64,000 bases of DNA, from NCBI RefSeq assembly GCF_023055435.1, contig NW_025964372.1, forward strand, positions 50,654,001 through 50,718,000, given 5' to 3'. Shown piece after piece: positions 1 to 64,000 of this stretch. This DNA is from Haliotis rufescens. Taxonomy: Eukaryota. The first letter of the stretch is position 1. Every line of letters starts with the position of its first letter. Both the position numbers and the translations under genes were made by a program. The notes below the pieces were generated by a model. It was not told where the DNA came from and made no database searches. It saw only the letters and a program-made list of their open reading frames with translations.

Positions 1-373
1 TGTAGTTACAAATACATGTACTATTGTGTTTTTTTCAGAATATCCAGCAACTTTTTTTTGTGTGTTTAAAAAGTTGAACCTGGGAAAAACAAGGAACAAA
101 CGAATTATTTTCTCAAACACACCTGTCCCCCTTCATGCGCACGCATCTATTCTCTTGGGCCTCATATTATATACCTCATCGTATACAACGATAAGCAGGT
201 AGATCGAAAAAATATTTATTGTAATATTTCGATTACCCAACCAATACAACCTAATTTCTCAAATAATACCAAATGAAAACAGTGTTACACAGATATTCCT
301 CGTTTACAAATTAACAGACGGCATTGCTTGTCGTGTGTTGGGGTAACATCAATAAGTGCAACTGCGGAAATGA

Positions 374-709
374 TCACGTACCTTGGCAGGCTCCACAGGA
401 ACGGGGGCAGAACTTAACGGAGATGTCGGGGTCGGTACAGGCGGCACCTACTGCAGTATGACACGGGAACAGAGTGTCGTCCCGACACGTCGTTAACGGT
501 GGCTCCGTCAGTGGATTGGACGATGCTGTAGGTGTGGGTGTGGTAGAGTTGTGTCCTCCTGGCACAATCCCCGGGGTAATGAATGGCGAGGTCGGAGGCA
601 CCCCCAGGATGTACTCCAGGCAGGAGAAGTCGTTGCAGCACACGCTGCAGAGGCGGGGGTCGTGGAGACAGTCAGGGGTGCCGGGGTGCCTCTTGTGGTC
701 GTGCATACA
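374..709 (-). CDS. Exon 7 (last coding exon) of secreted Ly6/uPAR-like x2 + ShKT-like protein
   Basis: Acceptor ctgttacAG at 711-710, phase 0. Encodes CMHDHKRHPGTPDCLHDPRLCSVCCNDFSC, a Pro/Thr-rich linker and CRDDTLFPC-x7-C-x9-CPRSCGAC (ShKT-like spacing), then TGA. AATAAA on minus strand at 220-215. Confidence 0.85.
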   Translation of the reverse strand, partial: CMHDHKRHPGTPDCLHDPRLCSVCCNDFSCLEYILGVPPTSPFITPGIVPGGHNSTTPTPTASSNPLTEPPLTTCRDDTLFPCHTAVGAACTDPDISVKFCPRSCGACQGT

Positions 710-749
710 CTGTAACAGACGATGACGTGACAACAATGGTCCTAATTAG

Positions 750-791
750 AGTGAGAGAGTGAGTATGGTTTTACGCCGCTTTAAGCAATAT
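750..791 (-). mobile_element. 3' tail fragment of tRNA-derived SINE family A
   Basis: gagtgagtatggttttacgccgctttaagcaatatt matches the reverse complement of the tail of the full copies at 14333 and 62505. Confidence 0.75.
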
Positions 792-2367
792 TGTTTAATG
801 CTCATACCGTGCTGTTTACCGCTGTGGACGTGCTGTTTACTACTCATACCGTGCTGTTTACTGCACATACCATGCTGTTAAATGCTGTGGACGTGGTGTT
901 TACTACTCATACAATGCTGTTTACTGCACATACCATCCTGTTTACTGCTCATACCGTGCTGTTTACTGCTCATGCCGTGCTGTTTACTACTCACACTGTT
1001 CTGTTTACTGCACAAACCGTGCTGTTTACTGCTGTGGACGTACTGTTTACTGCTCATACCGTGCTGTTTACTGCACATACCGTGCTGTTTACTGCTCGTA
1101 CCATGCTGTTTACTGCTCATACCGTGCTGTTTACTGCTCATACCACGCTGTTTACTGCTCATACCATGAAGTTTATGGCTCATACCGTGCTGTTTACTGC
1201 TCATACCGTGCTGTGGACGTGCTGTTTACTGCTGTGGACGTGCTGTTTACTGCTGTGGACGTGTTGTTTACTGCTCTAACCGTGCTGTTTACTGCTCATA
1301 CCATGCTGTTTACTGCTCATACCATACTATTTACTGCTGTGGACGTGTTGTTTACTGCTCATACCATGCTGTTTACTGCTGTGGACGTGTTGTTTACTGC
1401 TCTAACCGTGCTGTTTACTGCTCATACCATGCTGTTTACTGCTCATACCGTGCTGTTTACTGCTGTGGACGTGTTGTTTACTGCTCTAACCGTGCTGTTT
1501 ACTGCTCATACCATGCTGTTAACTGCTCATACCATGCTGTTTACAGCTGTGGACGTGTTGTTTACTGCTCTTACCTTGCTGTTTACTGCTCATACCATGC
1601 TGTTTACTGCTGTGGACGTGCTGTTTACTGCTCATACCGTGCTGTTTACTGCTCATACCATACTGTTTGCTGCTGTGGACGTGTTGTTTACTGCTCATAC
1701 CATGCTGTTTACTGCTGTGGACGTGCTGTTTACTGCTCATACCGTGCTGTTTACTGCTCATACCATGCTGTTTACTGCTCATACCATGCTGTTTGCTGCT
1801 GTGGACGTGTTATTTACTGCTCTTACCGTGCTGTTTACTGCTGTGGACGTGTTGTTTACTGCTCTTACCGTGCTGTTTACTGCTCATACCATGCTGTTTA
1901 CTGCTCTTACCGTGCTGTTTACTGCTATGGACGTGTTGTTTACTGCTCATACCGTGCTGTTTACGGCTGTGGACGTGCTGTTTACTGCTGTGGACGTGTT
2001 GTTTACTGCTTATACCGTGCTGTTTACGGCTGTGGACGTGCTGTTTACTGCTCATACCGTGCTGTTTACTGCTCATTACGTCCTGTTTACTGCTTATACC
2101 GTGCTGTTTACTGCTCATACCATGCTGTTTACTGCTACGGACGTGCTGTTTACAGCTGTGGGCGTGCTGTTTACTGCTGTGGACGTGCTGCTTACTGCTG
2201 TGGACGTGCTGTTTACTGCTTAATACCATGCTGTTTACTGCTCAAACCATGCTGTTTACTGCTGATACCGTGCCGTTTAACGCTCTAAAGGTGCTGTTTA
2301 CTGCTCTTACCTTGCTGTTTACTGCTCTTACCGTGCTGTTTACTGCTCTTACCGTGCTGTTGACTGC
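792..2367. repeat. 21-bp minisatellite, ~75 copies; unit = last 15 nt of exon 6 + GTA(A/T)GA donor
   Basis: Plus-strand units tgctgtttactgctcataccg and tgctgtttactgctgtggacg. The minus strand reads GCAGTAAACAGCACG|GTATGA and overlaps the exon 6 end at 2353. Confidence 0.95.
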
Positions 2368-2412
2368 ACATTTCGAAGAGTACCGCCCCCTTTGCTTGAC
2401 TACTTCACATGT
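2353..2412 (-). CDS. Exon 6 of Ly6x2-ShKT gene (TCEVVKQRGRYSSKCAVNST)
   Basis: tttcttcttacAG acceptor and ACG|GTAAGA donor, 60 nt, phase 0-0. Cys pattern parallels exon 3. Confidence 0.85.
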
Positions 2413-2656
2413 CTGTAAGAAGAAACATGTTGCCAGTTATGCTCCAGTGGCTATTTGTCTTAAATGTTTCCAAAATGACGACTTTACCTCAAGCCAATAC
2501 TTCACGACATTACATACGACCACCTGATGAAGTCGCAACTTATAACCAAACAAACGAGCGATGGCCTGGTTTCCGAGAGAGACAAATGAGCGGTCAGTAC
2601 ACACCGTACAAACGGCAATGGTGCGTTATTGATATCGTGCTCTGCACACTGCTTCA

Positions 2657-5600
2657 GACAGTACCAGGGAATTAGCATGGCAGGGTTGTATATTGTCTGG
2701 ACGGTACCAGGGAATTAGCATGGCACGGTTGTATATTATCTGGACAGTACAAAGGAATTAACATAGCAGGGTTGTATATTATCTGGACAGTACCAGGGAA
2801 TTAGCATGGCAGGGTTGTCTATCATCTCGACAGTACCAGGGAATTAGCATGGCAGGGTTGTATAATTTTATCTAGACAGTACCAGAGAATTAGCATGGCA
2901 TGGTTGTATATTATCTAGACAGTACCAGGGAATTAACATGGCAGGGTTGTATATCATCTGGACAGTACAAGGGAATTAGCATGGCAGGGTTGTATATTAT
3001 CTAGACAGTACCAGGGAATTAACATGGCAGGGTTGTATATTATCCAGACAGTACCAGGGCATTAGCATGGCAGGGTTCTAAATTATCCAGACAGTACCAG
3101 GGAATTAGCATGGCAGGGTTGTATATTATCCAGACAGTACCAGGGCATTAGCATGGTAGGGTTCTAAATTATCCAGACAGAACCAGGGAATTAGCATGGC
3201 AGGGTTGTATATTGTCTGGACAGTGCCAGGGAATTAGCATGGCAGGGTTGTATAATTTTAGCTAGACAGTACCAGGGAATTAGCATGGCAGGGTTGTATA
3301 TTGTCTGGACAGTACCAGGATATTAACATGGCAGGGTTGTATATTATCTAGACAGTACCAGGGAATTAGCATGGCAGGGTTGTATAATTTTAGCTAGACA
3401 GTACCAGGGAAGTAGCATGGCAGGGTTGTATATTATCTAGACAGTACCAGGGAATTAACATGGCAGGGTTGTATAATTTTATCTTGACAGTACCAGGGAA
3501 TTAGCATCGCAGGGTTGTATAATTTTATCTAGACAGTACCAGGGAATTAACATGGCAGGGTTGTATATTATCCAGACAGTACCAGGGAATTAACATGGCA
3601 GGGTTGTATATTATCTAGACAGTACCAGGCAATTAGCATGGAAGGGTTGTATATTATCTGGACAGTACCAGGTAATTAGCATGGCAGGGTTGTATATTAT
3701 CTGGACAGTACCAGGGAAGTAGCATGGCAGGGTTGAATATTATCCAGACAGTACCAGGGCATTAGCATGGCAGGGTTGTATATTATCTAGACAGTACCAG
3801 GGAATTAGCACGGTAGGGTTGTATAATTTTATCTAGACAGTACCAGGGCATTAGCATGGCAGGGTTGTATATTATCTAGACAGTACCAGGGAATTAACAT
3901 AGGAGGGTTGTATATCATCTGGACAGTACCGGGGAATTAGCATGGCAGGGTTGTCTATCATCTCGACAGTACCAGGGAATTAGCACGGTAGGGTTGTATA
4001 ATTTTATCTAGACAGTACCAGGGCATTAGCATGGCAGGGTTGTATATTATCTAGACAGTACCAGGGAATTAACATAGGAGGGTTGTATATCATCTGGACA
4101 GTACCAGGGAATTAGCATGGCAGGGTTGTATATTATCCAGACAGTACCAGGCAATTAGCATGGCAGGGTTGTATATTATCCAGACAGTACCAGGGCATTA
4201 GCATGGCAGGGTTGTATCTTATCCAGACAGTACCAGGGCATTAGCATGGCAGGGTTGTAAATTATCCAGACAGTACCAGGGAATTAACATGGCAGGCTTC
4301 TATAATTTTAGCAAGACAGTACCAGGGAATTAACATGGCAGGGTTGTATAATTTTAGCTAGACAGTACCAGGGAATTAGCATGGCAGGGTTGTATATTGT
4401 CTAGACAGTACCAGGGAAGTAGCATGGCAGTGTTGTATATTATCTAGACAGTACCAGGGAATTAGCATGGCAGGGTTGTACAATTTTATCTAGACAGTAC
4501 CAGGGAATTAACATGGGAGGGTTGTATATTATCCAGACAGTACCATGTATTTAGCATGGCAGGGTTGTATATTATCTGGGCAGTACCAGGGAATTAACAT
4601 GGCAGGGTTGTATATTATCCAGACAGTACCATGTATTTAGCATGGCAGGGTTGTACATTGTCTGGACAGTGCCAGGGAATTAGCATGGCAGGGTTGTATA
4701 ATTTTAGCTAGACAGTACCAGGGAATTAGCATGACAGGGTTGTATATTGTCTGGACAGTACCAGGGAAGTAGCATGGCAGGGTTGTATATTATCTAGACA
4801 GTACCATGTATTTAGCATGGCAGGGTTGTATATTATCCAGACAGTACCAGGGCATTAGCATGGCAGGGTTGTATATTATCCAGACAGTACCAGGGCATTA
4901 GCATGGCACGGTTGTAAATTATCCAGACAGTACCAGGGAATTAGCATGGCAGGGTTGTATAATTTTAGCAAGACAGTACCAGGGAATTAACATGGCAGGG
5001 TTGTATATTGTCTGGACAGTGCCAGGGAATTGGCATGGCAGGGTTGTATATTATCCAGACAGTACCATGTATTTAGCATGGCAGGGTTGTATATTATCTA
5101 GGCAGTACCAGGGAATTAACATGGCAGGGTTGTATATTATCCAGACAGTACCATGTATTTAGCATGGCAGGGTTGTATATTGTCTGGACAGTGCCAGGGA
5201 ATTAGCATGGCAGGGTTGTATAATTTTAGCTAGACAGTACCAGGGAATTAGCATGGCAGGGTTGTATATTGTCTGGACAGTACCAGGGAAGTAGCATGGC
5301 AGGGTTGTATATTATCTAGACAGTACCAGGCAATTAGCATGGCAGGGTTGTATAATTTTAGCTAGACAGTACAAGGGAATTAACATGGCAGGGTTGTATA
5401 TTGGCTGGACAGTACCATGTATTTAGCATGGCAGGGTTGTATTTTATCTAGACAGTACCAGGGAATTAGCATGGCAGGGTTGTACAATTTTATCTAGACA
5501 GTACCAGGGAATTAACATAGCAGGGTTGTATATCATCTGGACAGTACCAGGGAATTAGCATGGCAGGGTTGTATATTATCCAGACAGTACCAGGGAATTA

Positions 5601-7196
5601 GCATGGCAGGGTTGTATATTATCCAGACAGTACCAGGGCATTAGCATGGCAGGGTTGTATATTATCCAGACAGTACCAGGGCATTAGCATGGCAGGGTTG
5701 TAAATTATCCAGACAGTACCAGGGAATTAGCATGGCAGGGTTGTATAATTTTAGCAAGACAGTACCAGGGAATTAACATGGCAGGGTTGTATATTGTCTG
5801 GACAGTGCCAGGGAATTAGCATGGCAGGGTTGTACAATTTTATCTAGACAGTACCAGGGAATTAACATGGCAGGGTTGTATATTATCCAGACAGTACCAT
5901 GTATTTAGCATGGCAGGGTTGTATATTATCTGGGCAGTACCAGGGAATTAACATGGCAGGGTTGTATATTATCCAGACAGTACCATGTATTTAGCATGGC
6001 AGGGTTGTCTATTATCTAGACAGTACCAGGGAATTAGCATGGCAGGGTTGTATAATTTTAGCAAGACAGTACCAGGGAATTAACATGGCAGGGTTGTATA
6101 TTGTCTGGACAGTGCCAGGGATTTAGCATGGCAGGGTTGTATAATTTTAGGAAGACAGTACCAGGGAATTAGCATGGCAGGGTTGTATTTTGTCTGGACA
6201 GTACCAGGGAAGTAGCATGGCAGGGTTGTATATTATCTAGACAGTACCAGGGAATTAGCATGGCAGGGTTGTACAATTTTATCTAGAGAGTACCAGGGAA
6301 TTAACATGGCAGGGTTGTATATTATCTGGACAGTACCATGTATTTAGCATGGCAGGGTTGTATATTATCTAGACAGTACCAGGGAATTAACATGGCAGGG
6401 TTGTATATTATCTGGACAGTACCATGTATTTAGCATGGCAGGGTTGTATATTATCTAGACAGTACCAGGGAATTAGCATGGCAGGGTTGTATAATTTTAT
6501 CTAGACAGTACCAGGGAATTAACATGGCAGGGTTGTATATTATCTAGACAGTACCATGTATTTAGCATGGCAGGGTTGAATATTATCTAGACAGCAACAG
6601 GTAATTAGCATGGCAGGGTTGTATATTATCTGGACAGTACCAGGGAATTAGCATGGCAGGGTTGTATATTATCTGGACAGTGCCAGGTAATTAGCATGGC
6701 AGGGTTGTTTATTATCTGGACAGTACCAGGGAAGTAGCATGGCAGGGTTGTATATTATCTAGACAGTACCAGGCAATTAGCATGGCAGGGTTGTATATTA
6801 TCTGGGCAGTACCAGGCAATTAGCACGGTTGGGTTGCATATCATCTGGACAGTACCAGGGAATTAACATGGCAGGGTTGTATATTATCTATACAGCGCCA
6901 GGGAATTAGCACGGCAGGGTTGTATATTATCTAGACAGTACCAGGGAAGTAGCATGGCAGGGTTGTATATTATCTTGACAGTACCAGGGAATTAACGTGG
7001 CAGGGTTGTATATTATCTGGACAGTACCAGGGAATTAGCATGGAAGGGTTGTATATTATCTGGGCAGTACCAGGTAATTAGCATGGCAGGGTTGTATATT
7101 ATCCAGACAGTACCAGGGAATTAGCATGGCAGGGTTATTTATTATCTAGACAGTACCAGGGAAGTAGCGTGGCAGGGTTGTATATTATCAAGACAG
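2657..7196. repeat. 43-bp (variant 46-bp) tandem array, ~104 copies; unit = 3' part of exon 5 + GTACTG donor
   Basis: Unit cagtaccagggaattagcatggcagggttgtatattatctaga; period measured 3006->3049. The last copy is continuous with exon 5 coding sequence. Confidence 0.95.
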
Positions 7197-7260
7197 TTCT
7201 GGGGATCCGCCTCGTCATTGCAAATTGGACAGTGAAGGACCTTGGGCACCAGGTCGAGTG
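7157..7260 (-). CDS. Exon 5 of Ly6x2-ShKT gene (ALDLVPKVLHCPICNDEADPQNCLDNIQPCHATSL)
   Basis: ctcttgtttcAG acceptor and CTG|GTACTG donor, 104 nt, phase 1-0. The LxCxxC start parallels exon 2. Confidence 0.85.
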
Positions 7261-7853
7261 CTGAAACAAGAGTAAGTGACTGGGTGAGTGGTGAGTGACT
7301 GGGTGAGTGGTGAGTGGTGAGTGAGTGGTGCATTGTTTGGAGGATCCATCAAATGTACATTTCCATTACTTTTTGATGTATAGATTCATAATTTTTTTAA
7401 GGCCATCCATATTATATTTTGTGTTTCTCATCTCCATGCCTTAGACGTAGCAGTCGGTCGGGAAAAAAAGGAAACTAAATGACATTGTTATATGTGTTGA
7501 GCTAATCGTTTTTGATATATTTGTGGTGCCACAATTTCTGTATCAGTGTTGAGAGTTTAAAACACAAGATGTTAAACAAAATTGCAGGCATGGTTACTTC
7601 CCGTCTTTGTTTATACTTTATCAACACGCAGAAGATTTTTTTTTTTAAACGGGAAATGGTTTCAGAGAGCTGGATGCCACACATTTGGCCTGGAGGATGG
7701 AAGGATATAGTCCTTTATTAATTGTTTTCACGGACGGACTCATGAATATAATAGTTCGTACGCTGGTTTGGTCTTTAAAAATATGATTCGTCCCACATGG
7801 AATTTATGTTTATTTGCTTTTTGGTCTTTAAAACAAAGTATGTCGTCCTTCAC

Positions 7854-7983
7854 CTTTCTGTACGTGGTCGAGCCGCTGGAAGCACGTGTCCCCCGTGCAG
7901 CACACGACGCATTTGTCACTTGCCCCTAGAGCCTTGGTGCCCCGACAGTCCACATTGGCCTGGAGAGCTTCATAAGCGCACCT
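7854..7983 (-). CDS. Exon 4 of Ly6x2-ShKT gene (RCAYEALQANVGLSGTKALGASDKCVVCCTGDTCFQRLDHVQK)
   Basis: cattgtttcAG acceptor and AAG|GTGAAG donor, 130 nt, phase 0-1. Carries the CCxxxxC motif typical of the C-terminus of LU domains. Confidence 0.85.
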
Positions 7984-8008
7984 CTGAAACAATGACCATG
8001 TTTTAAAT

Positions 8009-9075
8009 ATGAGTGGGTGGTTGAGTGGATCAATGAGTGGGTGAGTGGATTTAGAGTGGGTAAGTGGATGTGTTAGCGGGTGGGTGGATTGGTGAGTAGA
8101 TGTATGAGTGGGTGAGTGGATGTGTTAGCAGGGGAGTGGATGGGTGAGTAGATGTATGAGGGGGTGAGTGGATGTGTTAGCGGGTGAGTGGATGGGTGAG
8201 TGGATGGATGAGTGGGTGAGTGGATGTGTTAGCAGGTGAGTGGATGGGTGAGTAGATGTATGAGTGGGTGAGTGGATGTGTTAGCGGGTGAGTGGATGGA
8301 TGAGTGGGTGAGTGGATGTGTTAGCGGGTGACTGGATGGGTGAGTGGATGGATGAGTGGGTGAGTGGATGTGTTAACAGGTGAGTGGATGGGTGAGTAGA
8401 TGTATGAGTGGGTGAGNNNNNNNNNNNNNNNNNNNNNNNNNNNNNNNNNNNNNNNNNNNNNNNNNNNNNNNNNNNNNNNNNNNNNNNNNNNNNNNNNNNN
8501 NNNNNNNNNNNNNNNNNNNNNNNNNNNNNNNNNNNNNNNNNNNNNNNNNNNNNNNNNNNNNNNNNNNNNNNNNNNNNGAGTGGATGGATGACAGGATGGA
8601 TGAGTGGGTGAGTGGATGTATTAGCGGGTGAGTGGATGGGTGAGTGGATGGATGAGTGGGTGAGTGGATGTGTTAGCGGGTGAGTGGATGGATGAGTGGG
8701 TGAGTGGATGTGTGAGCGGATGGGTGAGAGGATGGATGAATGGGTGAGTGGATGTGTTAGCGGGTGAGTGGATGGGTGAGTGGATGTGTTAGCGGGTGAG
8801 TGCATGGGTGAGAGGATGGATGAGTGGGTGAGTGGATGTGTTAGCGGGTGAGTGGATGGGTGAGTGGATGTGTTAGCGGGTGAGTGCATGGGTGAGAGGA
8901 TGGATGAGTGGATGGATGAGTAGGTGAGTGGATGTATTAGCGGGTGAGTGGATAGGTGAGAGGATGGATGAGTGGGTGAGGGGATGTATTAGTGGGTGAG
9001 TGGATGTATGAGTGGGTAAGTGCATGGGTGAGTGGGTGGATGAGTGAGTGAGTGGTTGGATGAGTGGGTGAGTGG
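8009..9075. repeat. G-rich complex microsatellite (GAGTGGGTGAGTGGATG / GTGTTAGCGG variants)
   Basis: Directly visible; contains the assembly gap. Confidence 0.9.
8417..8577. other. Assembly gap (161 N)
   Basis: Run of N. Confidence 1.
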
Positions 9076-9655
9076 CTTTGCTCATGATATTAATCACTGG
9101 TGGGGTCTGGCCATGGATTCGACTGCTTTCAGACAAACACGATGTGGATTGCTTTCGTTTGTATGTTCATAGATAGTTTGTCTAAGGACAATATATATAG
9201 AGAGAGAATTTTGAATTTTGTGCATAGCATTTTTCAAGTTTTGTATGTTTGGTGCTGGCACGTGGTCTTATGCACAGTGCATAGGTCACAAATCAGGCGA
9301 ATTAAAGCAACGTCGGTCGCGGAGAGGCTTCCGGGGCTTCGTTCCTCTCCCAACTAAAGCACATGTAACACACGTGGTGACTTGGGCAAGTGACTTTGTT
9401 CGAAATGTGCCTCTGTTCACCCAGCAGTGAATGGGTACCCGGTAGGATGAGATGACAATGTGGTTGTTAACTTTCTAGCGCCGCAGCTAGGCAGCTAGGG
9501 TTGTATACTCTCCAGGAAGCTGAGAATTATTGTTGAATACACATTGATCCAGTGACCGGGGTAATAGTAGCGCTTTGAGCATGCCGCTGTGTGGTGTGGC
9601 AATATGCGCAATATTAATGACCTATGTTTATTTTCAGATTAACTGATCAACCTAC

Positions 9656-9712
9656 CTTTGCTGTTCCGCATCCCATAGTGATCTTCCACTCGTCCACTCT
9701 GCCGATACACTC
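9656..9712 (-). CDS. Exon 3 of Ly6x2-ShKT gene (ECIGRVDEWKITMGCGTAK)
   Basis: ttctcccattgcAG acceptor and AAG|GTAGGT donor, 57 nt, phase 0-0. Confidence 0.8.
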
Positions 9713-10042
9713 CTGCAATGGGAGAACAACACAACCGGCCGGCCCGTCAATCAATACTTGTAAGAACGGACTTCAATATTTCTCAGAGTGTATATCTCGT
9801 CGCTATATGGCTGAAATAATGCCGATGCGACGTTAAACTTTAACTCACTCACTCAGGGTTTATGGCGTTATGAACGCAAAACTCGGGGTGCACACTTTGC
9901 GTACATCTGAACCACAATATTGTATTCTGACTTTATTCGTTAATGATTATTTTATAAGAGAATTTATGGATGTTAACTTCTTTATTATGAGCACAACAAC
10001 GTTTCGGAGTACATGCTTACTCCTTTATCAGGTAAATGAATG

Positions 10043-10045
<3 letters not shown>

Positions 10046-10128
<83 letters not shown>

Positions 10129-12088
10129 TGGAGATTTAACGTGCGCTTTCCGACTGATGCGTATTTCGCACACGGGCCCGGCCAGGCCATTTAATGTGTT
10201 TCCGAAAGGGGCGAAAGTGGTCTGTGCAACCCAAGAGGGGGGTTTATGGGTTGCTTATATAGAATTTGGGAATTTTGAGATTTGGAATAGATGCCGATGG
10301 GGTTGGGGAGGAGAACTAAGGGAGCTGGGTATGGTGGATGTTTGTTTGTTTATGTGATTTTGATTTGGTAGGTTATTGTGTTTTTAGATGCGTTTTATTA
10401 GTTCCGTTTTTATTAAGAATACGCCTAAGGCCTTGAAGTTTTCTAGTTTATTTTGTGGGTTTAGTATTGCTTCTAGAGTGAGAGCCTTGTTTAGATTGAG
10501 GGTGGTTTGTAATGCGGTTCGATGTGTTAGGTAGTGTGTGCAGTGGATGAGTGCGTGTTCTGGGGTTTCTGGTTGTTTGCAGTGTGGGCAGTTACCTGTA
10601 GTGTGTTTTTAAAAAAAAAAAATTAGGTGGTTATTTAGGTTGGTGTGTCCTGTTTGGAGTTTAGTGATCACTCTGTTTTTTGGTTTTTGGTTTTGGTTTG
10701 GTTAGTGGTTTGCTGAGCACTTTTTTGATTTGGCTATTTGAGTTTAGATATAGGTTATGCCATTTTTTTGTGATTTTTTGCTTGTTTACACTTTTAATTT
10801 CTGATTTTGAGATGGGTAAGTTTAAGCTTATTTCTGGGATTTTGAGGGATAGTTTAGCTGCTTTATCGGCGTTTTCATTACCGTATATTCCTACGTGGGC
10901 GGGTATCCACAAGAAGGTTATTTTTTTGCCTGCCTTAGTTAGGTCGTTGGAGCTTTTAAGTATTTGATTTATTAATTTAGGTCGGTTTTGGGTATTTTTG
11001 TTTTGGAGGGCTTGCAGTCCACTTAGGGAGTCGGTAAGTATTAGGATTTTTTTGTGGTTTTTGGATTCTTGATTATGGAGGGCTGAGGCCATGCCCATTA
11101 GTTCTGCCGTGAATATTGATTGGTTGTTTGGGAGTCGGAAGGATTGTGTGGTTTTAGTTGGTTGTGTGGTATGGACTCCGAAACCTGTGTGTTTGGAGGT
11201 CGGATCTGAGGATCCGTCCATGTAAATGTGACACCAATTTGGCCAATTTTCGTGTATGTATGCTAGTGTGGTAGTTTTAGCTATGTTTGGGTCGGTTTGT
11301 TTATTTATTTGGCTAGCTAGTGTTGTGTCTATTTTGGGTATTTTAAGTTTAGGGGTGAAGATATTTGATTGTTTGCAGTTTTGTTTAAGATTTTTAATTT
11401 GGTGTTCATTTAGGTAGTTCGTTATTCTTTGGGATATTGGGGTAAGTAAGGGGTGTTTACGAGCTAGAGCTTGGTTTTTGGGGCTGATGTTTTGGTTTAT
11501 TAAGTTTTGGATGAGAGGGTTTGATTGGGACGCGGCCCAGAAATTTAAGCTTAGCTGTTCCCTGCGTAGACTTAGTGGCATTTCTCCTGTTAAGGCCTGA
11601 AGTGAGGTGTAGGACGTGCCATGTTGGGTGCGTGTAATTAGTTTGAGAGCCTGATATTGTATTGAGTCAAGTTTTTTAGATAGAGAGTTGTTTAGGGTGT
11701 TGTATATGGCGCAGTCGTAGTCTAGTTTTGATCTAATTAGTGATATGTAGAGAGAGAGGAGGGTATCTTTGGAGGCTCCCCAGTTAGAGCCAGTTAGGCA
11801 TCTTAGGGTGTTTAGGTCTTTACTGCATTTAGTTGTTAGGTTTTGGATGTGAGCATCCCAGGTGAGATGTTCATCGAAAATAAGTCCTAAGAATTTGGTT
11901 TGTTTTTGAAATTTGATTGTTTGATTGTTTAGCTGGAGGATTGGGGAGGCGGGTTTCATGTTTTTATGTTTGAATACTATTCCTGTTGTTTTTTCTGAGT
12001 TAAGGGAGAAGCCCCATTTGTCAGCCCATTGTTGTATTTTATTAAGAGATTTTTGGAGTACATTTTGGACCATTTTCATGCAATTTTC
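10046..12088 (-). mobile_element. 5'-truncated RNase H-bearing LINE (I-superfamily-like) with (TAAG)n tail
   Basis: ORF 12079-10661 has the RT C-terminus (KFLGLIFD, LIRSKLDY) and RNase H motifs (IYMDGS, TAELMG, LTDSLS, WIPAHVGIYGNENADKAAK). A CPHC..EHALIHC knuckle follows in another frame. 11-bp TSD AATGAATGTTA at 10035-10045 and 12089-12099. Confidence 0.92.
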
Positions 12089-12605
12089 AATGAATGTTAT
12101 GAGACAGAGAGTCTATATATGTACATGTTAGAACAACAAAAGTAATAAGATAACAAAAGGTGGAAACCTAACAAGAGAAGCCAACAGATGATTTGCGCTG
12201 ATAGGTGATGAACAATAGACAATGGAAGCCAACACTTAACAGTCATTAGCGCTGATGGTATGGACAACTGGAAGCCAGGACTAAATTATCACTGATTGGT
12301 AATTGAAATTGGACAATGGGCAAACGGGAAGCCGTGGATAATTAGCACTGATAGGTAAAAACAATAGAAATAGCAAAGGGCAAATGGAAGCCAGCGACAG
12401 AATTGACACCGACAAGAATCAAAGCAATAAGCCGCCATTAAGACGTAAGCATAATTATACTCCGAAACGTTGTGTTCCTCACAATAAAGTTGATATCCAT
12501 AAAATATCTTCCTTATGTGTATAACTTCTAAATGCCTGTGACAGACTTTAAGGATGATAGTGTAAGCCGAGGCGTGATATATGGTTGTACAGATATATAA
12601 GCGGC

Positions 12606-12742
12606 CCTCTTGGGTTGCACAGACCACCTTCGCCCCTTTCGGAAACACATTAAATGGCCTGGCCGGGCCCGTGTGCGAAATACGCATCAGTCGGAAAGCG
12701 CACGTTAAATCTCCAAAGTAAGTAAGTAAGTAAGTAAGTAAG
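12606..12742 (+). mobile_element. Second, very short 5'-truncated copy of the same LINE (3' UTR + tail)
   Basis: Near-exact reverse complement of ~10105-10240. 10-bp TSD TATAAGCGGC at 12596-12605 and 12743-12752. Confidence 0.9.
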
Positions 12743-12759
12743 TATAAGCGGCTACTTAC

Positions 12760-12848
12760 GTCTTCAAAGTTACTGCAGGTCTCATTATGGAGCACACATT
12801 CATTGGTGTTGCGTGCAAAATGACATTTCGGACACTCCAAACAATAGC
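12760..12848 (-). CDS. Exon 2 of Ly6x2-ShKT gene (GYCLECPKCHFARNTNECVLHNETCSNFED)
   Basis: tttcattgcacAG acceptor and GAC|GTAAGT donor, 89 nt, phase 1-0. Confidence 0.85.
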
Positions 12849-13053
12849 CTGTGCAATGAAACAACGTGAAGCGTGATGACACTGTAATTGTGCTGGGGGT
12901 TTCCCTTGACTAAGTATGTACGAGTAAGTGAGTGTGGTTTTACGACGCTTTCGGCAGCTCGGGTTTTCAGCGTGACTAGCCAACGCTGTAACCAGCAGTC
13001 TCCCCGCCAACATCTGTATTTAGTAAGAAGGACGATTTAGTTTGGAGTCGGAT

Positions 13054-13830
13054 GTTTCATTGTATGCCTAAACTGTGAAACCTCCTGACTGACAGTGTCC
13101 AGAATAACGGGGTCCCGACTAACAAGGTTTCATTGTATGGTCTGAACTGTGAAACCTCCTGACTGGCAGTGTCCAGTATAACGAGGTCAAGACTAACAAG
13201 GTTTCATTGTATGACCTGAACTGTGAAACCTCCTGACTGATAGTGTCCAGTATAACGTGGTCCAGACTAACAAGGTTTCATTGTATGGCCTGAACTGTGA
13301 AACCTCCTGACTGACAGTGTCAAGTATAACTAGGTCCAGACTAACAAGGTTTCATGGTATGACCTGAACTGTGAAACCTCCTGACTGACAGTGTCCAGTA
13401 TAACGTGGTCCAGACTAACAAGGTTTCATTGTATGGTCTGAACTGTGAAACCTCCTGACTGACAGTGTCCAGTATAACGAGGTCCAGACTGACAAGGTTT
13501 CATTGTATGACCTGAACTGTGAAACCTCCTGACTGATAGTGTCCAGTATAACGAGAACCAGACTAACAAGGTTTCATTGTATGACCTGAACTGTGAAACC
13601 TCCTGACTGACAGTGTCCAGTATAACGGGGTCCAGACTAACAAGGTTTCAATGTATGACCTGAACTGTGAAACTTCCTGACTGGCAGTGTCCAGTATAAC
13701 GAGGTCCAGACTAACAAGGTTTCATTGTATGGCCTGAACAGTGAAACCTCCTGACTGACAGTGTCCAGAATAACGAGGTCCAGACTAACAAGGTTTCATT
13801 GTATGGCTTGAACTGTGAAACCTCCGACTG
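13054..13830. repeat. 74-bp tandem array, ~10 copies, each unit bounded by short inverted repeats
   Basis: Period 13201->13275. The unit contains ctgtgaaacct ... aggtttcattg. Confidence 0.9.
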
Positions 13831-14332
13831 GTACTTGTTCAACCAAGATTCCGGGGTAGAATAGGTCTTCAGCAACCCACGCTTGCCGTAAAAGGCGACT
13901 ATGCTTGTCGTAAGAGGCGACTAACGGGATCGGGTGGTCAGGCTCGCTGACTTGGTTCAGTGGACCGTTCAATGACAATTTAGAACTCATTAACTTGGAT
14001 GGGGTAATCTATGAGTATCTTCTTCACATGCCATCACCCATATGACATCACCCATATGACATCACCCGTGTAGCATGACATCATCCGTATGGCATGACAT
14101 CACCAATAAGCCAGGATATCATCAGTTACGCAGGACGCCGTCAGTAAGGTGATATCACAATAACAAGTGATGATATCAGTATGCCATGACAGTGAGCCTT
14201 GTCATGATCACTAAGGCATGACACAACCAGTCGGCCATGACATCAGACAGCCATGACATCAGACAGCCATGACATCAGACAGCCATGACATCGTTAGTCG
14301 GTGTCTGTAAGTACCATCAGCATACCTTCTGA

Positions 14333-14487
14333 GAGCGGCCGGGTAGCCTAGTGGTTAAAGCGTTCGCTCGTCACGCCGAAGACCCGGGTTCGATTCCCCA
14401 CATGGATACAATGTGTGAAGCCCATTTCTGATGTCCCCCGCCGTGATATTGCTAAAAGGGGCGTAAAACATACTCACTCACTCACTA
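14333..14487 (+). mobile_element. tRNA-derived SINE family A, full copy
   Basis: A box (tagcctagtggtt), B box (gggttcgattccc) and (ACTC)n tail. 12-bp TSD CATACCTTCTGA at 14321-14332 and 14488-14499. Confidence 0.9.
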
Positions 14488-15741
14488 CATACCTTCTGAA
14501 AATAAAAGAAGCAATGTCCAAAAAGTAAATTTTTCGGACATTGCCATTAGTTTCATATAAACGTTAAATCGTTTCATTTCAGCAAAAGGATTGCTACGCA
14601 CACTATAACAGTCAGACTTACCAGCCGTACCTAACTACAAAAATGACATTGTGTTGGAAGCGTAACCATGCCAACACATTATTGTTTGTCACACACGTCA
14701 ACATAAACAGACCTGAAGTGTCAAAATACTAACACCAAAGACAACCATCCACTGTTCAGCAAAGGTCACGTTTAAGACAGATGCACCCGCATTTCCAATG
14801 GGTTGGTTCGTCATCATGACATGGTATCTGACCTGGCTTAGAAAAGTTCAAACCGACGGTACGTCAGAATCGCGGCGTTTAGGCTCAGTTCGCTATAGCT
14901 CCAGAATATCCCTGCTCTTCTAAATTGTACACATTAGCATAAGTAGGACATACGTCTCTTGGTATGCTTGCTGTGCTGAAATATTTCTTCCCGGATTCAA
15001 AATTCTTATTCTCCTAATTCAATCGCAAGGCCGAAAACCCGGCTTGTCTCAAAACGTAAGAAATTAAATTTTTGTACACAATCCGATCCTATATTAGTAA
15101 ACATGGTTTAATAGTCAGTATAAGATAGCCACGCGATACACAACTTGTGGTCGTTGTTTATCGTACAATAGAACACTCCAGGGATTAAACACCACTCCCG
15201 CTGCCCTCCTCGTGGTTTATTAACTCTGTTATCACGAATGAAGCAAAATGTCGGCCTGTTTTCTGAAAAAAGTCGAACTATGCCCCATATGATAACACAC
15301 TCCCAGATCTTTTCATACCAAGCTGTGCCCGCATCGATTTGTTCTTAAACATATTTGACATATTGTGTCACGGCACTTACATTGGTAGATTGAAACACTT
15401 ATGTCGTGTATAGTCCATAGTGGTCAGCCCTTGTCACAGTGGTACGATAACAACGTACAGTTGTTTACTTAATGAATGGGATTTTGCATGGGGACTGGTT
15501 AGTTTATAAGATGTATATATTTCATTAATTAAAACTACGAGCCAAAATATTTGATAAAAACCATATTGCAACAATGTCTATGGCAGACAATTTTTTTTAT
15601 CAACAATCTGAAGCATCACGAGTCATCAATCAGGAATGACACCGGGTCAGTACCCATGTTAAGGACAGATCAGTCTGTGGGCCAGCCACATTTCACACAA
15701 TATCGATAATATAACCGCTCCGACTCGGCAGGACGCCCGAT

Positions 15742-15997
15742 TGTATGTTGTTTAACGCCGTACTCAGCAGTATTGCAGCTATATGACGGCGGTCTGTAAA
15801 TATTCGAGTCTGGACCAGACAATCCATTGATTGACATCATGAGCATCGATCTACGCAATTGGGATACGATGACATCCATCAACCAAGTCGGCGTGCCTGA
15901 CCACCCGATCCCGTTAGTCGCCTCTTACGTCAAGCATAGTCGCCTTTTACAGCCAGCCTGGTTTGCTGGAGACCTATTCTAACCCGGACCTTCACCG
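15742..15997 (-). mobile_element. SINE-like family B copy whose end seeds the 59-bp array
   Basis: Same sequence recurs at ~53395-53648, 54204-54466, 59395-59643, 59962-60137 and elsewhere. Confidence 0.8.
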
Positions 15998-17170
15998 GTC
16001 GCCTTTTACTGCCAGGTTGGGTTGCTGAAGACCTATTCTAACCCGGACCTTCACGAGTCGCCTTTTACAGCCAGCCTGGGTTGCTGAAGACCTATTCTAA
16101 CCCGGACCTTCACCGGTCGCCTTTTACAGCCAGCCTGGGTTGCTGAAGACCTATTCTAACCCGGACCTTCACGGGTCGCCTTTTACAGCCAGCCTGGTTT
16201 GCTGAAGACCTATTCTAACCCGGACCTTCACGGATCGCCTTTTACAGCAGCCTGGTTTGCTGGAGACCTATTCTAACCCGGACCTTCACGGATCGCCTTT
16301 TACAGCCAGCCTGGTTTGCTGAAGACCTATTCTAACCCGGACCTTCACGGATCGCCTTTTACAGCCAGCCTGGTTTGCTGAAGACCTATTCTAACCCGGA
16401 CCTTCACGGGTCGCCTTTTACAGCCAGCCTGGTTTGCTGAAGACCTATTCTAACCCGGACCTTCACGGGTCGCCTTTTACAGCCAGCCTGGTTTGCTGAA
16501 GACCTATTCTAACCCGGACCTTCACGGGTCGCCTTTTACAGCCAGCCTGGTTCACTTGAGACCTATTCTAACCCGGACCTTCACGGGTCGCCTTTTACAG
16601 CCAGCCTGGTTTGCTGAAGACCTATTCTAACCCGGACCTTCACGGGTCGCCTTTTACAGCCAGCCTGGTTTGCTGAAGACCTATTCTAACCCGGACCTTC
16701 ACGGATCGCCTTTTACAGCCAGCCTGGTTTGCTGGAGACCTATTCTAACCCGGACCTTCACGGATCGCCTTTTACAGCCAGCCTGGTTTGCTGAAGACCT
16801 ATTCTAACCCGGACCTTCACGGATCGCCTTTTACAGCCAGCCTGGTTTGCTGAAGACCTATTCTAACCCGGACCTTCACGGGTCGCCTTTTACAGCCAAC
16901 CTGGTTTGCTGAAGACCTATTCTAACCCGGACCTTCACGGATCGCCTTTTACAGCCAGCCTGGTTTGCTGAAGACCTATTCTAACCCGGACCTTCACGGG
17001 TCGCCTTTTACAGCCAGCCTGGTTTCACTTGAGACCTATTCTAACCCGGACCTTCACGGGTCGCCTTTTACAGCCAGCCTGGTTTGCTGGAGACCTATTC
17101 TAACCCGGACCTTCACGGATCGCCTTTTACAGCCAGCCTGGGTTGCTGAAGACCTATTCTAACCCGGACC
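15939..17170. repeat. 59-bp tandem array, ~21 copies, derived from the end of SINE-like family B
   Basis: Unit gtcgccttttacagccagcctggtttgctgaagacctattctaacccggaccttcacgg; period 16381->16440. Confidence 0.95.
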
Positions 17171-17824
17171 TGTGATACGAAGGACGCGCCCATTGATGAC
17201 TCGAAAAATGCTGCGTCTACATCAAATTTCAGCCAGAGGAGGATGTACGCTGTTAAAACACACCCTTGACTTCATACTAGTGTTTGAGCACTCCAGGGAT
17301 GGACAGTTGGTTGTGTTCTCTGCGGGTGGTGCACGTGCTCCACAGCGAGCTGATCTTTAAATGCACGTTATACGTCGCTTTAGCATGTTCTGTCAACTTT
17401 GGAGTAGGAACGTGTTTTAAGAGGGACATATCCACATAACTCCCCATTCCTTGAAACTCCTCAATTATATTCAAGGAATGGGGAGAAACGAGGAATTCGG
17501 CGCTACATATTCACTCTCGGTGACAATTTATATTTCACAACTGCAGTCATTGGGTCCATCTAAAGGGTCCGTGCCAGTAAGTGCGCTGAGACTGATTGAT
17601 ACCTTTGAGTCACTGTCGGGGGTTACCATGCAGGTCGACAGAGGAGAACACAGCACACAAAACCTCTCATATTTGGACTGTCAATATTGTATAGGTGAGC
17701 TCCAACATTATTCCATTCCCGTTTCAGTCAGAGTTAATAATTCACAGGCGTGTATACACTACATGTCCCCATAAACCATCAGGCCAACGTGCGGTGTAAT
17801 AGCGAGAGAATCGGTCACACATTG

Positions 17825-17978
17825 CTTGTTTGACGCCGCGCTCATCAGTATTCCAGCGATATGACGGCGGGGGACACCAGAAATGGGCTTCACACATAGT
17901 ACCCATGTGGAGAGTCGAACCCGGGTCTTCATCGTTGACGAACGAACGTTTTAACCACTCGACCAGCCTACCGCCCCT
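17825..17978 (-). mobile_element. SINE family A copy
   Basis: Reverse-complement match to the copy at 14333. Confidence 0.75.
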
Positions 17979-18126
17979 CGCGAGTAAGACGTAGGAGGTA
18001 CAACCGCTTGTGGCTTGCTGTGTTCACGTGTGTCCAATAATCAAACAACATGCCTGTTATAACTCAATGAACGTTAATTATTAAACACCATGCAATCAGA
18101 ATTAACCAAGCCAAATCGATACTTAC

Positions 18127-18169
18127 CCACAGCGATGAATACAAGTGTAAAAAAAATACCGAATCCCAT
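18127..18169 (-). CDS. Exon 1 (signal peptide MGFGIFFTLVFIAVG) of Ly6x2-ShKT gene
   Basis: ATG at 18169, hydrophobic 14-mer, TGG|GTAAGT phase-1 donor matching exon 2. The spliced CDS is 819 nt (272 aa) with no internal stop. Confidence 0.75.
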
Positions 18170-18294
18170 AGTGAACGGAAGCAGAAAGACGAATAAGGCA
18201 CGTGGACGATTGTCAAGTAGAGGTTAAATGGCCGTGGGAACGACCATGTTTGAAAAGATAGCATTGGAATTTTAGAACTGATATACACTAATGT

Positions 18295-21200
18295 ACATTA
18301 TAGTACGTCAGGCGAGATTATATCACTGTGTTATACGTCAGACGAGGGTATATCACTGTTTTGTACGCCAGGCGAGGGTATATCACTGTGTTGTACGACA
18401 GACGAGGGTATATCACTGTGTTATACGTCAGGCGAGGGTATATCACTGTTTTGTACGCCAGGCGAGGGTATATCACTCTGTTGTACGACAGACGAGGGTA
18501 TATCACTGTGTTATACGTCAGGCGAGGGTATATCACTGTTTTGTACGCCAGGCGAGGGTATATCACTCTGTTGTACGACAGACGAGGGTATATCACTGTG
18601 TTATACGTCAGGCGAGGGTATATCACTAGTGTTATACGTCAGGCGAGGGTATATCACTAGTGTTATACATCAGACGAGGGTATATCACTGTTTTGTACGC
18701 CAGGCGAGGGTATATCACTCTGTTGTACGACAGACGAGGGTATATCACTGTGTTATACGTCAGGCGAGGGTATATCACTGTTTTGTACGCCAGGCGAGGG
18801 TATATCACTCTGTTGTACGACAGACGAGGGTATATCACTGTGTTATACGTCAGGCGAGGGTATATCACTAGTGTTATACGTCAGGCGAGGGTATATCACT
18901 GTGTTATACGTCAGGCGAGGTTATTTGACTGTGTTATACGTCGGGCGAGGGTATATCACTGTGTTATACGTCAGGCGAGGGTATATCACTAGCGTTATAC
19001 GTCAGGCGAGGGTATATCACTGTGTTATACGTCAGGCGAGGTTATTTGACTGTGTTATACGTCGGGCGAGGGTATATCTCTGTGTTTTATTACCCACGTG
19101 GTGAAGATACAGATGGTAATATACTAAATCCGTACGTCACACGTGTGTTGTTCAAGGTTGACCTTGTTTTATCCGTTTTGATTGGATAACCGTGACCTCT
19201 GTCACACCGGGACTACTTTTTTCATTCATAAAAAAATCGCGAGACGTCATTCATTTTGAAACTACAAGGCAGAACTGAAGAAATAAATGAGAACGAGAGA
19301 TATTTACAAACACTTTATTAAACCAAACAAAATAGTCACACGCATCAAATTCGGTTTGCATTATATATAAGTTATGCATGGAGCTTCTACAGACATTATA
19401 TAATCGAGCTATATCCATTTACACTGTACGACTACCGATCAATAGAGCGAGGGTCCCCATGAGCGTGACGCACCCGACAACTTTCGCAACTTTCAATTTG
19501 ATTTAACGTAAAAGGATAAGCGTGGTGAAATGAAGTCTGTTTAAACTATCTGGACAGATATTTAGACTTACTTGGGATGGTCCGGTTGTGCCACCAGTGT
19601 CCCCTTCGAAGGGTATTTTGTGGCGCTGTTACGGGAGGTGTTGTTCATGAATGAACGTACACGACTGCACGACCAAGATCATTAAAAGTGAACAGTTCTG
19701 ATACAAATAATTCGAAAACTACGTGGAAGTGTGCCTGACTTCTGATTTTGTGGCCCCAAACATCCCAAATGTGAACAATAACATTCCCTATTTCTAACTA
19801 AAACGCTGTGAGTAGGCCTAGATCACGGTTGTCTTTTCTTATTCCGGTGGTGACCTTGCCCTTCGATCGGTCGAAGCTGTCACTGACATGCAAGCAGACT
19901 TGAGTTTGTTGATTTTCACGTCTTCAGTACAGTTAACATGAATGTCTTAGGCGAACACTCGGATATCCCTCTTCCAAAATGGTACGAACATGATATAAAT
20001 TCAGCTAATAGATCAAGGAAACCGAACCATTTTGATTGCACAGACGGGACACCGGCAGTGCGAGTGACCGACTGTTAATCCGATATTCATATCGCGGCGC
20101 TAATGTGACTTTTCAAATTTTCATATAGGTGTCCTTCGTACTAGCAACATGGCCCTTGAATTACCGTAGTTGAAGAATGTCTTCCAAAAGGATCTTGAGC
20201 GTCGGTGTTGTTTTGTTTGCAAACACAACTGCAGGCGCATGTTGTTAATGCGTATGCATAGAAATGTCAACAATGCCCATATTTGGGCATATATCAATAT
20301 TCATGCGCAACCAGATTTTGCAACCGGTTTCAGTTTGGTCTGTCAACGAACGAAAGTTGTTATTTATTTACACTTGAATATATATTTAACGTAGGTAATA
20401 AATAAAATACCACACTCATTCTCGTTAGATACCATTTTTACATAACTCGTGAACTTTCTATGTTATCTGACCTCGCTTTCGCTCGGTCAGATACCATAGA
20501 AAGTCCACTCGTTTCGTAAAAATGGTATCTAACGAGAATGAGTGTAGTATTCTCTATATACGTCAGGCGAGGGTATATGACTGTGTTATACGTCAGGCGA
20601 GGTTATATGACTGTGTTATACGTCAGGCGAGGGTATATCACTAGTGTTATACGTCAGGCGAGGGTATATGACTGTGTTATACGTCAGGCGAGGTTATATG
20701 ACTGTCTTATACGTCAGGCGAGGGTATATCACTAGTGTTATACGTCAGGCGAGGGTATATCACTAGTGTTATACGTCAGGCGAGGGTATATCACTGTGTT
20801 ATACGTCAGGCGAGGTTATATGACTGTGTTATACGTCAGGCGAGGGTATATCACTAGTGTTATACGTCAGGCGAGGGTATATCACTAGTGTTATACGTCA
20901 GGCGAGGGTATATCACTGTGTTATACGTCAGGCGAGGGTATATCACTCTGTTGTACGACAGGCGAGGGTATATCACTGTGTTATACGTCAGGCGAGGTTA
21001 TATGACTGTGTTATACGTCAGGCGAGGGTATATCACTCTGTTGTACGTCAGGCGAGGGTATATCACTAGTGTTATACGTCAGGCGAGGGTATATCACTAG
21101 TGTTATACGTCAGGCGAGGGTATATCACTGTGTTATACGTCAGGCGAGGTTATATGACTGTGTTATACGTCAGGCGAGGGTATATCACTAGTGTTATACG

Positions 21201-23301
21201 TCAGGCGAGGGTATATCACTAGTGTTATACGTCAGGCGAGGGTATATCACTGTGTTATACGCCAGGCGAGGGTATATCACTCTGTTGTACGACAGGCGAG
21301 GGTATATCACTGTGTTATACGTCAGGCGAGGTTATATGACTGTGTTATACGTCAGGCGAGGGTATATCACTAGTGTTATACGTCAGGCGAGGGTATATCA
21401 CTAGTGTTATACGTCAGGCGAGGGTATATCACTGTGTTATACGTCAGGCGAGGTTATATGACTGTTTTATACGTCAGGCGAGGGTATATCACTAGTGTTA
21501 TACGTCAGGCGAGGGTATATCACTAGTGTTATACGTCAGGCGAGGGTATATCACTGTGTTATACGTCAGGCGAGGTTATATGACTGTTTTATACGTCAGG
21601 CGAGGGTATATCACTGTGTTGTACGACAGACGAGGGTATATCACTGTGTTATACGTCCGACGAGGGTATATCACTGTTATATACGACAGACGAGGGTATA
21701 TCACTGTTATATACGTCAGGCGAGGGTATATCACTGTGTTGTTCGACAGACGAGGGTATATTACTGTTTTGTACGACAGACGAGGGTATATCACTGTGTT
21801 AAACAGCAGACGAGGGTATATCACTGTTTTGTACGGCAGACGAGGGTATATCACTGTTTTGTACGACAGACGAGGGTATATCACTGTGTTATACGTCAGG
21901 GTAGGGTATATCACTGTGTTGTACGGCAGACGAGGGTATATCACTGTGTTGTACCTCAGACGAGGGTATATCACTCTTTTGTACGTCAGACGAGGGTATA
22001 TCACTATGTTATACATGTACGACAGACAAGGGTATATCACTGTTTTGTACGCCAGGCGAGGGTATATCACTGTGTTATACGTAAGGCGAGGGTATATCAC
22101 TGTGTTATACGTCAGGCGAGGGTATATCACTGTGTTATACGTCAGGCGAGGGTATATCACTAGTGTTATACGTCAGGCGAGAGTATATGACTGTGTTATA
22201 CGTCAGGGTAGGGTATATCACTGTGTTATACGTCAGGGTAGGGTATATCACTGTGTTGTACGGCAGACAAGGGTATATCACTGTGTTGTACGGCAGACGA
22301 GTGTATATTACTCTTTTGTACGTCAGACGAGGGTATATCACTATGTTATACATGTACGACAGACGAGGGTATATCACTGTTTTGTACGCCAGGCGAGGGT
22401 ATATCACTGTGTTATACGTCAGGCGAGGGTATATCACTGTGTTATACGTCAGGCGAGGGTATATCACTAGTGTTATACGTCAGGCGAGGGTGTATCACTG
22501 TGTTATACGTCAGGCGAGGGTATATCACTAGTGTTATACGTCAGGCGAGGGTATATCACTGTGTTATACGTCAGGCGAGGGTATATCACTAGTGTTATAC
22601 GTCAGGCGAGGGTATATCACTGTGTTATACGTCAGGCGAGGGTATATCACTGTGTTGTACGTCAGGCGAGGGTGTATCAGTGTGTTATACGTCAGGCGAG
22701 GGTATATCACTGTGTTGTACGACAGGCTAGGGTATATCACTGCGTTATACGGCAGACGAGGGTGTATCAGTGTGTTGTACTACATACGAGGGTATATCAC
22801 TGTTTTGTACTCCAGTCGAGGGTATATCCCTGTGTTGAACGGCAGGCGAGGGTATATCACTGTTGTACAACAGCCGAGGGTATATCACTGTATTGTACGA
22901 CAGACGAGGGTATATCACTGCGTTGTACGACAGACGAGGGTATATTAGTGTGTTATACGTCAGGCGAGGGTATATCACTGTGTTATACGTCAGGCGAGGG
23001 TATATCACTGTGTTATACGTCAGGCGAGGGTATATCACTGTGTTATACGTCAGGCGAGGGTATATCACTGTGTTGTACGACAGACGAGGGTATATCACTG
23101 TGTTGCACGACAGGCGAGGGTATATTACTGTGTTATACGACAGGCGAGGGTATATCACTGTGTTGCACGACAGGCGAGGGTATATCACTGTGTTGCACGA
23201 CAGGCGAGGGTATATCACTGTGTTGCACGACAGGCGAGGGTATATCACTGTATTGTACGACAGACGAGGGTATATCACTGTGTTGGACGACAGGCGAGGG
23301 T
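18295..23301. repeat. 30-bp (variant 31-bp) tandem array, ~115 copies, interrupted by a 1.47-kb insertion
   Basis: Unit tatcactgtgttatacgtcaggcgagggta. Confidence 0.95.
19086..20558. mobile_element. Non-autonomous element with a long subterminal palindrome (Crypton-like), inserted in the 30-bp array
   Basis: Splits one array unit at tgtgt^tata. ~146-bp imperfect palindrome at 20406-20551. 14-bp inverted pair tttattacccacgt (19086) / acgtaggtaataaa (20389). No coding region recognised. Confidence 0.55.
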
Positions 23302-24298
23302 AGTCCGACAATCAATGAGTGACGATACCAGGTGTTTGGAAAAGGTAAGCATATCCTGCCCAATCTGTTGCACCCGTCAGAGACACCCGAGGACATAAGG
23401 TACAAGTCAAACTGGGTAACTGGACGCTTTTTGTCACCTGATGCATTAAATGTTCTCCACATGTCTGACATCAAACATTTTGAAAACATTACTTTGGCCT
23501 TGAATGCCGGATCCCTGGTTAAACAACTTTGGGGCAAAAGTCGTATGGCGCTTTTAGAATTCTTCGTAAAAAGAGTATTCTCGATTGAACCTCAAAATGT
23601 TGTGAATGTAGATACCAAAGGTTGAGACTGCTTGGATAGTGCTCGACATAAAGCGTAAGTTGACTGAAGTATAAGTCATCCCTCCTGTCATACAGGCCTC
23701 ATCTTCCCGAGGCAAGAGAGTTAACTGACTTTAAAAGTCCAGTTTCCACCCTTGCCGAACTAGGCTGGAATTACTGGGCTCGATCGTAGCGCCACCAGTG
23801 GCTATTACCAGTTATGTCCCTTCTAAGCCTCTACTATGGACCAATCAGATTCCACCTCTCGTATCAAAATGGTGGCGCCGAGTCAGGACGATCTGATCGA
23901 TAATCAAGATCTATATTGTGATAAAACCGGGTCTTACATCGCGAAATACATCAAATCACGTGAGCACCTTGATTAAAAAGATGAAAAGATTTGGAATAAT
24001 ATCTGTTGACAACGAGTTGGCGGTGCACATGCTTTGCAAATACTGCAGTCGAGCGAAATCTGCACGACAGTTTACGAACCGGATTTCGATTTCGGTTGAT
24101 TGGACTATGCATAGACTCGTTAGTCCAGCCAAACTCCATAATACCAGCCTAGTTCGACAAGGGTGGAAACTGGACTTTTATAGTCAGATAACTCCTTTGC
24201 CTCGGGAAGATGATTTATCTATAGGGGCTGCTAACAAGACGTCCAAGTCAATATCAAGATGTTTTGTTTGTTTGTTATTTAACGCTGCAATGTTCCAG

Positions 24299-24468
24299 CT
24301 ACGGTTATAACGAACACGCTTATAACGAACTGACGGATATAACGAACTAACTTTTTAGTCCCGACTATTTGCTGTAGTTATGCAGTATATATGCTTATAA
24401 CGAACTACGGTTATAACGAACTAAAAATAGTAGTCCCTTTGAGTTCGTTATAACCGTAGTTTACTGTA
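24299..24468. mobile_element. MITE with internal ttataacgaac repeats, nested in a family B SINE
   Basis: Inverted repeats ctacggttataacgaac / gttcgttataaccgtag. Confidence 0.7.
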
Positions 24469-24600
24469 AATAACCAGGTCGGAACCAGTGGTTGACAAAA
24501 TGAGCATCGATCCACGCAATTGCGATACGATGTTATGGAATTAGTCACGTCACCGAGCCTGACCACCTGACCCATGAAGCCCAGTTCTGATATGTTTGGG

Positions 24601-25265
24601 TCAATTACGGGCTAACAAGCCCCCCAGGTAAATTCCAAGATGACGAGTTATGTTTAATTGTGAATGCGGTTGAATTTGCACAGTTTTCGCACCATCCATC
24701 TGGAGAAGAACCGACAACGGCCTTTTTGTGTCAATCTCTGTGAAGGAAATAAATGTCTTCGCTTCATCCACATCAATGGCTGTTATCTGTTTCCCAATAA
24801 AATCTACCAGAAATCCTATATAGAAAGTCCATTGTGTATTTCTTTTCTTCGCAGGAGCCGGATCACTAATGAATTGGTAATCTTTTCCTTCTGCGAACGT
24901 TCTTCTGTGTTGCATTGCCTTCGCAGACATCGCTATTTTCCCGAATTTATCCAATGTTAGGGAGATGGAGCAACTATGTTTGTCATATTGAATTAATTTT
25001 CTAATGTTATTATTGATACTGATGTGAGGTTTGTGAGAAAAAACGACAGTGAGGAGCTTGCCGGGGGTCCGTGTGGGTATTGTCGTGGCGAGAACCCAGT
25101 ACAGCGGTTGTGGCCCAGTCAGTTCCTTGTTTGCCATGACACATTTGCGGTAGGGAAGAGGGTGCTTTGCTAGCCGTGTACGCCTGTACGATTGTTTTAC
25201 CACCCCATTGTCATCCACAACGATTCCATAGCTGACAGCGTTGAAGTCAAAAGAGAAATCAGCCC
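24601..25265 (-). CDS. Terminal exon encoding a divergent B30.2/SPRY-like domain
   Basis: tttttttcAG acceptor, phase 1, 665 nt open to TGA. FSFDFNAV and IGFLVDFIGKQITAIDVDEAKTFISFTEIDTKRPL resemble PRY/SPRY motifs (by eye only). Confidence 0.55.
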
Positions 25266-25430
25266 CTGAAAAAAATTCACATATCTGTAATTAATGAAAC
25301 TGAAATTATGTAGATACTATTGTACCTGCTTTCATTTACTTAATGCAGGCTCAGTCTCGACGTCATATACACTTTATCAAGAAATCTCGATGCTGTGTTT
25401 TCAATATTGAAATGACCGAATGTTAATAAA

Positions 25431-25558
25431 GTGAGTGAGTGAGTACGGTTTTACGCCGCTTTTAGCAATATTCCAGCAATATCACGGCGGGGAACACCAG
25501 AAATGGGCTTCACACATTGTACCCTTGTCGGGAATCGAACCCGGGTCTTCGGCGTGAC
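25431..25558 (-). mobile_element. SINE family A, truncated
   Basis: Match to family A tail and B box. Confidence 0.8.
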
Positions 25559-25946
25559 TAATTTTAATAAAGAATAAGGACCTATTGGTATTCTTTGTGT
25601 TGATGAGCACAGCCAAGTAATGAACCACGCACAGATGATACTTGTTTGACATCAAACATGAGATATCTGCCGGGTATTCGGTGAGATGCATTTTATTTAA
25701 ACACTGCAGTAAGCAACGCTGCTGTTTTGTTGAACCACTTGTTTCTCATCAAGAGGTTGATATTATGAGTAACAACCCACGCCGTCGGGAAACTTTGGCA
25801 CTCAGACGACCACGTCTCCGAGCCCGACCACCCAATCATCTCTTAAGACAAGCATGACTTGCTGGGACACACTTCTTTCCTGGTATATCATGTCCACAAA
25901 TGTGCTAAACCAATCTTTAAATCAATCAGTGCTACGTTCCACCTAC

Positions 25947-26027
25947 GTCTGTAGTGAGGTCTCAGTTCCTGTTCCTCTGTTCCACGTTGCTCTTTTGTTT
26001 CATTGTGTTTCTGTTTCGGAACTGACG
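25947..26027 (-). CDS. Internal 81-nt exon of the SPRY-like gene (SVPKQKHNETKEQRGTEEQELRPHYR)
   Basis: AG at 26029-26028 and C|GTAGGT donor, phase 1-1, in frame with the exon at 25265. Confidence 0.55.
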
Positions 26028-26158
26028 CTTCACAATATGAAAAGGAAACAATAATGTTGGTTTCGAGAGGCCTCTTCACATTCAAATGTTCATAAAAAGA
26101 TATCACCCCCTCTTTGATAATTGCAAAAAGGGAATAGAAATGGAATGTTTATTTATAC

Positions 26159-26401
26159 TTGCATCATGAGGTGAAACCCCGGAGATCAGTATATCATGGA
26201 GGATCATCTTTGTCTGGGATGCCACATTTGTCGATACTGCTTTGGTAATTCGGGATAAGAAGTGGTCCTCAGCAACCTATGCCTCAATACTGAATCAATA
26301 TATCATTGATCCAATTCCGACGCCACATAAATATAATATAAATATTTTGGTTGGACAAGAATTGTACAGGGACACAGCATCAGGGTTGCATCCCTCATTT
26401 A
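26159..26401 (-). pseudogene. Candidate 243-nt exon with a TM-like segment and two in-frame stops
   Basis: NEGCNPDAVSLYNSCPTKIFILYLCGVGIGSMIY*FSIEA*VAEDHFLSRITKAVSTNVASQTKMILHDILISGVSPHDA. Phase 1-1 fits the next exon, but both splice sites are weak. Confidence 0.4.
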
Positions 26402-29400
26402 CTGGGGATACTTCATCGTGGGCACTACTTTACTGGGATACTCCATCGTGGACACTACTTTACTGGGATACTTCATCACGGACACTACTTTACTGGGATA
26501 CTCCATCGTGGGCACTACTTTACTGGGATACTCCATCGTGGACACTACTTTACTGGGATACTTCATCGTGGACACTACTTTACTGGGATACTTCATCGTG
26601 GACACTACTTTACTGGGGATACTCCATCGTGGACACTACTTTACTGGGATACCCCATCGTGGGCACTACTTTACTGGGATACTCCATCGTGGACTCTACT
26701 TTACAGGGATACTTCATCACGGACACTACTTTACTGGGATACTCCATCGTGGACACTACTTTACTGGGATATTTCATCGTGGACTACTTTACTGGGATAC
26801 TCCATCGTGGACACTACTTTACAGGGATACTTCATCGTGGACACTACTTTACAGGGATACTTCATCGTGGGCACTACTTTACTGGGATACTTCATCACGG
26901 ACACTACTTTACAGGGATACTTCATCACGGACACTACTTTACTGGGATACTTCATCGTGGACATTACTTTACTGAGATACTCCATCGTGGGCACTACTTT
27001 ACTGGGATACTCCATCGTGGACTCTACTTTACTGGGATACTTCATCACGGACACTACTTTACTGGGATACTTCATCGTGGACACTACTTTACTGGGATAC
27101 TCCATCGTGGGCACTACTTTACTGGGATACTCCATCGTGGACTCTACTTTACTGGGATACTTCATCGTGGAAACTACTTTACTGGGATACTTCATCACGG
27201 ACACTACTTTACTGGGATACTCCATCGTGGACACTACTTAACTGGGATAGTTAATCGTGGACACTACTTTACGGGATTACTCCATCGTGGACACTACTTT
27301 ACTGGGATATTTCATCGTGGACTACTTTACTGGGATACTCCATCGTGGACACTACTTTACAGGGATACTTCATCGTGGACACTACTTTACAGGGATACTT
27401 CATCACGGACACTACTTTACTGGGATACTTCATCAGGGACACTACTTTACTGGGATACTTCATCGTGGACACTACTTTACTGGGATACTTCATCGTGGAC
27501 ACTACTTTACTGGGATAGTCCATCGTGGACTCTACTTTACTGGGATACTTCATCACGGACACTACTTTACTGGGATACTTCATCGTGGACACTACTTTAC
27601 TGGGATACTCCATCGTGGGCACTACTTTACTGGGATACTCCATCGTGGACTCTACTTTACTGGGATACTTCATCGTGGACACTACTTTACTGGGATACTT
27701 CATCACGGACACTACTTTACAGGGATACTCCATCGTGGACACTACTTTACTGGGATAGTTAATCGTGGACACTACTTTACTGGAATACTCCATCGTGGAC
27801 ACTACTTTACTGGGATATTTCATCGTGGACTACTTTACTGGCATACTCCATTGTGGACACTACTTTACTGGGATACTCCATCGTGGACACTACTTTACTG
27901 GGATACTCCATCGTGGGCACTACTTTACTGGGATACTCCATCGTGGACTCTACTTTACTGGGATACTTCATCACGGACACTACTTTACTGGGATACTTCA
28001 TCGTGGACACTACTTTACTGGGATACTCCATCGTGGACACTACTTTACTGGAATACTTCATCACGGACACTACTTTACTGGGATACTTCATCGTGGACAC
28101 TACTTTACTGGGATACTTCATCGTGGACACTACTTTACTGGGATAGTCCATCGTGGACTCTACTTTACTGGGATACTTCATCACGGACACTACTTTACTG
28201 GGATACTTCATCGTGGACACTACTTTACTGGGATACTCCATCGTGGGCACTACTTTACTGGGATACTCCATCGTGGACTCTACTTTACTGGGATACTTCA
28301 TCGTGGACACTACTTTACTGGGATACTTCATCACGGACACTACTTTACAGGGATACTCCATCGTGGACACTACTTTACTGGGATAGTTAATCGTGGACAC
28401 TACTTTACTGGAATACTCCATCGTCGACACTACTTTACTGGGATATTTCATCGTGGACTACTTTACTGGCATACTCCATTGTGGACACTACTTTACTGGG
28501 ATACTCCATCGTGGACACTACTTTACTGGGATACTCCATCGTGGGCACTACTTTACTGGGATACTCCATCGTGGACTCTACTTTACTGGGATACTTCATC
28601 ACGGACACTACTTTACTGGGATACTTCATCGTGGACACTACTTTACTGGGATACTCCATCGTGGACACTACTTTACTGGAATACTTCATCACGGACACTA
28701 CTTTACTGGGATACTTCATCGTGGAGACTACTTTACTGGGATACTCTATCGTGGGCACTACTTTACTGGGATACTCCATCGTGGACACTACTTTACTGGA
28801 ATACCTCATCATGGACACTACTTTACTGGAATACTTCATCACGGACACTACTTTACGGGAATACTCCATCGTGGACACTACTTTACTGGGATAGTTCATC
28901 GTGGACACTACTTTACGGGAATACTCCATCGTAGACACTACTTTACTGGGATATTTCATCGTGGACTACTTTCCTGGGATACTCCATCGTGGACACTACT
29001 TTACAGGGATACTTCATCGTGGACACTACTTTACAGGGATACTTCATCGAGGACACTACTTTACTGGGATACTCCATCGTGTACACTACTTTACTGGAAT
29101 ACTCCATCGTGGACACTACTTTACTGGGATACTTCATCGTGGACACTACTTTACTGGGGATACTCCATCGTGGACACTACTTTACTGGGATACTTCATCA
29201 TGGACACTACTTTACTGGGGATACTCCATCGTGGACACTACATTACTCGGATACTCCATCGTTGACACAACTTTACTGGGATACTCCATCGTGGACACTA
29301 CTTTACTGGGATACTTCATCGTGGACACTACTTTACTGGAATACCTCATCACGGACACTACTTTACTCAGATACTCCATTGTTGACACAACTTTACTTGG

Positions 29401-31066
29401 ATACTCCATCGTGGACACTACTTTACTGGGATACTCCATCGTGGACACTACTTTAGTGTGATACATCATCGTGGACACTACTTTACTGGGACACTTCATC
29501 ACAGACACTACTTTACTGGGATACTCCATCGTGGACACTACTTTACTGGGATACTTAATCGTGGACACTACTTTACTGAGATACTTCATCACGGACACTA
29601 CTTTAGTGAGTACTCCAACGTGGACACTACTTTACTGGGATACTCCATCGTGGACACTACTTTACTGGGATACTCCATCGTGGACACAACTTTACTGGGA
29701 TACTCCATCGTGGACACAACTTTACTGGGATACTTCATCGTGGACACTACTTTACTAGGATACTTCATCGTGGACACTACTTTACTGAGATACTTCATCA
29801 CGGACACTACTTTACTGGGATACTTAATCGTGGACACTACTTTAGTGGGATACTTCATCGTGGACACTACTTTACTGGGATACTTCATCGTGGACACAAC
29901 TTTACTGGGATACTTCATCGTGGACACTACTTTACTAGGATACTTCATCGTGGACACTACTTTACCGAGATACTTCATCACGGACACTACTTTACTGGGA
30001 TACTTAATCGTGGACACTACTTTACTAGGATACTTCATCGTGGACACTACTTTAGTGGGATACTTCATCGTGGACACTACTTTACAGCGACACTTCATCA
30101 CGGACACTACTTTACTGGGATACTCCATCGTGGACACTACTTTACTGGGATACTTCATCAAGGACACTAATTTACTGAGATACTTCATCATGGACACTAC
30201 TTTACTGGGACACTTCATCACGGACACTACTTTACTGAGATACTTCATCGTGGACACTACTTTACTGGGACACTTCATCACGGACACTACTTTACTGAGA
30301 TACTTCATCGTGGACACTACTTTACAGGGATACTTCATCAAGGACACTAATTTACTTGGATACTCCATCGTGGACACTACTTTACTGGGATACTTCATCG
30401 TGGACACTACTTTAGTGGGATACTTCATCGTGGACACTACTTTACTGGGATACTCCATCGTGGACACTACTTTACTGGGATACTCCATCGTGGACACTAT
30501 TTTACTGGGATACTTCATCGTGGGTACTTCTTTACTGGGATACTTCATCGTGGGCACTACTTTACGGAGATACTTCATCGTGGACACTACTTTACTGGGA
30601 TACTTCATCACGGACACTACTTTACTCTGATACTCCATCGTAGACAATACTTTACGGAGATACTCCATCGTAGACACTAATTTACTGCGATACTTCATCG
30701 TGGACACTACTTTACTGGGATACTTCATCGTGGACACTTCTTTACTGCGATACTTCATCGTGGACACTACTTTACTGGGATACTCCATCGTGGACACTAC
30801 TTTACTGGAATACTTCATCGTGGACACTACTTTACTGGAATACTCCATCGTGGACACTACTTTACTGGGATAATCCGTGGACACCACATTACTGGGATAC
30901 CCCATCGTGGACACTACTTTACTGGGATACCCCATCGTGGACACCACATTACTGGGATACTTCATCGTGGCCACTCCTTTACTGGGATACCCCATCGCGG
31001 ACACTACTTTACTGGGATAATCCGTGGACACCACATTACTGGGATACCCCATCGTGGACACTAGTT
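26398..31066. repeat. 30-bp tandem array, ~155 copies, with higher-order blocks (508 and 628 bp)
   Basis: Unit tactgggatacttcatcgtggacactactt. The gttaatcgtgg variant recurs near 27257, 27765 and 28393, with 28-bp variant units nearby. Confidence 0.95.
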
Positions 31067-31864
31067 TGCTTTGAATCTCCATTGTGTAGATATGCTTATA
31101 AAAGAAATGCATTGAAGAAAAACATTCTCGAAATTGAATGTATCATGCTGCGTGTGGAGAGTATGTAAGAAGGTATTCCAGTTATTATGTTGGCGCTTGA
31201 TTGGTAAGTATCAATTGTTTCCATTTACAATATTGCGCTTATCAATGTCCAGTTTTGTCGTTTTAGGGTCCGAAGTCTAACGCCGTATTTCAGCTGGTCC
31301 GGCAGCATGCAAATAATCCAGTCTGAGCCAGACAAAACAGGGATTGATATTGATATAAACAGCGTATGAAACACCCAATCAACGCTTTCCATGATTAGCC
31401 AAGAAATAAAATGTATTAAATGAAATCAAACTAACAAATGACCGAATTTGAAAATAGATAAGTTAGGCAGCACTGCATACAACTCGTGATAAACAACGAC
31501 TTCACTCCTAACAAATACAAACAGCGGTACCCTAGCTCACCTTATGTAGGTTACATATTTTAGATTTTGTAGGGAATCAATGTTGGACTATTTGTACGGC
31601 CACGGCTTCAAAATATACAACTGTGTTCGGATCCACAGCGTATGTTCCACACATTCAAAGGACAACCCCTGGAGCATGTTGTTCTTGGGCAATATCTTAT
31701 TTGGGTATTTTCCTGGAAGAAAAGATTTTTGAATTTGTTTTTCAATTTCATCCAATTCCTTGCACTAATATTCATATCAAGGAAGTATTCTGTGTGATTA
31801 TCATCACGGGTCATGGTAAGATATGATCAGTAGCCATCTATAACACGCCTTTGTTGAGCAGTGG

Positions 31865-32150
31865 TGAGTGAGTGAGTGTGTGAGTTGGGTTTAACGCCGC
31901 TTTGAACAGTATTCCAGTTATATCGCGGCGTCTCAGCTTAATGTGGAAGGAAAGCCTGAAGTGATGCAGGTCTCAGACGTTTACCACTTCGGTGAAACCC
32001 ACGAGCACGGGTATGGTGCTGACAAACCTAGAAACATAATCGGGGCGAACCGGGATTCGAACCCACAATCATAGGTTTCTGGCGTGCCCAAGGGACGCAA
32101 CTCTGCACAGCGAATCGCGGCGCCTTAGACGACTGGGCCACCCGTGCCCC
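31865..32150 (-). mobile_element. tRNA-derived SINE, family D
   Basis: Reverse B box (ggattcgaaccc) and (GAGT)n tail. Related copies at ~55775-55997 and 57530-57775. Confidence 0.7.
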
Positions 32151-32949
32151 CTGAGCAATGGTGAATGTACTTCAAATTGTGTTCGAACGTCCTGATGAGG
32201 AATACCATTCAACTATATACAAGCATTTGTCTTTGTTTGTATTACCGATGAAGTATGTTGCCATGGTATGCATGGTCTCCAGATCCCGGTATGATACACA
32301 CCGTCTATGTTTACTCGTATTTGATATATAATTCATCATTTAGAAAACGATCTGGCTGAAGTGAGAAAAGAAGTCGACAGAAGCCAGTTCAAACATGTTT
32401 CTGGTTTTCATTACTTTTTTCAAAGGTGAATATGTCGCGAGGGTAGGTTACAATTCAATAGAAGTAAATTTGACTCTCTATATATTTGGACATTTTTTAA
32501 GAAAATATTTTCAAAGAATATTGAAGTCAGCTCATATGAATTAGAAAACCAACAATAATAACTTCACACGCAGCTTTTTTTAATCATTAACAAAGAAAAT
32601 GTAGACAGCGGAACAGTAAGACAATAAAATCGACAAAACCTTTTCCATGTCCATAAGAAATCTCTAAAAGCAGATTGGATTGTACGATTCCGCCTATATG
32701 CTGATTATGTGTTTATGAATCACTATCAAATAGTTATGATACAAGGCTTCTCGATTATAGGCCATTAGTGGGCGTGGCCTAATTTTGTTGCTTAACCATC
32801 CAATCAAAGGCTAGACTGGAAACTTAATATATTCAGCCAGTATCCCTGCGACTTGAAGAATGATAATATCCATGGTAACCAAGGCTAGGGTCACCTGTGA
32901 ATCTGACACACTATCATATTTAACTATACGTAAAATCGCGTGTACAAAA

Positions 32950-35900
32950 TAGTAGAGTCATATCCCTGGAATCCGTGACCACTTTGTTCCTACCTTTTTT
33001 TAACGATAGACCTGTTTAACTGGCATGTTTAACTAAAAAATTAGCCCCCTATGACCCTCTGGAAAATGACGGCTAACTCTGCCAGAACGCAAAATTCAAA
33101 ATGGCCGTCGGCGCCATTTTAAATAGCATGAAATAGTCTATCTCTGGAAGAATATCAGCCACAGACACATATAAGGTGTCTAATTCCACTAATTTGAACA
33201 TGATAAATCCATTGGAATCGTTATTATTTACATTAGAAGCAATTCTGATCTTGAATTCCAAGATGGCCGCCAGCTGCCATCATGAAAAACAGAACATATC
33301 ATATCTCGAATACTAGATGGGCTACAAGAACAGATGAGGTGTCTTATCTAACTAATTTTAACATGATACAACTATTGGAATGGTTAATTTTATCCTCGGG
33401 ATCATATTTATCTCAATATTCAAAATGGTCACCAACAATGCAGGATATAAGGTATACTCAACTACAAAAGAAACGCACATGCCGGATAAGTTTGAAGGGT
33501 TATATCTTGGAAACTATATGAGCTTAAAAGATATTTTTGTAGGTGATAAAAGCTTAAATGTTGAATTTAACAAATCTATTAGTAACGACCAAAGTGGATC
33601 ATGCTAAAGTATTAAACATTAATTGTGCGGGTTTTTTTAGTAATGCGTGTCTTTAGCAGTTGGGTATAGTATTGTCATACCTTAAGTAATGATTAACCGA
33701 TTGTAATGATCTTAATATGAATTTTAATGCACATAATTGTATATGCCCTATCTATCTGTCATCTTCATCCAATACCCGCGTTATGTGATATTGGTCAATA
33801 TCTAAGGATTGGGGGAAATTATCTGTTTGACCTCAACAATTTGTTTGAAGCGCAACATCAATGACCTAAAACTGATTTTGAATGTTAGAGCAAATAACTT
33901 AATGCTAATAAATTCTGCAAAGGATATATTATTTTCAGATGCCAAGGAACATTTTGCTATATTTGATTCGGTATCAGGTGCCTATTAGTCACTGCATTGT
34001 AGTAATAGATCTAAATAAAGCTTCAGTAGTGCTAATAGTGACCATAAGGATACCACTGATGAAAGCGCTCAGCATCTTCAGCAGGTGAACCTCTGAGAAG
34101 CACAGAGTATTTTCTTCAATCATGTCCATCAAGTAATGTTCAAAGATCATGAATTCCTTACCGTACAAAGTCTCCTGAATGATTACAAAGGCATCATCTC
34201 AAATTTTGGGCATAGTTCAAGAGTTAAATCAAGCTACTTCAAGAACTTCTGATCAAAGAATTTGGTGAAAGCATCGGGTTTCGTCAACGCAATCAGAAGA
34301 ACTGGTCTATGATCACACCACAGCAGGAGGAACATATGTTGAGGCTGCAATATATTCACTTGGTGTCAGCAATGATCAGCTAGCTATGAATGTTGCAGCA
34401 CGACTCAAGGAGCAAGTCATGAGCATTAACACTGACCCCTGGCCTGCATACATCCATGAATTGGAGAGAGAAGAAGCATCCAAAGATGGCTGTCATTGAT
34501 GATTGTCCAACTGTCCGTTCAATTGCTTCTGTCATCACAAGTTACATCACCAGAAAACACACTGCATTTGAGACGAATATGTCAGTCAAGCTACATGGAC
34601 TGACAAAAAGTAGGGAGATCGTTGATGTAATGCACAAAGGTTTGTACATCAGCTACAATGATGTTCTTATGCTGCGGGATTTCTGGGTAGCGACTGACCT
34701 AAAGCATTCATTGAATTGTCCTTTCGAGCTTTCTTAAGGCAAACCTGCTGTGGCTATCGTAGACAATGATGACTTCAAGAGTGACACACTCACTGGTGCT
34801 GATCAACCTCACTGCACTAACGTGTTGTTTGTTCAACCAGAATCTTTTGATTCGGAACCGTTTGAGAGTCATGAAACCCGTCCAGTTCCCAGTGCAAAAC
34901 TGGCCTCATCTCTCTCTGCCTCTCTCAAGGAACTTGGAAGATTGATCCATACAAGACAGTTAAGCGTGACGAGCCACCCATAAGGACCGAGACAGAAAAC
35001 AACAGTATTCTTTTGGACACATCTACTCAGAGGACACGTGGTGTTATTCATGCACTGTCCAGGGCCCAAGATGACCTCTCAAGACCAAAGCCAGAAGAAC
35101 AGCAAGTGCCTGGTTAAAAAGGGTTTCATGCTAACATGTCACAACCATGTCAAGAGCCGCGCAATATACCACATGACATATTCTGACCCTCCTAGTATGA
35201 CCATCCTCTATGATGTGATGTGCAAACGTCAATTAATGAAAAAAGATGCCTTTCGCAATAATTGTAGGTGATTATCCGGTCTACTTGCTCTTGCTGGAGT
35301 TGAAAATTGAGCAGGCGGTTCAGTTCAGCAAAATTTTGCCATTCATGTCACCCTTTCACATCCAAATGTCATTCATCTATGCAATTTACAAGAGGTTTAA
35401 GGGTTCAGGTATTTCTGATGTGTTAGTGGCAGCAGGTGTATTTGCAGAAGGGTCTGTAGATCAAGCACTCCGAGGAAAACACTTTACCTTAATTCCTTTA
35501 TTTTCGAAAGATTGGTTTAATAAACTGGAGAAGCCTGTGAGTAAGTGATGGTCATTCAATGTGTTCATAGTTTATTTAATTCAATTGGATTAACATACAA
35601 TAGTGGTATAAAGGGGGGTATAAAAGTTGGTATTTTATACTGACTGACATTCTCATCGCGAGTTTGAAACGAAAACGCCATGCTTACGATGCTGAATTCA
35701 AACTGCGAGTCTTCGCTCTGGCTGATATATTTTCTCACGGGATCATAATTCTAGATACACCGATTCACAAAATGGCGCTTCGTTGTTGATGGCAACATAT
35801 AACGATCATTATGAGATTAAAAAAAGACAAGAGAAACAGCTTCCCACATTATGAAAGTGGATGACTGGTTTGTTAAATCTTTATTAGAAATAATAATGAC

Positions 35901-37361
35901 TTTTTCAATATAATTACAACGTTTTTCATCTGATATATTTGAATATCTGCGAGTACCGGCACATGTCTTGCAGTCCGACTTCGCAGTGTTTTTTGCCTTT
36001 CATTTCCTGGTTCATTATCTGTGGGTCATATCATTTTCTTTCGTATTTCAATGGTCAAGTTAACACCTCGGCTTATCTACGGGATCGGCTTATCCGCGGT
36101 CATATACGGTAAGCGTGGTGTACAATGTCTGTACCTCTTCTATGAAACAATGGTCCATATGTTGCTAAAAAAAACAACTGATGTGTATCAAAAAGAAACA
36201 CCAACTGATCTCTGCTTGATGCTTGTGTGACGAGGAAAAGGCAGAATGCATTATACCAATTCATGTGCTTACTGGACGTGACCATAACTCTGGTTTCTAT
36301 GGGATTGGCAAGAAGAGTATTGTACATCGCACCCAGCATCCTGAAGAAGCACAGAGCCTGCTAACAAGTTGTGGTAGAGAACTTCCTGTCACACAAGATA
36401 AGAACTTGGAACGATTTGTAATTCGTTATGTCTATTGTGATTCCAAAAGTGCAAGTTTGGGAGACGTCAGGGCATCCAAGTGGAGAGAACAAAAGAAAAA
36501 AACACCACCAGACTTGCACGTGATTCGGACAGTCTCCGCCATCACTTGGAACGGGCAAACTACTTGGCATATTTGCACCCCTCTCCAATAGGTCATGGTT
36601 GGCATTGTGATCCTGGGCTTTACCTGCCTGATCGTCACACACCCCGCTTTACCTTCAACAATTACCTTTCCTGCAATCTCACCAGCAGACGATAATGACA
36701 GTGATCTATCTAGTGATTCTGATGACGGCAGTGATGAGAGCTCATGCAATGACTCATGTAGTGAATAAGTGTAAGGAGTTTCCAAAGCATCTTTTTACTT
36801 GTGTTCTGTAGTTCTTAGTACAGTATTACCTACTCATATAATTATAAGTATTTCAAACACCCAAATAATTTCATGTATGGTGACCATTTTGAATATTGAG
36901 ATAAATATGATCCCGAGGATAAAATTAACCATTCCAATAGTTGTATCATGTTAAAATTAGTTAGATAAGACACCTCATCTGTTCTTGTAGCCCATCTAGT
37001 ATTCGAGATATGATATGTTCTGTTTTTCATGATGGCAGCCGGCGGCCATCTTGGAATTCAAGGTCAGAATTGCTTCTAATATAAATAATAACGATTCCAA
37101 TGGATTTATCATGTTCAAATTAGTGGAATTAGACACCTTATATGTGTCTGTGGCTGATATTCTTCCAGAGATAGACTATTTCATGCTATTAAAAATGGCG
37201 CCGACGGCCATTTTGAATTTTGCGTTCTGGCAGAGTTAGCCGTCTTTTTCCAGAGGGTCATAGGGGGCTAATTTTTTAGTTAAACATGCCAGTTAAACAG
37301 GTCCATCGTAAAAAAAGGTAGGAACAAGGTGGTCACGGATTCCAGGGATATGACTCTACTA
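32950..37361 (+). mobile_element. Academ-like DNA transposon with degenerate transposase/XPG-like coding region
   Basis: ~485-bp near-perfect TIRs (32950-33434 / 36878-37361), termini TAGTAG..CTACTA, 3-bp TSD AAA. Frameshifted fragments AIVDNDDF, GDYPVY..PFHIQMSF..GSG..L..AG..GSVDQALRGKH and HVLTGRDHNSGFYGIGKK. Confidence 0.85.
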
Positions 37362-37789
37362 AAAGGAGGAAATCGACGAAAAAACAAAACATGCTCAAAA
37401 AAGGTCGTTTCATAACAGTTCTTAAACTTGTCGGGGCAATGTGTGAGACGTGTTGGTCATGACAGACAGGGACTGTATTTCAACAAGTCTAACCTTGCGT
37501 CCACGAATGCGTTGCGGTCGAGCCTTCCTCCACCTTGTTTGAGCTGTATGCCGTTCTTCTAGCGATACACACACTTCGTTTGAGATGAAATGCAAGTTGA
37601 GATAATGTCTTCTCTCCCGAGTTTAGCGCAAGGGGCAACAGGGTTGACAAAGAAGTCAAGTTTGACGCTGTCATATTCCCACAGATGATGTTTGTAACTA
37701 TGACAACATGGTTCAGAATCATCCTGAATATAAAACAAATCTGTGCTAAGGAAATATTTTTAGGTGAGTTAGATGAGTAACAATTGTTT

Positions 37790-39065
37790 TACACTCTTTA
37801 AAAAGTGAAACGCACTGGTAGATTTTTAGTAAATTTATTGTACCTAAGAAAGTCGATATGTTTATTTAATATCATAGATACAAATATGAAATTTGAAGCT
37901 CGATAGTCTCATGTTGTCGTTGTACAATGGCATTGAAAACTGTTCATTGTCATGTTGGGTTCGATCCCCGGCCGCGTCATACCAAAAGACGTTAAAAGAG
38001 GGTACATTGTCATGTCAGATAAGGCCACAAGGTTGCGCTGAACTCAGTATCTCGTGTGACCGCCCCGGGCAGCAATCACGGCTCTGCATCTCCTCGGCAC
38101 TGACTGGATAAGTGTACGAATACTGTCCTGCGGAATTCTGCGCCATTCTGCTTGTAACGCGTTGGACATTTAAGGGAGTGTTCTGACGTTGAGGGGTTCG
38201 ATTGGGTTGAGATCTGGGGATCTCGACGGCCAGGGCAAGCCGTTGATAGTGGAATTATGAAGGTAGTCTACCGTGACACGAGCTGTGTGTGGTTGAGCGT
38301 TGTCCTGTTGAAACAGCTCCCTCTGGTGGTCAATGATTGGAAGAAGGTGAGGTTGAAGAATTTGGTTCATATAGGATATGGCCCCCACACCATGACACTA
38401 ACGCCACCGAAATTGTCGAATTCACGTACACAATGTGGGACAAAAGGCTCATTTCGACGACGATAAACACGTTTTCTTCCATCCCCCCGCTGAAGAAAAA
38501 ATGGTGATTCATCGCTAAACCACAATCGTCTCCAGTTTCTCAAATTCCAAGGATGTAAGGTATGGCACCAACGCAAGCGTCGCTGTCGATGGATCTGTTG
38601 CATAACAAGGAAAATAACTAGTCTTCTGGGTCAGATTCCAGCCCCGTGGAGATGTTTCTGACATTGTGGTCCGACATCCTCCTCAAACCAGGGAAGCGTC
38701 CTGCAGTCTGCGTAGCTGTGGCACTGCAGTGACGTAGGTGGAACAGTGGAGAGTAACGATCCTGTGCAGGGGGGGTAACTCTTGGTCGGTCGGTTTTTGG
38801 ACGGTCTGCAGTGGAACTGAGCTCTGTGTATCCGTCCCAAAGGCGGCAAATGGTGCTGTAGTGCTTATGTTTTCCTCCATGACATTTTTTAAGAAGTCTG
38901 AAAACAATGCCGTTCAGACATTGCAAATCGACAACAGCTGCGTTTTGACGCACCGTTTGTCAAATATCAGGCCACCAACATTTTCTAATAACATATATCC
39001 AATTTTGTGCAGTCAGGTTCAGTGAACTAAATACTACCTGTGCGTTTCTCTTTTTGAAGAGCATA
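37790..39065 (-). mobile_element. Degenerate Tc1/mariner transposon
   Basis: Fragments WFSDES, GVSVMVWG, FQQDNAQPH, WPSRSPDLNPIE. Imperfect 25-bp TIRs tacactctttaaaaagtgaaacgca / tgcgtttctctttttgaagagcata. Confidence 0.85.
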
Positions 39066-39197
39066 AAACGTGTGATAGTCGCAGATTAAATACACGCTTA
39101 AACAGTCATGATACTTAGTTATGCGAGCTAACCAAGTTATTAAATGAATCAATAAAGGAAGAGGTGGACATTATTTTGTGGGTTCCTACCTTTCCCA

Positions 39198-39368
39198 GTG
39201 AGTGAGTGAGTGAGTGAGTGAGTGAGTGAGTCAGGCTTTACGGCGCCTTTACCAATATTTCAGCAATATCACAGCGTGGACATCCGAAATGTACATTGTA
39301 CCCTTCTTGGGAATCGAACCCGGGGCATCGGCGTGGCGAGCGAACATTTTAACCGCTAGGCTACCCCA
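39198..39368 (-). mobile_element. SINE family A copy
   Basis: (GAGT)n tail and reverse B box. Confidence 0.75.
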
Positions 39369-41429
39369 CATGTTTACAGTATGTGTGTGGCTATAACATC
39401 TCCGACAAATGTCTATAACTCACTTGCTATATTCTGCAATTAGCGTCGTCCACTGTGGTGACTTTTCTTCTGAAGTGCAACACAATCCCACTCAACGGAA
39501 GCGCAGGCCAACAGATAAAGATGTCGATGAGATCTAGACTTGCTGTATCCTCAAATGGTTAGCCGGGCAAGGGAGCAGGTACTGTTGGTATTGAGTGATC
39601 ATATGATGAGGGGATTGGGTGGTAAATGCATGGGGAATGATATTGAGTAGTTCAATATTTATTGCCTACGTTATTAATGATTCACCGTCACATACACAAA
39701 TACATACAATGGTGAAACTCAATATTGCTAAGAATAATGTTTATCCGTGTATATCACAGTAACCCGTGTATACAAAACATGGAAGTACACGAATGTCTTG
39801 ACATTAATCTACGTACCTTGGTGTCTTTTACATTACACGGATATGTTCAGCTCTCTGGTAACCTGTCTGTCGTTCGTTGTCAAACTGACCCGTGAAGATC
39901 AGCAACCCATGTTTGCCGTAAAAACGCGACCATGCTTGTCCAAAGAGGTGTTCACGTTCACGTTCAGTGAGTTCATATGTAACGTAACAATATTTCAGCT
40001 ATATCGTGACGACATTTACGTTAAGACCTACCTGTGCATATATTAATCATACAACCTGCGTTATAGATTTTGTATTGGTAAAGTGTATAGACGTTAATCA
40101 ATTATATGAAGACCAAAGTGAACAATAGCATTATAGTAATACGCACCTGTTCACGCCGGACCAGGCAGCTGAGTGATGCATATTGTGATCAACGATCCCA
40201 CGACGTTGTGGTCAGACGCCACGCCAAGAACCAAGCCTGATATCCGATCCAGAAAGTCGCCTCGTAGGACCAGGTCCAACCCGGAATAACTACGAAGTCA
40301 CAATAGTATTGTTGTATTTAGCTCTGCTTCGGAAATGAATTACATTTAAAATGTCATTATCATGGAAACGACCAGAAAATTTAAAATATCCAAATATAGA
40401 AAACACTTCATTGTTTCTGTACGTTCAGCAAAACGTGACATTCTAGTTTGAAGTCCGATGCAATCCCTTATTTTTGACTTCTACCCTATGGTTCCCGTGT
40501 TTCTTCAGGTGAACAATTGACTTGCCGTTGCATGTGTTCACTTGGTATCATCACTATTTGATAGTGATTCATAAACACTTGCCATGGTATAGTCGGAATT
40601 GAACATTCAACTCTGCTTTTAGCAGAGATTTCTTATGAATATGGAACGGGTTTTGTTGCTTTGTGTCTACTTGTCGCAATTTTTCATGTACAATCGAGCA
40701 TGCTCTTTTAAAGAAGATTAAAAAGAGCGCCATACAACTGTTCTTCAAAAGTTGTTTGATCAGGGTTACAAATTTATAGCCTTAGAAAAGCTTTCAAAGT
40801 GTTGTATGGTAGTCACATTTCTACATTTAAAGACTGAGTGGCAAAAAATATGTTTGATGCAATTCTCTATATTGATTTGTGAACCATTTGTTCCCATTTC
40901 CTGTTCAGGTGAAGCACCGGGGGATTTCATGCTTTTGTGACGGGTTCCACCGGTGGGGACACTCTCACAGTATTCGCGAACACCTGGTGTCATCACTATT
41001 TCAAAGCGATTCATATAGTCGGAATCGGAATCGTACTATGGACTCAGATTTTAGCAGATAGTTCTTTGGATTTTAGGATCAATAATGGAATACCTTTTGT
41101 CGCTTTTATTCTTTATATTATAGTGCACAGTCTCCATCAGTAATATGCCAGCGGTTTGACGGCGGCATGTAACTAATCGAGAGTGGACGCCATGAACAAC
41201 GTTACGAAGCCTGACCCCCGATCTATTAAGTTGCACGTTACGACCAGAATGGATGGTTTGGCAGATATTCTACCCCGGAATCCCCCGAAGGGCCAATGTT
41301 AACGGATGGCAACTTACCGTACATGCCATATTCAATATTGCCCACATGCTGGAACGCATATTCTGCGTATCTTAACTGCGTTTAGAAAGTTTCGGAGCCG
41401 CGTTATGATCAGCTTGTATATTATGGTGA

Positions 41430-41770
41430 GGTGAGGTGGAATTGGGTTTAACGTCGTTTCCAAGATTATTGCATTTATATAGCGACGTGCATGCACGTGA
41501 ATGTGTGTGTGTGTGGCTGCTTGTACTAGTCAGGACTGATGCCGATTTATAGTGCTAGCACACTGAGATACCATGCCGCAGTTTAACATGAATACCCCAC
41601 TCAGACACAGTATACTGACTCCGAGCCGACCAGTCCTTGTTTTAGCCCCTTACCCTTAATGCCGAGCGCCAGACAGGGTAACAACAAGTACAATCTTTTA
41701 ACGTCTTTTGGTATGACGCGGCTGGGGATCGAACCCGGACCTTCCGCTCTCCGGGCGGACGCTCTACCAT
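41430..41770 (-). mobile_element. tRNA-derived SINE, family C
   Basis: gggatcgaacccggaccttccgc..cgctctacca; near-identical copy at ~62897-63135. Confidence 0.75.
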
Positions 41771-42313
41771 TTGACCGGTCAGCTTGTATATTTAGAACTG
41801 AGAATATAATTTGTATGCACATTGTATCAATGTCATGCCAGAGAACATACAATTAGGGGCAAAATAAAGTATACTGAGTTTGTTTTTTATGTGATTGAAT
41901 TTGAAAGAACTGTTATTAAATTTGATTATGTCCATTTAACCATCACTGATTTCTGCAACAGTTTGTATAACGTCATCTGTGTCTGGGTGATATTGTGTAA
42001 ATATACATTGGTTCCATGAAGACGGGGTAAGACATAGATTTCTAACTACGTGACCCCTACCATGATTGAAATGTAAAATATTGCCGAAAAAGTTATTGAT
42101 TTTCATAGACGTCTAAAAATTACGTTTTAAAGGTTTTATTCATCGTATCCCAATTGCGTAAAAAATCGAGATACGATGACATGCATCGACTAAGTCAGCG
42201 AGCCTGACCACCCGATCCCGTTAGTCCGTTCTTACCACAAGCATCGTTACCTGTTACGGCAAGCATAGGTTGCTGAAGACCTATGTTACCATGGATCTTC
42301 AGGGGCGAAATAT

Positions 42314-42605
42314 TCTTGAATCTCTAGATGCTTGATTTACAGGTATCTTGCCAACTTTCAGACGAACCTCTTGAATCTCTAGACGCTTGATTTACAGGTA
42401 TCTTGCCAACTTTCAGACGAACCCCTTGAATCTCTAGACGCCTGATTTACAGGTACATGTATCTTGCCAACTTTCAGACGAGTCCATTGACTCTCTGGAC
42501 GCATATAATTTACAGGTATCTTGCCAACTTTCAGACGAACCCCTTGAATCTCTGGACACCTGATTTACAGGTATCTTGCCAACTTTCAGACGAACCCATT
42601 GACTG
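42314..42605. repeat. 55-bp tandem repeat, 5 copies
   Basis: tttacagg recurs at 42336, 42391, 42446, 42509 and 42564. Confidence 0.9.
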
Positions 42606-42889
42606 TCTTGGCGCCTAAGTCTTTAGTTGGTGTTGATATATTTTGGACTATGGGACTTATTGGTAATTGAATGAGAAATACTAGCATTGTGAGTTCAAAA
42701 TGTCTTATCATTCAGTTTAACGTGAAATGTGTTGCCTAAATGTGTGAGAAATATCAAGTACATTGTTAAAGACATCTTGAATTTCGGCATTTCTGTGTGA
42801 CATATCGCCATAGTAATACGAGTGAGACATATATTCCAACAGTTACGTCTGGCGTTAAGGTTACGTACGCTTCAGCGACTATTGTAAAC

Positions 42890-43064
42890 GGGGGTTAACA
42901 TTCATCAAATGTTGTATAACCACCAGTCAAATTTCGTTAATTTCCAATTAGTGGTTCAGAAGAAGAAGTCGGTTGAAAAAAACGTTGCCGTACGGACGAC
43001 GGACGACGGACGCCACGGTATGGCATAAGCTCACCTTGGTCCTTTGGACCAGGTGAGCTTAAAA
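42890..43064 (+). mobile_element. End of a Helentron-associated-type non-autonomous element
   Basis: (GACG/GAC)n microsatellite, then hairpin agctcacct-tggtcc-ttt-ggacca-ggtgagct and an A-run. Confidence 0.6.
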
Positions 43065-43126
43065 GTGAGATATCACACGTGAAAGTGGCGCATACAAAAT
43101 ATATAATCTTTAATCAACTGCCGCCC

Positions 43127-43280
43127 GGGGCGGTCGGGTAGCCTTTGGTTAAAGCATTCGGTCGTCACGCCGAAGATCCCGGTTCAATTCCCGCCATGGG
43201 TACAATGTGTGAAGCCCATTTCTGGTGTGATACTGCTGGAATATTGCTAAAAGTGGCGTAAAACCATACTCACTCACTCA
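43127..43280 (+). mobile_element. SINE family A copy
   Basis: A/B boxes and (ACTC)n tail; flanking tcaactgYcgcc direct repeat. Confidence 0.8.
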
Positions 43281-45349
43281 ACTGTCGCCTTGATATTCAG
43301 AAGCTATTGGCAAATAATTAAATTTTCGTTATGTTCATTGTAATTCCTGCATTCTGATCAGCTGAACTGGTCACGTGCTTTTGCATTCATTTCAGAATGT
43401 ATGTAAAAAATCAAGCCACGCCCACACAAGCGGACTCCTTTTACTTTAATTGATTGTCGGGGAATTCCCATTCTGCTCACGTGTATCGTCATGCACAGGA
43501 CATTAAGCGAAATTCATGCATATTCATTGTCTAAACTACCCTTTGCGACCGAAGGCCGAGAAGGAATGAAACAGCAAACGTGCAGGCTCGCCCGCCTGGG
43601 ATTCACAACTTTCATGTCTTCAGGTTTCATTTCTAACCCGCATATTTCCAACTGTGTCTTCCCCTTCTCAGGGAACTAATGTTTGAATCTGGCGGTAACT
43701 GACCATATCATTTGAAACAGCCGTCTTCTCCCTGAAATATTTATTCCGGTTCGTTGCAGTCTGACTGTTGCAGTTCTTCTGTTGCCGTGATTGACGGGTC
43801 ATATGAACTTTGTTTTGATCCTACTCTCCGTTGATTGGCTACTGACTTTGTGGGCGTGTCAAGTTATGTGCATAAATTAAACAATCACCTGATTCATGTC
43901 ACGCCACAGTATCACTCTCCTACCCAGAGTTCCATGCGGCCGGCAGCCAGCTAGCATAGTACCTCTGCCACAGGCCAGCGCCATGTGACGATTCGTCACG
44001 TCTTTCACAGTCCATTCAAGATATTGCATATGCTTTTCATCCGTTTCATGTTTGACAAGTCTACACATTTTCATAAGCAAATGTCAAAGTATGGTTAACT
44101 TTCATTGAGAAAGTATGCAAATACGTAAAAATCTACTTGTTTTTGCGTAGTTATCCTATGTTTACATTGGTTGTACGGCTCCAGGTGCTGTCATCGAAGC
44201 GCAACGGAGAGCTAGCGACACGGTCACTTTGATGCATAAATATATATTGTCATGCAACTCACTGTAGCAGTTGTAGTAGCATATCTATATAGTTATGCAA
44301 AACAATATGTAAAGCGCCCCCAAATACTTGCATTAGTCCGTTCTATACTGATTTCTGAAAAAGCGCGTTTGTTTACAAACAAGAGAAAAGTCCGGTCACG
44401 TGATATGCAAATTAGCCTGTGGCAGTGGTGTTATGCTGAGTCATCACTGCGACGGAGTATGGCCACAGTATGTATTCCTACACCTGAAATGTTTATCAAT
44501 GTCGTCATTGATGTCTTCTTTGATATAAGGAACTGTTTTTGATTAAACCTTTGTAGACAATGCATGTTTTTGTTGTCGAATTTAATAATATGGATTGAAT
44601 GTGGATTTTAATCGGTTCATTGGGGTATGAATCGAAAAACCTACATGCAAACGCGGATTCATACAGTTTGCTGTTTGTTCAGACTGCTGGGGTAACCTTG
44701 GTTACCATTGTACTCAAACGCCTCAGCTTACTTAAAACATTACTGATATGTGGATCTAATCAGATCCATGGATTGCGGACACCCTGGTCTTCGTTGTGGA
44801 TACATGAAAAAACAATATCTGCCTTGCATTAACGTTTGTTTATTTCAAGTCTGCTGGGAATTTCGTTTATCCGATTATCGTGAGTGGTTCTCTGAAACAG
44901 GAATAAATGACCAATGCACTTGTGTTTGTGTGTTGTTTAACGCCCACTCAGCAATATTCGAGCTATATGACGTCTGTCTTTATGTTATCAAGTCTGGACC
45001 AGACAATCTAGTGATGGACATTATGAGTATCGATCTACGCAATTGCGGGGGACCTATGTTCTTTCCCGCAACCCCCAATGATGAGCCCATATGAGTCGGT
45101 GGTATTGTTTACAGTTGTTGTGAAACATTCGGGTGGGTTTGTTGTTTGACACCCCACTCAACAGTATTCCAGTTAAATGATGGCATCCTCTAGATAATCG
45201 AGTCTTGACCAGACAATCCAGTGAATGTACGCCGTCGGGTATGGTGATACACGTCAGTGAGCCTGACCACCCGACCTACTGAGTCGCTTCTCACAAGCAT
45301 GGAGTGGGTGGGAACCTACGCCCTAACCAGGACTCTAAGGGGGCTGTAC

Positions 45350-45535
45350 CTACGTTTTCTTGCAGATGAAATACTGACGCATGGACCAGCTCAAAACAGT
45401 TCTCGGCGTGTTTTGCATTATCGGGTTGTCCTGGTGCCCAGTTGGTGAAGTCCAAGTTCAGTTTACTGTGTGACCACATCCAGTTGGCCTCGCTCAGGAG
45501 ATCATTTCCTCCGAGCCATACAGCCCGCACGGACA
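45350..45535 (-). pseudogene. Last exon of a C-type lectin (perlucin-like) with a frameshifting deletion
   Basis: LSVRAVWLGGNDLLSEANWMWS..FTNWAPGQPDNAKHAENCFELVH, then RQYFICKKT* in the +1 frame. The WND-x2-C segment is absent. Confidence 0.8.
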
Positions 45536-45557
45536 CTGTTATACAAATAAATTTACA

Positions 45558-48500
45558 TAACATTAGCATGCGTATTACATTGCTATGCGTATAACATTGG
45601 TATGTGTTTTACGTTGGTATGTGTATTACATTGGTATGTGTATTACATTGGTATGTGTATTACGTTGGTATGTGTATAACATTGGTATGCGCATTACATT
45701 GGTATGTGTATTACATTGGTATGTGTATTACATTGGTATGCGCATTACATTGGTATGTATATTACATTGGTATGTGTATTACATTGGTATGCGTATTACA
45801 TTGGTATGTGTATTACGTTGGTATGTGTATTACATTGGTATGTGTATTACATTGGTATGTGTATTACGTTGGTATGTGTATAACATTGGTATGTGCATTA
45901 CATTGGTATGTGTATTACATTGGTATGTGTATTACATTGGTATGCGCATTACATTGGTATGTGTATTACATTGGTATGTGTATTACATTGGTATGTGTAT
46001 TACGTTGGTATGTGTATAACATTGGTATGCGCATTACATTGGTATGTGTATTACATTGGTATGTGTATTACATTGGTATGCGTATTAGACTGTTATGCGT
46101 ACTAAATTGATATGTGTATTACATTGGTTTGCGTATTACGTTGGTATGTGTATTACGTTGGTATGTGTATAACATTGGTATGCGCATTACATTGGTATGT
46201 GTATTACATTGGTATGCGCATTACATTGGTATGCGCATTACATTGGTATGTGTATTACATTGGTATAGGTATTACATTGGTATGCGTATTAGACTGCTAT
46301 GCGTACTAAATTGATATGTGTATTACATTGGTATGTGTATTACGTTGGTATGTGTATTACGTTGGTATGTGTATTGCATTGGTATGTGTATTACATTGGT
46401 ATGTGTATTACAATGGTATACGTATGACATTGGTATGCGTATTTGGTATGTGTATTACATTGGTATGTGTATTACATTGGTATGCGTATTACATTGGTAT
46501 ACGTATTACATTGGTATGTGTATTACGTTGGTATGTGTATTACATTGGTATGTGTATTACATTGGTATGCGTACTACATTGGTATGTGTATTACATTGGT
46601 ATCTGTATTACACTGGTATGCGTATTACATTGGTATGCGTATTACATTGGCATCTGTATTACATTGGTATGTGTATTACACTTGTATACGTATTACATTG
46701 GTATGTGTATTACACTGGTATGCGTATTACATTGGTATACGTATTACATTGGTATGTGTATTACATTGGTATGCGTATTACATTGGTATGTGTATTACAT
46801 TGGTATGTGTATTACATTGGTATGTGTATTACATTGGTATACGTATTACGTTGGTATGTGTATTACGTTGGTATGTGTATTACATTGGTATGCGTATTAC
46901 ATTGGTATACGTATTACATTGGTATGCGTATTACATTGGTATGTGTATTACATTGGTATGTGTATTACACTTGTATACGTATTACATTGGTATGTGTATT
47001 ACATTGGTATGCGTATTACATTGGTATACATATTACATTGGTATGTGTATTACATTGGTATGCGTATTACATTGGTATGTGTATTACATTGGTATGTGTA
47101 TTACATTGGTATACGTATTACATTGGTATGCGTATTACATTGGTATGTGTATTACATTGGTATGTGTATTACATTGGTATGTGTATTACATTGGTATACG
47201 TATTACATTGGTATGTGTATTACGTTGGTATGTGTATTACATTGGTATACGTATTACATTGGTATGCGTATTACATTGGTATGTGTATTACATTGGTATG
47301 TGTATTACATTGCTATACGTATTACATTGGTATGTGTATTACATTGGTATACGTATTACATTGGAATGTGTATTACATTGGTATGCGTATTACATTGGTA
47401 TGTGTATTACATTGGTATGTGTATTACATTGGTATACGTATTACATTGGTATGCGTATTACATTGGTATGTGTATGACATTGGTATGTGTATTACATTGG
47501 TATGTGTATTACATTGGTATACGTATTACATTGGTATGTGTATTACATTGGTATACGTATTACATTGGTATGTGTATTACATTGGTATGTGTATTACACT
47601 TGTATACGTATTACATTGATATGTGTATTACATTGGTATGCGTATTACATTGGTATACGTATTACATTGGTATGTGTATTACATTGGTATGCGTATTACA
47701 TTGGTATGTGTATTACATTGGTATGCGCATTACATTGGTATGTGTATTAAATTGGTATGCGTATTACGTTGGTATGTGTATTACATTGCTATGCGTAGTA
47801 CGTTGGTATGTGTATTACACTTGTATACGTATTACATTGGTATGTGTATTACATTGGTATGCGTATTACATTGGTATACGTATTACATTGGTATGCGTAT
47901 TACATTGGTATGTGTATTACATTGGTATGTGTATTACATTGGTATGTGTATTACATTGGTATACGTATTACATTGGTATACGTATTACATTGGTATGCGT
48001 ATTACATTGGTATGTGTATTACATTGGTATGTGTATTAAATTGGTATGTGTATTACATTGGTATACGTATTACATTGGTATGTGTATTACATTGGTATAC
48101 GTATTACATTGGTATGTGTATTACATTGGTATGTGTATTACACTTGTATACGTATTACATTGGTATGTGTATTACATTGGTATGCGTATTACATTGGTAT
48201 ACGTATTACATTGGTATGTGTATTACATTGGTATGCGTATTACATTGGTATGTGTATTACATTGGTATGCGCATTACATTGGTATGTGTATTAAATTGGT
48301 ATGCGTATTACGTTGGTATGCGTATTACATTGCTATGCGTAGTACGTTGGTATGTGTATTACACTTGTATACGTATTACATTGGTATGTGTATTACATTG
48401 GTATGCGTATTACATTGGTATACGTATTACATTGGTATGTGTATTACATTGGTATGCGTATTACATTGGTATGTGTATTACATTGGTATGCGTATTACAT

Positions 48501-48733
48501 TGGTATACGTATTACATTGGTATGTGTATTACATTGGTATGCGTATAACATTGGTATGTGTATTACATTGGTATGTGTATTACATTGGTATGCGCATTCC
48601 ATTGGTATGTGTATTACATTGGTATGTGTATTACGTTGGTATGCGTATTACATTGCTATGCGTAGTACGTTGGTATGTGTTTTACATTGGTATGCGTATT
48701 ACATTGCTATGCGTATTACATTGCTATGCGTAT
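45558..48733. repeat. 17-bp tandem array, ~185 copies
   Basis: Unit tattacattggtatgtg, giving 17-aa periodic ORFs in all three frames. Confidence 0.95.
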
Positions 48734-49382
48734 TGATGAGCTCAAAGGTTGGTTCAGCTGGCCTACAAAACTATTTGTGTGCTGTTCAACCGCACTCAAT
48801 ATTCTAACTATACGAAGATCGCCTTGACCAGACAAGCCAGTGATTGCTATTGTGATCAAAGCCCCACACTGTTAGGGTACAGTGACACGCAAAGAATAGC
48901 TTCATGGAGCCCGACCACCGTTATAAATATTTTTAGTCGCCTCTTACGACGAGTTAAGGTTACCCGAGACCTATAATTTCTTATCCTGATAGCTGGCTGT
49001 TGAGTGTAATGGCCGCATGTCCCGAGACCACAAATATTCCAGTGATATTTATTTATGAGTTGTTTGATAGGCATTACTTAAAAGTTGACGGAAGACGAAG
49101 TAGAGACGATTTATGGATAACAACTTCTTTATTTACTGCAAAGGCGATGTTTGATATACTTGTAGATCCTTATACCGTTGTCAGGCTAGGCACCTTGCTT
49201 GACAACGGTACAAAGGATCTGTACCGAAACGTCGCCTTTACACTAAACAAAGAAGTTGTTATCCATAAGTCGTCTCTAAGAAATCCTAAGAAGGAACAGT
49301 CATGACACAAATACAATTTGGCACAGCAACCGAGTTTTTACAAAGGTAATTTAATAAACATAAAATCTCTTCCTCCTATCCT

Positions 49383-52300
49383 ATACCTCTCTGCCTTAAG
49401 ATCCTAAGACACGGCAAATCAGAACTTTTACTCCAATACGATACCTCTCTGCCTTCAGATCCTAAGACACGGCAAATCAGAACTTTAACACCAATACGAT
49501 ACCTCTCTGCCTTAAGATCCTAAGACACGGCAAATCAGAACTTTTACACCAATACGATACCTCTCTGCCTTAAGATCCTAAGACACGGCAAATCAGAACT
49601 TTTACTCCAATACGATACCTCTCTGCCTTAAGATCCTAAGACACGGCAAATCAGAACTTTTACACCAATACGATACCTCTCTGCCTTAAGATCCTAAGAC
49701 ACGGCAAATCGGAACTTTTACTCCAATACGATACCCCTCTGCCTTAAGATCCTAAGACACGGCAAATCAGAACTTTTACACCAATACGATACCTCTCTGC
49801 CTTAAGATCCTAAGACACGGCACATCAGAGCTTTTACTCCAATACGATACCTCTCTGCCTGAAGATCCTAAGACACGGCAAATCAGAACTTTTACTCCAA
49901 TACGATACCTCTCTGCCTTCAGATCCTAAGACACGGCAAATCAGAACTTTAACACCAATACGATACCTCTCTGCCTTAAGATCCTAAGACACGGCAAATC
50001 AGAACTTTTACACCAATACGATACCTCTCTGCCTTAAGATCCTAAGACACGGCAAATCAGAACTTTTACTCCAATACGATACCTCTCTGCCTTAAGATCC
50101 TAAGACACGGCAAATCAGAACTTTTACACCAATACGATACCTCTCTGCCTTAAGATCCTAAGACACGGCAAATCGGAACTTTTACTCCAATACGATACCC
50201 CTCTGCCTTAAGATCCTAAGACACGGCAAATCAGAACTTTTACACCAATACGATACCTCTCTGCCTTAAGATCCTAAGACACGGCACATCAGAGCTTTTA
50301 CTCCAATACGATACCTCTCTGCCTGAAGATCCTAAGACACGGCAAATCAGAACTTTTACTCCAATACGATACCTCTCTGCCTTCAGATCCTAAGACACGG
50401 CAAATCAGAACTTTTACTCAAATAAGATACCTCTCTGCCTTCAGATCCTAAGACACGGCAAATCAGAACTTTTACACCAATACGATACCTCTCTGCCTTA
50501 AGATCCTCAGACACCGCAAATCAGAACTTTTATTCCAATGCGATACCTCTCTGCCTTAAGATCCTAAGACACGGCAAATCAGAACTTTTACACCAATACG
50601 ATACCTCTCTGCCTTCAGATCCTAAGACACGGCAAATCAGAACTTTTACTCCAATACGATACCTCTCTGCCTTAAGATCCTAAGACACGGCAAATCAGAA
50701 CTTTTACTCCAATACGATACCTCTCTGCCTGAAGATCCTAAGACACGGCAAATCAGAACTTTTACTCCAATACGATACCTCTCTGCCTTCAGATCCTAAG
50801 ACACGGCAAATCAGAACTTTTACTCCAATACGATACCTCTCTGCCTTCAGATCCTAAGACACGGCAAATCAGAACTTTTACTCCGATACGATACCTCTCT
50901 GCCTTCAGATCCTAAGACACGGCAAATCAGAACTTTTACTCTAATACGATACATCTCTGCCTTAAGATCCTAAGACACGGCAAATCAGAACTTTTACTCC
51001 AATACGATACCTCTCTGCCTTAAGATCCTAAGACACGGCAAATCAGAACTTTTACTCAAATAAGATACCTCTCTGCCTTCAGATCCTAAGACACGGCAAA
51101 TCAGAACTTTTACACCAATACGATACCTCTCTGCTTTAAGATCCTCAGACACCGCAAATCAGAACTTTTATTCCAATGCGATACCTCTCTGCCTTAAGAT
51201 CCTAAGACACGGCAAATCAGAACTTTTACTCCAATACGATACCTCTCTGCCTTAAGATCCTAAGACACGGCAAATCAGAACTTTTATTCCAATGCGATAC
51301 CTCTCTGCCTTCAGATCCTAAGACACGGCACATCAGAACTTTTACACCAATACGATACCTCTCTGCCTTCAGATCCTAAGACACGGCAAATCAGAACTTT
51401 TACTCCGATACGATACCTCTCTGCCTTAAGATCCTAAGACACGGCAAATCAGAACTGTTATTCCAATGCGATACCTCTCTGCCTTCAGATCCTAAGACAC
51501 GGCAAATCAGAACTTTTACTCCAATACGATACCTCTCTGCCTTCAGATCCTAAGACACGGCAAATCAGAACTTTTACTCCGATACGATACCTCTCTGCCT
51601 TCAGATCCTAAGACACGGCAAATCAGAACTTTTACTCTAATACGATACATCTCTGCCTTAAGATCCTAAGACACGGCAAATCAGAACTTTTACTCCAATA
51701 CGATACCTCTCTGCCTTAAGATCCTAAGACACGGCAAATCAGAACTTTTACTCAAATAAGATACCTCTCTGCCTTCAGATCCTAAGACACGGCAAATCAG
51801 AACTTTTACACCAATACGATACCTCTCTGCTTTAAGATCCTCAGACACCGCAAATCAGAACTTTTATTCCAATGCGATACCTCTCTGCCTTAAGATCCTA
51901 AGACACGGCAAATCAGAACTTTTACTCCAATACGATACCTCTCTGCCTTAAGATCCTAAGACACGGCAAATCAGAACTTTTATTCCAATGCGATACCTCT
52001 CTGCCTTCAGATCCTAAGACACGGCACATCAGAACTTTTACACCAATACGATACCTCTCTGCCTTAAGATCCTAAGACACGGCAAATCAGAACTTTTACA
52101 CCAATACGATACATCTCTGCCTTAAGATCCTAAGACACCGCAAATCAGAACTTTTACTCCAATACGATACCTCTCTGCCTGAAGATCCTAAGACACGGCA
52201 AATCAGAACTTTTACTCCAATACGATACCTCTCTGCCTTCAGATCCTAAGACACGGCAAATCAGAACTTTTACTCCAATACGATACCTCTCTGCCTGAAG

Positions 52301-53096
52301 ATCCTAAGACACGGCAAATCAGAACTTTTACTCCGATACGATACCTCTCTGCCTTCAGATCCTAAGACACGGCAAATCAGAACTTTTACTCCGATACGAT
52401 ACCTCTCTGCCTTCAGATCCTAAGACACGGCAAATCAGAACTTTTATTCCAATGCGATACCTCTCTGCCTTAAGATCCTAAGACACCGCAAATCAGAACT
52501 TTTACTCCAATACGATACCTCTCTGCCTTAAGATCCTAAGACACCGCAAATCAGAACTTTTATTCCAATGCGATACCTCTCTGTCTTCAGATCCTAAGAC
52601 ACGGCAAATCAGAACTTTTACTCCAATACGATACCTCTCTGCCTTAAGATCCTAAGACACGGCAAATCAGAACTTTTACACCAATACGATACCTCTCTGC
52701 CTTAAGATCCTAAGACACGGCAAATCAGAACTTTTACTCCAATACGATACCTCTCTGCCTGAAGATCCTAAGACACGGCAAATCAGAACTTTTACACCAA
52801 TACGATACCTCTCTGCCTTAAGATCCTAAGACACCGCAAATCAGAACTTTTACTCCAATACGATACCTCTCTGCCTTCAGATCCTAAGACACGGCAAATC
52901 AGAACTTTTATTCCAATGCGATACCTCTCTGCCTTCAGATCCTAAGACACGGCAAATCAGAACTTTTACTCCAATACGATACCTCTCTGCCTTAAGATCC
53001 TAAGACACGGCAAATCAGAACTTTTACACCAATACGATACCTCTCTGCCTTGAGATCCTAAGACACGGCAAATCAGAACTTTTACACCAATACGAT
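49383..53096. repeat. 58-bp tandem array, ~64 copies, with higher-order structure
   Basis: Unit atacctctctgccttaagatcctaagacacggcaaatcagaacttttactccaatacg. Confidence 0.95.
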
Positions 53097-53394
53097 TTGA
53101 AGACACCTCCACAGAAGATCGCGTCAGGTAACCTTCAACGAACTTTTTTGCTATAATTATCCTTTACCCTTCTTCGAATTTCGATCTTGTCAAAAGAAAA
53201 CTGCCGCAGAACACAAATATACTCTTGATAGTACATTATTGTGGGTGTGGGTGTAGGTGGCGCTCAGAAACGAGAGAGTGTATACAATATCATCAACAAA
53301 ATAATAGCGCGGTGTTTTTTTTAATTTGCATGATCATTGTCGAAACCGAACAGAAGTTGTTGATTAATGGACATTATCAATTAGGTTTGGTTTG

Positions 53395-53648
53395 ATTTGG
53401 TTTGTTGTTTTACGCCGCACTCAGCAATATCCCATATGACGGCGGTCTGTAAATAATCGAGTCTGGACCAGACAATCCAGTGATTTACATCACGAACATC
53501 GATCCACGCCATTGGGATCGATGACATGAATCAACCAAGTCAGCGATCCTGACCACCCGATCCCGTTAGTCGCCTTTTACGACAAGCATAGTCGCCTTTT
53601 ACGGCAATTGGTTGCTGAAGACCTATTTTACCCCGGATCTTCATGGGT
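53395..53648 (-). mobile_element. SINE-like family B copy
   Basis: Match to 15742-15997. Confidence 0.8.
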
Positions 53649-53767
53649 CTATCAATTAGGCGTTTCATTTTAACATGATAGCTGATATAAATCATTGTAT
53701 TTAAACTAACTGTGCAAATGTTTACAACGAGGTTGCATGTCAAAGTATTCTCAGGCAAACTACTCAC

Positions 53768-53858
53768 AGCCTTTGTTCTTAACAAAACTTTTGATGAAAT
53801 TATTTTCTCCCGAGCTGCTGATCTCCACCAGAAAGCCATCGAAGTCTTTGCATATTTC
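53768..53858 (-). CDS. C-type lectin exon (EICKDFDGFLVEISSSGENNFIKSFVKNKG)
   Basis: ctattacAG acceptor and T|GTGAGT donor, 91 nt, phase 0-1. CTLD helix motif C-x4-G-x-L-V-x-I-x-S-x2-EN-x-F. Confidence 0.85.
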
Positions 53859-54203
53859 CTGTAATAGATGAGAGTGTGAGAGTGAGTTAAAACGCCGCTG
53901 CTAACAGTATTCCAGTTATTTGACGACCTTGGATTCGTTACCGCGGAATAAACTTAACAGATATAGATGATTTTAAATTAGATTAAAATAGGTAATAGAT
54001 CAATAGTGAGGTGGCTTTGCACAAAATTTTGCCATTATTGTTACACGGTGGATAAAAAGCACCAAACTTTGCATGTAGCAGATTCACCCCTGGAGGGGCC
54101 ACATCTGACCATGACCAGACACTACCACGAAGTTACGCTCTTGGCTCTTTTCAGCCTGCAGAATGAAGCTTTCCTTCTTTCGGGAAGATCAGGTGAAGAA
54201 GGT

Positions 54204-54466
54204 TTTGTTTGTTTGTTGTTTAACGCCGCACTCAGCAATATTCCAGCTATATGGCGGCTGTCTGTAAATAATCGAGTCTGGACCAGACAATCCAGTGATT
54301 GATTTCATGAGCATCGATCCATGCATTTGGGATCGATGGCATGCATCAACCAAGTCAGCGAGCCTGACCACCCGATCCCGTTAGTCGCCTTTTACGACAA
54401 GCATAGTCACCCTTTACGGCAAGCATGGGTTGCTGAAGACCTATTCTACCACAGAATCTTCACGGG
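54204..54466 (-). mobile_element. SINE-like family B copy
   Basis: Match to 15742-15997. Confidence 0.8.
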
Positions 54467-54569
54467 TGAAGATGGTACTCTGTAATCTTGGAAAGACGGG
54501 ATGTGGCAAAGGTGTCCTACATTTAAGTATCGTAACCTCACCGTGCAACTTTAACTCACTCACTCACTG

Positions 54570-55400
54570 GAACTCAAGTTCTTCTTGTTCATCCTGGCTC
54601 ACAGAGAAAGAAATTCAGCTGACACCTATGTTCTGAGCCCTCGACCACACTCATTGTGCGCCCATATAAGAGACATGATAGCCTAAGAAGAAGTCGGAGT
54701 TTGAGAAGAATTACCAGTGGTAATTCAAAATGATATACACATTTTCTCATGAGCAGAGAACAAGCAAGTCAAGGCTTCAGGTGGTGCAACTTGATAAACA
54801 GAAAACTCCATTTGCTTTCAAATGCCGGATGCCTTCAGGGACTGACAGGTAGATTAGTCAAACAGTTTGAAAATGTGTATATTCTAGATGATAATCCAGA
54901 TCTTCCAGTAACTTCGAACACCATGAGCGAGGGCTTCCGAACAAGAAACATTATGAAAGCCGGCCAAGAGCCTTTCAGCTCTCCCAAATTTACAAAGTAG
55001 CCAAAGGTCTTTCCCATTCCATAGGCAACCCATATATCTGCTTAGGATTGTAATGCAATCAGCTGGTCATGACATTTTTCAGTAAGGATGAACAAAACAT
55101 CTGTATCCACTGCACGCATCTGCAGTGAAGTCACACCATGCACAGAATGAATGACAATCCTTGTGTCTGCTTCCTCGTGATTGTAATTTGTCAAGAAGGT
55201 GAGAGAATCCTTGCCCTTCAATGTCACAGCTGCTCCAGATGTCCTATAGACAGTTTGGGCTTCTGGCCATGGCTTTTCTCCAACATGTGGAGCTAAGAGC
55301 TGACATAATTCTTCCCAAGTGATTTGGCCATATTGGATTTTTGTGGAAGCTACAAATATATTTCAAGTTGGCTCCTATACTCAGTATTCAGTATGGGTGG
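54570..55400 (-). mobile_element. Relic of an Academ-like XPG-type nuclease coding region
   Basis: NHEEADTRIVIH and AVDTDVLFIL motifs; fragmented; ends not found. Confidence 0.55.
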
Positions 55401-56133
55401 ATGTATCATTGTGCCAAATTGGATGCTGTTATCCTCCTTTTTACAATAATTTGGTTAAGCCCTTTGACTTTCACTGAAAATAAACCATGACACCAGGTGT
55501 CCGCAGATTGGGTAAGCATGTCCTTCTCTACCGGCAGCACCCGCCACACAATTTGTTTTAAAAAAAGTGTTTGTTTGTTTGTTGCCAAATGCCGCACCCA
55601 TCAAAACTCCAGTCATACGATAGTGGCCCGTAATATGCCATATGAATTGGTCATTGTTGATGACATTATACTTCAAACTTAATGACCAACATGGCCAGGG
55701 ACTGGTTCTGAATGACAACATATACTTGTAGCTATAAACTAAGTTCAACTTCAGGTAATCAATAAGCAGACACGACGCGTTCTATTCGCTGTGCAGAGTC
55801 CCGCCCAATAGCGGTATCAGAAACCTCTGGTCCTGGGTTCGAATCCCACATTTGACATTATTATGGTTTGTCAGCACCATACCCATGTTCGTTGGTTTAA
55901 GCCAAAATGTAAACTTCCGACTTTCCACGCACGTCAAGCCGAAATATTACTGAAATACTTTTCAAAGCGGCGTTAAAACAAACTCTCTCACTCACTCACA
56001 GTGGCGCACACACGAAAGCATTTCTGGTGCGAATGGAGCACTCGAACAAACATTCCTCTGTTTTAAAAAAAATCAATAGAAGACAGGTTCGAGGTTATTC
56101 ACAGTCACTGGAACTATGTTGTGAAGATCTCAC

Positions 56134-56222
56134 CTCTGCTTCGGCCCACGTTGACGGGTTTTGTATGAGAGTGTAGCAAGATCCTTCAAAGGAAGTCCAG
56201 TAGTTGGGACACGAGCAGTGTG
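56134..56222 (-). CDS. C-type lectin exon (AHCSCPNYWTSFEGSCYTLIQNPSTWAEAE)
   Basis: AG at 56224-56223 and GAG|GTGAGA donor, 89 nt, phase 1-0. Classic CPxxW..GSCY..TWxxA motif. Confidence 0.9.
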
Positions 56223-56324
56223 CTTTAAATACAGGAGGAAACAGTGAGTCAGTGTGTTTGATTCCACAGTCAGCACAATTACAGAAAACTCAAAAGCAGT
56301 TAATGAACACACGATTACTTTATA

Positions 56325-56463
56325 GTGAGTGAGTGAGTATGGTTTTACGCCGCTTTTAGCTGTATTCCACATGGGCTTCCCACATTGTACCCATGTCGAG
56401 AATCGAACCCGGGTCTTCAGCGTGGCGAGCTAACGCTTTAACCACTAGGCTACCCGACCGCCC
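56325..56463 (-). mobile_element. SINE family A copy
   Basis: 12-bp TSD GATTACTTTATA on both sides. Confidence 0.85.
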
Positions 56464-59394
56464 TGATTACTTTATATGTCTACCGTTAATCTGTCAGATT
56501 CACTAAAGTCAAATAACAACATGGCATGACAGATTAACCTAAGTCGTATGAAAAAATCGTGTGTTCTGTAACGTCTTTGGACATTCTGTCGGGTAACAAT
56601 AGCAGACATGTCAAGTGTTATGTGACAGTGTATTTTATTGTTGAACAGTGATTGTAACTGTGTTACATTGTTTCTGCTGAGATTCGGTAGACGCTTATTG
56701 CATTGTGTTTGGAAAGTGAGCAGTCGTCAGGAAGTTACTATATTTAGATGCTTAGTGTGGTATGTAAATTGACAGTGACAGTATGTTATAGAAAGTTCTG
56801 TAATGAACAAGTGCTGCTAGACTGGTGAGGGCCCTGTATAGAACTTTCCAGTAGCTGGTTAGTGTGTGAGTATGGTGTTACCGCGCTTTTAGCTGTATTC
56901 AAGCAATATCACGGCGGGGGACACCAGTAATGGGCATCACATATTGTTCCCATGTGGGGAATCGAACCTGGGACGATCGGACGCTTTAACCACAAGGCTA
57001 CCCAACCGCCCCCTGCAGCTGGTTAGACTATATAAATTGACAATAGCGTGTTTACGTATATCTCACGTATTACCATCACATCGGAACCACCTTTCATGTG
57101 AGGATCGCTCAGCATCCCTGATTTCCTGCCTAGCCCATCTCGGAGGTTTGACCACTGTCGCCGCTGGGTGAATATATATTATTATCATTGACTTTGCTAT
57201 CACCACTATATTTGTGTATTTTATACTGACCACTGATATCATATTATATCTTGCCACTGAATATTGTACTACCACTGCCATTGTATTGTTTACTGCCATT
57301 GTAATTGCTGTGCAGTAATTTGTATTGGTTTATAAAACTGGTGAATGTTTGTAATACATTTGTTGATTGTATACCATTTGTTGGTTGTTTGTGGGTTTCA
57401 CACTAGGTTCTTTTACGTAAAGATTTATGGGTTAACATATCGTTTCAATTTGGGAATCGAGACGATACGCAAGTCATTCACAATCCTTTGAATAAAATGA
57501 CACGGGTGGTCCAGTCGTCCAAACCAACGAGGGTCGGTGTGCAGAGCGTATGTTCAAATCGTATTATGATCCTGGTTTGCTTGCACCATTCTCGTGGGTA
57601 AACCGGTTCACACCGATCATGTTTCTAGGTTTGTCAGTACCACACCCGTGCTCAAAGGTTTCACCAAAATGGTCAACGTCTGAGACCTGCATCACCGGGC
57701 TTTTCTCCCACGTTAAGCAGACACGCCTTTATATATCTGGAATACTGTTAAAAGCGGCGTTAAACCAAACTCAGTCCCTAGTTGGTCACTTGTGGATTTG
57801 TATTCAAATCGCATTATTTTCAAATTTAACAAACTAACTCTAAGGTCCAAGAATATGTTTGTTGAAATCTCAATATCATCTACAAAGTTTGTGTTATTAA
57901 AATCACGCTTCTATATAGATAGGAGACGAGATCGTGTTTTTTGGTTTGATTCTTAACATCAAATCCGACGGCGGTCTGTAAAAAGTCGACAAACTAGTGA
58001 CTGATAGTATGAGCAACGTGTCACGTCACCGAGCCTGACCACCCGATTCACTCTGTCGCCTCCTACAACAATCAGAGTTTGCCTGGGACCATAGCGAACC
58101 GGGTACTGGATGTCTGATCTGAACTGCTGGCAAAAGAAAGTATACATCCATGGTTGATGGTCGCTAAAAATGAAGCAATCAAGAAATGGTTATTCGATGG
58201 TGATGTATTTCATACGGGTATCATAGTTGTGCTTTGAACCTTACGTTGCAGTGTTTCGGAGAACGTGTTCAGCCTAGTAACGTTTTGATAACATCGAATC
58301 CAAGTTTCAAGTGTATACTTTCTTCTTCCCGTCACTAAAGTATAACAAGACGGGGACTCCGGTTGGAGTAGGTCGCCATGATCCTCTGAGTGTCGTACTT
58401 AAGAGGCGGTAAATGGATATAGTGATCTGCGTCGATCGATGTTCAGTATGTCAATCACTGGATCTACTGATCCAGAAGCAATTATTTACAGATCGCCGTC
58501 ATGTAGCTGGGATTCTGCTGAGCGCTGTGTTAGCAACAAACAGGGAAAAACAACAAAGAAGATTGTTTTTGTACATTCATGTCTGATGAAAAAGCATGTC
58601 CTCAATATGGACATAAGATTATGCCCTTGTAGCACGGTGGTGGGTCTCGCTATCGGAAACACCTGGCAGAGTCACTCATAATTATAGGTCTGTGTTCGCG
58701 AGGAGAAATTAAAAAACAACTTTCGCGATAAGCATGTTGTTCACATGTGTTGTTCTAACGTAACATGCCTAGTCTATTTGTTTTTTTAGCGTAAATTTCA
58801 AGGATTTAAATACTTTTTATACATTTTTCGATGCTTCAGAATTGTATGACCTGCCACTACTGCTGACCTATGTTCAGGGCAGCATGACTACATGTTTCTG
58901 AGATATAACTGACACGCTGTGATATAACTGGAATACTGATCAAAGCGACGTTTAACCAAACTCACTCACTCACTCTTCTACACTTCTCATACTACAGTCT
59001 AGAGGTACGTGACATAATTTCGTAATTTCGTAACGGTATCTCAGCTTATGTAATCATCGATAACTCTGGCCCCAAACAGATTTAGTCTTATTCCCACTTA
59101 CCAAGTAGTTAAAAGGGATTAACTACAGCTTATAAAAAGTGTGAGCAATAAAAATCTGGTACAACGTGAATATAAATAGCATAGGCATTGTCAGCATATA
59201 GTAACGAGATCAAAGAATAAAGCAGCATGTCACACACCATACACAGCAACTTATAGAGATAAGCAATTTATCAAACATATTTGAGCAGAGCAATAACATT
59301 TAACATTTGTTAACACCGCCATGGCTTGGCCACGTTAAGTTAAAATTGCAGCAGTACGCAAGATTATCATAACTTAACTCTCTGGATCTGTTCA

Positions 59395-59643
59395 GATCCG
59401 GGGTAGAATAGGTCTTCAGCAACCCATGCTTGCTGCAAAAGGCGACTGGTTGTCGTAAGTGGCGACTAACAAGATCTAACAGTCAGACTCGCAGCCTTGA
59501 TTGATGCATGTCATCATTATCCCAATTGTGTAGATCGATGTTCATGATCTCAGTCACCGGAATGTCTGGACCAGTTCGATTTACAGACCGTCGTAATGTA
59601 GCTGGAATAGTGTTGAGTGCGGCGTTAAGCAACAAACAAACAA
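59395..59643 (+). mobile_element. SINE-like family B copy
   Basis: Reverse complement of the 54204 copy, with (AAAC)n tail. Confidence 0.75.
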
Positions 59644-59761
59644 ACATTCTGAAGTCTAAGCCCGACATCTATCAGGACGGTTCAATATTTAAGGAAGAAA
59701 AACAAGCAACAAAGAACTGCATTGTATTGAAAGATACATACGAGTAGAAGGATGTACTCAC

Positions 59762-59801
59762 CACATGCAAGAAGCATGCATGTTGTCAGAATACGACATA
59801 T
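59762..59801 (-). CDS. Probable signal-peptide exon of the C-type lectin (ICRILTTCMLLAC)
   Basis: ttttgcAG acceptor and G|GTGAGT phase-1 donor matching the exon at 56222. Start codon not located. Confidence 0.6.
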
Positions 59802-61431
59802 CTGCAAAATTTTTGCTTCGGAAATGAAAACAAGTGGGTCAGGACAATGCTGATAGCGGCTTGTATCCAACATGCATGTACTCGTCCGGCAACACAACCA
59901 GGTGATTCATGTCCTGCCCTTGTGCCAGGCATTTAGCAACGTCACCGACGGAAGTTATACGATGTTGTTTGTTTGTTTGTTGTTTAACGTCGCACTCAGC
60001 AGTATTCCAGCTATATGACGGTGGTCTGTAAATAATCGAGTCTGGACCAGACAATCCAGTGATTGACATCATGCGCATCGGTCTACATAATTGGGATACG
60101 ATTACATCAAGTCAGCGAGTCTGCCCATCCGATCCCGTGTTTGGGTATTAAATGTTATAAACCTTTTCACACAAAAATAGTGCGCAGGATTACATTGATA
60201 GCCTACATATTGATTCATAAAAAGTGGCTGCCTATCGATCACCCATGTGAACTGTAAAACATATCTATGTTTCCTCTGTTACTCACTGGGTCTCTAATAC
60301 AAGCCAGGTCTCTAATACAAGCCAGGTCTCTAATACACACGGATCTATGGCTCTGGCGAAATTAATAGACGACCTAGTGTCTAATAGAGGAAATACGGTA
60401 GTTTGATATCGGATGTTTTGGACGACGATATGACGTTCTAGGCCGTAACCCTGACTGCCTCGATGATGAGATTACAAGACTTTACGAAGGCATATCTCTT
60501 CCATACAAATGAAATGTTTATGAAACTGCTAGGGACATGTTTGGTGGCGAACAGACTCGGAACAGGCAATTTCGTCATTGAAACAACCGACAATGAAAGT
60601 AAAATATAACATTATAAAAATGTGTGTGAAGAAGCTTTATTTAGACAACATATTCATTGTCATCCTCGACAACCACGGACTTGGTAGGTGGGGATTTTAA
60701 AGTCCATCAAAAAACAATCCTCCCTTGGAAACTCCATGAAAACAATTCTCAATGGCTCATAGAGTAAATATACATGTTAATGTTGAACCACATCATAGAT
60801 CGGGCTTGTCATCTTGCTTTGTGTATCTTGTCTGAGGTTTAGGTAAACAACAACATTGTCAGCCATTGACAGTTATGAGGTGTGAGTAACCGTGAGTTAG
60901 GTCAAGTTCGGGGTCGAGACACATTTATTTTGATTATTTTTTAATTATTTACTGGTGGTAATTACTGGCTAACTAATAAGACTTACACATGTAAAATAAA
61001 TAGTAGAATGTTAATTCAGAAAGTTTGTTAGAGAAATATGTTCGTTTGCATTTCTACAACCTGTCACCCCTACACTGGACATGGCATATTCGATTTCCAA
61101 GAAATGACGTCTCGCGCAGATTTCCAAGAAATGACTTGGTGAGTCCAAACTACACGGCAGGTTGTTATGATATTAAAACATCTATCTCTGGACTATGTTT
61201 GGAGGTTTATTTGTCAACTTCCTTTTGAAATACTATGTGTTTTGAACACTTAGTTTGAACTACTCAAGATTATGGGTATTTTAATGTTGAACTTTAGTTA
61301 TATTTGTTACATATATTACTACCTGTGACCACTTTTCAGAATGTTCTAAGATTGCAGACCTTTGTACCCTGTGTTGTTACGCGTTGCAAGAAAGCACCTT
61401 TTTCACAGCGTTGTTGCATTCATGGTAGAAT

Positions 61432-61606
61432 GGAGATAAACCTACTGTGTCTTGAAATTTAATGTAGTCCCCAGTAGAGTAGATACCGCAGTCTTATTTT
61501 AATGTGGAACCGAGGGCTCTAGCGCTAGGTTTGAAACGTATAAATAAGAGGTATCTACTCTACACTGGGACTACATCAAATTTCAAAACACAGTAGGTTT
61601 ATCTCC
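61432..61606. mobile_element. MITE / palindromic element with ~55-bp TIRs
   Basis: ggagataaacctactgtgt.. and ..acacagtaggtttatctcc. Confidence 0.7.
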
Positions 61607-61947
61607 TAATTAATCAACACGTTACATGACGCTTGTGTTACGATCCGTCACATTTGGATGTTCTGACACCTTTGATAATATTTACACAAATCACAGAGAT
61701 ATGAATGCACTCAAAGCAGAGCAAAGCTTAGAGTTCAATAAAACGTAAACATCCGTGCCATCATGTCTTTGGAACAAAAGAGCAACTCAAATCTTGTTCT
61801 TCTTTGCAGGGGTCTGTGATCAGCTCATTTCCACGTCTCGCCACCTCCATCCATCCAGATGTATCACTATCCTTGCCACACAGTGTATGTTCACAGATCG
61901 ACAATGGACATATTCCATTGCCTTTCAATGGTCGACTAACTATTGCT

Positions 61948-62195
61948 CTAGGGGTTCTGAAGTTGTGACAGCACGGAATCCGCTTCTCCAAGTCTCGTAC
62001 TGTATACTGCCACTAAGACAATGTTGACCACTACCGACACGGCACTCATGACTAAGTCAATAGCTGGTAAGGACGTGCAGCTGCAAGTCTTGCCCTTCTC
62101 CTCTGTGGCCTCCTTGTATTTGTGGACACACAGCAGAACGACGCTCAGCACAATGACACTAAGTCCATGGGTAACGACTGACACCATATAATTCC
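61948..62195 (-). CDS. Last exon (M3, short loop, M4) of a Cys-loop ligand-gated ion channel subunit
   Basis: gtcctttcAG acceptor, phase 1, 248 nt to TAG. Two hydrophobic helices; the ID motif precedes M4. Confidence 0.85.
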
Positions 62196-62504
62196 CTGAA
62201 AGGACAACGTGAATAAGGGAGAGAGTGAGTAGGGTTTTACGCCGCTTTTAGCAATGTTCCAGCAATATCACGCTCGGACACCAGTAATGGGCATCACACA
62301 ATGTACCCATGTGGGGAATCGAACCCGGGTCTTCGAGCGAACCCTTTAACCACTAGGCCCCCGTGAAAGTAAAGAATAACAGCTGTATTCTCCATTAACA
62401 TACAACAGTAATATAGTTTCTGATTGACATCCACAAACGGTACTTTGGCAGGGCTTCAAACCTATCTTTAATGTATTAATACAGGTACACCTTCACATCA
62501 CTGA

Positions 62505-62673
62505 GAGGAGCGATGGGGGTAGCCTTGTGGTTAAAGCGTTCGATCGTCATGTAGAAGGCGAGGGCTCGATTCCCCACATGGGTATCATGTGTGAAGCCCA
62601 TTTCTGGTGTCCCCAGCAGTGATATTGCTGGAATATTGCTAAAAGCGGCGTAAAATCAAACTCACTCACTCAC
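62505..62673 (+). mobile_element. SINE family A copy (inverted partner at 62218-62361)
   Basis: A/B boxes and (ACTC)n tail. Confidence 0.8.
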
Positions 62674-63532
62674 AGTGGTAAAATGAGAAAACAACATAAA
62701 GAGTGTTCACGAAAGCTTAATTTCGTAGACAATGTTTTTCATGAAATAGATAGTTTACTCATTCAGTCATCTGTCATGCCTCAGACTGGAGGCGTGTTAT
62801 GCATGCTATTTGTCAGTGACATACATTTCGTCCTGCATCTAAGCTCAGATTCGACATCGGTACAATGTCACTAACATAGTTCTCAACAGAAGTGAAGGAT
62901 TGATGCCGATTTATAGTGCTAGCTCACTGAGATACCATGTCACAATTTAACATGAATACCCCACTCAGACACAGTATACTGACTCCGAGCCGACCAGTCC
63001 TTGTGTTAGCCCCTTAATGCCGAGCGCCAGACAGGGTAACACCAAATACAATCTTTTGCTATGACGCGGCCGGGGATCGAAACCCGGACCTTCCGCTGTC
63101 CGGGCGGACGCTCTACCACAAGACCACGGAGGCGTTAGTTGGGTTTAATGCCGATGTGAACAGTTTTCAGTTTACTGCGTGTTGTTATAAGCCACACTCA
63201 ACAATATTCAAGCTATATTACAGATGCCTGTAAATAATCGAGTCTGGACCAGAAGATCCAGTGATTAATATTGTGAGAAACAATCCACGCCGTCCGGATA
63301 CAATGACAAGTTATCAACAAAGTCAGCGAGCCTGATCATCAGACGCCATGAGTCATCCGGACAAACCAAGGGTCGTAATGAAACCTAAGCCACGGACATG
63401 AGATCCTGGGACACAACTCCTCACAGGAAATTGCGCCCTGGACGACCGGCCTATCCGTGTTCCCACAGTTTGCATAGTCTCCAAAAGATAAAGTTAAACT
63501 TTCAATCTGAAATATTTTGACAAGGGGCTTAC

Positions 63533-64000
63533 CCAAATGGAAGTTATCGGAACTTGTAACCGGAGGCAGGATGCTAAAAAGAAGGACCATAAATATGCTG
63601 AGAGATACCAGCATTGCCAGCGAATACAACAGTTTGTCCGCTCTTGTGAATGGTATTAGAAACACTCCACTCAAGAGGAAGGAGAGGAAACAGAATGGCA
63701 CCAGCATCAGTAAGGTATAGAAGGGCGTCTGGCGCTGAAACACAAAAGTGTAAGTCAGACTTGAGTAGTTGAATCCAAAGCCACCGGCCACACTATGCGT
63801 CTTCACTGACAAATATTTCTCCATGATGCCCCACTGCCTCTCTCCTGCGTACAGAGCCAGCGATATAGTCTTGCCCTGGGACTTCACACTTCTCAAAGTG
63901 ACATCTGTCGTTGGGTGGACCCAACTTCCGATTTCCACATAACAGATCTGAATATCGTATGGGAAATACCGAATGTCGAACCCACATGCTGTTCTTGGGG
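63533..64000 (-). CDS. nAChR-like Cys-loop receptor exon (Cys loop, M1, M2); 5' end lies outside the window
   Basis: CGFDIRYFPYDIQIC (C-x13-C), GSW, FQRQTPFY..LVP, M2 ADKLLYSLAMLVSLSIFMVLLFSILP; G|GTAAGC donor. Confidence 0.92.

Follow-up and report, generated by a model that had tools for sequence, protein, structure and literature searches.

A 43-nt minisatellite that spans an exon-intron junction fills most of the intron in a Haliotis rufescens gene

The 64-kb stretch of Haliotis rufescens DNA analysed here (the window) carries on its minus strand seven exons of a gene for a cysteine-rich protein. The numbering covers coding exons only, exon 5 being the fifth coding exon. Translation of the seven exons is identical to residues 1-270 of the H. 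rufescens protein XP_048245589.1 (270 of 270), while the H. cracherodii protein agrees at 263 of the 270 residues (7 differences). A GT donor is present at each of the seven exons, and an AG acceptor at exons 2-7.

18127..18169, minus strand: first coding exon, hydrophobic and signal-peptide-like by eye
12760..12848, minus strand: coding exon 2, from protein alignment to XP_048245589.1
9656..9712, minus strand: coding exon 3, from protein alignment to XP_048245589.1
7854..7983, minus strand: coding exon 4, from protein alignment and the loose ends of RNA-like contigs
7157..7260, minus strand: coding exon 5, 104 nt, end CLDNIQPCHATSL, phase 0; RNA-like contigs span 7157-7262
2353..2412, minus strand: coding exon 6, 60 nt, TCEVVKQRGRYSSKCAVNST; its first 30 nt are reached by loose ends of contigs from exon 5
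382..709, minus strand: coding exon 7, from protein alignment to XP_048245589.1

Among 107 candidates, a search with exon 7 picked out three longer proteins, one each in H. cracherodii, H. asinina and H. rubra, and XP_048245589.1 was added by protein-cluster look-up. This host protein (948 aa) is cysteine-rich, with a domain block repeated internally three times and Thr/Pro-rich linkers. Judging from this length and from the position of exon 7 (382..709), the gene evidently runs on past the window start. Pfam returned no family for the candidate proteins P0005, P0003 and P0001; in the Atlas there was no feature match, and the structural look-alikes were sub-threshold Ly6/uPAR-like entries with TM by query of at most 0.30. 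A cysteine pattern judged by eye to be ShK-like was also noticed in the host protein. Two further proteins (P0007 and P0008, protein cluster 3) were set aside as unrelated short proteins. A candidate 3-nt microexon at 14493-14495 was rejected, being missing from every full-length protein model seen; the H. rubra isoforms do differ by one residue, but this lies after exon 7 and gives the microexon no support.

Intron 5 (7156-2413, 4744 nt) consists largely of a tandem array, in which the repeat unit is the GT donor preceded by the final 41 nt of exon 5. The real boundary between exon and intron lies inside the first unit: the array starts at 7197, within exon 5, and the exon ends at 7157.

2656..7197, minus strand: 43-nt minisatellite, with one copy in the exon, 103 full units in the intron and a last, partial unit of 9 nt
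7151..7159, minus strand: authentic donor CTG|GTACTG, placed by RNA-like contigs and the exon model
7142..7144, minus strand: in-frame TAA in unit 1, from the read-through translation
2413..2664, minus strand: rest of intron 5, unique sequence of 252 nt including the partial unit, carrying the real acceptor

For 2656-7197, Tandem Repeats Finder reports a period of 43 nt, 104.2 copies, 87% matches and a score of 6641. When split on the minus strand, the 103 full intronic units comprise 82 of 43 nt and 21 of 46 nt, followed by the partial unit. A sequence-only reading of this DNA had described about 104 copies of the exon 5 end and its donor, an array making up about 95% of the intron, and a TAA within five codons of read-through; these figures were borne out, with an array share of 94.9% and a read-through past the first donor of V-L-S-R-stop (TAA at 7144-7142). 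Elsewhere in the 64-kb window no further copy of the repeat unit was found, the best outside matches being 9-11 nt exact or 15/17. Four units fold at -22.7 kcal/mol, and 200 mononucleotide shuffles of them at -23.7 +/- 3.6; the energy lies within the shuffle range, and no special RNA structure is thus indicated.

The authentic exon 5 donor matches the U1 consensus at 5 of 11 positions, the gene's other donors at 5-9, and by this measure it is weak. Among its 103 downstream copies, GT is present in 94, GC in 8 and TT in 1, and the 9-mer CTG|GTACTG is identical in 76. The earlier description of about 100 near-identical competitors thus stands as to the abundance of copies, while their number is better given as 76 (identical 9-mer) to 94 (GT kept). 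Its claim that the later donors are unproductive also holds, since every one of them brings in the TAA of unit 1. Transcripts with an early stop and many exons after it are targets of nonsense-mediated decay. Transcripts from later donors are predicted to be such targets, because they include the unit 1 TAA and many exons follow.

Splicing was assessed in 4 of at least 24 matching sequencing runs, over positions 7100-7290; among the at least 24 runs listed, none is recorded as RNA and 6 are guessed to be RNA. Runs X15 and X16 belong to one study, their RNA status is a guess of the tool, and their contigs drop rare forms. In each, one contig covers 7157-7262 (depth 36.8 in X15 and 87.7 in X16), exits the genome at 7157 and resumes at 2412-2383 in exon 6, with the other loose end leading to exon 4. 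Loose ends running from 7157 into exon 6 mean that the first donor is used in both RNA-like runs (2/2), as the sequence-only reading had held, and the RefSeq models agree with X15 and X16 on this exon 5-exon 6 junction. In these contigs the mature mRNA mainly uses the authentic exon 5 donor. At the second donor the X15 and X16 contigs, from which rare forms drop out, are listed with neither a joint nor a loose end, and low-level use of later donors or of internal acceptors may still occur. A 73-nt contig of repeat alone in X15 (depth 2.2) fits either pre-mRNA or DNA. The duplicated unit has become neither a new exon nor a new intron, the protein being colinear with its orthologues and exon 5 being joined directly to exon 6.

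Recursive (ratchet) splicing uses AG|GT sites. Intron 5 resembles recursively spliced introns in its internal acceptor-like and donor-like motifs, and differs from them in the 32 nt that separate AG from GT and in a length of only 4.7 kb. Splicing to an internal AG regenerates no donor because of this spacing, and classical recursive splicing is not supported for a unit that has its AG at positions 10-11, its GT at positions 1-2, 32 nt from the AG to the next GT, and no AG|GT junction.

The same motifs could in principle make the array a splicing device, in which a branch-like CTAAT, a YAG acceptor and the donor support nested removal of the intron or the inclusion of 32-nt poison mini-exons that tune mRNA by decay. 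Many units have the parts: AG stands at unit positions 10-11 in 74 of 103 (TAG or CAG in 70), CTAAT occurs in 56 of 103, and an upstream YTAAY together with the AG and a following GT in 53 of the 102 units tested. The exon copy carries neither the AG nor the CTAAT signal, and two of the three changes between exon and array consensus create the branch A of CTAAT and the A of AG, 18 nt apart. Inclusion of one 32-nt piece would bring a frameshift and a stop. However, of the 35 positions scored, conservation is lowest at the two acceptor positions (T9 in 68/103, A10 in 74/103) and next lowest at the C of CTAAT (77/103), a pattern of conservation that argues against use of the acquired branch and acceptor signals. 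The gene's real acceptors are also more T-rich, and no internal-acceptor junction is listed in the examined contigs, where rare forms drop out. In a post hoc test with 100,000 trials, three random changes gave the pattern in 0.5% (strict branch motif) to 14% (loose branch motif). On balance a splicing role for the array is improbable; if it were real, a minisatellite would have turned into a splicing element, with a poison-exon dose that follows copy number.

The units themselves look like the product of drift. Their identity to the exon copy is ~87% and flat along the array (93% to the consensus), the 43-nt units differ from one another by 10.8% pairwise, and the same blocks of 4-6 units reappear 10-59 units apart. 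Variant alleles number 13, 19 and 15 at the three codon positions, over 13, 14 and 14 sites, showing no codon-position pattern. The donor T is conserved in 95 of 103 units, close to the 94% mean of the 35 positions scored among the 43 of the unit. Flat identity, recurring blocks, absence of a codon pattern and average donor conservation are the expectation of neutral slippage or unequal exchange.

The exon copy differs from the array consensus at three positions, and none of the units is equal to it. Its T10 allele is found in 0 of the 82 43-nt units and in 5 of the 21 46-nt units (a derived background), its C31 allele in 1 of 103 units, and the third, the ACT (Thr) codon, in 8 of 103. The near-absence of T10 and C31 from the array speaks against a continuing exchange between array and exon, and the exon copy seems to have stood outside the homogenisation of the array. 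An exchange between array and exon by gene conversion or unequal crossover, supplying exon-end variants such as the rufescens-specific Thr139, would fit the presence of ACT in those eight units and the Ser found in the other three species. The ACT units are more simply explained as relics of the seed, however, while both synonymous exon alleles are nearly missing from the array, no unit matches the exon copy, and the X15 and X16 contigs across exon 5 are listed with no difference inside it; such exchange is more doubtful still than a splicing role.

H. cracherodii, H. asinina and H. rubra share the pattern CLDNIQPC(H/Q)xSSL|TCE. Within the protein itself, exon 5 is matched by two internal domain repeats (E 7e-7 and 4e-6 in alignment to the window). 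The exon codons are older than the array, because they are conserved in three other Haliotis species and in the two internal domain repeats, which supports the earlier claim that the exon end was the seed of the array. An orthologous exon without the repeat-matching codons, as expected had the exon end been recruited from a pre-existing satellite, was not found: all three of the other species have them. Recruitment of this kind is largely refuted and very unlikely, for although contig depths in DNA runs add up to a very high value over the repeat (from collapsed contigs, in which depth is not copy number), which would allow for copies elsewhere in the genome, the codons conserved in the other species and the internal domain repeats include two cysteines and the window has no unit copy elsewhere.

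Residue 138 bears on the date of seeding: the array consensus encodes Ala, as do rufescens and cracherodii, whereas asinina and rubra have Ser. The shared Ala138 therefore suggests seeding after the split from the asinina and rubra lineages. Repeat units are also contained in X7, a DNA run from another study with the same organism label, and in X14, which has a different organism label; in both, the junction of repeat and unique intron falls at the same base as in the window, and in X14 29 of 30 letters are equal. The far boundary of the array is therefore old and stable, and seeding probably falls between the asinina/rubra split and the divergence from the organism behind X14. The X14 contigs leave the unique part of exon 5 uncovered, a contig gap that proves nothing. 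Scans of metagenomes for host-derived orthologous DNA gave 0 matches to the exon 5 pattern and, by protein alignment, 360 pattern matches of which 0 were confirmed; neither these scans nor the four runs yielded an array-free form of the intron.

A short direct repeat bounds the array, and may be a trace of how it began.

7191..7197, minus strand: ACTGTCT, the 7-nt terminal repeat as it stands in the exon, in codons N-C-L
2656..2662, minus strand: ACTGTCT at the array end and start of the unique intron; this junction is also present in runs X7 and X14

Both copies, which the sequence-only reading had placed in the exon and at the start of the unique intron, were found, at 7197-7191 and 2662-2656, in the 43-nt register. 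An overlap of at least 7 nt would arise by chance with a probability of ~6e-4, given a clean duplication and random flanks. A looser search found terminal overlaps of at least 7 nt in 2 of 8 other arrays of the window (9 and 12 nt). We lean towards a first duplication that used the 7-nt ACTGTCT at both unit ends, although an array with a truncated last unit would show the same repeat. The work of Haber and Louis (1998) is reportedly named alongside microhomology-mediated tandem duplication. Such duplications are common and mostly neutral according to the available part of Wei et al. (2026, PMC13167724), and the abalone case resembles those described there in that a 7-nt direct repeat bounds the unit, which here may be a truncated last unit.

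The reading we prefer, with a probability of roughly 85%, is that the intronic minisatellite derives from the end of exon 5 and its GT by one local duplication, expanded neutrally, and left first-donor splicing intact. One local tandem duplication of the exon 5 end and donor would probably have seeded the array; under the microhomology view, the array-free ancestral intron would have been ~250 nt long and would have begun GTACTGTCT. Growth to ~104 copies would have proceeded by slippage or unequal exchange, visible as the repeated unit blocks. The first donor presumably wins because it lies furthest upstream, like the donor chosen in human F7, and because this weak donor would depend on exon definition. 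Transcripts from occasional use of a later donor would be removed by nonsense-mediated decay. The array is likely to be harmless, and neutral drift is its most likely explanation.

Junction-spanning minisatellites are a known class, and the abalone array is a large molluscan case of it. In human genes, the available text of Borensztajn et al. (2006, PMC1557585) describes the 37-bp VNTR of F7 intron 7, CBS IVS13, 6-16, LMNB2 and PDGF as minisatellites in which the first unit spans the exon-intron junction. Mutagenesis of F7 reported there found the donor copies to be functional and the most upstream one to be chosen, even over copies without a stop. As in F7, LMNB2 and PDGF, the first abalone unit crosses the boundary, an identical donor is reiterated and the most upstream one is used. 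The two sets differ in host (a mollusc, against human for all five genes) and in copy number (~104 in abalone, against 5-25 in the human arrays), and the exon share of the unit is 41 of 43 nt in abalone and 4 of 37 in F7. All later donors carry a stop in abalone, whereas some F7 pseudo-sites do not. In CBS and 6-16 the next two pseudo-sites downstream are used (PMC1557585), which counts against a neutral account with first-donor choice; no such use is seen in the abalone contigs.

A second parallel is provided by the lancelet "mirages" in Adh3 and globin genes, tandem boundary copies that leave splicing undisturbed (Ebner et al. 2010, PMC3087553, as far as its available part describes them). 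Shared features are the invertebrate host, splice signals in many but not all units and a boundary copy outside homogenisation, and the 43-nt unit falls within the 10-72 bp range of lancelet Adh3. The abalone array has ~104 copies against 3-6 in lancelet BflGb6, and unlike in the mirages no intron gain followed in the abalone gene. With these precedents in human F7 intron 7 (PMC1557585) and in lancelets (PMC3087553), the surprise at first-donor use implied by the sequence-only reading was overstated; what the abalone intron adds is first-donor preference where a weak donor is present ~100 times over. An intronic minisatellite of 27 bp, variable in copy number, is also known from abalone; the available part of its report (PMC6905558) does not describe it as junction-spanning. 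A literature search, poor in subscription papers, turned up nothing published about this locus or about junction arrays in molluscs.

The same gene has a second junction array, at exon 6.

792..2371, minus strand: 21-nt array of ~74 units, with the exon 6 end and donor ACG|GTAAGA (Tandem Repeats Finder)

The amplification of two successive donors in one gene is an observation that the neutral account leaves unexplained. The 21-nt array abuts an apparent truncated interspersed repeat, recognised by eye. Read-through of the exon 6 donor stays open for 36 codons, and donor copies 2 and 3 (ending at 2332 and 2311) are in frame and stop-free, adding 7 or 14 residues. Since these copies are in frame, decay cannot hide their use. 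The gene is thus a natural test, with intron 5 copies out of frame, where decay could mask use, and intron 6 copies 2-3 in frame. Intron 6 copies 2 and 3 being equal or stronger donors, positional choice could become separable from surveillance in an invertebrate. Should the intron 5 array act as a splicing device after all, the in-frame exon 6 array would provide a decay-free control in the same transcript. Copy 3 (AAG|GTAAGA) fits the U1 consensus slightly better than the real exon 6 donor, and the rufescens and cracherodii protein models use the first exon 6 donor.

In the consensus of the 43-nt array of intron 5 (2665-7156, minus strand), which is built from the end of exon 5 and its donor, two splice-signal-like motifs have been acquired: a YAG at unit positions 10-11, and a CTAAT at unit positions 33-37, 18 nt upstream of the YAG. 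The exon copy, which forms the first unit of the array, lacks both motifs. Together, YAG and CTAAT define 32-nt pseudo-exons within the array, the inclusion of which would bring a stop. In the array derived from exon 6, the first two additional donors are reached without a stop and with the reading frame kept. Its 21-nt units have a mean identity of 81% to their seed (the exon 6 copy), falling from 95% to 71% across units 1-4. A truncated copy of a common SINE-like repeat directly adjoins the end of this array (window ~740-790), which suggests a deletion at that end. This array and other features of the window are listed below.

Features of the window (strand where assigned)
792-2371, minus: 21-nt array, ~74 copies of the end of exon 6 with its donor
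8417-8577: assembly gap (161 N) within a low-complexity array of intron 3
10043-10128: (TTAC)21 microsatellite, adjoining the retrotransposon-like remnant of intron 2
~10500-12100, minus: candidate non-LTR retrotransposon remnant, RT-end/RNase H region, intron 2 (by eye)
~14320-14500, minus: SINE-like interspersed repeat between 12-nt direct repeats
15939-17171: 59-nt minisatellite, derived from part of an interspersed repeat
18304-19086 and 20557-23302: two separate arrays with a common 30-nt unit
~32900-33430 and ~36870-37350: long inverted repeats around a decayed coding-like region (by eye)
~45360-45535, minus: exon-like stretch, C-type-lectin-like (by eye)
45560-48734: 17-nt array, 187 copies, beside the C-type-lectin-like stretch
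~61950-64000, minus: exons of an apparent Cys-loop ligand-gated ion channel subunit (by eye)

The 12-nt direct repeat beside the SINE-like element contains AG-AAG-GT and resembles a 3-nt microexon, which is absent from every full-length protein model examined. The source repeat of the 59-nt minisatellite occurs as single copies near 13840-13960, 54340-54460 and 59380-59520, and both 30-nt arrays lie just upstream of the first coding exon of the gene. The region bounded by inverted repeats is likely a DNA transposon relic. The C-type-lectin-like stretch reads ...W.W.DHTV..LDFTNWAPGQPDN...ENC; the neighboring 17-nt array stops ~25 nt short of the acceptor of this exon-like stretch; the acceptor is not part of the array.
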